Source: Malacoraja senta
Lineage: Eukaryota
Length of the DNA stretch: 64,000 nt
Direction of reading: 5' to 3'
NCBI GenBank assembly: GCA_038087875.1
Contig: CM075981.1
Span: forward strand, 13,268,001-13,332,000
A program made the translations under genes and the position numbers. The notes under the pieces were generated by a model, which searched no databases, had not been told where the DNA came from, and worked only from the letters and a program-made list of their open reading frames with translations. Positions 1-64,000 of the stretch are shown here, piece by piece. Position 1 is the stretch's first letter. The number at the start of each line of letters is the position of its first letter.

Positions 1-527
1 GCAAGTTTATTTATATAGCACATTTCAGCAACAAGGCAATTTGAAGTGCTGTACACAAAGCAGTAAAAAGCAATCAAAAGCAATTAAAAACAGTCATTAA
101 AAAGAATAGAAAATAAAAACAAGCAAAAATAGAATAAGACAAGTATAAAATACAAGAATAAAAATTACAGTGCAATGTTAGAAATTAATAATTATTTAAT
201 TTAATTAAAATTAAAAGTAATTAAAAGCAGGGTCAAACAGAAAAGTCTTCAGTCCCGATTTAAAAGAACTGAGAGTTGGAGTGGACCTGCATTTTCCTGG
301 AAGTTTGTTCCTTATATGTGGTGCATAAAAACTAAACGCTGCTTCTCCATGTTTAGTTCTGACTCTGGGGACAGAAAGCAGACCTGTCCCAGATGACCTC
401 AGAGGTCTGGATGGTTCATAATGTAGCAGAAGATCAGAAATGTATTTTGGCCCTAGACCATTCAGTGCTTTATAAACCAACAGTAATATTTTGAAATCAA
501 TTCTTTGACAGACTGGAAGCCAGTGCT
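1..527 (-). mobile_element. L2-clade LINE, 3' fragment (ORF2 C-terminus + 3' tail)
   Basis: ORF 211-480 (VYKALNGLGPKYISDLL..YEPSRPLRSSGTGLLSVPRVRTKHGEAAFSFYAP..FKSGLKTFLF) is the typical L2 ORF2 end; minus-strand tail TGTACAGCACTT..GTGCTATATAAATAAA. Confidence 0.85.
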
Positions 528-648
528 AAAGGAAATTAGTTTATCAAGAGTCAGGAGTGTTTAGTTGTCATATGTACTGATGCGGATCAATGCAATTCTT
601 ACTTGCAGTGGCAGTAAATGGCAGTGTAGCTGCAAGTATGTGCTGCAA

Positions 649-862
649 GGGGCGGCACAGTGGCGCAGCAGTAGAGTTGTCGCCTTACAGCGCCAGAGCC
701 CTGGGTTCGATCCTGACTCCATACGAACATACAGAGTTTGTACGTTCTCCCTGTGACCGCATTGGTTTTCTCTGAGTGCTCCAGTTTCCTCCCACTGTCC
801 AAAGACATACAGGTTTGTAGGTTAATTGTCTTCAGTGAAAATTGTAAATTGCCCCTAGTGTA
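649..862 (+). mobile_element. HE1/V-SINE (tRNA-derived SINE), 3'-truncated
   Basis: GGGGCGGCACAGTGGCGCAGC head with A-box, B-box GGTTCGATCC, V-domain GTTTCCTCCCAC..TCCAAAGAC. Confidence 0.85.
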
Positions 863-1393
863 TACTACAAAAAACTGGAGTAACTCAGCGGATCAGGCAG
901 CATCTCTGGAGAAAAGGAATAGGTGACATTTCAGGTTGAGACCCTTCTTCCTCAGTCTTTAGCCATTTCAACTAATTTCAAGGACTAAGAACATTGGACA
1001 CCCTTGGTGTTGCACCAGGAACATGCCCACTAGAAGTAGTTGCAACACGAGCTCCTATATCTTCGTGCAGACACAAAACTAGCATTTAATTTCAATGTAC
1101 AAAATTACTTCAGCGCAGTAAAACTCTGACGATTGAGCAGTGTCAATTCCATTCATCGCTCCTCAGGCACTGAAGCAGTCCATGCCTATACAAAGGAACT
1201 TTCAGGCTGGAGTTAATTAAGTGGTAAGCAACATAAACCGCAAGCAATTGCTGGGCTGTGATCTTCATAGAAATCCTAACCTCATCACAATAGCAAAATA
1301 CCACAGGGGCTGGAAATATGGGGTGTGATGAGAAAATTATGGAAATACTCAGCAGATCAGGAAGCAGAGAGAGAAACAGAAGTAAAAAATTTT

Positions 1394-1690
1394 GGGCGGC
1401 ACAGTGGCGCAGCTGGTAGAGCTGCTGCCTCTCAGCGACAGAGACCCGGGTTCGATCCTGACTACGGGTGCAGCTGTGCAGAGTTTATACCTTCTCCCCG
1501 TGAACGTATGGATTTACCCCGGGAGCTCCGGTTTCCTTCCACACTCTAAAGTTGTGCAGGTTTGTGGGATAATTGGTTTCTGTAAAGATTGTAAATTGTC
1601 CCTGGTGTATCTGATAGTGCACGTGAGTCTGGTCGGTCCGGACTTGGTGGGCGGAAGGGCCTGTTTTCTCACTGTATCTCGAAACTAAAA
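1394..1690 (+). mobile_element. HE1/V-SINE, near full length
   Basis: A-box TGGCGCAGCTGG, B-box GGTTCGATCC, V-domain, CR1-like tail GAAGGGCCTGTTT..CTGTATCTC. Confidence 0.9.
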
Positions 1691-2149
1691 AAGCAAATGG
1701 ATTTCCCTTCTACAACGCGTTTCCTATTGTTTGGTTTTATCAGTTTACACATCAACCTTTTCGTGCATTTAAACTGTGATTACAGCTGCTCCACCCTGAT
1801 TATTGGTGGTCCAGAAACCCACCTGAGCTGTGTGTTCCCTCTCACCTCTCTGCTTGCACGACATCGAAACCCTCCTACTAATACAAAATTACAACTTCTC
1901 AAATTGGCGTTCAATTGTAATGTTTATGTAAAAGTCTGAAGTAACATTTAAAAATAAGGAAAGAATGCTTGATTATAATAAATCTGTCCATGCATCTTGG
2001 TCCGACAACATCCATCCATAACCCAGAGACTCCTCTTTTCCTTGACATCAGAGATCCACTGGTCCCAATTATGAGCTTAAAGTCATTGGGCAAAGACAGG
2101 TTTGTGCGAAGGCCTGATTCAACTTGTTAATGGTGTCTGAAAGTCAACA

Positions 2150-2281
2150 AAGTCTGAAGAAGGAACTAGACCTGAAACGTCATCTATTCCTTCGCTCCAT
2201 AGATGCTGCCTCACCCGCTAAGTTTCTCCAGCATTTTTGTCTACCTTTGATTTTTCCAGCATCTGCAGTTCTTTCTTAAAC
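2150..2281 (+). mobile_element. Penelope/Poseidon terminal (pLTR) fragment with hammerhead-like core
   Basis: CTGAAGA..GAAACGTC followed by AGATGCTGCC..CTCCAGCATTTTTGTCTACC..AGCATCTGCAGTTC, matching the 3' end of the coding Penelope at 7.2-9.8 kb. Confidence 0.75.
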
Positions 2282-2869
2282 ATAGTCCAACACAAATCTT
2301 TTCTTTCACCTTCTGAGGCAAATAGTTGTTAGAGTCAATTCACTCAGAATCAGCAGTGAGCTTTTAGAAAAGGGCAATTCGTTAACAAAGCGATGTAGGC
2401 AATGTTACAAAAAATAATATACAGACATTACGGCAGTTCAGATAGTAGAGATTTGACCTTTCAGAGGTCACAAAACCATCAGAGATACAGAATAAAATTT
2501 GTTCTTCTGAAATGTGTGTGATAAAAAGTAAATAGTAAATACATGCACAGACACTGCAGCATCATCCTTGGGAACATTATGATACAGACAGTTTTCTTGA
2601 AACGTAAATACCCAACCCCCCACCAAACCCTCTCTCCCCATCTCCCACCATGGAATGCAGGGGTCATCTATATACACACACACACACACACACACGTTTC
2701 TGTGTAAGTATGGAGGTATGTATACATGTATGTATGTATGCATGTGTATGTATGTATATTGATAATGTGTTTATCACATTGGAGTAATATTTCCTCTCAT
2801 AGTTTGTTGCAATTTGTTACAAATTACAGAAAGTAATCCTTGCAGGCAAAAACTTTCACGACTACATAC

Positions 2870-2935
2870 CACACCACGGAAGGTTGGAGGGAATAGTCCA
2901 CAGTAGACAGGAACAAAACAGCTACACAATAAAGC
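2870..2935 (-). CDS. PNPLA1: PNPLA1-like patatin protein, coding exon 3 (66 nt; [22 protein letters not shown])
   Basis: tttcccccttgatag| acceptor, |GTATGT donor, phase 0/0; the peptide closely matches the equivalent short PNPLA1 exon ([22 protein letters not shown]). Not in the ORF track. Confidence 0.9.
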
Positions 2936-3269
2936 CTATCAAGGGGGAAATAAAGGAAGAATTAAAATTCAATCCGAAAAACTATTTTTATGCAACATGT
3001 TCGTCAGTATTTCAAGATAAGTGACAATAAAAACATTCAATTTAATGTGTTACTGGATATTGTCCTAATTAAATGTTTTAATAATGCTAAATATTTTTCA
3101 ACCAAAAACCAAGAAGACCAGGATAAGGTTAAACCCTGAGGAATAAACAAAATGAACAATAATCTGACAGGACAGAAATGGTACGTTGCAGGCGCGGAGC
3201 CAGGGAGTCAGGACTCTTAATGCAATGTCCCCCGCCCCCCCCCCCCCCCCCCACTAATGTCGCCGCCGC

Positions 3270-3960
3270 AATAAATGCAGGGGAGGGACGGACACATCGA
3301 CTGAGGGAACGGGAGGAGGGATCGAGAGGAGGGGGGAGTGAAGGGGAGGAGTGTCGAAGAGGATGGAGTGAGGGAGAGGGGTACAGAGCAAGGGAAGAGG
3401 GTTACGGAGCGAGCAGATGGGTACAGAGCAGTGGGAGGGGAGACGGAATGAAGGGAAGGGAACAGAACAAGGGAGGTGGATCCAGGGGAGGGTAGGAGTG
3501 AAAGGAGGGGGAGTCGGATCGAGGGGGGGTGGAGGAAGATCGAGGGGACGGCGGATCGAGCTGAGGGAAAAACGGTACGAGAGGGAGAAAAATTAATCGA
3601 GGCAGGCGATGGAACGTGGAGACAATGGAACGATAGGGTGAGAGGGGGAGATGGATAGTGAAGAGGCGAGATGGGTGATAGGGAGGGCCGATGGATTGAG
3701 GAGAGATCGTGATGGATTGAGAGGAGAAGTGATTGATTGAGAGGCGAGGGGAGGGATGATGGATGGAGAAAGAGGGAGAGATAGATCGAGGGCAGTGAGT
3801 GATGCATCAGGAAAGGGATGGATGGAGGTTGATGGGAATGTGACCAGAGTTGTAGGAGGCTAAAGCGAGGTGGCAATTAGCCGTGGGGGAGGTGTGGAAT
3901 GGACAGCAGACAGGAGAGATAATGAGAGCGAGCAAGGAGATGGATGACAGCAAACAGAGA
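3270..3960. repeat. GA-rich (polypurine) low-complexity tract in intron 2
   Basis: Degenerate GAGGG/GATCGAG units; explains the S/P/L-rich ORF 3217-3876. Confidence 0.8.
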
Positions 3961-4738
3961 AAGTTTGGTTTAATTTATTATTGTCATGTGCACCAAGGAA
4001 CAGTGAAAAGCTTTTGTTGCTATCTCGACAAAGAAATGACTGTACATGATTATCATCAAGCTGTCCACTGTGTACAGGTAAAGGATAAAGGTTACAACAT
4101 TGAATGCAAGATGAAGTCTGATAAAGTCCAATTACAGATAGCGAGCAATGGCAGTGATGGAATAGAGATACGGAGCAAGTTTGGGGGAGAGTGGGAGGCG
4201 GGACAGGGAGTAAGTAGTATGGTTTTTATTTCATCGAATCCTGTTGCAAGCACAGACAATGTCAGATTGGATTAAAGTAATTACATGTTAAAATCTTTAT
4301 TGTGATTATAGGTTCTCACAATTGATGCAAGAGTATGTCACTGCCCCAGAATGAATCCTCAGCGAAAGACAACATCTTCAGGAGACACTAGAGACTGTAG
4401 ATGCTGGAATCCGTAGGAGAGCTTCTGGGGAAACTCACTTGGTCAGGCAGCATCTGTGGGGGGAACGTTTCAGATCCAGACTGTTCATTTTGATGGATCT
4501 GTCTGAATAAGGGTCCAACCCAAAAAACATTGTCTGTCCATTTCCCTCCACAGATGCTGCCTGATCCAATGAGATCCTCAGCAGCTCTCTTCTTTCATAC
4601 AAAGATATCCTCAGAGTTGGGTGAGACAGTTCACCAATAATGTACAACAATGTAAATCAGAACTCAGGAAATATTTCCCCAAGTAAAATCCCTGAAACTA
4701 TCTTACCGTATGTCGAAGGAGACACAACAGATTGTTAC

Positions 4739-4971
4739 CTGAATAAGTTCCTCATTGGAACTGAAGTCGGAGACTAGGACGTTTTGTCTGTCAGATGCCC
4801 TGGTCATGGAAATAAACAGCCTCCCGCAGGCAAGCTTATATGCATTCTCATGAAGATTCTCCACCAGACCCTTCTTTACACTTTGGAGAGGACTAAATAG
4901 TGGATTCATCGGTCCAAGAAACCATCTTCTTGACTGTTTAGCAGCCAGACTAAGGCTCTGATAGAAACGAT
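4739..4971 (-). CDS. PNPLA1: PNPLA1-like coding exon 2 (233 nt; (D)RFYQSLSLAAKQSRRWFLGPMNP..GRLFISMTRASDRQNVLVSDFSSNEELIQ)
   Basis: tgtttttgattccag| acceptor and CAG|GTAACA donor; phase 1 start completes G+AT=Asp from exon 1; motifs LGP.P, G.L.IS.TR..D..NV.VS.F.S.EELI of the PNPLA1-5 family. Confidence 0.92.
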
Positions 4972-5109
4972 CTGGAATCAAAAACAGACATGAGACCCAT
5001 GGATAACACTAAACTATCAGAAAAGTGCCATCAGTCCGATTCAACAATGCATTTGGATATTTGCATCATACCAATTTACCATTTAAAATGAACCAAGTAA
5101 AATTGTTCA

Positions 5110-5545
5110 ATGTGTAGGAAAGAACTGCAGATGCTGGTTTACACCGAAGATAGACACAAAATGCTGGAGTAACTCAGTGGGACAGGTAGGAATGAGTGAT
5201 GTTTTGGGTCGAGACCCTTCTTCAGACAGAGTCAGGAGAGGGAGACTAGAGATATGGAAGGGAGAGGTGTGAAAATGACAGATCAAAGCAGACGGTGATC
5301 AAGGAAATGTAGAATGGTTCATTGTTAGCTAAGGAGAAGGTGACAACGAGGCATACAATCAGAAAAAATAATCGTGAACAATGAAACTGGAGAACTAGGG
5401 TGGGGGAGAGAGGGAAAGCAAGGGTTACTTGAAGTTAGAGAAATCAATAGTCATGCTGCTGGGTTGTAAACTGCTCAAGCGAAATATTAGGTGCTGTTCC
5501 TCCAATTTGCATTGGGCTTCACTCTGACAGTGGAGGAGGCTCCAC
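5110..5545 (-). mobile_element. Penelope/Poseidon 3' fragment (GIY-YIG end + pLTR)
   Basis: Reverse complement of KLEEQHLIFRL and of the pLTR with CTGAAGAAGGGTCTCGACCC. Confidence 0.8.
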
Positions 5546-5589
5546 ATCACGAATAATTGAATGATAGCAAAGGCTGGAGAAGCTGAACG

Positions 5590-6350
5590 TCTGTTCAAAA
5601 ACATTTGGACAGGATAGCTTTAGAGGGTTAGAGGGATTCAGGCCAATTTTGGTAACTGGGAACTCAGGTAGGTAACTCGGTCGGCATGGATGTGTTGGGC
5701 AAATGGGCCTGTTTCCGTGTTCAATGACACTACAGTTCACGATCAACACTAATGTTGGAGTGGTGAAGATGGCATATGGTGCACTCGTCTTCATTGGATT
5801 AAGCATTGAGCATATAGGTCAGAAAGTCATGTTCCAACTTTATCAAACTTTGGTGGGACTGCATTTGGAATATTGTGTACCGTTCTGGTTGCCCCATTAT
5901 AAGAAGGAACTGGAAGCTTTGGAAAGGGTGCAGAAGAGGTTTACCAGAATGCTGGCCTGGATTAGGTGGCATTAGCTACAAGGGGAGGTTGGACAAATTT
6001 GCATTGTTTTCTGTGGAGCATCAGGGGTTGGAAGGAGACCTGATAGAAATATAGAAAATTAGGAGAGATACACAACCAAGAACCCAAAGAGAGCATAGGT
6101 CAGATTGGGAAAGTTTAAATGAGATATGCAGGACATACTTTTGATATACTGTGTGTCTGGAATACGCTGTCAGGGGTAGTGATGGAAGCAGATATGATAG
6201 CACCATTTAAGAGGCATTTAGATAGGCACATGGATATGCAGGGAGTAGAGGGATATGGATCACATGCAAGCAGAGATTTGTTTAACTCGGCATCATGTTC
6301 AGCATGGCAGTGCCTGTTCCTGTGCTGTACTGCTCTGTTCTATGTTATGT
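5590..6350 (+). mobile_element. CR1 LINE 3' fragments (degraded)
   Basis: LYQTLVGLHLEYCVPFWLPHYKK..LERVQKRFTRML, then CR1 3' UTR. Confidence 0.8.
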
Positions 6351-7168
6351 GATTCTCCGTTCCTGGATATAGAATTTTGGTTATGTACACTTCACACCTC
6401 AATGCATCAAGAAGCACTGTGACTCATTTTAGTTTACCTGCTGCTTGAATTACAGAATATTAGTGGAGGCCAAACACACACATGCAGACACACCTACACG
6501 CGCACACACATGCGCGCACGCACGCACACACACACACACACACACGTGCACACTTGCTCTCTCCAAGTCCAAGATGTGTTTTGATCATGTGGTCAGAAAG
6601 GCATGCAGTACTCCAAATATTGTCCAACAGCAATTATGTATAGCAGCAGCACGATGTCTAATTCAATTTTTTGGTTCCACCAGCTTTATGCATATTATCT
6701 GCTCTTGTCCATGACATTTTAACAATCCTAACTGCCACTACCTTTAACGTTTTACAATCTGGAGGGAAATCTGTTCAGAACTCTTTTGTCCAAAGTGAAA
6801 TAAAGTAAATTGATTAATTTTTTCCACACTGAAATCAATGAGCCACAATTTTCCATGTTGTATTGTATTGTATTGTATATCGTTATTGTCATTTCCTGAG
6901 TATTCACATACCTAGAGGAAACAAAAAAATGTTCCTCAACCAGTGTCCATTTCAGTGTGCAGTAAAAAATAAATAGAAGTAAAAATACATATATCATGAA
7001 CAAATTAACACTGCTTGGGTCCTTGAATGGAGTCGAGGGATGTTCTCTTGATCCATTGCAATCTCTTGGCATCCCTTTAATTATAGAGTCATTTAGCCAT
7101 AGAGTCATACAGCGTGGAAACAGGCCCTTCGGCCAAACTTGCCCACACTGACCAACATGTCCCAGCTA

Positions 7169-9782
7169 TATCAGCACCGAGCCTGAAGTCTCTACACTGC
7201 AGACTCCTACATCATGGCTCTGACTGTGCTGGGTCCTAGTGCTAGGCTCCCTCACCTAGGAAACCTCAGTGGTTGTTCCACTGGGTCTTCCCCTTCCCCT
7301 CAAACCATGTGACCCCAGCTCTTCCCCACCCACGCTATAGTCCCCATGCCCCCCTCCTCCCTGACCACCCACCACCCCCCACCAGACATCGCCTCGGCCC
7401 CAGTCCACTCTCCTGCCTTCCTCCGGCCCCAACCCCCATCCTTTGCCGTGTGTTCACCATCCCCCCTGACCTCCCCCTCTCTGATACCGAATGGTCTGTC
7501 CTCAGCAGAGGCCTTACCTTTGTCCCCCTCCGTCCCCACCTCAATGAGTTCACAGCGTTCTTCCATGGGAAGGAGTCCTCGCCCCCCCAGTGATGACCCC
7601 TTCTCCCTTCTCCAACGGACCCCCTCCTCTTGGACTCCCCCTCATGGCCATCTTTCGGCTTTAGACCTTTATATTTTAAACTGCCGGTGGGACATCAACC
7701 GCCTCAACTTCTCTACTCCCCTGTCTCACTCTAACCTCTCCCCCCTCTGAACGTACAGCCCTCCACTCATTTTGCAACAACCCAGACTGGGTGATCAAAC
7801 CTGCCGACAAGGGAGGTGCCGTGGAAGTCTGGCACGCTGATCTCTCCAAGGCTGAGGCCACGCGCCAACTCTCAGACACCTCCTCCTACTTATCCTTGGA
7901 CCATGACCCTACAGACGAGCACCAGGACATTATCTCTAGCACCATCACTGACTTCATCACTTCCGGCTCCCTCTCCTCCCAAGCCTCCAACCTCATCGTT
8001 TCCCAGCCCCGCACGGTCGATTTTACCTTCTCCCCTAAATCCACAAACCTGAGTGTCCTGGCAGACCCATTGTCTCTGCCTCTTCGTGTCCTACCGAACT
8101 TATTTCCGAATATCTCGACTCCATCCTATCCCCCCTGGTCAAATCCCTCCCTATCTATGTCCAAGACACCTCACACGCTCTTCGTCGACTCCATGACTTC
8201 CGTTTTCTAGGCCCCCATTCCCTCATCTTCACCATGGATGTCCAGTCATTCTACACCTCCACCCCCCACCAGGAGGGTCTCAAAGTCCTCCGTTTCTTCC
8301 TCGACCGTAGAACCAACCAATCCCCGTCTACGAATACTCTCCTCCGCCAAGCGGAGCTGGTCCTTACCCTTAATAACTCTTCGTTTGACTCCTCCCATTT
8401 CCTCCAAATACAAGGCGTAGCTATGGGCACGTGCATGGGCCCGAGCTATGCCTGCCTCTTTGTAGGGTACGTCGAACAATCCTTGTTCGAGACGTACCGT
8501 GGCCCTATCCCCGAACTCTACCTCCGCTACATCGATGACTGCATTGGGGCTACCTCCTGCACCCACACACAACTCACTGACTTCATCCATTTCACCACTA
8601 ACTTCCATCCGGCACTCAAATACACTTGGACCATTTCCGACATTTCCCTACCATTTCTTGACCTCACTATCTCCATCGCAGGTGATAGACTGCTGACCGA
8701 CATCCACTATCAACCCACTGACTCCCGTGGCTATCTGGACTACACTTCTTCCCACCCTGCTACCTGTAAGTACTCCATCCCCTACTCCCAATTCCTCCGT
8801 CTACGCCGCATCTGCACCTAGGATGAGGTGTTCCACACCAGGGCATCGGAGATGTCCTCATTCTTCAGGGAACGGGGGTTCCCCTCTTCTACTATAGATG
8901 AGGCTCTCACCAGGGTCTCTTCTATACCCCGTGACTCTACTCTCACTCCCTTTCCCCCCACTCATAACAAGGGCAGGGTCCCCCTTGTCCTCACCTTCCA
9001 CCCCACCAGACATCACATACAACAAATAATCCTCCGACATTTTTGCCACCTCCAACGTGATCCCACCACTTGCCACATCTGTCCCATCTCCTCCCCTGTC
9101 TGCTTTCCGCAGAGACCACTCCCTCCGTAACTCCCTGGTCAATTTGTCCCTTCCCACCCTTCCCACCCCCTCTCCGGGCACTTTCCCTTGCAACCGAAAG
9201 AAATGCTACCCTTGTCGCTTTACCACCCCTTTTAACTCCATGCAAGGACCCAAGCAGTCTTTCCAGGTGCGGCAGAGGTTCACCTGCACCTCCTCCAACC
9301 TCATCTATTGCATCCACTGCTCTAGATGTCAGCTGCTCTGCATCGGTGAGACAAGCGTAGGCTTGGCGATCGCTTCGCCGAACGCCTCCGCTCGGTTCGC
9401 AATAACCAACCTGATCTCCCGGTGGCTCAGCACTTCAACTCCCCCTCCCATTCCAAATCCGACCTTTCTGTCCTGGGCCTCCTCCATGTCCAGAGTGAGG
9501 CCGACCGTAAATTGGAGGAGCAGCACCTCATGTTTCGCTTGGGCAGTTTGCACCCCAGCGGTATGAACATTGACTTCTCTAATTTCAGGTAGTCCCTACT
9601 TTCTCCTCCCCTTCTCAACTCTCCCTCAGCCCACTGGCTCCGCTTCTTCCTTTCTTCTCCCCCCCCCCCCCACCCTCACATCAGTCTGAAGATGTGTTTC
9701 GACCCGAAACGTTGCCTATTTCCTTCGCTCCATAGATGCTGCCTCACCCGCTGAGTTTCTCCAGCATTTTTGTCTACCTTCT
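7169..9782 (+). mobile_element. Penelope-like element (Poseidon type), RT + GIY-YIG, frameshifted; antisense in PNPLA1 intron 1
   Basis: LSRGLTFVP, IKPADKGGAV, MDVQSFYT, QGVAMGTCMGPSYACLF, LRYIDD, CTSSNLIYCIHC..C..IGET; flanked by atgtccca(g/t)cta (7157-7168 / 9783-9794). Confidence 0.93.
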
Positions 9783-9801
9783 ATGTCCCATCTACACTAG
9801 T

Positions 9802-10270
9802 GTTAAAGAAGGAACTGCAGATGCTGGAAAATCGAAGGTACACAAAAATGCTGGAGAAACTCAGCGGGTGCAGCAGCTGCATCTATGGAGCGAAGGAGAT
9901 AGGCAACGTTTCGGGCCAAAACCCTTCTTCAGACTGATGGGGAGGGTGGGGGAGGCGGGGAGAAGAAAGGATAAAGGAGGAGGAGGAGCCCGAGGGCTGA
10001 GGGAGAGGTAGGAAGGGGAGGAGACAGCAAGGGTTAACGGAATTGTGAGAATTCAATGTTCATGCCACCAGGATGCAGACTACCCAAGCGGAATATGAGG
10101 TGCTGTTCCTCCAATTTCCGGTGTTGCTCACTCTGGCCGTGGAGGAGGCCCAGGACAGAGAGGTCGGATACGGAATGCGAGAGGGAGTTGAAGTGATGAG
10201 CCACCGGGAGGTCAGGTTGGTTAGTGCGGACCGAGTGGAGGTGTTCGGCGAAACGATCGCCAAGCCTACG
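9802..10270 (-). mobile_element. Second Penelope 3' fragment, tail-to-tail with the first
   Basis: Reverse complement of the GIY-YIG end + pLTR; own TSD ctacactagt (9792-9801 / 10271-10280). Confidence 0.88.
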
Positions 10271-10594
10271 CTACACTAGTCCCACCTAACTTTTTTTGGC
10301 CCATATCCCTCTAAAGCTGTCCTATCCATAAATTCCTTTTGACCATTGATACTTGATCATTCATACATTCCATCCACAATTCTTACAGTGCTGCCTAGAT
10401 TTGCGTCATCAGGAAAACGGAAATTGCAACTTTCCTTCTCAAATTCCATTAAATAGTAAATAGTTCCGTCCTCAACACAAACTCGGACTCTTGGACACTC
10501 TCCCCAATCACAGCCTATAAATTACATCTCCTCTTCCACCCACTCCATTGGTACATAGCATAGAACATCACAGTTTGGAGAACAACACAGTATA

Positions 10595-11547
10595 TTTACA
10601 ATATATATTCATGATTTAGATGAAGGAATTAAAAGTAACATTAGCATATTTGCCGATGAAACAAAGCTGGGTGGCAGTGTGAACTGTGAAGAGGATGCTA
10701 TGACGATGCAGGGTGACTTGGACAGGTTGCGTGAGTGGGCAGATGCATGGCAGATGCAGTATAATGTGGATAAATGTGAGGTTATCCACTTTGGTAGCGA
10801 GAACAAGGAGGCAGATTATTATCTGAATGGTGTCAGGTTAGGAAAAGGGGAAGTACAACGAGACTTGGGTGTCCTTGTACATCAGTCACTAAAAGTAAGC
10901 ATGCAGGTAGAGCAGGCAGTGAAGAAAGCTAATGGCATGTTGGCCTTCATAACGAGAGGAGTTGAGTATAGGAGCAAAGAGGTCCCTCTACAGTTGTACA
11001 GGGACCTGGTGAGACTACACCTGAAGTATTGTGTGCAGTTTTGGTCTCCTAATTTGAGGAATGACATTCTTGCTATTGAGGTACTGCAGCGTAGGTTCAC
11101 GAGGTTAATTCCCGGGATTGCGGCACTATCATATGATGAAAGAATGGAGCAACTGGGCTCGTATTCTTATAGAAACATATACAATTATTAAGGGATTGGA
11201 CATGCTAGATGCAGGAAACAGGTTCCCGATGTTGGGGGAGTCCAGAACCAGGGGCCACAATTTAAAAATAAGGCCATTTACAACTGAGATGAGGAAAAAC
11301 TTTTTCTCCCAGAGTTGTGAATCTGTGGAATTCTCTGCCTCAGAAGGCAGTGGAGGCCGATTCACTGGATGCATTCAAAAGAGTGTTAGAGCTCTTAGGG
11401 CTAGCGGAATCAAGTGATATGGGGAGAAGGCAGGAACAGGGTACTGATTGTGGATGATCAGCCATGATCACATTGAATGGCAGTGCTGGCTCGGAGGGCC
11501 AATTGGCCTACTCCTGCACCTATTGTCTATGTATCTATGTATCTATG
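10595..11547 (+). mobile_element. CR1 LINE 3' fragment (RT C-terminus + 3' UTR)
   Basis: [49 protein letters not shown]; tail (TCTATGTA)n. Confidence 0.92.
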
Positions 11548-12738
11548 AAATGCTCCAAGATGATACGGATTATTTTATGAGATAGAAAAGGGCAATTCAA
11601 TCCATTTAGTCTATGCTGGCTCAAAGAGCAATCCCTTCAGTCCCATTTCCCTCTGACCTATTCTCATCCACATGCTGATCGGCTTTGCCCCAGAGTCAAG
11701 AGCACGATTTGACACAAAGCTAAACAAGGAAACACGAGGAGAAATAAACAAAAGCTTTGTCAAAGAGGTGAGTTTTTAAAGAAGTGACGGTTTATCTGAC
11801 AGAATTCCAGAACGGATGGTCTATCTACCAATAGAAGGTGATCAAGAACCTGGGATTGAAGGAGCATATCTCTTTGAAGGCTAAAAAGTTGGAAGTGATA
11901 ACTAGGAGGGCTGTGCAATGAGAGAGACAATGGTTTGTGGGACGACCAGAATTTAACCAATGTGCCTTTATGGCCAACTGCAGCTGGGACTGTAAAATGG
12001 TGCCTCTTGCATATAGACCTTGTGGGTTATTCTATACATTCAGTACTAGCCGAGCGATTGTGTTTATGTATGCGGATAGTCTTACTGATCTGTATGCAAA
12101 ATAAGTATTTTACTGTACCTGGAGCACACATGATAATAAAGAAAACACTGATGGCTATCGAATTTTAGGAAAATTGGGATGAGAATCAACGTGTTGCTTA
12201 TATTGGAGTCAATGCAAGGCTATAAGTATTCGGGTGACAGGTAAAGAAAACGGTTGCTAAACACTTTAATTCTCCCTCCCTTTCCCATTTGAGATTTCAG
12301 TTTGGCCAAGGCTGTGAAAGACATGTCTTTCTTTGGACAGCATGTTTCAGCAGGTTCATTGATTGTTGGATACCGTCCAATCTAATCCTCATCCAAAATC
12401 CTCACTTCAAGTAGGGCAATGGGCATCTTGTTAGTCAGCACAGGTTTCAGTTGTGTTATTCCCAAACTGAAGCACTGAAGACAAATAGATATCTAGAACC
12501 ATTATCATGTTCTTCACACCCACACCTCCAAGATCAACAAATGAACACAATGAACGGGATAAAACCTGGAACCCTCCTAGAACACAGCCCGTGTAGACAT
12601 CATGATAAACACTTCAGAAGCACTTTTCATTATATAATTCCTTAATCAACACCAGGCCATTTTCTACAGGTTATGAACAAGCCAAAAGCATAGCCAGTGG
12701 CAAAAATACATCTTAATGCAGCAAAGTTGATGCCTTAC

Positions 12739-13582
12739 CTAGATCAATGCCACAGACTACAGCAGCGGCGACGAGGGAGCCAGCAGAAGCTCCAAACACC
12801 CTCGGAGCTGCACGCACAACCTGGGGCAAGTTTTCCAACAAGCATTCCGCCACGCCAATGTGATAGGTCACCAGAAACCCAGAGCCAGAGAAGGACAGTT
12901 CCATGGGCGAGACCCCGCCATCCTCCAGGACGCGATCCTCCAGCTCGGGTCCGACTCTTTCATTATCTTCCTGCGGATGGACCCCTTGCTCATCCAGAGG
13001 CACGTCTCCCTGTAGCTTGGTGGCAGAGTTCACCTGGGCTGCGCACATTCTAACCCGTGGCGCACGGTTCCCATCCCACGCTGCAGAAAGCTCCTCGCCC
13101 CACAGTTTGGAACCCACCACCTCCTCTTCCCCAAATCCTTCTGAGAACCCTGGTGCTGACTGGAAGGACACTGGAATTCCCTCTCCCTTCGCCGACATTC
13201 CTAAGGACTTTCTTTCAACTTTTACAGAGGCTGTTCTCCACCCTCCCTGAAAATGTACTCCTGGCAACCCCTCTCCCATTTGCAAGGAGCCTGATCGCCC
13301 ATCTCCCTGAACCTGCGCTCCAGAGGTACCCCCTTCCCATTGCAAAGATCCCCGAATTCCCTCTTGATCTCTAATTCCAGAAAATCTGTCTCTCCAAGCA
13401 TCTCCATTCTGTTCCCCAACATCTTGAAGCCCCTTATTCCAAAGACTGGGAGCTAAAGTTCCCTTAGGTTTAAGGCACGGTTCCAGGAGACTTCTTTGCC
13501 TTAACTGAACACCCGGGGACCCTTCTTCTTCTTTTCTTGATGTTGATAGCATTTCCTTCCTCATTTCCCTTACACAATTCAT
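12739..13582 (-). CDS. PNPLA1: PNPLA1-like coding exon 1: patatin glycine-rich loop and GASAG nucleophile; start either at ATG 13582 (long form) or ATG 12904 (short form)
   Basis: MELSFSGSGFLVTYHIGV..FGASAGSLVAAAVVCGIDL ends at CTAG|GTAAGG (phase 1). SFSGSGFL and CGI resemble PNPLA1 more than PNPLA2 (SFAGCGFL). The paralog call and start codon are less certain than the exon itself. Confidence 0.85.
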
Positions 13583-13759
13583 TAGCTTGTTTACACCAAA
13601 CTCTTTAACATTGCTTTTCCAATCCTTCTTCCCTCAAGAATTGTTTCCATACAATTCTCCTGTCTTCTATTCTTGCCTACTTACTGGCCCGTCAGAATCC
13701 TCTCTGCTCCTCAGCGCCCCGCTTCTCCTTCCCTCCCTCTATCGCTGTTTGATGCCAAG

Positions 13760-13865
13760 CAATTGCACCCGATCGATCGAGCGCTGGCGTGCTACCGCTC
13801 CGCTCTCTGGGATTTGTAGTCCATTGTCTGTGGGCACACTGCAATGCCTAGGATGCATCGCCCAG
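13760..13865 (-). promoter_or_regulatory. Probable promoter: CpG-rich patch with ZNF143/THAP11-type ACTACAAATCCCA motif
   Basis: tgggatttgtagt at 13808-13820 is the reverse complement of ACTACAnnTCCCA; SBS-like cctaggatgcatcg at about 13847-13860; about 230 bp upstream of the first ATG. Confidence 0.65.
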
Positions 13866-15899
13866 AGATAATCCACTTTTAAAGTTTGCACTATACTGTG
13901 GTGGTTGTGGGTTGATTCACGTCCTACCAGCTCTCGCTTTACCCCGGTAGCAAAAATGCTCCCAGTTAAAACCACGAGCCAGTGGTGGCGTTGGGTTTCT
14001 ACAATCTGTACTGTATGTGGGACACAAAGTAACTCAGCAGGTCTGGCAGCATCTCTGGAGAACATGGATGGGCGACGTTTCGGGTCGAGACCCTTCATAT
14101 CATTTGAACTCAAACGTCGCCTATCTATGATCTCCAGAGATGCAGCCTGACCCGCTGAGTTACTCCACTACTTTGTGTCCTTTCATGTGTAAACCAGCAT
14201 CTGCAGTTCTTTGTTGCTACATGTTGTACTCTCTGGGGTTGCGAGTTATCTGGGGTGGCGCCACAGGGTAGCGCTGTGTGGATCTTTGGGAATGGCCAGG
14301 TTGCGGTCTTGGAATTGGGAAATCTGCCGATTGCAGTGTGAGGAGTTTGAGGTGTAATGTGAAGTTTTGTAATTATGTTGCACAGTGTGAAGTTTTCTCT
14401 TTGGCTGTGAAATTGTTTCCGGGTTGCACTGACTGTGTGAAAGTTTGAGACGTCTATACGTGGCAGTATCGGGCTTTGGAGTGTAGAAACAAAGAGCTTC
14501 AGATGCCGGTTAATACACAAAAGGACACAAAGCGCTGGAGTAACTCGGCTGGTCAAACTCGGCTGGTCTTCCCTGAAGAACATGGATAGGCGACGTTCAG
14601 AAGAAGGGCCTCGACCCGAAACTTCGCTTATCCGTGTTCCCAAGGGCGTTGGAGTGTCGGAAGATAACACAGTGTTTTGGGATGTCTGTGTCTTCTTCAA
14701 TGTGCGACTTTGGGGCGTTTGTAGAGCGACTTCTTGATTAGAACGGGTGTCAAGGGTTATGGGGAGACGGCAGGGAAATGGAATTAGGAGGCAGAGACCA
14801 GTCATGAGTCAATGTCGGAGTAGACTCGAAGGGCCGAAGGGTCTAATTCTACTCCTGGTCCTATAACTTGCGACATGGTGATTTTTGAGAGTTTGTACGT
14901 GCATCAAGCTTTTTTGTGTGGAGTTTTGGCGGGGCGGGGGTGGGGGGGGAGTACTGTGTGATGTTTAAGCGGGCTCAAAGGTTATACACAGTACTGGTGT
15001 TTTGCAGTGTAGGGGGTTCGGTGCCAGGCAAAGCGATGGGCGTGTGTGTGTATGTGTGTCTGGTGCACGGTGGACAACTTCGGGGTTTTAGATTAAAGGG
15101 ATTTCGAGATGTCTGAATGCTTGTAGGTTGAACGGTGGGTATGTAATTTTGCAATAGATTGTACAGCCATGGGGCAGAAATCCCGGGGGGTCGGGGGACA
15201 CGCCCCTCCCATGTTTTGAGAGGTGGGGACAATCCTCAACATGTTTTGCAATCCGGATTTTGAAATTCGGTGAAATAAACTCTTATTAAAATCTCCGCTG
15301 TCCGCGAGATAGTAGAGGTGTCACTGTTCCTTGTTAAATGTCTCTATTAACATCGTATTAACACATATGTCACCAATTGTGTTTTGACCTTCAAAGATTA
15401 CTGAAGGTATTCACGGAGAATTTCTTAAAGCTGTCTGATGGGGGTACTATTACCATCTATATAATTAAAAGTCTCATCTTGACCACTTCCTGTCTGCGCT
15501 GTATATTGATTTTAGAAAAAATGCTACCCTGTATCGCTGTGATTTTTGGCCACCTTACAGTCCTCCGCTGAGCCAGCCTCGAAGATTTTTGCCATCGATG
15601 AAAAATAAAAAAGTTATGAGTGTTTAAAAAACATTGAGAGCTGATTGGTCCTCTCACCTGTTAATCACCGCGATGAAGGTAACGCCTCTTCCAGGGGGGG
15701 GGGGGCAGGACTACCCCGGATGTCTGAACATGAGTCAGCCACTCTGCAAGATCGTGAAAGAGAGGCCGCGACTGTCATTCTAAGCTGTGAATCAACTGAA
15801 CTGTGAATCTGCAATGTACTTGCAATAAATGATTTGTTAGCCCTTAGTGATAATGCCATGAGTTGTTTGGCCTGCTGCCCTGCCTGTGCTTGAAAGTGC

Positions 15900-16038
15900 A
15901 ATGCTTTATTAGGTCCGACTGTGTTTGGAAGGAATAAATGCCTTATTAGATCCGACTGTGTTTGGAAGGAATAAATGCTTTATTAGGTCCGACTGTGTTT
16001 GGAAAGAATAAATGCTTTATTAGGTCTGACTGTGTTTA
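15900..16038. repeat. 37-bp tandem repeat, about 3.7 copies, inside the Helitron
   Basis: Unit aatgctttattaggtccgactgtgtttggaaggaata starting at 15900, 15937, 15974 and 16011. Confidence 0.95.
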
Positions 16039-16285
16039 GTCCAAAAGTCCCGCTCATTTCGTGACTTCCGCTTATTGCTGATTGCGTAATTTTCGGTGAG
16101 TGCAGAGGTTGCGCTGATTGCGGAAGTGCCACTGACTGCAGAAGCCCCACAGTGGAAAGGCCGCGCTCAGCCGTGCGAGTAGATTCAAGAAAGTTTACTG
16201 TCATATATATGGTGTGTGAGTCAGTGTGTGTGTGTGTGTGTGTGAGTGTGTATGTGAGTGTGTATGTGTGAGCTTGTATGTGAGT

Positions 16286-16777
16286 NNNNNNNNNNNNNNN
16301 NNNNNNNNNNNNNNNNNNNNNNNNNNNNNNNNNNNNNNNNNNNNNNNNNNNNNNNNNNNNNNNNNNNNNNNNNNNNNNNNNNNNNNNNNNNNNNNNNNNN
16401 NNNNNNNNNNNNNNNNNNNNNNNNNNNNNNNNNNNNNNNNNNNNNNNNNNNNNNNNNNNNNNNNNNNNNNNNNNNNNNNNNNNNNNNNNNNNNNNNNNNN
16501 NNNNNNNNNNNNNNNNNNNNNNNNNNNNNNNNNNNNNNNNNNNNNNNNNNNNNNNNNNNNNNNNNNNNNNNNNNNNNNNNNNNNNNNNNNNNNNNNNNNN
16601 NNNNNNNNNNNNNNNNNNNNNNNNNNNNNNNNNNNNNNNNNNNNNNNNNNNNNNNNNNNNNNNNNNNNNNNNNNNNNNNNNNNNNNNNNNNNNNNNNNNN
16701 NNNNNNNNNNNNNNNNNNNNNNNNNNNNNNNNNNNNNNNNNNNNNNNNNNNNNNNNNNNNNNNNNNNNNNNNNNNNN
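16286..16777. other. Assembly gap (492 N) following a (TG)n microsatellite
   Basis: Run of N. Confidence 1.
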
Positions 16778-17439
16778 GTGGAGAGGTGGAATATTGCGTT
16801 GGGGGACCAAACCTCCCGTGTGAAACTGGGACCCAACGGGTCCCACTTAGTCTAGTTTGAACTAATTGGAGGATTTGGTGGATGGGAAAGATTTAAACGG
16901 ATTGAATGGGTTTCCTGGCTGGCTTGCAAGTAAGTCCCTCATTCATGGTCACTCATGTTATTTAGTATTTTTTCCCCATCTGTCTCTCTCTCTCTCGCTC
17001 TCCCCCCTCTAAGGTTGGTTCTTCTGTTTGCTTCAGTTTTATTCGTTTTAGTGTTATTTATCACATTGTAGCTTTTGAAAGATTGAAGCGGGTATCAGAC
17101 TGGTCACCAACCAGGTCAGCTCCCTATGTTACCGTCCACAGGGCCCACGGCCAAAGCCTCATGTGTGTGTGTGCGCGCATGGCCACCAAGAAGCCGCGCC
17201 CCAAATCGTGTTCCCCCCCCCCCCATGTTTTTATAGTGATTTCCGCCCCTGTACAGCATGGAGTTTCAAGATGTCCAGGAACTGTACATTGTGCATTATG
17301 ATACTGTAGTATTTGCCGGTTGTAAATTGAGGAGTGTCGATGGTGGTACCTTGTGAATTTATGAAAGTCGTAATCCATTGAGTTTTTGTAGTGTTCCTAG
17401 ATTGTTGCGTGTGGTGTTTGGAGCTGGAAGGACAGTAGG

Positions 17440-18095
17440 AGAACATAAAACAATGGAGCACAGGACATTTGGTCCACAATGTCCGTTTCCCAAACTTGAT
17501 GGGTGCAAAGACAAGCACCTGGACATTATCCATATCACTCTATCCCCTGCAAATCCAAAAGTTTCTTAAATGCCACTATGATATGTGCCTCCGCCACCAC
17601 CAGTGGCAGGGCATTCCAGGCACGCACCACCTTCCGTGTAAAAAACGTGTCCCACACATCTTTAAACGGTGCCCCTTCAACTAAAAGTTATGCCCTCTAG
17701 CACTTGATATCCATCCTGGGAAATAGGTTCTGATTGTCTACCTTATACATTCCTCTTATATGGAAGAGGAATGGAAATGTGATACTTTATATACTTCTAT
17801 TTGGTTTCCCTGCAACCACCATCATTCTAGAGAAAATAATCCAGGTCTATCCAACCTTTGTAGCTAATATACCCTAATCAATGTATCATTCGGGTAAATC
17901 TCCTCAGCACCCTTTCCAATGCCTCCACATCCTTCCTGTAATGGGAAAACCAGAACTCTGAGCAATACTCCAAATGCAGCCTAACCAATGTCCTATAAAG
18001 CCACATCATGACTTCCTGACTCAATGCCCCGCTTAATGAAAAGAAGCATACCATATGCCTTCTTTACCATGCTATCTACTTGTATTGCCACGTTC
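17440..18095 (-). mobile_element. CR1 LINE 3' fragment, degraded
   Basis: Reverse complement of the CR1 3' UTR and RT end (GGTTAGGCTGCATTTGGAGTATTG..TTCTGG). Confidence 0.75.
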
Positions 18096-18970
18096 AGGGT
18101 TGAGTATTGCAGGGCTTCAAGGTGTTGGGTGTCGCTTGGTTGTACCATCAGGAGATTTGGTGTGTCGAGATATGTAGTAATGGCACAATATTGTGTCTGT
18201 GCATTTTAGATTCATGGCTTTGGACTGTTGGAATATATGTGGTTCACAGTGACAGGTTTGAAATACCTGTGGATTGTTGTGTAGGGTTTGTGGTCTGTGG
18301 GTTGTGTGGGTGGAGTTGGGAGTATGGAGTGTACAGTGTGGGGTATTGGGCTGTCGAGGTATCAGGGCGGAAGACATTTTGGGGCTTGATGTGTTGGGAT
18401 ATCTATGGATTGTGTAGTGTGAATGCAATGTGGTATCTGCAATTTAGATTGCAGGGCTTTGGAGTGTTGGAATGTATGTGGGTCAAATAGTGTCAGGTTC
18501 TGGGGTGTTTATCAATTGTACAGTATAGTATTTGGGGTGTCTAGGTGCTGCACAGTGTGAGGTCTTGGTGTGTCTGTGGGTTGTACTGTGTAGATATTTT
18601 GGGGTATTGAATCATCTGTTACATGTACAATGCAGAGTTCAGGTGTGTATGCGAGTAGTTTCCAGGTATCTGTCAGTTGTACTGTGAGTGCGTGTTGTTC
18701 TGGGGTGAGGAGTGCCTTGTGGGCAATGTTCACCCCACAGATGTTGCAAATTCTACACAGTACATCTGAAGATGTTCCAACAGCTTGAAACAAATCCCAC
18801 ATTATACCACCCACAACATAGCCAAACTTGATATTGTACAAGGCACCCAAAATTGTACAAGATATTGTACAATCCTGGGAAACCTGAAATCCCACAGTGT
18901 ACAACCTACAGACATAGCACAACCTTGCATCATGCAACCCATAGATACTTCAAATCCCTCATTGTAGATC
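18095..18970. repeat. Degenerate ~32-33-bp minisatellite (gttgtacagtgtg..ggtgtctgtgg), orientation switch near 18730
   Basis: Recurrent TGTAC(A/T)GTGT cores; GT-rich before 18730 and CA-rich after. Confidence 0.6.
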
Positions 18971-19451
18971 AGCCAAAGTGTTAATGGATGGTCGAGCAGA
19001 CTTGAAGGGCTGCATGAACTCCTCTCAGTTCTATTACCTATCCCAACACCTCACCATTAATACACCATGCCCTGCTGAGCAAATCTCCCAACCTTACTAT
19101 TAGCAGCACATAACAGAGACAAAGAAGTATAATCTGTCTCTAACTGCACATTTGTTCTCACCCTTTCAGAGGATTCTTGTTCCTTCCCAGCCATCTCTAC
19201 AATTTAAACACATTTATTATCTCTCTTGTAGAAACATACATAGGAAGTCCACCTACATTTTTTCCTCAGGTTTCACAGTTCACAACTCTTCAATACTTTT
19301 GTGTCACTCATTTTCTTTTCACCTCTGTTTTTTGTCCAACTATCTTCCTATATAAAACCCCCTTGCCTGTGTCCACCTATTATATGGCACTCTTTGTCCT
19401 GCCCCTCTTCTTTTCTACCTTTCTTTCCCACCCTCCTTCCAATCAATCAAT

Positions 19452-19487
19452 CAGTCTGAAGAAGGGTACCGACCCGAAACGTCACCC
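19452..19487 (+). ncRNA. Minimal type-I hammerhead ribozyme motif of a Penelope pLTR (representative intact copy)
   Basis: gt-CTGAAGA-A-GGGT-accg-ACCC-GAAA-CG-TC-ac: conserved core, stem II, palindromic ACGT in place of stem III, GUC cleavage triplet. Confidence 0.6.
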
Positions 19488-19712
19488 ATCTTGCGCATCA
19501 GTTTAATAAATCGTCTGTTACTTTGATTACCAACTCCGCGTGGCCTTTCCATTTTTGCTCCTACACCTAATGTAATTTTCCAATTATCCACAGACAACTC
19601 GCCCCGTTAACAGTTTCCTTTGTTTAAATCTAAGATCCTGATTTCAGGATGTCTATGAGTCAATATGGGTCAAACTTGGATTATTTTCTCTTGAACATCG
19701 GAGGTCGAGAGG

Positions 19713-20547
19713 AGTAAAGTAAAGTAAAGTAAGTTTATTTATATAGCACTTTTCAGTCGATTTCAATCAAAAGCCAAAGTGCTTTACAGAGAAAACTATC
19801 CATACAAATAATAAAAAGAAGTAGAAAAAAATGACACAACACACTATAAGAAATTCAACACGAACATCCCCCCACAGTAGGATCTACACTCTCCACTGTG
19901 AGGGAAGGCACCAAAATGTCCAGTCCTCCTCCTCCTCCTAGTCCACCCGAGGTCGGGGCCAGTTTGAGGCCACTGCAGCCAGTCGCTGCAACGGCAGCCC
20001 GATGATTATAGGCCCCACCCGCATTGGGTGGAAAAGTCCTCAGCAGCTTAGAAATGTCTGGAGCGGCCGCTCCTTCCCCGGAGACTGCGACGCCCGTGGA
20101 CTTTAGGCCGTGCCGGTTGGAGCTTCGACTCCGCGGTGCTTCCGATCCAGCGCCGCCTGCCCGCGGCGGGATGCCCTCAAACCGCAGACCGCAGACCGTG
20201 GCTGCTCGATGTTGGTGGTCGGCGGTCACAGCACTCCGGAGCGGCAACCCGGCAAGGCATCGCCCGCTCCTTGTTGGTGTCCCAGCGCTGTGCTGCCGAA
20301 GCTGTGGTCCCGGCAGGAACGCCGCTCCAGCCCGATGGAAGGCCGCATGGGGAGATCGGGGATGCGATTTGGAGGAAAACCGCATCTCCGACCAGGTAGG
20401 ACTGGGGTTATAACAGTCCCCCCCCCCCCACATAGAAAGAATAGACTCCCCAAAAAAAATGTTTTAGACAATAAAAAAGTTAGAGGACGGACTGCAGGCA
20501 GGCAGCCATACAAACGGCGCCCACTCCTGCACATCCGCCATCTTGAA
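19713..20547 (-). mobile_element. GC-rich non-autonomous retroelement (family copy B) with L2-type tail
   Basis: Starts TTCAAGATGGCGG..CTGCAGTCCGTC; CACAGT..ACTGTG hairpin; tail TGTAAAGCACTTTG..GTGCTATATAAATAAA(CTTTA)n. Confidence 0.75.
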
Positions 20548-20993
20548 AAGTTGGAGGAGATATAATAGATCTGACAGAAGTATATAAGATTATGTGAGGC
20601 ATAATAAGGGTAGACAATCAGAACCCTTTTCCCAAGGTGGAAGTGTCAAAGACTAAAGGTCAGAGGGGTAAAGTTTAAAGGAGATGTGCAGGGCAAATTT
20701 TTAACAGAGAATGGTGGGTGCCTGGAATGCACTGCCAGGGGTGGTGGTGGAAGCAGAAATAATAGTGTCAGTTAAGAGGCTTTCAGATAGGCATATGCAG
20801 GAAATGAAGTGACATGGATCACGTGCTTTCAGAGGAGATTAACTTAGCATCATGTTTGGCACAGACATTGTGAGTTGAATGGCCTGTTCCTGTGTTGTAC
20901 TGTTCTATATTCTAATATAATATTGAGTTTGGCAATGTCTGCACATTGTACAGTGTGGGAGGCTGCGAGTTGTTGGTATATATGTGGAGCTTA

Positions 20994-21560
20994 TGGGCCT
21001 GAACCATTTAGGCGATTTTTTAGGCGACAACAGGCAACTAGGCTGTCGCCACACGGTCCTCAAGGTGCCGCCTGAATGGTCTCCTCAGTCGCCCAAAGAG
21101 TCGTACATTTTTTCTGGTCGCCGCTAGATTTTGAACTGTTCAAAACTTTTCGGCGAAAGTCGTCGCCCGAGGGCTTGACGCCAACGATCGTAGCCTGATG
21201 TAGGTGCTGTCGCCAGGATGACGTAGGTTGTCACCAGGATGACGTAGGCTGTCGCCGGTGCTGACTTCGGTGAATTCCATTGGCGACTACCTACGTCAAC
21301 TTGCGACTGAATTGTCTTACCTTGTCGTAGCTTGTGGTCGTAGGTCACGGGTGGACGTAGGTTGTCGTAGGTATGGTCGTAGGAGGATGTCCTAATGGGT
21401 TGCCGGTTGTCAGTAGCTTGCCGTAGCTTGATGTCGACTAGGAGGTAGGTTGTTGTAGACATTGTCGTTGGGAGGTTCAGTCGCTGTTTTTTCGGCGACC
21501 TGCTACGACTAAGACAGTCGCCGGCAGTCGCTGAAAAATCGCCTAAGTGGGACAGGCCCA
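20994..21560. mobile_element. PIF/Harbinger-like MITE
   Basis: TIR TGGGCCTG..TTAGGCGATTTTT / AAAAATCGCCTAAGTGGGACAGGCCCA; TTA TSD (20991-93, 21561-63). Confidence 0.85.
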
Positions 21561-22352
21561 TTACAGTGTGGGGTTGCGAATTGGACAATGTAAAGGTTGG
21601 TGATGTTTGGCTGTCTGAATGTTGTATAGTCTGACGTCAGTGGGTTATACCATATGAGGTTTATAGTGTCTTTGGGTTGTATTGCATGGGTTTTAAAATG
21701 TCTTAATGTACAGTGTGAGATTAGAACAAAGAACATAGAAAAATGCAGCACAGGAACAGGCCCTTTGGCAACAATGTCTGTGCCAGACAATGCCAAGATA
21801 AACTAATCTCATCTGCCACCGCATGATCCATATTCCTCCATTTCCATGTGCCTTTCTGAAAGCCTCTTTAATGCCACTATGGTATCTGCCTCCACCACCA
21901 CCCACGACAGTGCAATCCAGGCACCCACTACACACTGTGTAAAAATAACTTGCCCCGCACAATTAATTTAAACTTTGCCCCTTTCACCTTTAAGCTATAA
22001 AAAGTGTCTACTTTCTAGATTCAAGAACGTCAAATAAGATCAGTCCATTTATAGCCTAAATTCTCAGTTCTCCAGGGAGATTGCCTGACCTGCTGAGCTA
22101 ATCCAGTACCGTGTGTCTCGTTTCACCTCATCTATTCCTTGTTGTCAAAGAATGCTCCTTGTGAACATATTGCACCTACTCCACCCCTCACAATCATAGT
22201 GAGAACTCTACATTGATGAACCTTCATCGCCAATGTCCCAGTTACATGAAATGCACTTTACCCACCCATGATCCAAATCTTTCATAACATTTGAATTGAA
22301 TAATAAACTCAATTTTCACAATATCTTTCTGTATGTCTTCTCACTATCCACT

Positions 22353-24978
22353 TGTGGCAGTTGCTGGGAAGTTGGCTACTCCCTGGTTCACCCCCCTCGA
22401 CACTTAATATACTGGTCCGGGGGCGGGGCCCAGCTACGAGTTTAAGGGCAGTTGGCAGTTTGTGTGGCAGTTGGTCTTCAGTCTCCCACTGAAGCAGAGA
22501 GTAGTGTGCTGTGTTAATTAAAGCCTTTACAGAATTCACCTGGCTTCTCGCCTTCATTCCGGGCTTTCCACGCACCCGCTGCACTGGTGACCCTCGACAT
22601 TTCGTCGCAAGTCGTGATGGACCCGAATATGCTTCAGGACTCACACCCGGTCAACCGCCCTTGGCCCAGGCCGGCGCCGCCGATCTCCACACCGTCGCGC
22701 TGAAGCTGCCTACCCTGTGGACCGACGAGCCCGAAATATGGTTTTACCAGGCCGAGGTGCAGTTTGCACTACGGGGCGTGACGGCAGATACCACTAAGTA
22801 CTACCTGCCAAGGTAGACGCTGTGCGCCAGTTTCCACGACCGGCCACCGTGAGGGGCCTCCAGGAATCCGTCGGGATGGTGGCCTTCTACCACCGTTTTG
22901 TACCGTCCGCGGCCAGGATCATGCGCCCGCTGTTTCACCTCATGGCGGGCAAACGAAAGGAGTTTGAATAGACTGATGAAGCGGTGGCGGCGTTCCACCA
23001 GGCCAAGGAGGCCCTGGCTAGGGCCACGATGCTCGTGCACCCACGGTCGGATGCACCAATCGGGGCTGACGGTCGACGCATCCAAGGTAGCGGTTGGTGC
23101 GGTGCTGGAGCAGCTGATCGACAGGCGTTGGCGGCCTCTGCCATTCTTCAGCAGGCACCTCAGCGGCGCACAGCGGCACTACAGTACCTTTGACCGCGAG
23201 CTCCTCACCCTTTACCTCAGCGTGCACCACTTCCGTTATTTTTTGGAGGGGCGGACATTTGCAGCTTACACGGACCAGAAGCCCCTCACCTTTGCGTTTG
23301 CCAAGGTTTCCAACCTGTGGTCCGCTCGTCAGCAGCATCAGTTGGCGTTCATCTCGCAATACACTACCTCCATTTGTTTCATCGAGGGCAAAGACATCAG
23401 AGTAGCCAATGCCTTGTCTCATCCCGCGGTCAATGCCGATTTGCAGATGTCCGACGGCATTGACTACTCAGCCCCTGGCTGCCGCCCAGCTTGACGGATG
23501 GGGAGATGTCCGCCTATCGTACCGCAGTTTTGGGCCTGCGGTTGGAAGCGTTCCATGTGGCCCCGGAGGTGCGAGGCTGCTGTGCGACATCTCGACTCGC
23601 CCATCATCCCCATCGCCTGGCGGCGCAGAGTGTTCGAGGTGCTCCATGGGCTGGTCCACCCTTCCATTCAGGCGACGACGGCACTCGTGGCTTCCCATTT
23701 CATGTGGCACGGGTTGCGCAAGCAGGTTGGACATTTGGCGCGTACCTGCATCCCATGCCAAACTGCCAAGGTACAGAGGCATGTTTGGGCACCGGTCCAT
23801 GCGGTCTGCGTCCCACGCCAGCGGTTTGACCATATCCACGTGTACATCGTGGGGCCGCTGCCACCTTCTTGGAGCTTCACCCACCTCCGGACCATGGTCG
23901 ACCATTTCACGCGGTGGCCGGAAGCGGTTCCATTGAATGACACCTCTGCGGCCACTTGTGCCCGTGCTTTAGCGGCACACTGGATTGCCCGATTCGGAGT
24001 GCCGCTGGACATTACATCCGACCGGGGGCCTCAGTTCACATCTGAACTGTGGACGGCCATGGCCTCCCCAGGGTTAACCACGGCGTATCATCCGCAGGCG
24101 AATGGCTTGGTGGAGCGTTTCCACCGGCAACTCAACGATTCCCTGAACGCTCGGCTCAAGGACCCGGACTGGGTCGACGCATTGCCGTGGGTTTTGCTGG
24201 GTGTCCGCACCGCACCCAAAGAGGACTTGGCCACCTCCTCAGCTGAGTTGGTGTATGAGGCCCCACTGACAGTGCCCGGTGAGTTTATCCCATCAGCACA
24301 GGGCCAGACGGAGCAGCCATCAGCCGCCCTGCAACGGCTCCGAGACACGGTGGGCAAGCTGGCACCGGTGCTGACGTCTCGCCACGGTTCATGTAGGCCA
24401 CACGTTCCTTCAGCTCTCCAGGACCGCCTGTTTGTTTTCCTGCGTCGGGACGTGCACCGGACGCCTCTTCAGTGGCCGTACGAAGGACCATTCAAGGTCC
24501 TCGAGCGTGGCCCACATTCGTTTTGGACATGGGGGGTCATCGTGAGACAGTCTCCGTTGCGCGGCTGAAGCCGACACATGTGGACATCAGCCAGCCGGTG
24601 CTACTTGCGCGGCCTCGCCCTCGGGGTCGCCCTCCGTTCCGGCCCTTTCCACAAGCGCCCGTGCCGCCACCTTCACCTGGCAGTGTGTCGCCGGTTCCTA
24701 CGCCTGCCATGGTGCGCACACGGGCTGGTCGTATCGTACGTCCCCCTGTCCGTTTCATGCCTCCGTGTCTTGGGGGGGGGGGGTCCTGTGGCGGTTGCTG
24801 GGAAGTAGGCTGGTTCACCCCCCTCGGCACTTAATGGACTGGCCCAGCTACGAGTTTAAGGGCAGTTGGTCTTCAGTCTCCCACTGAAGCAGAGAGTAGT
24901 GTGCTGTGTTAATTAAAGCCTTTACAGAATTCACCTGGCTTCTCGCCTTCATTCCGGGTTTTCCACGCACCCGCTACA
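22353..24978 (+). mobile_element. Gypsy LTR retrotransposon (CsRn1/Kabuki-like), internally deleted and frameshifted
   Basis: LTRs 22353-22583 and 24787-24978 (TG..CA), CACT TSD, tRNA-Trp-like PBS TGGTGACCCTCGAC, poly-G PPT; gag VALKLPTLW..WF.QAE.QF; RNase H VDAS..AVGAVL..YSTFDRELL; integrase HHCC, ITSDRGPQF, AYHPQANGLVERFHRQL. Confidence 0.95.
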
Positions 24979-26472
24979 CACTATTAGTTAATATGCACCT
25001 ATCCAAAACCTGCTGTTTAAATTCCAACTCACTATGAACCCCTTTACCAACCTACCAGTGTATAGTGATACACATCACTTCATAGTCCCACTACATTAAA
25101 ACATTTTAATTACAGTTAATATTTTCAAATACCACCATGTGCTTGTTGCTCCTTATCTCTATAATCTCCCATCCCTTCAATCGTTCAAATTATATGTGTT
25201 CCTCCAATTCTCTCTGCACATTCCCTATCTTAATGGTATCACCTTGATGTTAGCTGCGTTTAGGATTTCTTAAATCTGTTTTGGTCTCCTGTACTTCCTT
25301 TAAGTTAATCTAAGAGACTTTCAAGCTAAACTGTAGACATTCCCAATCAGTGGAGTTACAGTGATATTTGTATAACCACTGAGGGGCGCTAATTAGCTTC
25401 AAACATTTACGTGTTCTAAAAAGTCGAGCAGAACATTTAAACAAAGATAGACACAAATTGCTGGAGTAACTCAGCAGGACAGGCAGCATCTCTGGAGAGA
25501 AGGAATGGGTATCGTTTCGGGTCGAGACACTTCTTCAGACTGGGAGTCAAGGGAGAGAGATATAGAGATATGGAAGGGTAAGGTGTGAACATGGCAGATC
25601 ATAGGGATTCAGTCTGAAGAAAGGTCTCTTTGTGTCTATCTTCATATCAAAGGGGATGATAATCTAGGAAAATGTAGAATGGTTCATCGTTAGCTCAGGG
25701 GAAGGTGACAATGAGGCATACCACCAGGTTGGGGCTGGGATGGCGAGTGAGGGAAAGGAAGACAAGCTGCCTGTCCCGTTGAGTTACTCCAGCATTTTGT
25801 GTCTATCTTCAGTGTAAACCAGCATCTGCAGTTGCATCCCACACATTTAAACAAAGGGCAGCCAAGCATGGACCTCAATGAAGAATAAACACTAGTTGGT
25901 AGCAATTGTAAGGTTTGGCAATATCATTCCAATTATTGACATATACCACAGATTTCAATATATAAGCATGTCCTGCATTAATAGAATGCTGTGGTTAGTC
26001 TTACGTCAATATGCTCATTCCTGTTCAGGCAACATTAACACATTGAATGGAGATTTATTTTTAAATAATCAGTCATTAGCTAAGGCACAGTAAAAAAAAA
26101 AGAGAAGTATTTTATAGGCTATTTTGGATTTAATATTGTCTGACAAGAATTTGTTAATTGATTACCTAAAACCAGGGGGGCATTTAGGGAAGTGAATGGC
26201 CAACAAAATGAAAAAAATATACCGGTATAGTGATTTAGTTCAAGCTGATGTTTGGTTCTTGAATCTCAATAAACTAAACTACAATGTGGAGGCTTTGGGG
26301 AGGGTACTGAGATGTTCACCAGAATGCTGCATGGAATAGAGGGTATTGGCGAAAAGGAGAGATTGGACAAACAGAGACGGAAGGATGACCTGACAGAAGT
26401 TTTTTAAATTCTGAAAGGCATTGAACAATTTTCCCACGTTGGAAATGTTACAAAGTAGCGAGCAGAGCTTTA

Positions 26473-27022
26473 AAGGCCTGTCTCACGAGTCTGCGGTCAT
26501 TGGCGGCGAAACGGGAAGAATCTACCGCTCCTGGGCCGCCATAGACCGCGCACTCGGTCAAACGCACAATTCCGGGGCCGTGCGGCGTTGTTCCCAACAC
26601 CGCACGGTGCTAAAATAAAACCAACACTGTTCAAAAATATGTCCCTACCACACAGCCTCCGCCAGTGAGGCACGAGTGCGGCACGGCCGCCGCCACAGCC
26701 ACCGCCAGTGTGGCTCGAGCGCCGTGCGTCGAACTTGCACCGCCACAGCCTCCGCCAGTGAGGCACGTGTGCGGCACGGCCGCCGCCACAGCCACCGCTA
26801 CAGCGCCGCGATCAGGACGGCCGCCGCCACAGCCCCGCAGATCCAAAATGACGTCATCGCAGTCGGCCCGCCCTTTTTTTTACTTACCGCAAGCACGTGG
26901 GACCAGCCGTATTTAAATCACTCGGCCCCCGCGCAGCATCCGTGCGGCGCTCCCGTGGGGTCCACTCTACAGGCGAAGCCGCGCTTCACCGCCGATGACC
27001 GCAACACCGTAAGACAGAGCCT
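26473..27022. mobile_element. PIF/Harbinger-like MITE (same family as 38386-38966, opposite orientation) inserted in a CR1 tail
   Basis: AAGGCCTGTCTCACG..CGTAAGACAGAGCCT, TTA TSD; internal GC-rich gccagtgaggcac..gccacagcc repeats. Confidence 0.85.
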
Positions 27023-27469
27023 TTAAGGTCTGAGAATTGAAAGTTCAAAGGAGATGTGCAGGGCAAGTTTCTTGCCTGGAATGCGCAGCCAGGGGTGGTG
27101 GTGGAAACAGTAATGATGATGGCATTTCAGAGGCATGTGAATATGCAGCGAATGAGGGACATGGAGCATGTGCACGCAGAATGGAGTAGTTTAATTTGGC
27201 ATTGTTCTTGGCGCAGATATGGGCTGAAGGGCCTGTTCTTGTGCTGTACCGTTCTATGATTTATGTACAAAGCTAAAGGCATTAATTGTCTATTGTGGAT
27301 TTGGAAACGATATTAAAAGGTAAAACAATCAGTAATTAGGCTGTTGCAGGGGCTGGTCCTGGGGCCCTAGTTTCTCTCAAGCAATATTAATGATTACAAT
27401 GTGGGGATTAAATATAATTATTTCAAGAGTCAAGAGTGTTTAACTGCCATATTTAACTCCAGACATTTT

Positions 27470-27825
27470 CCAAGCCGCTGAGGAGTGTTTTACCTGACGT
27501 CGGAGTTCCAGCTTTCCGGCAAAGAGGGCCTGAAAACATCGGCCTGGCTGTGGAGGCCACAAATAGGCCCCGACCTCGGGTGTTTCACAGAGGAAGAGGA
27601 CTTAACTTTTTGTTGCCTTTCCCCACAGTGGAAAATGTTGATTCTGTTGTGGGGGGACGTTCTTGTTGAATTCTATGTCATTTTGCTGATTTTTAATTTT
27701 TCTATGGATGTACGGAAACGTTATTATTTCTTTTATTATTTATTTTATGTAAAGCACTTTGGTTTCAACGCTAGTTGTTTTAAACGTGCTATATAAATAA
27801 AATTTACTTACTTACTTACTTACTA
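27470..27825 (+). mobile_element. GC-rich non-autonomous retroelement (copy D), 5'-truncated, L2-type tail
   Basis: CCCCACAGTGG..TTGTGGGGGGACGT hairpin; TGTAAAGCACTTTG..TGCTATATAAATAAA(TTAC)n. Confidence 0.7.
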
Positions 27826-28579
27826 ATATGTATGGGGTTGGTACAGGAAAGTGGAATGAAGGTAAAAGATCAGTCACAATCTTATGAAATGGCAGAGGAG
27901 GCATGAGGGACAAGTAGCCTGCTCCTGTTTATATTTTTACGTAGAAACAACCCTTCTTCAGACCCTGTCAAATAATAGGCTGCTTTCCCCTTGATGGTGT
28001 TGACTTTTTTTATGGGTTGCTGATGCTGCACTCATCCATCCATACTTCTGCCATGTGAATGATGGAAAGGCTGTAGAGATTCAGTTGCAGTAGAACACCT
28101 AAGTCTTTGATTTCTGGCTTTTTCCTATCTCCTGTTCCCTCCCCTCTACTTTAGGTCTGAAGAAGGGTACCGACCCGAAACATCACCCATCCTTTTTCTC
28201 CAGAGATGCTGCCTGACCCGCTGATTTACTCCAGCACTTTGTGTCTATATTTGATCTTTATCCTCCTTATTCTTGAAACACACAAAATTTATATGTTGGC
28301 TTATATTTAGAGCAGTTCAACAAGAAACAAAAGCTTGAAAGCATGTACCATCAGATTCAAGAACAGCTTCTTCACCACTATTATAATTCTCTTGAATGGA
28401 TCTCTTGTGTTAAGGATATTTACCCGATCATCCAATCTACCTCGTTGCGGCCCTTGAACTTTTTGCAGCATCTCTGGAAAACAAAGATAGGTGACGTTTT
28501 GGGACACTTTAGTCACTTATCCATGTTTTCTAGACATGCTGCCTGATTTGCTGAGTTACTCCAGCATTTTGTGTCTTTT

Positions 28580-29760
28580 CTTCACTAATATCTATGCCCT
28601 TCATAACTTTATGAGGTTACCCATCAGCCTCCTATAATCCAGTGAAAATAAACCTAGCCTATCCAATCTCTTTTCAACCTACAATTCCAGACACTATCCT
28701 GGTGAATCTCTTCTGCACTGTCTCTATTGCTAACACATTCTTCCTGCAGTGTGGTGACCAGAACTGACAAAGTGCAGTCCAACTAGGCGGCAAGGGCGGC
28801 ACTGTGGTGCAGCGGTAGAGTTGTTGCCTTAGAGCGCTTGCAGCGCCAGAGACCCGGGTTCGATCCCGACTATAGGTGCTGTCTATACAGAGCTTGTACC
28901 TTCTCCCCGTTTTCTCCGAGATCTTCGGTTTCCTCCCACACTCCAAAGACGTACAGGTTTGTAGGTTAATTGGCTTTGTATAAGTGTAAAAATTGTCCCT
29001 AATGTGTGTGTAGGATAGCGTTAATGTGCAGGGATCGCTGGTCGGTGCGGACTCAGTGGACCGAAGGGCCTGTTTCCGTGCTGTATCTCTAAACTAAACT
29101 AAACTAATATATTGTATCCCTGCAACATGATGTCCCAACTCTTATACCCAATACCTTCAAGGGCAAACATAATAAATGCCTTCGTCACTACCTTATCCAC
29201 CAATGCCACCACTTCGGTGAACTACGGACTTTTATCCCAAGGCCCTCAGTACATCAATGCTCCAAAGGTCTTTCCCCTTTACTCTATAAATCCTACCAGA
29301 ATTTGACTTCCCAAAGTACTTTACCTCACAGTTGTCTGGATTAAATTCCACCTATCTTTCCAAGTGATCTATGTCCCACTGTATCCCTAGACAACCTTCT
29401 TTGCTGTCTACGATTTTTAAATCATCTACAAACTTACTAATCAGACCATCTATTTTTTCATCCAAGTAATTTCTATAATTACAAGCAAGAAAGGTTCCGA
29501 TGCCGAATCCCTCTGTCACAGAGTTCCAGTCACACCCACCCAACACTATCCAACGTTTCTTATCACCAAGCCAATTTTGGATCCAGTGTACCCCTTCCTT
29601 AACTCCAGCCTCCACATCCTTCCCCTGGTGAATTCCAATGAGAAGAACCATGCTCATATCCACTGGCACAACACATAGATTATCCCTCTGGTCCTTAGCT
29701 ACCCTCTTGCGTCCTATATGAAAGGTTTTAGGATTTTCTTTAATCCTACTTGCCTGAAGG
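28580..29760 (-). mobile_element. Old CR1 LINE fragment, interrupted by an HE1 SINE
   Basis: QFWSPHCRKNVLAIETVQKRFTR; ISKFVDDLKI; IKENPKTF. Confidence 0.7.
28794..29107 (+). mobile_element. HE1/V-SINE, full length
   Basis: A/B boxes, V-domain, GGGCCTGTTTCCGTGCTGTATCTC(TAAAC)n tail. Confidence 0.92.
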
Positions 29761-30892
29761 ATTGCAAATGGAATTGAATGATATCTAATCATCAGCAAAT
29801 GTCCTTAATTCTTACATTATGCGGGAGAGAATGTCACCGTTGAAGCAGCTGAAGATTGTTGGGGCCTAACTCTAACTGACAAAGAGTTTTTGTCAAGATG
29901 TTTAGGATTTCAATTTTCTTGGGTTCCTCCGTGATCAAACGCTGGCATTATCTCAAGAGCACTACTTCTCATCTCACCTGTGGAATTCATATATTTTGCC
30001 CATGATGAGATCAAGGCTGTGAAAAGTCTATAATCAAATCTTCCCAGCCAGGGTGTCTATGGTCTATGGGTGACTAACTGCTGCTTGATAACACTTCCAG
30101 TGATCACTTCATTATTTTACTAATGATTGGGAGCAGATTGAGGAAGTGGTAAATAGTTGTTTTATATTTGTCCTGCTTTTCTGTGGGTGGAATAGTCTTG
30201 TGCAATCTTCCACATTGTCAGGGAGGTGTCAGTGTTGTACCTGTTCTGGAAGAGATTGACTAAAGTGTACAAATTCTGGGGCACTATCTTCGGCAATGGA
30301 GTTAGTATATTGTCAGATCCCGTGGACTATGTGATGTGCTCGCCACTATTCTTTAGTATTTCTTATTGGAATAAATCAAGTGGGCTGAAGATCAGATTGT
30401 GTGCAGTTAGGCTCTTGGTGGGAAGCCAAGATAGCATGTGAATTTGCCTGAAGATGGCTGGAAATGTCTCCATTTTATCTTAGGTGGTGAAATAATGAGC
30501 ACATATTCTTGGAGCTACCTTATCTCCCGTTAATCTATATAATTATTCACTGATAAATGAAAATCAAAAAAGTTGCAGAATAAAAATCTGAGGGAGGCAA
30601 ATGATAGTAATGTGTAGGTTTGTCTTTGACCTGCTGTTTTTATACATTATGAGATCCAGAATCAATCTTGAGAACTGAAGGCTACTCCCTGCCAATACAT
30701 AAGCACCATTCTATGCATTTTGTGTGTCAGTGCTACTGTTCAGAAGGAGATACTCAGGAACTGTGACACAACTGAGACATGAGCAGAAAGCTATGCCATT
30801 GTGACATCTACTGTTTGGCCAGGGTGTGGGATATTTCTCTGAATTTTGGTGCAACTTCTAGTTCATTTGCCTGAGAAGGCTAAAAACGGCAT

Positions 30893-31337
30893 AATCATAA
30901 ACATAGAATGGTACAGCACATGAACAGGCCCTTCATCCCACAATATCAGTGCCAAACATGATGCCAAGATCAACCTATTTCATCTGCCTTCACATGATCT
31001 ATAACCCCACCTTTCCTGCATTTCCATGTGCCTATCTAATAGCCTCTTACATGCCATTACTATATCTGCTTTCTAAGCACTCACCAATCCTTTGTTTAAA
31101 AACCTTGCCCCATTCATTTTCTTTAAACTTTGCTCCTCAAACCTTAAAGATATGTCCTTTAATATTTGACATTTCCACCCTGTGGAAGAGTTTCTATCTA
31201 CCATATCTATGCCACATAATTTTATACACTTCTATCAGGTCTGTCCTCATCCTCCAGCGTTCCAGAGAAAATAATCTAAATGTATCCAATCTCTCCTTGC
31301 AGCTAACACCATTCAATCCAGGCAGTATTCTGATAAA
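30893..31337 (-). mobile_element. CR1 3' fragment
   Basis: Reverse complement of the CR1 3' UTR (GAAGGGCCTGTT..GTGCTGTAC) and RT end. Confidence 0.7.
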
Positions 31338-33431
31338 CAGGTCACGTCCAAATCATTGGGACTTTTTCAGTGGGAAGTAGTGCATCAGCTTCCCTCTTCG
31401 CTACATGGGTTTTGATACAATTCGGGGATATAGTTGGCTATTTGATAATGCAGTATAAAGCCAACCATGTTGCTTTCGGTGTGGAGTTTGATTGAACTAG
31501 GCAGAAGGGACAGAAGTTTAGGGGTAACATTAGGGGGAACTTCTTTACTCAGAGAGTGGTAGCTGTGTGGAATGAGCTTCCAGTGGAAGTGGTGGAGGCT
31601 GGTTCGATTTTATCCTTTAAAAATAGATTGGATGGGTATATGGACGGGAAAGGAATGGAGGGTTATGGTCTGAGTGCAGGTAGATGGGACTAGGGGGAAG
31701 TATCTTTTTTTTTTTAAATGTTCGGCACGGACTTGAAGGGCCGAGATGGCCTGTTTCCGTGCTGTAATGGTTATATGGTTATATGGCTTATGTGGCCATG
31801 GCAACAGACTTACTTCCCTACAGGACATGAATACCGGTAAATCAAGTGGGTTTTTAATGACCTTTAATGATTTTGCGATTACTATTACTCAGTTTTTTTT
31901 AACTTCCAGAATATTTTTCCATTGTTGCTACAATGAGATTCACACCCATGTTACCAGTAAATTTAGTGTAAGCCTCTGGGTGACTCACCCAACATAATGA
32001 CATTTGTTGCGAAATAAAATTATCAGCTGACATTCCATAGATAAGAAACTGATCCTGAGACCTTTCTAGTCTGTGTGCTTCAGTTATAGAAGAAGCAGTG
32101 GCTTTATCTGCTGGCTTTATCTGCTGGCTTTAAGCCTGAAGCTTGATTAATCCCATCAACTGATTCCTGAACTTGAGATAAAATTGCTTCATGCTGCAGC
32201 ACTTGTTAGTCACATTTCTGCAAGTTAAACTACAAGAACTACTCTCCAGGAGGCCCACACTCGGTTTCTGCCTTAGCCAGGGCATCATACCATCATACCA
32301 AGTTTTTCTCCCAAGCTTTCATAAATATTGGTTAATGCTTGTCAGGGAACAGCTTTCTTTCTTCTGATCTTTAAAATTAAACCATGAAAATGTTTTAAGA
32401 TGACGAGAAACACCTCAACCTTTTCCTTAACTTTGTTCTTCTGAATTGCTTGCATCAGTGAATACTAAATAGACCTTTAGAATGGAGATGAGGAGGGATT
32501 TCATTAGCCAAAGGGTGGTGAATCTGTGGATTTCATTGCCACGGAAGTCTGTGGAGGACAAGTCATTGAGTATTTTAAGGTTGGGATTGACAGGTTCTTG
32601 ATTAATAAGGGCATCAAAGGTTACAGGGAGAAGGCAGGAGAATGAGGTTGAGATGGGACAAATATATCTGCCATGATTGAATGGCAGAGCAGATTCGGTG
32701 GGCTGAATGGCCTATTTCTACTCCTATGCTTAAGGTCTTTCATTCCATAAGGTTGTGGAGGCTAGATTATTGGAACTATAGTACCTGTAAAGCTACAGCA
32801 AGAATGTCATTGTCTGAAGAACGGCCTCAACCTGAAAAGTCACGTATCCATGTTCTCCAGAGATGCTGCTGGACCTACTGAGTTATTTGTATCCTGTTGT
32901 GCAAGAATTTAATTGTCTTATGCACCAGGGTCGAAACACTCTTGACTCTTATTTAAAAAAGAGCCACATAATTTTTTTGAAAGTTTGAGGAATTCAGGGC
33001 TATGGAGAATTAGCAAAGAAGAGGAGTTGCGTACTTGGGTAGATCAGCCATATTGAATAGCGGGCAGGCTTGAGGGGCAAGGGGGTCTCTACCTGCTGCT
33101 ATTTTCCTGTCATATAGTTCCTGGGGACTGCAGGATATTGCTAAGGTGTCCACCACCTACCTTTGAGACTTGCATTTAAATATAAAGTTCCAGAGGGCTG
33201 TTGGAATCCACAGGATCATCCCCCACTGAGTCAAACAAAGGCTAGACAATGAATAAATGCTCTGTAAAAATGTCAGATTCCGTTTAGTTATCCTCAGCGA
33301 TTTTGTGGCAAGGATTATAAATTAACCTGATGCTTTATGAAGCTAGCTGTCATCTCCTGGGCCGAGCACACAGCTGCGTGAAGGTAGAAGTCAGCACCTG
33401 CCTGATTTTGGAATGCTGCCAATTAGTTCTG

Positions 33432-33897
33432 GATAGACACAAAATGCTGGAGTAACTCAGCGGGACAGGCAGCATCCCTGGAGAGAATGAATGGGTGACG
33501 TTTCGGGTCGAGACCCTTCAGACTGATGTCAGGGGAGTGGGCGGGAAAAAGATAGAATGTAGTCAGAGACAGTAAGACTGGTGGGAGAACTGGGAAGGGG
33601 GAGGGGATAGAGAGGGTAAGCAAGGGCTATTTGAAGTTAGCGAAGTCAATGTTCATACCACTGGGGTGTAAACTACTCAAGCAAAATATGAGGTGCTGTT
33701 CCTCCAATTTGCGCTGGACCTCACTCTGACAATGGAGGAGGCCCCGGACAGAAAGGTCAGATTGCGAATGGGATGGGGAGTTGAAGTGCTGAGCAACCGG
33801 GAGATCAGGTCAGTTAAGATGGACTCTCGACCCGAAACATCACCCATTCCTTCTTCCCAGTGATGCTGCCAGTCCCACTGAGTTGCTCCAGCATTTT
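33432..33897 (-). mobile_element. Penelope 3' fragment with inverted pLTR (continues at 34864-34912)
   Basis: Minus-strand pLTR + GIY-YIG end, then a plus-strand pLTR split by element A. Confidence 0.8.
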
Positions 33898-34863
33898 CCG
33901 GAAGTGGCGGCGCTGTCGTACAGCAGCGGCTCGCCTGCAGTCCGTCTGTTTTTACTTTTTTTGTTGTTTTCTTTTGTCCTGTTTTAGTTAAATTTTAGTT
34001 TATTGGGTTGTGTATGTGTGGGGTGGGGGGGTGAAACATGACTTTTGTCTCTTCCTTCGGGGGAATGCGACTTTTTCTTCTCGTATCCCCCTTCTCTGCC
34101 TCCGTCTGCGCTGAGGCCAAAATGGCGGAGCTGCCGGCCTCCAACTCCAACTGCGAGCGACCGACCGACCTCGAGGCTCCGGAGTCAGAGCCAGGACTTA
34201 CCAGCGCGAGGCTGGCCAACTTCGGGGCTGCGGTGGCGTTCCAGCGGTGGCGACCGAGGACACTGGTGGCGACCTGAATCCGGAGGCTCGGCCGCAGCTG
34301 GCCCAGTGGACGACATCTTCGGGAGCGCGAGGCTGGCCAACTTCGGGGCTGCGGTGGCGTACCGGCGGTGGCGACCGAGGACACTGGTGGCGACCTGAAT
34401 CCGGAGGCTCGGCCGCGGGCCCAGTGGACGACATCGTCGGGAGCGCGCAGGTCACAGGTTGGTGACCTGTTTTTCTGGGGCTCCAGCAACTACAGCTGCG
34501 TCCGCTGGACTGGAGGGCGGCAGCTTCGGCAGCTTCGACCACCCCGGGCCACGGAGTTTGAGCCGGCCCGTCGCGGAGCACGGATTTGGCCGCGTGACTG
34601 GCTTACCGTCGCCCGGCGGGGTCACAGCATCAGAAGCCTGGATCGCCTCAGCGCAGAGGGAGAACAAAGCGGGAAGAGATAGAGACTTTAAGACTTTTGC
34701 CTCCATCACAGTGAGGAGGTGCCTGGTGAACTCACTGTGGTGGATGTTAATTTGTGTTTATTGTGTGTTTTGTCATTTATTATTATATGTATGACTGCAG
34801 GCAACGAAATTTCGTTCAGACCGAAAGGTCTGAATGACAAATAAAGGAATCTCTAATCTCTAA
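33898..34863 (+). mobile_element. GC-rich non-autonomous retroelement (copy A), apparently full length, Rex1/Babar-type tail
   Basis: ATTTT TSD (33893-97, 34864-68); starts CCGGAAGTGGCGGCG..CTGCAGTCCGTC; ~121-bp internal tandem duplication (34203-34447); CACAGTGAG..CTCACTGTG hairpin; tail AATTTCGTTCAGACC-GAAA-GGTCTGAATGACAAATAAAG(AATCTCT)n. Confidence 0.8.
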
Positions 34864-36779
34864 ATTTTGTGTCTACCTTCGATTTAAACCAGCATCTGCA
34901 GTTCTTTCTTTCACAATTAGTTCTGGCTGACAGCTCTTCTTAAATGTGACAGTGAGCGGTTCAAGGCCAGTGAATTTATCTTAGTGTCCTCCCATGTTGG
35001 AATGTTTGCTTGTGGGTTGAATAGTTTTAACAAGTAAATGAAGCAACTTTTACAGCTCAGGTTTTATGTTCAAAGCAGATCAACTCTGTCTACTTTGTAA
35101 AAGTTAAGTATGTGTTAATCAACTAGTTAAAAATCAAGGAAGCATAGTTTTCGTGGATGGTCAACAATCATGTGGGATGTCTATCAGTTCACCCTATCAA
35201 CCTCAGCAGATGCAATAGAACATAACAATATCCCAGTGTGCACAGGCAAAAGAAAATGTATCAAATAAATCTAAAGAAAATATGTCTTGATATTTTTTAA
35301 CGTACTTTTGAAGTTTTGTAATACTGTATTGCGAAACACAGCAGCTGATTTATGTTCTCTAAACAAATTTATGAAATATAAGTAGCAATCGATTCATGTG
35401 AAATAAGCAAGATATTAAGTGATACTAAGTAAAACAATTTATAAAGAATTAACATACCCGTTTTTCACATACAAGACCTTACAATGTGACGGCCCTTTCA
35501 CAAAACCATGTTGACTTTTCTTAATAGCCATATTTTTTCCAATGCCTTACATTAATATTTCACTATGTAGATGTTAAGCTAATCAGCTTATAGTTTCCTG
35601 CCATTTGTCTCCCTCTTTTGTTCGAATAAAAGAGTTATCTTTGCTGTTTTCAAATCTAATGGAATCTTCCCCAAATCTCGGTAATTTTGGAAAATTAAAA
35701 ACATGCCAACTATCCCACTTCTTTATAACACCCTAAGTAGAAGAACTTCAGGATCTAGGGATATGTCAACTTAATACTTCGATAACTTGCTCAGTACAAT
35801 TGCCCAGGCAATTTTAATTTTCCTGAGTTCTCCTCTCCCTCCTGATATATAGATGTATTGATGCAAAATATGTGCTTGATTCATTGCCAATCTCTTTTCC
35901 ATGTTTAATTCCCCAAAAATTATTTTTATTTTTGAAAAGTGAGGTTCTTTTCTTTTTCAACATCTTTTTTAAACAATTGTGCTTCACTGCGGATCGTGAG
36001 AGGCCACTGAGACGCATAAAACAGGCATAACTAAAAATGAAGTACTTTACTAAATTAATTAATCTAATTTAAAAGTAACTAAATAGTCAAAAATAGCACA
36101 CAATCGTAGGAGCCAAGGTGAAATTGTGGCCACTTTGTGAAAACCAGCAATCAGTTTTTGAGTATAATGACTGTGAATATTTGCAAACAATAGCAACAAA
36201 ACAGGCTTTGTAATTAGTGTAGCACGGAGACAAGGTTATTGTTTATTATCTCACAGTTTAAAATGGCAAGATCTATGATAACAAAACTGGTACTGTGAGA
36301 AACCGCACAACTTGAAGTCGAGTTGTTACAAGGAACGTAAACTATGAAACTTAGCACAAAGACTGTCTTGTTCAACTATGAACTGATCCAAGGACAATTT
36401 TACAAAGTAACCTTGTAAACAGTTCAACAGGTGCCCAGTACTTTCCACTCATAATCATTACAGTACTTGGCTGAGGGCCAGTTTCAAGACTGCAACTTCT
36501 AACTGTGCCGCAAAGCCTCACATGCTGCGTGATCGATGGCTGGCTGGTTTGATCAGCCCCACTGCTAAAGTCAGACCCACGCCTGATGGTCAACCTAATT
36601 CATCATCTGTGATACATATGAATTATAATTAATGAGAACTAATGAGCATGAATGGTTGTAGAGTGAATTGTAAACTATGAATTCTCTTAGGATTATAGGT
36701 CCGTGTTGAGGCTCACTGTGTTTCCTGTCTGATTTATTTAGTCTGCCCAAATGGGAATTCCAGTTTTCATATTGCAAAG

Positions 36780-36856
36780 ATCCCACAGCCGATGGATCAA
36801 ATCAAAAAGCTGTATTTCACATACAGCTTTTTGATTTGATCCATCGGCTGTGGGAT
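36780..36856. repeat. Perfect 36-bp inverted repeat with 5-nt loop
   Basis: atcccacagccgatggatcaaatcaaaaagctgtat-ttcac-atacagctttttgatttgatccatcggctgtgggat. Confidence 0.97.
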
Positions 36857-37459
36857 ATGTCGTACATTTTGCGGGAGACGTTGAACTACATATAGACAGG
36901 ACAAATCATATTTCCTGTCATAAGGGGGAAGATGAATTCAAAATCTTTTCTGGATCAATATTGTGAGATACAAAGAAGGGGGAAAAAAGCTATACTGGAC
37001 TTTTAGAGCAATTGATAATCTTGCTGTAAAGCAACTTTTGGGAAAGAGTGATCATAATATGATGACATTTTTTTATTTTTTTTTATTTTTATTTATTAGA
37101 AGTACATTACATTACAACCAATTACATTAGTACTCGTCACGTATATCTTATTACAATTAATGTACTCCGTCATTTTTTACACTAATAAAAAGGAAAGGAT
37201 GAGATTGAGAGAAAGGAGAAAGTGAAGGAAAATAGTGAATGTGTAAAAACATGACAACAAGAAAGAACAAAGACCCTGTAAGAAAGAAATTTAAAAAAAA
37301 ATTAAGAGATAGACCCTAAAGAAGAAGAAAAAAGAGAAAGAGGGAAAAGAGAAAAACAAATACTTTATTATAAGCATCACGCAAATGGGATAAAGCAACT
37401 CTCCAGCTTTCATCCCCCCTTACCTGACCTCAGTTTTTTTTTTAAAGTACTTTTGCACC

Positions 37460-40400
37460 CTATACTTGTAATAATTCTATAAATGCAGACCACGTCAGGT
37501 GGAAGTGATCTGGTTTACCTGCCAGGTGGAGTCTTATCTCTTCTAGGTGTAATGTTTCGAACATATTTGAAATCCACATGGTAGTTGGTATTGGAGCGTT
37601 TTTCCAGAATTTTAGGATTAACTTTTTTCCAGTTATTAACCCATAGTCTATTAATTTCTTTTGAAACACATTTAGTTCTGGACTATCTTGCGTTGTTCCG
37701 AAGATAATCCATTCTGCTTTAGGTATCAGTTTTATTTTAAGTAATTTTGTAAAGATTTCAAAAATTTAAATCCAAAATTTTTGATTTTTTGTACAGAAAA
37801 CAAATGAGTGCGCTATAGTAGCTTCTTGAGATTGACATTTATCACAAATGGATGATACATTTGGGAAAATTTTATTAATTTTAGTTTTGGAATAATATAA
37901 TCTATGTAAAATTTTAAATTGTATTAAAGTGTGTCTTACATTAATCGAACATTTATGCACGTTTAATAAATGTTCATTCCACCTTTCCTTTGAGATTTTA
38001 ATAGCTAATTCTTGTTCCCAGTCTCTTCTAATACCTTCCGTAGATGGTATTTTTACATTTAAGATAATATTATACAAATATGATATTAAGTTTGCTGATT
38101 CAGCTTTTATCTGCATTGCTTCATCCAGTACATCTGCTGGGATATTATAATGATCTTTTGTATATTTTTTCAAATAGTCACATATTTGAAAATATTTAAA
38201 ATATTGATTATTTCCCAGTTTATATTTTATTTGTAATTGTTGGAATGATAATAATTTTCCAGTTTCATACAAGTCACTGAACGTTTTAATTCCTAGTCTA
38301 TCCCATTGTATAAAAGATTTGTCTGTAATAGAGGGATTAAAAGAGGGGTTATTAACTATTGGAGATAACAGCGATAGATTTCTTAAAGCTCTGTCCCACG
38401 GGTTTGCGGTCATTGGCGGTGAAGCGCGGCGTCGCCGGAAGAGGGGACCGCACGGCAACCACGTGAGCGCCGCACGGCAACCATGTGAGCGCCGCACGGA
38501 TGCTGCGCGGGGGCCGAGTACGGCCGGTTCCACGAGCTTGCGGCGTCGGGTGATGACGTCATCGCGCTATGCGATGACGTCTTTCGGATCGCGGGGCTGT
38601 GGCGGTGGCCGTGCCGCACACGTGCCTCACTGGCGGCGGTCGTGCCACACACTTGCCTCACTGGCGGCGGCCATGCCGCACTGGCGGAGGCTGTGGCGGT
38701 GCAAGTTCGACGCACGGCACTCGTGCCGCACTGGCGGCGGCTGTGGCGGCGACCGTGCCGCACTCATGCCTCACTGGTGGCGGCTGTGCGGTAAGAACAT
38801 ATTTTTGGACAGTGTTGATTTTTTTTTAGCACCGTGCGGTGTTGGGAACAACGCCGCACGGCCCCGGAATTGTGCGTTTGACCGAGTCCGCGGTCTCTGG
38901 CGGTCCAGGAGCGGTAGATTCTTCCTGTTTCGCCGCCAATGACCGCAGACTCGTGGGACAGGCCTTTTAATTTTAAATTTTGTTTTATTTGTTTCCAAGT
39001 TTTGATTGTACTATGTATAATTGGGTTTTTGTTATAATTTATGTTATTCAGTTTCATTGGTGAGAGGAGGATCGCTCCAATGTTTCCAGAGGAGCAGTCC
39101 TCTCTCTCCATTACAATCCAGTCCACTTGCTGGGCAGAGTTGTCCATCAGTTGAATCATATTTTTAATATTTACTGACCAATAATAATACATGAAGTTAG
39201 GGAGTGCTAAGCCCCCTAATACTTTAGCTTTGTTCAAGTGTGTTCTTTGTATTCTATGTGATTTATAGTCCCATATAAAATTAGTAATGTCTGAATCCAG
39301 TTTTAAAAAAAACTTCTATTGTAGGTATATAGGAATCGATTGAAATAGGTATAAAATTTGTGGTAAGAAGATCATTTTTATTGCATTTATTCGGCCTATT
39401 AAAGACATCGGGAGCGTTTTCCAAAATGTTATTAGTGTATTTAATTTATTAAGTAAAGGATCAAAATTTGCTTTAAACATGCCTTGATATGTTCTAGTGA
39501 TTTCAATACCCAAGTATTTAAATTTTTCTGTAGCTATTTTAAAAGGGAATTTTAAAAGATGTGTTGAGTCTTTCGGTTTTATTGACATAATTTCACTTTT
39601 ATTCCAATTTATTCTGTATCCAGAAAAAGATCCAAAGTCCTCAATTAGATTTAATATGTTTGGTATAGTAATTTGAGGTTTTGTAATGTACAATAATATA
39701 TCATCCACGTATAAAGATATTTTATTATTTGAATATTTAGTATTATACCCATGGATATCTGGATGTGTTCTAATTTTTTCTGCTAACGGTTCAATTATGA
39801 GAGCAAACAACTGTGGTGATAATGAGCATCCTTGTCCATTTCCCCTTGATAGTTGAAATTTCGAGGATAATATGTTATTAGTTAATATTCTAGCTGTAGG
39901 TTTATTATATAATAATTTAATCCATAAAATAAAATTCTCTCCCAGTTGGAATTTTTGTAATACTTTATCCATATAATTCCATTCTGCTTGGTCAAATGCT
40001 TTTTCAGCGTCCAGCGAAATAATTGATAATTCTTGTTCTTCAATTTTGTGTGAGTGCATTATATTGAGTAGACGTCTCATATTTTAGATGAATATCTCTT
40101 GGGGATAAACCCCGTCTGATCTGGGTTTATTAATTTACTAATATATTTACTTAATCTTCTAGCTAATGTTTTCGATAATATTTTCTGATCTGTATTTAAC
40201 AATGCTATAGCTCTATATGAACCCGGTTCTTCTATATCTTTGTCTTTTTTAAGTATTAGTGTGATCGTTGATTCAGCTAATGTATCAGGTAATATTTGTT
40301 TTTTAAAAGCATATTGATACACTTTTTGTAATCGTGGTATAATTTTGTCATAAAAGCTTTTATAAAATTCATTAGTAAATCCATCAGGACCTGGTGTTTT

Positions 40401-41831
40401 TCCATTCTTTAATTAGTTTATTGTATCTTCTAATTCCTTAATTGAGATTTGTGCACCCAATTCCTCTTGTTCCTTCAACTCTAACTTTGGAAGATTACAA
40501 TTATCCAAGAACTCTGTAATTTTATTGGAGTCAGTTGTCGTTTTAGATGTATACAAATTCTCATAAAATTGCGCAAATCTTTTATTAATATCCTTCGGTA
40601 TGGTTAATAATTCCCCTCTATCTGATTTAATCTTTTGGATCGTATGTTCTTTTTATCGTTTTTTTAGCTGGCGAGCCAAAGGTTTATGCGGTTTATCCCC
40701 AAATTCAAAGTGCTCCTGTTTTGTAATTTGGAAAAGTCTTATAGGTTTGGCTGATAATAGTTTATTTAATTTAAATTTCAAAATTATTATTTTATTATGT
40801 TTATCTATTGATGGATCTTTAGCATTATCTATATCCATTTGTCTAATAAGTTCTTCTAACTGTCTTTGTTCATTCTTATTCTTTTTATTTTTAAAAGCTT
40901 GATATGAGATTATAATACCTCTAATGAATGCTTTAAAAGATTCCCATAGTACAGTAGGCGATATATCTGGAGTGTCATTTATTTCAAAAAAGGCGTCCAT
41001 TTGTTCTTTTAAATATATACTCGCTTGCGGATCTTTTAGGATTTGAGAATTATATCTCCAAAACGATTTATTCTTAGACATTTCTTCCAGTTTTAAAAAG
41101 AAAGTTAGTGGTGAATGGTCTGAAATCGAGTTTGTATCGTATGCTGGGTTCAAAGTGTGAGGGATTAATTTTGTATCCACCAGGAAATAATCTATACGTG
41201 AGTATGTTTTATGTACCATTGAATAAAACGAGTATTCCCTGCCAGTTGGATTAGCAATTCTCCAAACATCTGCTATATTAGTATTGTTTATATAAGTATT
41301 TAAAAGTTCACCGGTTTTAGATTTCGTATTCCATCTCTGTTTTTGGCTTGATTTGTCTAAATACGGATCTAAAACACAGTTGAAGTCTCCTCCTATTATA
41401 AAATTTTGATAATTAAACTCTGCGATTATGTTCAGAATTTTATTGAAAAAATGAGGGTTGTCAAAGTTAGGCACGTATATATTTACCAAAGTAATTGGAG
41501 TATCATGAATTTCTCCGTTAACTATCAAATATCTCCCTTCAATGTCTGTTATGGTATTCTTTGCTTTGAATGGTATACCTTTTCTAATAATGATTGACAT
41601 ACCTCTAGATTTCGAAGTATATGAGGAATGATATATTTGACCTATCCATTTCGCCCTCAACCTAGCCTGATCCTGAGATTTTAGATTAGTTTCTTGTAAG
41701 AAGATGATGTCAGAATTGTACAGTTTCAGCTGAGCTAGTATCTTACCCCTTTTAATAGGTTCGTTAATACCTCTTATATTCCAGCTGCAGAATGAGACTC
41801 CTCCTAGGTTCTTTTGTTTAGCATCTTGCAT
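37460..41831 (-). pseudogene. L1 ORF2 (APE endonuclease, RT, zinc knuckle), several frameshifts + MITE insertion
   Basis: SWNIRG, FLQET, GGDFN, YSRIDY, ISDHSP; YRAIALLNTD.KIL, DAEKAFD, QGCSLSP, YVDD, KYLGI, GGLALP; CDKC..H.F..C. Confidence 0.93.
38386..38966. mobile_element. PIF/Harbinger-like MITE inside L1 ORF2
   Basis: ~38-bp imperfect TIRs (AAGCTCTGTCCCACG..CGTGGGACAGGCCTT), TTA TSD; removing it restores KQNLKL-RNLSLLSP in frame. Confidence 0.92.
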
Positions 41832-42717
41832 TTTGAATAATTATAGTACCTTTAAATCTTGCGGTGCATCCATATCCCAGGTCTTTGGGTATTGGGGGAA
41901 CCTTTGCATTACTAAGTTTTGTTGGCATATCCCTTTTATGCTTATCACTAAACACAAAACACAAATATGTGAGTTTATGTGATAATAATAATTTAAAAAA
42001 ATTGAAAATACAGTGTTAAAATAGTCGACACTGTAACAAGTGGCCCACCTGTAGGTGGGAGAAAACCTTGTTTCGACTTCCATTGTTGATGTTAAACAAA
42101 TAACTCCGCTCTCTTGGTTAATCATAACATATTAGAACGGGGCCTCACATTCAGATATATGATACAAATTTATCCTATATATTTCATTATGACATATCAT
42201 ATATATATCGCAATTTTAGCTACTAATTATTAAACAAATGATTTTAGCTTCAATAATAGTCAACTGTTGGTTGAAGGGGTTAACGAAACGCGCCCCTGGA
42301 CCTAAGCCAGTTGCTCGTTTCTCATCCCCTCCTCCCAGTCATAGATAAGGTTTGGATTTAGTGAAAATTTATATTAGTTTTGTTAGTTCGTTATTTTTTT
42401 TTTTTATTAGCGTCCGTTACTATTCTAGTTTAATATTGATAACTTGTTAAATTGTTAGGTTGTTAATCGGATCAATTCTTACAATTGGATTTAATATTAT
42501 AATCTGTTAAACAATTAATGCTTCTGGTATAGTCCATTCTCATCAGTTCGGCTGTTTACTTCGTTTGGAACACAGAATGTCCTTGAGTCAAAATTCCACT
42601 GATAACAGTCTCGCCATCCTAAACAAAACACTGCTTGAAATGGTTCTGAGCTGCCAAACCTCCATTAACCGTGGAATTCTAATAAAAAAGAGGATTTATT
42701 CATACCATTAATTTCTA

Positions 42718-43340
42718 CTATTCAACGATGCTCTGGGCATATTTGTACGCCTCCTCCGGTTTTACAAATGATCTTTCACGTCCATTATCAGAAATACGCA
42801 TTTTGGCTGGATAAAAAACACCGTATCTGACATCTTTTTTCCCTCTTAAAAGTTCTTTTGCCTTTCCGAATTGATTTCTCTTTTGCACAATTTCATACGG
42901 ATAGTCCCTGAATATTTTGATAATGTCATTATCCAACCGCAATTGCACTCCGTATTTAATTTTACTCATCACCTCTTCCAGTTCTGAAATGTCTCGAAAT
43001 TTCACAATAATATGTCGTGGGTGGTCTTTTCCAGCTTGAGGTCTCGGTTTAAATCTTGGAACACGATGAGCCACTTCAATTTTCGGTTCTTTGGAGAGAT
43101 TAAGCAGTTGTTTAAGTAAGTCCATGGCAAAAGCACGAACGTCCCTTCCCTCAGTTCCCAAGAATTCTCAAATTCTGGCATCTAGAGCGAGCTTCCAGGT
43201 CCAGGCATTTATCTGAGAATTTCCCCAGTTGAGTCGTCATCTGTACTGAAGTTTGCTCATATTCTTGCTTCATTTGATCATGTTCTTGCCTCATTTTCAC
43301 CATGCCTTCAACCACTCGAGCCATATTTTTCTCCAATTCT
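42718..43340 (-). pseudogene. L1 ORF1 C-terminal part (coiled-coil end, RRM, CTD)
   Basis: LDLEARSRCQNLRILG, IEVAHRV, PRHIIVKF, IFRDY, YPAKMRI; one frameshift near 43155. Confidence 0.88.
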
Positions 43341-43943
43341 GGTGGCGCCATGTTATACTAAGAGGCGTGCACCTAGCTCCGCTCTCGAAAAATTTCGCGA
43401 TTTTTCGCGTAAAAACGGGTCCATAAGTCGGAATTGGATTAAAAACCTTACCGGAGCTTCTGGTCGCCGGGCTGATGGCGTCATCAGTAAGCGCGATGTT
43501 TTAAACGGTGGCTTAAGACTTTTAAATGAGAAAACTGTCTCCAGCTAAGAGCCCTCAGAGAACAGTTAAAAAACAGCTGCTGAAAAATTTGAAGAAGCCT
43601 GAAGGAGAAGTTACCTCTGAAGTTTCTGAAGTGGCTGTAGAAATGGATACAAGATTTAAGACAGAGCTGACTAAGGATAAAGAACATGAGGATTTGAAGA
43701 AATCAGTGAAGGATATGAAAGATGAAATTATGGATGAAAATAAAACTCTGATGGGACAAATGATGGGACAAAACCGAAAAGATGATGCAGGATTCGAATG
43801 CTGGTAATCAGAAGGTGGCTGATTGACTGGATACTATAAATAAACGAATTGATGATGTGAAAGATGGACTATCGGGGAGAATTGATAAGATGGAAAAAAT
43901 TACTACGGACAGGTTCACGGCTGTGCTTGAAACAGTAGCTGCA
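43341..43943 (+). pseudogene. Inverted L1 5' end: CpG-rich 5'UTR (43341-43525) + ORF1 N-terminal coiled coil (ATG 43526)
   Basis: GGTGGCGCCATG start; MRKLSPAKSP..KKSVKDMKDEIM.. then TINKRIDDVKDGLSGRIDKMEK..LETVAA directly abutting the TSD. Confidence 0.8.
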
Positions 43944-43959
43944 AATATGATGACATTTT

Positions 43960-45010
43960 AAAGTGATTTTGAAGGTAAGTTAGTTTAACACAAAAACCGG
44001 TTCTTAAACCTAAGCAAAGGAAAATGTAAAAGTGTGAGAAGAGAGTTGGTATGTCGATTGATGAATACGTTAATAAACAACACATTGGACAAACTCTGGT
44101 TTATATCCAAAGAAATAATGCACACTTGGCAGAAACATATACTTTTAAGGCATAAATACCCAACAGGAAAAGTGATTAATCAATTGCTAATCAGATGAAA
44201 AAATATTACTGGAGAAGGTGATGAGCTTAAAGGCTGAAAGATCACAAGGGCCTGACGAGGTCAACCTAGAATTTTTGAGAAGATTGTTTTAGACATGATG
44301 GATGCATTGGATATCAGCTTCCAAGGTTCTGTAGATTCTGGAATTTTTCTCATGGATCAGTGGATGGCAAATGTGACCCCTTTATTTAAGAAAAAAGAGA
44401 GAAAGAAAATAAGAAATAATTGATTGTTGGCCTGATAACAGCAGTTGGTAAATTGCTAGAATCTATAATGAAGGGTATAACAACAGAGCACCTCAAAATG
44501 ATTAACAGGATTGAGTATCAATGTAAATTAGACTAATCGGTTAGAGTTACTTGAAGATGTAGCGAGAAGGATGTTTTGCCCTGTAAGTTACTCCAATGGG
44601 CCAAAATAGCCTCTGTTTTTTGTTTTAAGGAAATATGGAGAATACATAAGGAGACTCCCGTGGCGTGGTGTAGTTGGGTTTCCATACGAAAACTCTGAGA
44701 TCCCACGCAGGAGGTTGGTCAACAAAATTACAGTGCATGTAAGTGGGGCAATACACTGACCTAAGCGTGGATGGTTATCCTGTCCAATAACCTCTATTAA
44801 CCACAATTGCGATACACCAGCACTTTGTGTCCTTTTTCGTAACCAGTAACTGCAGTTCCTTGTATCCACAATTAATATTATCAGCTGGCCCTGAAGGTAG
44901 TGGGGCTGTCTTATAGCTACGATGAGCATGGATCACATGGACCAGGTGTAATATGAGATAGGCGAGAAGAATGTGGTTTGACGGGGAAGGGTGGGACACT
45001 GAAGGAAGAC
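43960..45010 (+). mobile_element. Old degraded CR1 ORF2 (continuation of 36870-37071)
   Basis: GAGTGATCATAATATGATGACATTTT|AAAGTGATTTTGAA rejoins the SDHNM motif; GGCAAATGTGACCCCTTTATTTAAGAA. Confidence 0.65.
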
Positions 45011-45608
45011 TTTCTTGGTTGACTGAGAAAATGGTGGGAAACAATGGCCTCGATCTTTGTGTCTGAGAACCAATAAGCTCCTTGAACATTGTTGGATGTA
45101 CGGGTTCAGGGGATAATAGAGAGTGCTTTCAGATTACATTTTGTAGAGGGGAAGAGAAGCTGGGATAAAAAGTAAACTGCAGGAGGAACTCTGCCATTCA
45201 GACAACATCTGTGGAGATGAAGTGATGGGCGATGTTTCGGGTTGAGACCTTGCACCAGGTCATAAGGGAAACTGGGTTATCTTTTCAATTAAAGATGTGC
45301 ATGGATAGCAAGTGTGTAGGAAAGAACTGCAAATACTGGTTTACACCCAAGATAGACACAAAATGCTAGGGCAACTCAGCGGGTCAGGCAGCATCTTTCG
45401 AGAAAAGGAATTGGTGACGCTTCAGGTCGAAACGCCTTCTTCAGACTGGGAATCAGTGGGAGGGGGGGGGGGGGTTGCTAAATATTTTAACTCCCCTTCC
45501 CATACTGACCTTTTCGTCCTGGGCTTCCTCCACTGTCAGCGTGAGGCCACACGCAAATTGGAGGAACAGCACCTCATATTTCATTTGGGCAGCTTACAAC
45601 CCAGTGGT

Positions 45609-46412
45609 ATTGGATTGGATTGGATTGGATTCAATTTATTGTCATTGTCTCATAAGAGACAATGAAATGCTATTTTCCTTACAGTCATAAAAATTTAAAA
45701 AAGCACAAAACACAGAAGTCCACGACACAAGCATCCCCACAGCGGCACCAAAGTTCCCCACTGTGAGGGATGGAACCAAAGTCCAGTCCACCTCCTCGCT
45801 GATCTTCCCAGATGTTCACCCGTGGTCGGGGGCTCCCGAGCACCCCGTGGTCGCCGCTACGGGTGGCCCGATGTTCAGGCCCTCTCGCCGGGAATGATGG
45901 AACCCCAACGTCGAACGGGAGAACATCCTCAGCGGCCCGGACCTCTAAATCGGCCACGTCCCACCGGAGTCCGCGGCTCCCAAAGTCCACAGGCCGTGCT
46001 GGGCGGAGATTCACGCTGGCGACCCCCGACAAAGGGTCGCAGGACTCCGCGATGTTGGTCAGCGCCGCCCGCGTTGGGAGCTCCGCGAACCACAGCTCCG
46101 CGATGTCGATGCAGCAGGCCCAACACTCCGGAGCTCCAAACGGCGATCCCAGGTGAGGCATCGCCCGCTCCGCGATGTATCCAGCGCTGCGCCGCCGCTG
46201 CTGGAGCTCTGGTTGGTCCCGGCAGGAAAGGCCGCGCCAATCCAGTAGGTAAGTCGCGGGGGGGCGGGCGAGGACGCGACTCGAATAATTGTCGCATCCT
46301 CTCCAGGAAGCGACTGAAGGATGGTTTCCCCCTTACCATACCCTCTTCCCCCCACATAAAGAAAATAAAAATTAAAAAAACATACTTTAAACATAACAAA
46401 AAATAAAAAAAG
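45609..46412 (-). mobile_element. GC-rich non-autonomous retroelement (copy C), Rex1/Babar-type tail
   Basis: T-rich/TGTGGGGG segment, GC-rich body, CACAGTGGG..CCGCTGTG hairpin, tail CATTTCATTGTCTC-TTAT-GAGACAATGACAATAAA(AATCC)n. Confidence 0.75.
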
Positions 46413-47054
46413 ATTTGTATGTTTGTATGAATGTTGAATGACTTATTCAATCATTTTGTGTCTATCTATGGAATAGTCAATATGTTTGCAGAGATTAGGG
46501 CGTCATTGTGATTGTTATAGTTGACTCTGTTCTGACTATAATTGATTAAAATCAGGATGTCAAAGTTCATGTTTGTATTCCTTCAATTCAAGAGGGAGGA
46601 ATAGCAGAAATATCATGACAACAGAAACACATCTACGGAAAAGGAATCCACTTAATTTTTGGATGAGTTAATCAAGGTCTGTGCTCGACTGCTTACAGTT
46701 ATGCAGATTAGTTACGAGTTAAACTTTCTACAAATGGTCTGTTTAACCAGCAAACTGAATCCTGACTCAACCTTCCCAATCAGTCAACAAACTTTTTTGT
46801 CCATGACACACTGTGATAAGAAGGAACTGCAGATTTTGGTCTAAACCGAAGTTAGACACAAAATGTTAGTAGAAGTTACTAACTAGAAAATTCAACATTC
46901 TTACCACTGGGTTGCAAGCCACCCCAGCAAAATGTGAGATGCTGTTCCTCGCATTTGGGTGTGGCCTTAACATTTTGTCATCACTCGTCATTTGACATTG
47001 TCGTGTTATTATTACCTAGTCACTCATCTTTATCTCTGTCCCTTGAAATTACAT

Positions 47055-47830
47055 AGAGTCATAGAGTGATACAATGTAGAAACAGGCCCTTTAGCCCAAC
47101 TTGCCCACACTGGCCAACATGTCCAAACTACACTAGTCCCACCTGCCTGCGCTTGGTCCATATCCCTCCAAACCTGTCCTATCCATGTACCTGTCTAACT
47201 GTTTCTTAAACGTTGGGATAGTCCCAGCCTCAACTACCTCGTCTGGCAGCTTGTTCCACACACCCACCACTCTTTGTGTGAAAAAGTTACCCCTCAGATT
47301 CCTATTAAATCTTTTCCCCTTCACCTTGACACTATGTCCTCTGGTCCTCAATTCCCCTACTCTGGGCAAGAGACTCTGTGCATCTATATTTAAGAAGGAA
47401 CTGCAGATGCTGGAAAATCGAAGGTAGACAAAAGTGCTGGAGAAACTCAGCGGGTGCAGCAGCATCTATGGAGCAAAGGAAATAGGTAATGTTTCGGGCC
47501 GAAGAAGGGTTTTGGCCCGAAACGTTGCCTATTTCCTTCACTCCATAGACTCTGTACATCTACCTGATCTATTCCTCTCATGATTTTGTACACCTCTATA
47601 AGATCACCCCTCATCCTCCTGCGCTCCAAGGAATAGAGACTCAGTCTATTCAACCTCTCCCTATAGCTCACACCCTCTAGCAACATCCTCGTAAATCTTC
47701 TCTGAACCCTTTCAAGCTTGACAATATATTTCCTATAACATGGTGCTTGGAACTGAACACCATATTCTAAATGCGGTCTCACCAACGTCTTGTACAACTG
47801 CTACATGACTTCCCAACTTCTATACTCTCA
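47055..47830 (-). mobile_element. CR1 3' fragment containing a Penelope fold-back insertion
   Basis: YKTLVRPHLEYGVQF..LERVQRRFTRML..RTRGHS..FFTQRVVGVWN. Confidence 0.9.
47387..47546. mobile_element. Fold-back Penelope pLTR mini-insertion
   Basis: 16-bp TSD agactctgt(g/a)catcta (47371-86, 47547-62); two pLTR pieces in opposite orientation. Confidence 0.85.
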
Positions 47831-48835
47831 CAGAACAGATCACGCAGAATTGTACCAACACCCAAACTTGTCTAGTCATGCAGAAAGCCATTTATCTTTG
47901 TTGAGACGCTCGGTTCCATCTATCAATATTGCCTTATCGTGCACTCGTGCCTAATTACTACACATTGCCCAGTCATTCTGTACCTCCCAACCAATTACAC
48001 CACACATTACAAAGTGAAGCAATATTTCAGTATATCCAGACAACACTGGAGATCAGGATGGAACTTGGGTTATTGGATTTATGAGGTAGCAGCACTACCT
48101 GCTGTGCCATTGGGTTGTGACTTGTTTATGGTTGAGTCAAAGATACATTAAATCTAGAAGGAAAGTGGTTTACGCTAATAGAGAAAAACAACGAAACTTT
48201 GAACAAGTTTTTAAGGCATTAAATACTCAGATACATTTCTTTGAGAGGAAGGTTGAGGAGACTAAAACAAAATTGGAACAATTATCAGATCCACTTAATA
48301 TTTTGAATGATTTATTGTCTTCCTGCAAGTTATCACAGTGTGTAGACACAAAATGCTGGAGTAACTCAGCGGGTCAGGCAGCATCTCTGGAGAGAAGGAA
48401 TGGGTGACGTTTCGGGTCAAGGCCCTTCTTCAGACTAGAGTCAGGGGAAAGGGATATGAGAGAAATAGACGGTGAAGTAGAGAGATATAGAACAAATTAT
48501 TGAAAGATGCAAAAAAGTAGCGATGATAAAGGAAATAGGCCATTGTTAGCTGTTTGCTAGGTGAGAACGAGAAGCTGGTGTGCATGATGAGGCAATATTA
48601 ACGGTGAAACAAAGATAAATGGCTTTCTGCATGACTGGACAAGTTTGAGTGTTGGTATAATTCTGTGTGATCATGTAATTCCAAGAGACAGAGGTAAAGT
48701 TGAGTTACTAGGTAATAATAACACAACAATGTCAATTGATTGGGCAATGACGAGTGACAACAAAATGTTAAGTGACCATGATATGTGACTTGGTTGTGTT
48801 GAGTGGCAAGTGTTTCTATGCTGAATTTGTGCATT

Positions 48836-50587
48836 GTGCAAGGTGAATTTATTATGGGGAACAAGGAAATGGCAGATGAGTTGAACAGGTACTTTGGATC
48901 CGTCTTCACTAAGGAGGACACAAACAATCTTCCTGATGAACTAGTGGCCAGAGGAGGGGTGACGGAGGAACTAAAGGAAATCCACATTAAGCAGGAAATG
49001 GTGTTGGGTAGACTGATGGGACTGAAGGCTGATAAATCCCCAGGGCCTGATGGTCTGTATCCCAGGATACTTAAGCAAGTGGCTCTAGAATTCGTGGATG
49101 CATTGGTGATAATTTTCCAATGTTCTATAGACTCAGGATCAGTTCCTGTGGATTGGAGGTTAGCTAATGTTATCTCACTTTTTAAGAAAGGCAGGAGAAA
49201 GAAAACAGGGAATTATAGACCAGTCAGCCTGACATCGGTGGTGGGGAAGATGAAATAGCCGCACATTAGATAGCAGTAACAGGATCGGTCCGAGTCAGCA
49301 TGGATTTACGAAGGGGAAATCATGCTTGACTAATCTTCTGGAATTTTTTGAGGAAGTAACTAGGAAAATGGACAACGGAGAGCCAGTGGATGTAGTGTAC
49401 CTGGACTTTCAGAAAGCATTTGATAAGGTCCCACATAGGTGATTAGTGGGCAAAATTAGGGCACATGGTATTGGGGGTAGAGTGCTGACATGGATAGAAA
49501 ATTGGTTGGCAGACAGGAAACAAAGAGTAGGGATTAACGGGTCCCTTTCAGAATGGCAGGCAGTGTCTAGTGGGGTACCGCAAGGTTCGGTGCTGGGACT
49601 GCAGCTATTTACAATATACATCAATGATTTGGATGAAGGGATTCATAGTAACATTAGCAAATTTGCAGGACACAAAGCTGGGTGGCAGTGTGAACTGTGA
49701 GGAGGATGCTGTGAGAATGCAGGGTTACTTCGACAGGTTGGGGGAATGGGCAGATGCATGGCAGATGAAGTTTAATATGGATAAATGTGAGGTTATCCAC
49801 TTTGGTATCAAAAACAGGAAGGCAGATTACTATCTAAATGGCGTCAAGTTGGGAAAAGGGGAAGTACAATGGGATCTGGGGGTCCTTGTTCATCAGTCTA
49901 TGAAAGTAAGCATGCAGGTACAGCAGGCAGTGAAGAAAGCGAATGGCATGTTGGCCTTTATAATAAGAGGAATCGAGTATAGGAGCTAAGAGGTCCTTCT
50001 GCAGTTGTACAGGGCACCAGTGAGACCACACCTGGAGTATTGTGTGCAGTTTTGGTCCCCTAATTTGAGGAAGGACATTCTTGCTATTGAGGGAGTGTAG
50101 CGTAGGTTTACAAGGTTAATTCCCGGGATGACAGGACTGTCATATGCTGAAAGAATGAAGCAGTTAGGCTTGTACACCATGGAGTTTAGAAGGAGGAGAG
50201 GGGATCTTATTGAAGCATATAAGATTGTTGAGGGTTTGGACATGCTAGAAGCAGGAAACATGTTCCCGATGTTGGGGGAGTCCAGAACCAGGGGCCACAG
50301 TTTAAGAATAAGGGGTAAGCCATTTAGAACGGCGACGAGGAAACACTTTTTCTCACAGTGAGTTGCGAGTCTGTGGAATTCTCTGCCTCAGAGGGCGGTG
50401 GAGGCCGGTCCTCTGGATACTTTCAAGAGAGAGCTAGATAGGGCTCTTAAAGATAGCGGAGTCAGGGGATATGGGGAGAAGGCAGGAACGAGGTACTGAT
50501 TGGGGATGATCAGCCATGATCACATTGAATGGTGGTGCTGGCTCGAAGGGCCGAATGGCCTACTCCTGCACCTATTGTCTATTGTTC
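48836..50587 (+). mobile_element. CR1 LINE, 5'-truncated (RT + 3' UTR), disabled
   Basis: [38 protein letters not shown]; in-frame stops. Confidence 0.95.
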
Positions 50588-50722
50588 TACCTGTTCGCAA
50601 CAACAAATCCCTTTGTAAACACACCCTCCCTAGCCAACAATTGGCCTGCCAGGGAACCACCCTACCTGAGGTCATCAGTTGCCGGCCCTGATCTGTCCTG
50701 GTTTTTTACGCCTTCAGTCCAG

Positions 50723-50866
50723 TCCTCCCCCTCCCTCCTCCCTCTCCCCCTCCCCCACCTCCCTCTCCCCTCTCCCCCCTCCACCTCCCTCCCTCTCCCC
50801 TCCCTCCCCTCTCCCCTCTCACCCTCTCCACACCCTCTCCCTCCCCTAAGCCTCTTTACCTTATCT
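50723..50866. repeat. CT-rich microsatellite
   Basis: (CCCTCT)n-like tract. Confidence 0.9.
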
Positions 50867-51312
50867 TTTAAGAAGCTCCCCAGAATCTTGACAAAAACTG
50901 CAGAAAACTACTCTAATATTCCTTTATGTGTGTCTTGTTCAATAATGCTACTGTGAAGAGCTTTGGGATGTTTTGCTGTGTTAAAAGACTACTCAAATAC
51001 AAGTTGAAGGGTTTTGGATTAAAGTACTAATGCATAGGTTTGAGTACATTAACCCAGTTGACATTCTGCATTATTAATGTGCTTTTCTTTAGATGAGGGT
51101 TTAAGGTAAGAGCTTCAAGACCTTCTTCACTCTCAGGTATATGTAAATTTTAATCCAGTACTATTCAAAGAGCAAAGATGTTCTCTTAGCCAACTATAGA
51201 TAAGAAATAACAGTATGACTCTGAAACAAGGAAATAACAAACAGGCTGGTCTAGGCTGGTCAGTGGCTCTTTAAGATGGATGGGGCAGACTGGAGCCATC
51301 TAAACTGCTGGA

Positions 51313-54300
51313 GACATATTTAATGGGATAATCGAGGATGGAGTTAAAGGGAAAGAGAGTAAAGGGATGGTTAATGACCCCAGAATTAACGGGAAAGGAA
51401 GCTCACAAAGGGATAAGAGAGTATGGCCAAGGATAATAGGGATCGATGTGAAAGGTGAGATGCGTAAGGAATTAAAAGTATTGTATATGAATGCGTGAAG
51501 TATAAGAAGTAAAGTAGATGAGCTTGAGGCTCAGTTAGAGGTTGGTAGATATGACATTGTGGGGATTACTGAGACGTGGCTGCAGGAGGATCGGGCCTGG
51601 GAACTTAATATTCAGGGTTATACATCCTATAGAAAGGACAGGCAGGTGGGCAGAGGAGGGGGGGTAGCTCTGCTGGTGAGGGATGGAATTCAGTCCCTTG
51701 TGTGGGAAGACATTGGGACTGACGAAGTAGAGTCAATGTGGATTGAGTTGAGGAATTGTAAAGGCATGAAATCACAAATTGGTGTTATTTACAGACCCCC
51801 AAATAGTAGCTGGGATGTAGGGTGTAAGCTGCAGCAGGAGTTAAAACTGGCATGTAACAAAGGTAATGCCACTGTGGTGATGGGCGATTTCAATATGCAG
51901 GTAGACTGGGAAAATCAGGTTGGTTCAGGACCCCAAGAAAGAGAGTTTGTAGAATGCCTCCAAGATGGATTCTTAGAGCAGCTTGTAATGGAGCCGCCCA
52001 GAGAAAAGGCAATTCTGGATTTAGTGTTGTCCAATGAACCAGATATGATAAGAGAACTCGAGGTAAAGGAACCGCTTGGAGGTAGTGATCATAATATGAT
52101 TAGTTTTAATCTGCAATTTGAGAAGGAGAACGTTAAATCGGAAGTGACAGTGATGCAGTTGAACAAAGGGGACTATGAAGGCATGAGAGGGGAGCTGGAC
52201 AAAGTAGACTGGAAAGGGATCCTAGCAGGAATGATGGTGGAACAGCAATGGCAGGAATTTCTGGGCATAATCCGGAAGACGCAGGATCATTTCATTCCAA
52301 AAAGGAAGAAAGATTTTAAGGGGAGTAGGAGCCAACCGTGGCTGACAAGAGAAGTTAGGGATAGAATAAAACTAAAAGAAAAGATGTATAACACAGCAAA
52401 GAGTAGCCAGAAGCCAGAGGATTGGGAAACTTTCATAGGACAACAGAAGGAAACAAAATGGGCAATACGGGCTGAAAAGATGAAGTATGAAGGGAAGCTG
52501 GCCAGGAATATAAAGAAGGACAGTAAAAGCTTCTTTAGATATGTTAAGGGAAAAAGAGTAGCAAAGTCAAATGTGGGTCCCTTGAAGGCTGACACGGGTG
52601 AAATTATTATGGGCAACAAGGAAATGGCAGAAGAGTTGAATAGGTACTTCGGATCTGTCTTCACTAAGGAAGACACAAACAATCTCCCTGATGTACTGGA
52701 GGGCAGAGGATCTAAGGGGGTAGAGGAACTGAAATACATTTTCATTAGGTGAGAAATAGTATTGGGTAGGCTAATGGGACTGAAGGATGATAAATCCCCT
52801 GGGCCTAATGGTCTGCATCCCAGGGTCCTCAGGGAGGTGGCTCTAGAAATAGTGGACGCATTGGTGATCATTTTCCAATGTTCAATAGATTCAGGATCTG
52901 TTCCTGTGGATTGGAGGATAGCTAATGTTATCCCACTTTTCAAGAAAGGGGCGAGAGAGAAAACGGGGAATTACAGACCAGTTAGCCTGACTTCGGTGGT
53001 GGGAAAGATGCTGGAGTCAATTATTAAAGAGGTAATAATAGGGCATTTGGATAGCAGTAAAAGTATTAGTCCAAGTCAACATGGATTTATGAAAGGGAAA
53101 TCATGCTTGACTACTCTTCTGGAATTTTTTGAGGATGTGACAAGTAAAATGGATGAAGTGGTGCCAGTGGATGTAGTGTATTTAGACTTTCAGAAAGCCT
53201 TTGATAAGGTCCCGCACTAAAATTAGAGCACATGGTATTGGGGGTAGGGTGTTGACATGGATAGAAAATTGGTTGGCAGACCGGAAGCAAAGAGTAGGAG
53301 TGAACGGGTCCTTTTCAGAATGGCAGGCAGTGGCGAGTGGAGTGCCGCAAGGCTCGGTGTTGGGGCCGCAACTGTTTACCATATATATTAATGATTTGGA
53401 AGAGGGAATTAGGAGCAACACTAGCAAGTTTGCAGATGACACAAAGCTGGGTGGCAGTGTGAACTGTGAAGAGGATGTTAGGAGGTTGCAGGGTGACCTG
53501 GACAGGTTGAGCGAGTGGGCAGATGCGTGGCAGATGCAGTATAATATAGATAAATGTGAGGTTATCCACTTTGGCGGCAAAAACAAGGCGGCAGATTATT
53601 ATCTCAATGGGGTTAGGTTAGGTAAGGGGGAGGTGCAGCGAGACCTGGGCGTCCTTGTACACCGGTCACTGAAAGTTAGCTTACAGGTACAGCAGGCAGT
53701 GAAGAAAGCTAATGGAATGTTGGCCTTCATAACAAGAGGATTTCAGTATAGGAGTAAAGAGGTTCTTCTGCAATCGTATAGGGCTCTGGTGAGACCACAT
53801 CTGGAGTATTGTGTACAGTTTTGGTCTCCTAATTTGAGGAAGGACATCCTTGTGATTGAGGCAGTGCAGCGTAGGTTCACGAGATTGATCCCTGGGATGG
53901 TGGGGCTGTCATATGAGGAAATTGAAAAGACTAGGCTTGTATTCACTGGAGTTTAGAGGGATGAGGGAGGATTTTATAGAAACATATAAAATTATAAAAG
54001 GACTGGACAAGCTAGATGCAGGAAAAATGTTCCCAATGTTGGGCGAGTCCAGAACCAGGGGCCACAGTCTTAGAATAAAGGGGAGGTCATTTAAGACTGA
54101 GGTGAGAAAAAACTTTTTCACCCAGAGAGTTGTGAATTTATGGAATTCCCTGCCACAGAGGGCAGTGGAAGCCAAATCACTGGATGGATTTAAGAGAGAG
54201 TTAGATAGAGCTCTAGGGGCTAGTGGAGTCAAGGGATATGGGGAGAAGGCAGGCACGGGTTATTGATAGGGGACGATCAGCCATGATCATAATGATTGGC

Positions 54301-54358
54301 GGTGCTGGCTCGAAGGGCCGAATGGCCTCCTCCTGCACCTATTTTCTATGTTTCTATG
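51313..54358 (+). mobile_element. CR1 LINE, nearly complete ORF2 (endonuclease + RT) + 3' UTR, few disablements
   Basis: GITETW, GGGVAL, YRPP, MGDFN, SDHN; [31 protein letters not shown]; (TTCTATG)n tail. Confidence 0.96.
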
Positions 54359-55748
54359 AACAGATAAGAAACACTAAGGCCCTGTTTCAATTACTAAACC
54401 AGTGAGGTAAGAGAAAAAACACATTGGATTCTTCACTGCCTAAATTGAAGGTAAAGTACCGAGTTTTGGTTCCTGTGAAAGTTGTGTGAATAACAATTTA
54501 ATTATATTTTTAAAAATCACGGGGGGGGGGGGGGAGCGATCATTGAAACTTACCGCAAAATGAAACCTGGATCGAGTGGATGTGGATAGGACCAGAGGGC
54601 ACAGCCTCGGTACCTCTAGAAAGGAGATGAGGAATTTATTTTGCCAGTGAGTGGCAAATCTGTGGAATTCACTGCCACAGATGGCTGTGGAGGCCATGTC
54701 TATGGGTAATGTTAAAGCATAGATTGACTTGATTAGTAAGGGTGTCAAAGCTTACGGGGAGAAGGAAGGAGAATGGGGTTGAGAGGGGTTGGAGAAAGAT
54801 GGTTTGGTGGAGTAAATCCAATGGGCTGAATAGCCTAATTCTGCTCCTATGACTTATGACCTTTATACAGTGATGAGCTGTAAGTTGGGAAATGAAGTAA
54901 ATATCAGCTATTGACAGAGTGATAGTGATAGGAACAGCCTTGGAATGGGTATATGGCTGGACCTCTGGCTGTAGAAGGTAGTTGGCTCCATCACTAGTAT
55001 AAGCCTTTAGTTGCTTTGTATCTCAGGCAGCTGGAGGAAGGAACATGGAGAAAGAAGTAAACATTTCAGGGCTAGTTTCTCCAAGCAACAGTCTTTCTGA
55101 CTCTCATCTTTTGAGCTCCTTTAGCAAATCATCATTGCTTTCTTGCCTGTTCATCATTGCTCTGTCTTTGCTGGACACGTCAAGACCAGTGCTCAGGCAC
55201 CCACTTTGCAAACAAAAATATGCCACTCGTTGAGCCAAGATTTCCCTCTGTCACAACTTGTATCTTGAGTCTCTTGGAATGAAGTGTATTCAAGTTTAAC
55301 TAGCCAGGTGTAAACTTTCAGGTTATCAATAATCCCTCTACATAACATGGGTGCAGGGAATGTACTTTATGTTAGAACTTGCTTTTTTTGGTCACAGTCC
55401 CACTAAGATCTAATTACATATCTGTGACAGTCTCACAGACAGCTGACAACTGGGTGTGGCACAAGAACTGACAATCATTTATATACCTCGTGTGGAAATG
55501 TAAAGTAAAACAAAGTTGCCGATTAAAGTTCATTTTATATGTCATAATTATTAAGTGAGAATCTTGTGAACAATTTTACATTACAATCTATCAAAAGCAT
55601 GCACTATACAAATATTTTCATGAGTGAGTCCAAATCTTTGGTTTAATGAATAAAATAACATGCTTCAAACAATAGGATTTCTACCCAAGGAAGTGGCATA
55701 CAAATGAAAGCCCCAAATTAGTTCAATAGGAAATCAGAAATAAAGTTA

Positions 55749-56296
55749 AGCCCCTGTCCCACTTTCACGACCTAATTGGCGACCTTGACTCATACTCGCA
55801 GCATGGTCGCCACGAGGTCGTAGGAGGTCTTCGTAACTTTTCCTCATGCTCGTGAGTGGTCTCCGCGTACTCGTGGCCTCAGTAGTTCGCGCTGTTTTTT
55901 CCAGCCTGATAAAAAATGTCCACGAGTAAAAAAAAGGTTGGCATGGAAAAAATTGATACTTTTTACTCCTAGGTAGGTCGTAGTAGGTCGTGATGGTAGT
56001 CGTAGGTAGTTGTAGGTCGGTAACTGGCCCGAGAAAAAAAATGGAAACTTGACATCATTTTATCATGTGATCATTTTCCACTCGTAGCTAGTCGTAGTTG
56101 GTCTTAGGTGTGGAAGACTGAGGTCGAGGGGGGTTGTAGGAGGTCGTAGACATAGTCGTAGGAGGTTGTAGACATAGTCGTAGGAGGTCGTAGGAGGTCT
56201 TTTACTTCGGCGAGTCAACACGACCTTGACATTTTTTTCAACTCGTCTAGAGTCTTCTAAACTCGTGGATTAGGTCGTCCAAGTTTGACAGGCTCT
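55749..56296. mobile_element. PIF/Harbinger-like MITE, third interior type
   Basis: AGCCCCTGTCCCACTT..AAGTTTGACAGGCTCT, TTA TSD (55746-48, 56297-99); GGTCGTAG-rich interior. Confidence 0.8.
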
Positions 56297-57714
56297 TTAT
56301 TTATCAAAGTCGGTTAGGAATAGGCACTTGCTACCATGTGCAATTAAAGTGTAAATGAGACAAAGGGATTTAAGGTAATCCTGATTGGGTTCGGTGGGGA
56401 GAGATTGAGTAGAATAAAAACCTTAGTATAAACCATTTAATTCCAAGTAATGTAATCTAATTGTACCCTACCAGAGGCGATGAGGTGTGTGTTGTTATTA
56501 TTAAAGATCACTCAATCCTCCCAATTTGAACCTTTCTTTGACTTTCAACTTTTAGCATTTCACGATTACATAATAACGTGCACAGAAGCACCAAGAGAAT
56601 TGTATTACATTTTCAGAAAATAAAGCAAGTTGTGCATACAAAATTGGCAGTTGTATAAAATCACCACTGTTAACAGAGAACAACTCCCCTGGTGTCAAGA
56701 CTTAATTCAGCAGAGACATTGAAGTGGAATTTCCCACAGGAACTGTAACTGAAGCTGATGGGTCTTGAGCTGAGCAGAGAGCATGGTAGGGTGGGAGTGG
56801 TGACTGTAGGTATTATTATTTGGAAACCAGAGCCAGCTGCCTTTTGTAATATGAGCAGTTTCAGATCCTGGTTGCATGGAGATGAGTAATATCTAGCCAA
56901 TCATAACTAGTGAGAAATGTGGCAGGAAAATTAACGGAGGGGAAATTACAACAACAAAACTGAATCCAGCTCTATATATATTCTGCTGATCAACAGATTT
57001 TCAGGAATCGTTTTACTTTGGTGTTTTGCAGAGCAAATAGATTGATTTAAAAGATGCTCAAAATGCAGAATATTGAAAGTATAAACTTGAACAAGAAACT
57101 CTGCTGCTATACTACAGTATGGTATGAATACAGTGTATTCCACCAAAATCTTACCAGAGCAATGAAACTCAAATACTGAATAGAATTTGAGAATAGTTGA
57201 AATAAACAGCCAGGGTCATATCGCTAGCATATCATCATTATTTGGTATAATCTGGAAAGTGAGGATTAATCAGAGTACAGACTTCCACTCATTTGGTACA
57301 GAATGGATTTTGAGTGAGAACATGTTTCCATAGAATAATTAACATATTGTCTCCTTCAGATAGAAAAAAAAAACTTTGATAGGGTTTTGGAATCACCTTA
57401 TGAAGAGTCTTACTGACAATTTAATTTTCATCAAAGAAAAAAATCTTTCCCCAAAAATGTTCCAGGGAATGATATCACCAACATCTGAGTAAAAGGGAAT
57501 TAGAGTAATAGTATGTTTAACAGCAGAGTGAGTGATTCATGAGTTGGTTCCATCTTGCTGCATTGTAGAAATCAAGCCTCGACTTGTCGCATATTTCAAC
57601 CTATCAATAAGTAGTCTGTTTAAGTACATGTGGCATCTTCATAGTAGCATGCAGAGAGCTCATTCATACCGACATAAAGCATAATCATATTGCGAGACGT
57701 TATTTATGGTTAAA

Positions 57715-59108
57715 TATAGAAACATAGAAACATAGAAATTAGGTGCAGGAGTAGGCTGATCATCCAACTCAGTATCCCGTACCTGCCTTCTCTCCATACC
57801 CTCTGATCCCTTTAGCCACAAGGGCCACATCTAACTCCCTCTTAAATATAGCCAATGAACTGGCCTCGACTACCTCTGTGGCGGAGAGTTCCAGAGATTC
57901 ACCACTCTCTGTGTGAAAAAAGTTATTCTCATCTCGGCTTTAAAGGATTTCCCCCTTATCCTTAAGCTGTGACCCCTTGTCCTGGACATCCCCAACATCG
58001 GGAGCAATCTTCCTGCATCTAGCCTGTCCAACCCCTTAAGAATTTTGTAAGTTTCTATAAGATCCCCTCTCAACCTCCTAAATTCTAGCGAGTATATACC
58101 AAGTCTATCCAGTCTTTCTTCATAAGACAGTCCTGACATCCCAGGAATCAGTCTGGTGAACCTTCTCTGCACTCCCTCTATGGCAATAATGTCCTTCCTC
58201 AGATTTGGAGACCAAAACTGTACGCAATACTCTAGGTGTGGTCTCACCAAGACCCTGTACAACTGCAGTAGAACCTCCCTGCTCCTATACTCAAATCCTT
58301 TTGCTATGAAAGCTAACATACCATTCGCTTTCTTCACTGCCTGCTGCACCTGCATGCCTACTTTCAATGACTGGTGTACCATGACACCCAGGTCTCGCTG
58401 CATCTCCCCTTTTCCTAGTCGGCCACCATTTAGATAATAGTCTGCTTTCCTGTTTTTGCCACCAAAATGGATAACCTCACATTTATCCACATTATAATGC
58501 ATTTGTCAAACATTTGCCCACTCACCCAGCCTATCCAAGTCACCTTGCAGTCTCCTAGCATCCTCCTCACAGCTAACACTGCCCCCCAGCTTAGTGTCAT
58601 CCGCAAACTTGGAGATATTGCCTTCAATTCCCTCATCCAGATCATTAATATATATTGTAAATAGCTGGGGTCCCAGCACTGAGCCTTGCGGTACCCCACT
58701 AGTCACTGCCTGCCATTGTGAAAAGGACCCGTTTACTCCTACTCTTTGCTTCCTGTTTGCCAGCCAGTTCTCTATCCACATCAATACTGAACCCCCAATG
58801 CCATGTGCGTTAAGTTTGTATACTAATCTCTTATGTGGGACCTTGTCGAAAGCCATCTGGAAGTCCAGATACACCACATCCATTGGTTCTCCCCTATCCA
58901 CGCTACTAGTTACATCCTCGAAAAATTCTATAAGATTCGTCAGACATGATTTACCTTTCGTAAATCCATGCTGACTTTGTCCAATGATTTCACCACTTTC
59001 CAAATGTGCTGCTATCCCATCTTTAATAAGTGACTCTAGCAGTTTCCCCACTACCGATGTTAGACTAACTGGTCTGTAATTCCCCGTTTTCTCTCTCCCT
59101 CCCTTCTT
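57715..59108 (-). mobile_element. CR1 LINE 3' portion (RT + 3' UTR)
   Basis: [41 protein letters not shown]. Confidence 0.95.
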
Positions 59109-59582
59109 ATCTACTTATTTTTACACTAAGCTCTGTGGCAGTGGTGTACAGACTGGGTACATTCAATGTTCCTCCCTAGCCTGTTATAACCTGGCTAATC
59201 TGAGTCAGCTATTATGCATTCAGAAGCCTATCCCAGATTGTAGCCAATTACATTGTTGATGTTGCAGAAATCATACGGATTATGTACAGGGAAGACACAA
59301 AGAACTGCACATGCTCAAATTCCGCATAGAATACAAAGTGCTGGAATAACTCAGGGGGTCAGGCAGCATCTCTGGAGGGCATAGGGAGATGATGTTTCGG
59401 GTCAGGACACTTCCTCAAACTCATTTGTACAGACTTGTATGGCTTGTCTTTGATCGTCATCCAAAATAATTATTCAATTACGTTTGCCAACTAAAGGACA
59501 TATGACTGAAGGCCTCTGTATGATCCTTTGTACCATGTGTACCATAACACCAAAATCTACCATGGCTGCCTGCTGCTCGATA

Positions 59583-59950
59583 CATTGTCCTGGGGGCGGA
59601 GTTGGATTCATGGGAGGTGGTCTTGGAACATCCTGGACAATACAGCTCACCCCCTCCATGACACACTGGTCAACCTGAGGTGTACCTTCAGCAACAGACT
59701 GGTTCCACAAAGATGCACGTCCACGCCATAGGAGATTCTTCTTCCCTGTGGCTATCAAACTGTACAACTCCTCCCCCTTCTGTCGTGGGGTAGACTGAGA
59801 CTGACTCCCTTCCCCCCCCCCCCCCCCCGCCCCCCCTAATCTTTGCACATCCCCAATCCTTTCCACTCATCACTTTGATTTTAGGTTTCGTGTATTTTGT
59901 GTTTTTATGACTGTTGGCAAATCAATATCCCTCCTGGGATAAATAAACCT
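59583..59950 (+). mobile_element. Rex1/Babar LINE 3' fragment
   Basis: ILDNTAHPLHDTLVNLRCTFSNRLVP.RC..FFPVAIKLYNS. Confidence 0.75.
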
Positions 59951-60544
59951 TTGTACATCGTTCTGAGTGAGACATCCAGGTCATGTACATTCATACTTGT
60001 GAAATTAGGAGTGGGTATAATCTGGTATAATGGAATATTTTGCAATTATTTTTTCCTTATTAATGGCGTGTGGATTTGTACTGTTATCATTACTCGGGTA
60101 ATTCAGGAAGCAATTAGGAGTCACTCATCTTGGTGTATTATTGGAAACCAAATAAGTTGTCCAAATAGATGTTTCCTTCCTTAAAAGTACTTTAATGAAA
60201 ATATAGATTTTTTATAACTTTCCAGCTCTGTTGAATCGGTACTAAAATATCTATGAGTGAATTATTGTCACAGGGTTTGATATGCTTTGATCGGCGACAA
60301 AATAATTTATGTTGGCTTACTAATGACCATGAGATCAAGCTAGTGGAAGCGTTCCGGTGGGTGCACTGTGCAATTCCAGCAGAAAGGCAATTATTTAGAG
60401 TGACAAGGTCACCACAACCTAGAAGGCTATGCTACTCAAGTTCATGCCAGCTGCCAACAGAGCAATCACTGCGTAGACACGTGAGATCATTTCTGCTTCC
60501 ACCATCTTGACAGGAGCAAATTCCACGTCATCACATAGATACAA

Positions 60545-61098
60545 AGATGAGGTTGGAGGAGGTGCAAGTGAATGGTGAGGTTCGAGGAGGTGCAAGAGGT
60601 CCAACCTCATCAACTATATCCACTGTTCCAGGTGTCAACTTCTCTACATCGGCGAGACCAAGTGCACGTTCTGCGATCGTTTCGCTGAACACCTCCGCTC
60701 AGTCCGTCTTAACCTACCTGATCTCCTGGTGGCTCAGCACTTCAACTCCCCCTCCCATTCCCAATCTGATCTTTCTGTCCTGGGCCTCCTCCATTGTCAG
60801 ATTGAGACCCAGCGCAAATTGGAGGAACAGCACCTCATATTTTGCTTGGGTAGTTTACATCCCAGCGGTGTGAACATTGACATCTCTAACTTCAGATAGA
60901 CCCTTGCTTTCTCTCTCCGTCCCCTCCTCCTTCCTAGTTCTCCTACTAGTCTTACTGTCTCCAACTACATTCTATCTTTGTCCCGCCCCCTGCTCTGACA
61001 TCAGTCTGAAGAAGGGTCTCGACCCGAAATGTCACCCATTCCTTCTCTCCAGAAATGTTGCCTGACCCACTGAGTTATTCCAGCATTTTGTGTCTACC
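60545..61098 (+). mobile_element. Penelope 3' fragment (GIY-YIG + pLTR) with short 5' inversion
   Basis: LYIGETK..DRFAEH..KLEEQHLIF; CTGAAGAAGGGTCTCGACCCGAAA. Confidence 0.85.
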
Positions 61099-61112
61099 TT
61101 ACCTTCGTACTT

Positions 61113-61274
61113 GTTGAAGAAAGAACTGCAGATGCTGGAAAAATCGAAGGTAGACAAAAATGCTGGAGAAACTCAGGTGGTCTGAAGAAGAGTCTCGACC
61201 CGAAACATCACCTATTCCTTCGCTCCATAGATGCTGCCTCATCCACTGATTTTCTCCAGCATTTTTGTCTACCT
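61113..61274. mobile_element. Fold-back Penelope pLTR mini-insertion
   Basis: 14-bp TSD ttaccttcgtactt (61099-112, 61275-288). Confidence 0.8.
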
Positions 61275-61970
61275 TTACCTTCGTACTTCATCTTTTCTCC
61301 CCATATTGCCTATTTAGTTACCTTCTGTTGTTCTTTAAATGTTTCCCAATCCTCTGGCTTCCCGCTCATCTTTGCTATGTCTTCTCTTTTCGTTTTATAC
61401 TGTCCTTGACTTCCCTTGTCAGCCACGGTTGCCTCTTACTCCCCTTAGAATCTTTCCTCCTCTTTGGAATGAAATGATCCTGCATCTTCAGGGTTATTCC
61501 CATAAATTCCTGCCATTGCTGTTCCACCGTCATCCCTGCTTGGGTCCCGTTCCAGTCAACTTTGTCCAGTTCCTCCCTCATGCCTCCATAGTCCCCTTTG
61601 TTCAACTGCAATACTGACACTTCTAATTTTACCATCTCCCTCTAAAATCGCAGATTAAAACTTATCATATTATGGTCACTACCTCCTAATGGTTCCTTTA
61701 CCTTGAATTCCCTTATCAAATCCGGTTCATTGCAAAACACTAAATCCAGAATTGCCTTCTCCCTGGTATGCTCCAGTACAAGCTGCTCTAAGAATCCATC
61801 TCGGAGGCACTCCACAAACTCCCTTTCTTGGGGTCCAGTACCAACCTGATTTTCCCAGTCTACCTGCATATTGAAATCTCCCATAACCACCGTAGCAATA
61901 CCTTTGTTACATGCCAAATGTAACTCCTGATGCAACTTGCACCCTATATCCAGGCTACCGTTTGGGGGCC
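61275..61970 (-). mobile_element. CR1 endonuclease-region fragment
   Basis: RPPN..VMGDFNMQVDW..AILDLV..GSDHNMISF; highly similar to the 51.3-kb copy. Confidence 0.9.
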
Positions 61971-62448
61971 TGCCTTCCAATTTCTCAGTTCAATCACCAC
62001 TCATTGGTTCCTTATATCTTTTTGCCCCAGACCTCATATCCTCTGGTCCTTGTCCCATCGCCAAATGTGAACAGTTTTTCTTCGTCCACCTGACCTAACC
62101 TGTCATAATCTTGTATAGTTCTACCAATTCACTCTTCAAACTTCTTTTTTCCAAGGGGAACAATCCAAACTTCTCCTTTCTAACCTTGTACCTCAATGTC
62201 TCATCAGTCTCTACCAAATTTATGTTGCGAAAATGAAAAAAAACCTTTGGGACATAACAACTGGGAAAGAGAGGTAAAAGAAGGTAATTTTAAACAGCTG
62301 GGATGGTAGAGGGTTGGCTGGAAAGGACAAAGAGGACATCCATGATTGGATGGTCATGTTGTTGGTTAAATATTTGTGTTGCAATTTATTGGAACAGAAT
62401 AGCGTCAGGCTTGAATTAGTTCATGATTACAATTTATAAATATAATGT

Positions 62449-62959
62449 AGTGGCGGCGCCTAACGGCGGCGGCTCGACTGCAGTCCGTCTGTCTTTTTTT
62501 AATTTTTGTTTAGTTAAATGTAGTTGTTTGTGTTTTTTAATATTGTTTTTAACTGTGTATATGTGTGGGAGGGGGAAACTTTAAAAAATCTCTTCCCTGT
62601 ATGGAGGACCCGACCTTTCTCTGTCGGGTCTCCGTTGTCGTTGGGGCCTAGCACCGTGGAACGGCCTCCAACCTGAACGACCTGGGGCTCCAGTCGCGGA
62701 GCCTGCGGACTACTCACCATCGTGGAGCTGGCCGAGTTCGGAGCTTGGAGAGCTGTGGTGGCGTGCGGCTGCGACCCGACCCCAGAGATTCGCAGGTCTG
62801 GTGGACGGTAACATCGGGAGCTCGCGGGTCCCTGGTGGGTGACCGCTTTTCGGAGTTCCCGCAACGGCAGCTACTCCCGCCCGAGTTGCGGGGTTGAAGA
62901 TGACGTGGAGCTGGGTCTAACATCGCCCGGCGCGGCTTTAATGGCCGCGGGACTTGCTA
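62449..62959 (+). mobile_element. GC-rich non-autonomous retroelement (copy E), 3' end missing
   Basis: AGTGGCGGCGCC..CTGCAGTCCGTCTGT, T-rich tract, TGTGTGGGAGGGGGAAAC, GC-rich body as in copy A. Confidence 0.7.
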
Positions 62960-64000
62960 ATGGTTAAAGTGGTTAAAGATTAAAAACTATTGGTGTTCAA
63001 AAAGATCTGAGTATCTTTGTTCACAAGTTCGCAACTGATTGAAATTCCACAGCTGCCATGGTGGGATTTAAATCCATGCCTCTGGTTATCAATCCTGGCC
63101 TCTGGATTACTAACCCAATAATATCTGGCTAGATCCCAAACACTGATGTATGGAGTCCTTTAAATGTGGTGTGCTTGGACTGGAGCAGGATTCTGAATGC
63201 TGATGACTGGGTCATATATCAAAAAGTTGTACATTCTTCTGTTGGGTTGGGCTCAGACTGATTGTAACTGGATGTTGTTTTAACTTCATACCCGAGTACA
63301 TCTCTAGTTCAGTTGGGTTTTCCATAATATTTTGTTTTAGCTGTTAATTAGTGTGAATCTTACTTCATAAGAAGTAACAATAATTAAGAAAGGGGTGCTG
63401 GTTGCAGAGTGGTTTAAGCAATCTATTTATCTAAGAAGTATGATTCAGACTGATTAATAGAGCAGCTAATGGACACAGAATTATAGTACACAGAACATCT
63501 GACCGTGTGCACACCATCATGCCATTTTTCTTAAGAAAATGGGGTCATGATGTGCAAAGCTTTGGAGATCAGCTGATACATAAGTACACAATTCTAATGT
63601 TCACATATTCTGCTTAACCACAGACAGGTTGTCTTCTGAGGCTTATTATTCACTTTCCTTAATTGCTAATGTGAGAGCAGCTCAGGCATTTTAATAAAGT
63701 ATTGTAACATACTCTGAGATATAATCATAGATGAAATCTAGAGAATAATCTTTAAGGTGAAAGAATGAGTGGTTTATTCCACCACATCATCCAAAGAGCA
63801 GCAGAGACTGAACCCAGCCCTGCTGTATTAAGATGATATATAATTAAATATCAGGAATGAAGACAGCTATTTTGCTGCAAATTATTATGTGCCTATAAAG
63901 CTGGGAAAAGATGAGGCACAAAGTGTAATTGGGCAAGTTAACTAACTTCTGCATGAGTTGAAAACAATTTGACAGTATAAGCCATCAGTCACAAACATCA

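What the first reader, a model, noticed from the sequence alone, without database searches (positions are those of the whole stretch)
33898..34863. Modular non-coding retroelement family with a Pol II-like head, a conserved hairpin and interchangeable LINE tails
Seen in five copies: A 33898-34863 (+), B 20547-19713 (-), C 46412-45609 (-), D 27470-27825 (+), E 62449-62959 (+). Shared architecture: head GGCG..CTGCAGTCCGTC (A, B, E), T-rich tract, TGTGGGGG, a highly variable CpG-rich body, then a CACAGT(G)..(A/G)CTGTG hairpin whose loop and inner stem differ while pairing is largely kept (A-D). The 3' ends then split: B and D end like the L2 at 1-60 (AAAGCACTTTG..TGCTATATAAATAAA), while A and C end in a stem-loop + TGACAA(A)TAAA tail typical of Rex1/Babar. 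No tRNA A/B boxes are evident; A starts with ETS CCGGAAGT and B with YY1 CAAGATGGCG. A has a clean TSD. Inference: a SINE-like parasite with an internal Pol II promoter that swaps tails to hijack different LINE clades, with the hairpin as a conserved RNA element. I do not recognise it as a named family.
Basis: partly seen in the sequence, partly recalled or inferred. Interest (0 to 1): 0.75.

Follow-up and report, generated by a model that had tools for sequence, protein, structure and literature searches.

The report
Gene-less skate retroposon borrowing LINE tails
This skate-like genome carries a very abundant jumping element of 0.8-1.0 kb that has no gene of its own, ends in tails copied from two kinds of autonomous jumping genes and probably borrows their enzymes; it looks undescribed but belongs to a familiar kind of genomic parasite.

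Summary
All five copies are homologous (nhmmer E from 3e-9 to 3e-45), and I found a sixth 66-bp fragment.

- **Architecture:** a conserved head, a T-rich tract, ATGTG plus a G-run, a body with the composition of a CpG island (observed/expected CpG 0.9-1.0, against 0.53 for the window), a 13-bp hairpin, a spacer, a LINE-type tail and a microsatellite.
- **New here:** a second conserved hairpin just after the G-run, with compensatory base changes.
- **Insertion evidence:** copy A has a 5-bp target-site duplication, confirmed by uninterrupted copies of the repeat it landed in. Copies C and D are 5'-truncated.
- **Non-coding:** the body shows no codon pattern and no shared reading frame.
- **Not a Pol III SINE:** there is no tRNA or Rfam match, and T5-T8 runs lie in the first 100 nt.
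- **Abundance:** sequencing-run contigs from at least three coded organisms show the family is high-copy.
- **Tails:** the tails of B and D match a genuine L2-like LINE end in this window. The "Rex1" label for the tails of A and C could not be tested.
- **Tail swapping:** one tail replacement explains the data, so repeated swapping is not shown.
- **Promoter:** the Pol II promoter is inference only.

The scan has noted this family in at least ten other windows of this genome. I could not query Repbase or Dfam. Verdict: a real, probably undescribed variant of the LINE-dependent non-autonomous retroposon.

The parts
33898..34863 (+). Copy A, full length (966 bp), Rex1-like tail type
   Evidence: Its limits are fixed by the 5-bp duplication and by empty-site joints.
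33893..33897 (+). A: target-site duplication ATTTT, 5' copy
   Evidence: joint 33892->34864 with 5 shared letters, seen in 3 runs. Loose ends at 34864 read on into the host-repeat consensus.
34864..34868 (+). A: target-site duplication ATTTT, 3' copy
33898..33946 (+). A head: starts CCGGAAGTGGCGG and ends with the conserved 12-mer CTGCAGTCCGTC
   Evidence: No consensus structure was found for the head.
33947..34013 (+). A: T-rich tract with T4-T7 runs
34014..34031 (+). A: ATGTG plus G-run
34059..34091 (+).
   Evidence: Fold z -4.2. On the alignment of A, B, C and E, 94% of cells pair and 4 pairs change on both sides.
34092..34702 (+). A: CpG-rich non-coding body; contains a 121-bp tandem duplication (34203-34329 and 34324-34447)
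34703..34743 (+). A: 3' hairpin (hp2), a 13-bp stem
34790..34847 (+). A: tail, running TATGACTG..., stem-loop 34812-34837, then AATGACAAATAAA
   Evidence: Fold z -4.6. Aligned with C's tail.
34848..34863 (+). A: terminal microsatellite (AATCTCT)n
19715..20553 (-). Copy B, full length, L2-type tail. It holds a YY1-like word (20534-20543), the head 12-mer (20486-20497), hp1 (20354-20393), hp2 (19866-19906), the tail (19733-19790) and the microsatellite (ACTTT)n (19715-19732). CTCCTC flanks both ends.
45611..46424 (-). Copy C, 5'-truncated near the end of the head, Rex1-like tail. It holds hp1 (46267-46304), hp2 (45731-45771), the tail (45632-45689) and the microsatellite (AATCC)n (45611-45631). 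ATAC flanks both ends.
27457..27824 (+). Copy D, strongly 5'-truncated, L2-type tail. It holds hp2 (27619-27659), the tail (27747-27802) and the microsatellite (TTAC)n.
62441..62959 (+). Copy E: head, T-rich tract, G-run, hp1 (62601-62635) and body. The 3' part is missing and the 5' limit is uncertain by about 8 nt.
17096..17161 (-). Fragment F: 66 bp of body, of the A/E type
1..525 (-). 5'-truncated L2-like LINE end. An open frame (214-525) is followed by a T-rich 3'UTR and by the same terminal tail as B and D.
   Evidence: Pfam is blank. The L2 label rests on my recall of the ORF2 C-terminal motif.

Best explanation
These are copies of one abundant family of non-autonomous, non-coding non-LTR retroposons of skates, 0.8-1.0 kb long.

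Shown:
- The copies are homologous from head to spacer.
- They carry no conserved reading frame.
- They end in a stem-loop, an AATAAA-containing terminal motif and a short microsatellite, as LINEs of the 'stringent' 3'-recognition type do.
- They show short target-site duplications and 5' truncation.
- One tail type matches the 3' end of an L2-like LINE in the same window.

Inferred:
- The RNA is copied into the genome by target-primed reverse transcription, by LINE enzymes that recognise the borrowed tail. The partner would be an L2 for B and D and a Rex1/CR1-like LINE for A and C.
- The L2 tail was acquired secondarily, by one template switch or recombination just after the shared word TATG(A/G)(C/A)TG. 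D still keeps about 16 nt of the A/C-type tail start before its L2 part.
- Transcription is by Pol II from an internal promoter, formed by the conserved 5' head (AAG(A)TGGCGG ... CTGCAGTCCGTC) and the CpG-island-like body, as in LINE 5'UTRs. Pol III would stop at the T5-T8 runs in the first 100 nt.
- The two conserved hairpins are RNA elements of unknown role. They may serve stability, export or enzyme recruitment.
For: - **Homology:**
- **Non-coding:** substitutions between B and C fall 59/65/65 by codon position, and 14 of 17 indels are not multiples of 3. The open frames of B and C lie in non-homologous frames. They are no longer than shuffles of the body alone give, with P 0.13 and 0.07. 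There is no Pfam match and there are no protein relatives.
- **No small-RNA head:** ARAGORN finds no tRNA, Rfam finds nothing, and T-runs lie early in the sense strand.
- **Retroposition marks:** A's 5-bp duplication with empty sites in paralogues, the truncated copies C and D, and the microsatellite ends.
- **Tails:** the stem-loops fold with z from -2.4 to -4.6. In the stems of A and C, four upper pairs differ on both sides yet still pair (read). GTGCTATATAAATAAA and the preceding AGCACTT are shared by B, D and the L2-like LINE end.
- **Abundance:** every part of A is covered by about 100 or more distinct contigs. The summed depth is 1e4-1e5 times that of the single-copy flank in two DNA runs of different coded organisms, and lower in two further runs.
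- **Established knowledge:** stringent-type LINEs recognise a 3' stem-loop, and their terminal repeats serve template slippage (review PMC3747384).
Against: - No transcription start, polymerase or mobilisation was tested.
- The run guessed to be RNA shows almost no head or body signal (depth 0-50), against 84-423 on hp2 and spacer and about 2000 on the bin that also holds the start of the host repeat.
- No Rex1 element was available, so the partner of the A and C tails is a guess.
- Hairpin covariation rests on four sequences. Shuffles reach the observed score in 40 of 500 (hp2) and 10 of 500 (hp1) trials.
- Only about 58 nt of B and D align with the L2-like end.
- The head shows no consensus fold.
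Confidence: 0.7

Rival explanations
1. The family is an internally deleted LINE (a 'mini-Rex1'). Head, hp1 and CpG-rich body would be the partner LINE's own 5'UTR. hp2, spacer and tail would be its 3'UTR. One sub-lineage would later have picked up an L2 end. This concerns origin and is compatible with the best explanation of how the family spreads now.
For: CpG-rich 5'UTRs holding internal Pol II promoters with a YY1 site near the start are typical of LINEs (L1; my own knowledge). In two further runs the 3' 250 nt (hp2, spacer and tail) are far more abundant than A's body (bins from 34620 on against 34110-34415). That fits a 3' part shared with a more widespread element.
Against: No remnant of a LINE coding region lies in any copy. 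The same junction is kept in sub-lineages whose bodies are only 41-46% alike in alignment, so the short form itself propagates. In this window hp2 is found only in these copies. The excess of the 3' part may also simply reflect faster divergence of the body, given the 82% likeness cut-off.
Confidence: 0.3
2. The element has no promoter of its own. It is transcribed as part of host or neighbouring transcripts, and only its tail matters for mobilisation.
For: No transcription evidence exists for the head. The RNA-like run has little signal on the head. Other retroposons noted in this genome are thought to rely on self-cleavage rather than on a promoter (scan notes).
Against: The two copies with a defined 5' end (A and B) start within about 8 aligned nt of each other, just upstream of a conserved word. 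That fits a fixed start, not read-through. No ribozyme match was found.
Confidence: 0.2
3. It is a Pol III SINE with a degenerate tRNA, 5S or 7SL head.
For: It has the general modular SINE layout and LINE-derived tails.
Against: ARAGORN finds no tRNA in the window and Rfam finds nothing. No A or B box lies in the head, and T5-T8 terminator runs lie within the first 100 nt. The length of 0.8-1.0 kb is also atypical.
Confidence: 0.03
4. The body encodes a protein, so this would be an ORF1-only element. B holds a 192-codon ORF running from the conserved ATG to just past hp2.
For: B holds a 192-aa ORF and C a stop-free run of 213 codons.
Against: These two frames are not homologous. There is no codon-position bias and most indels shift the frame. 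A and E have stops in all frames. Such open runs are expected in a body of 65% GC. No Pfam family or relative was found.
Confidence: 0.03

Closest known systems
SINE superfamilies with a conserved central domain and several LINE partners (CORE-, V- and Deu-SINEs; bivalve and elephant-shark examples in PMC11481361 and PMC5499810)
   Same: A modular build: one conserved internal part carries different LINE-derived 3' tails, so one lineage can use more than one LINE clade.
   Different: Those have tRNA-derived Pol III heads and are 150-500 bp long. This family has no small-RNA head, has early T-runs, is 0.8-1.0 kb long and has a fast-evolving body with the composition of a CpG island. What is conserved here is two hairpins and a short head, not a central sequence domain.
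UnaSINE1/UnaL2 of the eel and other 'stringent' SINE/LINE pairs (review PMC3747384)
   Same: A 3' stem-loop is followed by a conserved short motif and a 4-7-nt terminal repeat shared with the LINE. The stem varies by compensatory changes while the flanks are conserved.
   Different: The head and body are unrelated. The partner enzymes were not tested here.
SVA and LAVA composite retroposons of hominoids (my own knowledge)
   Same: Non-coding, about 1 kb or more, GC-rich and CpG-rich in the middle, lacking a Pol III head, and mobilised in trans by a LINE.
   Different: SVA uses L1 through a poly(A) tail (relaxed recognition). It is built from recognisable older repeats and has a true VNTR. Here the tails are sequence-specific. 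Apart from the LINE-derived tails, no part matched any other element in this window. Only copy A has an internal duplication, of 121 bp.
Internally deleted LINEs that keep only their UTRs (for example the R2 'SIDE' elements; my own knowledge)
   Same: They have no ORF, keep LINE-type ends, and would carry a LINE-type internal promoter.
   Different: Homology of the head and body to any LINE 5'UTR could not be tested. One sub-lineage carries the tail of a second LINE clade.
HE1 SINE and HER1 LINE of elasmobranchs (Ogiwara et al. 1999; my own knowledge)
   Same: Same host group, and the same principle of a shared 3' tail.
   Different: HE1 is a tRNA-derived SINE with a CR1-type tail. The CR1-like LINE ends in this window do not resemble either tail type found here.

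Membership tests
Classical SINE (Pol III, small-RNA-derived head) | Head derived from tRNA, 7SL, 5S or snRNA, with internal A and B boxes | tested here: not met
   ARAGORN finds no tRNA. Rfam finds nothing at gathering scores or at E up to 5. No box pair lies in the head.
Classical SINE (Pol III, small-RNA-derived head) | A transcript that Pol III can complete, with no early T4+ terminator | tested here: not met
   T5-T8 runs lie within the first 100 nt of A, B and E.
LINE-dependent non-autonomous retroposon (stringent tail parasitism) | 3' end homologous to the 3' end of an autonomous LINE of the same genome | tested here: met
   This holds for B and D only. Their last ~58 nt align with the end of the L2-like LINE fragment at 1-525(-), including a 16-nt identical terminal motif. 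For A and C no LINE was available.
LINE-dependent non-autonomous retroposon (stringent tail parasitism) | 3' stem-loop plus terminal short tandem repeat | tested here: met
   Folds; microsatellites.
LINE-dependent non-autonomous retroposon (stringent tail parasitism) | Marks of target-primed reverse transcription: target-site duplication and 5' truncation | tested here: met
   A has a 5-bp duplication with empty paralogous sites. B has CTCCTC at both ends. C and D are 5'-truncated.
LINE-dependent non-autonomous retroposon (stringent tail parasitism) | No coding capacity of its own | tested here: met
LINE-dependent non-autonomous retroposon (stringent tail parasitism) | Mobilisation in trans by the partner LINE's enzymes | not testable with these tools
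   This needs a retrotransposition assay.
Rex1/Babar-tailed element | 3' region homologous to a Rex1 3'UTR, followed by oligonucleotide repeats (as described in PMC6274825) | tested here: inconclusive
   Terminal repeats and a conserved tail are present in A and C.
SVA-like composite retroposon | Central VNTR of tandem units | tested here: not met
   Only A holds one 121-bp duplication. The self-similarity of B, C and E is at shuffle level, and TRF finds only tiny repeats.
SVA-like composite retroposon | Poly(A) end and L1-type mobilisation | tested here: not met
   The ends are microsatellites after specific tails.
Internally deleted LINE (5'UTR plus 3'UTR) | 5' part homologous to the 5'UTR of the partner LINE | not testable with these tools
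   No full-length L2 or Rex1 lies in the window. The copies match none of the L1, CR1-like or other LINE pieces here.
Element with an internal Pol II promoter | Transcripts that start at nt 1 of the copies, and promoter activity of the 5' part | not testable with these tools
   Only contigs were available, not raw reads. The YY1-like and ETS-like words are present but are not evidence of function.

The most novel reading that the evidence does not exclude
A Pol II-driven, self-propagating 'mobile CpG island'. On this reading, a long non-coding retroposon lineage keeps a CpG-island-like body free of CpG decay. It needs that body as its internal promoter or to escape methylation. Structured RNA hairpins would be its only conserved core. 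It would have moved from a Rex1-type to an L2-type LINE partner and seeded tens of thousands of CpG-island-like segments across skate genomes.
Probability: 0.25. Interest if true: 0.7.

Novelty: new variant of a known kind. Interest (0 to 1): 0.48.

Why it matters
If confirmed, it would broaden what counts as a SINE-like parasite in vertebrates. This one is long, has no Pol III head, and keeps two RNA hairpins and a short head while its body evolves fast yet stays CpG-rich. It has also changed LINE partner at least once.

In practice, a high-copy element made largely of CpG-island-like sequence will confuse CpG-island and promoter prediction in skate genomes. It may also have supplied regulatory DNA. 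Finally, it offers a natural system for asking which RNA features L2-type and Rex1-type reverse transcriptases recognise.

Tried and rejected
1. **Coding body.** Rejected. My first ORF-length test (P about 0.02) was biased because AT-rich ends were shuffled into the GC-rich body. The body-only test gives P 0.13 and 0.07.
2. **Globally structured RNA.** Whole-element fold z-scores of -5.5 to -7.4 come from the same mixing of compositions. Body-only z-scores are -0.5, -0.6, -2.9 and -4.9, the last for A with its duplication. Only hp1, hp2 and the tail stem-loops are supported.
3. **VNTR body.** Not supported beyond A's 121-bp duplication. A recurring word ACATCG..GGAGC is suggestive only.
4. **Structured head.** There is no consensus fold.
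5. **Fetching more copies.**
   - Protein word searches with element ORFs were blank.
   - The exact look-up found none of ten window ORFs in the collection.
Loci of related rays and sharks, found through the neighbouring patatin gene, therefore could not be fetched.
   - The metagenome pattern scan was blank.
   - The bacterial genome scan gave only chance matches to a 15-base word, which were ignored.
6. **Naming the L2-like open frame.** Pfam and the protein atlas were both blank.
7. **Literature.** Searches for the tail and head words and for skate repeat descriptions found nothing relevant.
8. **Fixed-spacing pattern for hp2**. It was badly designed and is disregarded. The covariance model replaced it.
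9. **Copy number.** The summed depths are not copy numbers, as the tool itself warns. I use them only to say 'high-copy'.

Full report
**What is there.** I read all five stretches. Single-copy nhmmer searches show they are homologous:
- B-C: E 3e-45 over the whole length
- B-D: 1e-32
- A-E: 1e-19 to 1e-22
- A-C: 1e-11
- A-B: 3e-9
- C-E: 2e-9

They form two body groups, A+E and B+C+D. Aligned body identity is 60-69% within groups and 41-50% between them. A 66-bp body fragment of the A/E type lies at 17096-17161(-). A family profile finds nothing else in the window. Together the copies fill about 6% of the 64 kb. Earlier notes of the scan place the genome in a skate or other cartilaginous fish.

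**Anatomy, 5' to 3'.**
1. A head of about 50 nt starts with AAG(A)TGGCGG-like words and ends in the 12-mer CTGCAGTCCGTC. That 12-mer occurs three times in the window, only at the heads of A, B and E, against 0.11 expected.
2. A T-rich tract of 70-90 nt holds T5-T8 runs.
3. ATGTG plus a G-run follows.
4. It folds in A, B, C and E with z from -3.0 to -5.0. On the alignment 94% of cells pair and 4 of 9 pairs change on both sides. For example, U-A and G-C in A and B become C-G and C-G in E, with U-G in C as an intermediate.
5. The body is 350-600 nt long, with 64-67% GC and CpG observed/expected of 0.88-1.02. The window as a whole has 0.53.
6. On the alignment 94% of cells pair and 3 pairs change on both sides. 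Most other variation is through G-U pairs. A covariance model of hp2 hits only A-D in the window.
7. A T-rich spacer ends in TATG(A/G)(C/A)TG.
8. The tail comes last, followed by a microsatellite.

**Tails.**
- B and D end in a stem formed by AGCACTTT and its complement, then GTGCTATATAAATAAA, then (ACTTT)n or (TTAC)n.
- The same last ~58 nt close a 5'-truncated LINE at 1-525(-). That element has a 104-codon open frame directly upstream of a T-rich 3'UTR. I recognise its C-terminal motif as L2-like from memory. Pfam and the protein atlas gave no name.
- A and C end in a 10-11-bp stem-loop, then AATGACAA(A)TAAA, then (AATCTCT)n or (AATCC)n.
- Between A and C the lower stem and its flanks are conserved, while four upper pairs differ on both sides and still pair. 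This pattern is described for LINE 3' recognition hairpins (PMC3747384).
- The Rex1 label fits the published description of Rex1: a conserved 3'UTR followed by oligonucleotide repeats (PMC6274825). That description is not specific, and I had no Rex1 sequence to compare.

**Retroposition marks.**
- A sits inside a copy of another, extremely abundant repeat. Contigs from paralogous copies run straight across the site, and the joint 33892->34864 has 5 letters that fit both sides.
- B is flanked by CTCCTC, which moves its start to 20553.
- C lies in another copy of the same host repeat, flanked by ATAC, and lacks the head.
- D lacks everything upstream of the last ~150 nt of body.
- E lacks its 3' part, and no remainder is found before the window ends.

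**Not coding and not a Pol III SINE.**
- B's 192-codon ORF and a 213-codon open run in C lie in non-homologous frames.
- Substitutions between B and C are spread 59/65/65 over codon positions, and 14 of 17 indels shift the frame.
- Open runs of this length are expected in a body of 65% GC.
- No Pfam family and no protein relatives were found.
- ARAGORN finds no tRNA in the window and Rfam finds nothing.
- The early T-runs would stop Pol III.

**Abundance and spread.** I laid contigs of four public runs on A and its flanks at 82% or greater likeness. Every part of A is covered by about 100 or more distinct contigs. In two DNA runs of different coded organisms the summed depths are 1e4-1e5 times that of the adjoining single-copy flank. 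The tool warns that this is not a copy number, so I conclude only that the family is high-copy and present in several related species. A's duplicated segment is much rarer in the second organism. In two further runs the last 250 nt (hp2, spacer and tail) are far more abundant than the body. Either the body diverges faster, or the 3' part is shared with a more widespread element. The run guessed to be RNA has next to nothing on the head and body, so there is no evidence of expression.

**How it most likely works.** The shown and inferred steps are listed under the best explanation. In short, a non-coding RNA with a borrowed LINE tail is reverse-transcribed into new sites by LINE enzymes. Pol II transcription from the head and CpG-rich body is plausible. 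The two copies with defined 5' ends start within about 8 aligned nt of each other, AATAAA lies in every tail, and Pol III is excluded. It remains untested. D keeps about 16 nt of the A/C-type tail start before its L2 part, so the L2 tail looks secondary. With four tailed copies, a single replacement explains the distribution.

**Comparison and novelty.**
- It works like a SINE that parasitises stringent-type LINEs. Like the CORE-, V- and Deu-SINE superfamilies, it carries tails of more than one LINE clade (PMC11481361, PMC5499810).
- It fails the defining SINE features of a small-RNA head and a Pol III promoter.
- It resembles SVA in being long, non-coding and GC-rich, but it lacks a VNTR and a poly(A) end.
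- A deletion origin from a LINE remains open.
- I found no description in the searchable literature. Repbase and Dfam could not be queried.
- The scan itself has noted this family at least ten times elsewhere in this genome. One follow-up (s1-178004) reached a similar reading without data on copy number.

**Limits.** The other routes to further copies failed. All family-level statements therefore rest on five copies, one fragment and one contig-laying run.

Noticed in passing
33600-33897 and 34864-34925; also 45520-45610 and 46425-46440: A and C are both inserted into copies of one extremely abundant host repeat, whose summed contig depth is 1e6-1e7. This is probably one of the very common short retroposons of this genome. 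Whether the family prefers it as a target, or it is simply everywhere, is open.
   Followed up: partly
1-525 (-): A 5'-truncated L2-like LINE end: a 104-codon open frame, a T-rich 3'UTR and the same terminal motif as the tails of B and D. It continues beyond the window start.
   Followed up: partly
34203-34447 (+): A recent 121-bp tandem duplication inside copy A (94.5% identity). This segment is much rarer in a second organism's run.
   Followed up: yes
Bodies of A, B, C, D, E and F (e.g. 34313, 34431, 62811, 62920): A short word, (A/C)ACATCG(N0-2)GGAGC, recurs one to five times per body, 50-180 nt apart. This hints at old internal repeats, but self-similarity is not significant except in A.
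   Followed up: partly
49300-50600 (+), 51200-54360 (+), 57870-59114 (-): CR1-like LINE pieces with endonuclease and reverse-transcriptase domains. The two read to their 3' ends close with the same GGCCGAATGGCCT...CTGCACCTATT tail, which is unrelated to either tail of the family studied.
   Followed up: no
22898-24568 (+): Open frames with Gypsy-type RNase H and integrase domains: a piece of an LTR retrotransposon.
   Followed up: no
18100-18700 (+) and 55760-56250 (+): A GT-rich degenerate minisatellite, and a tandem array of GTCGTAGGAGGTC-like units. Both are unrelated to the finding.
   Followed up: no
12713-14805 (-): Exons of a patatin-domain (PNPLA-like) host gene. The best relatives are sawfish, stingray and shark PNPLA-type proteins. 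Copy B lies about 5 kb upstream of it.
   Followed up: no
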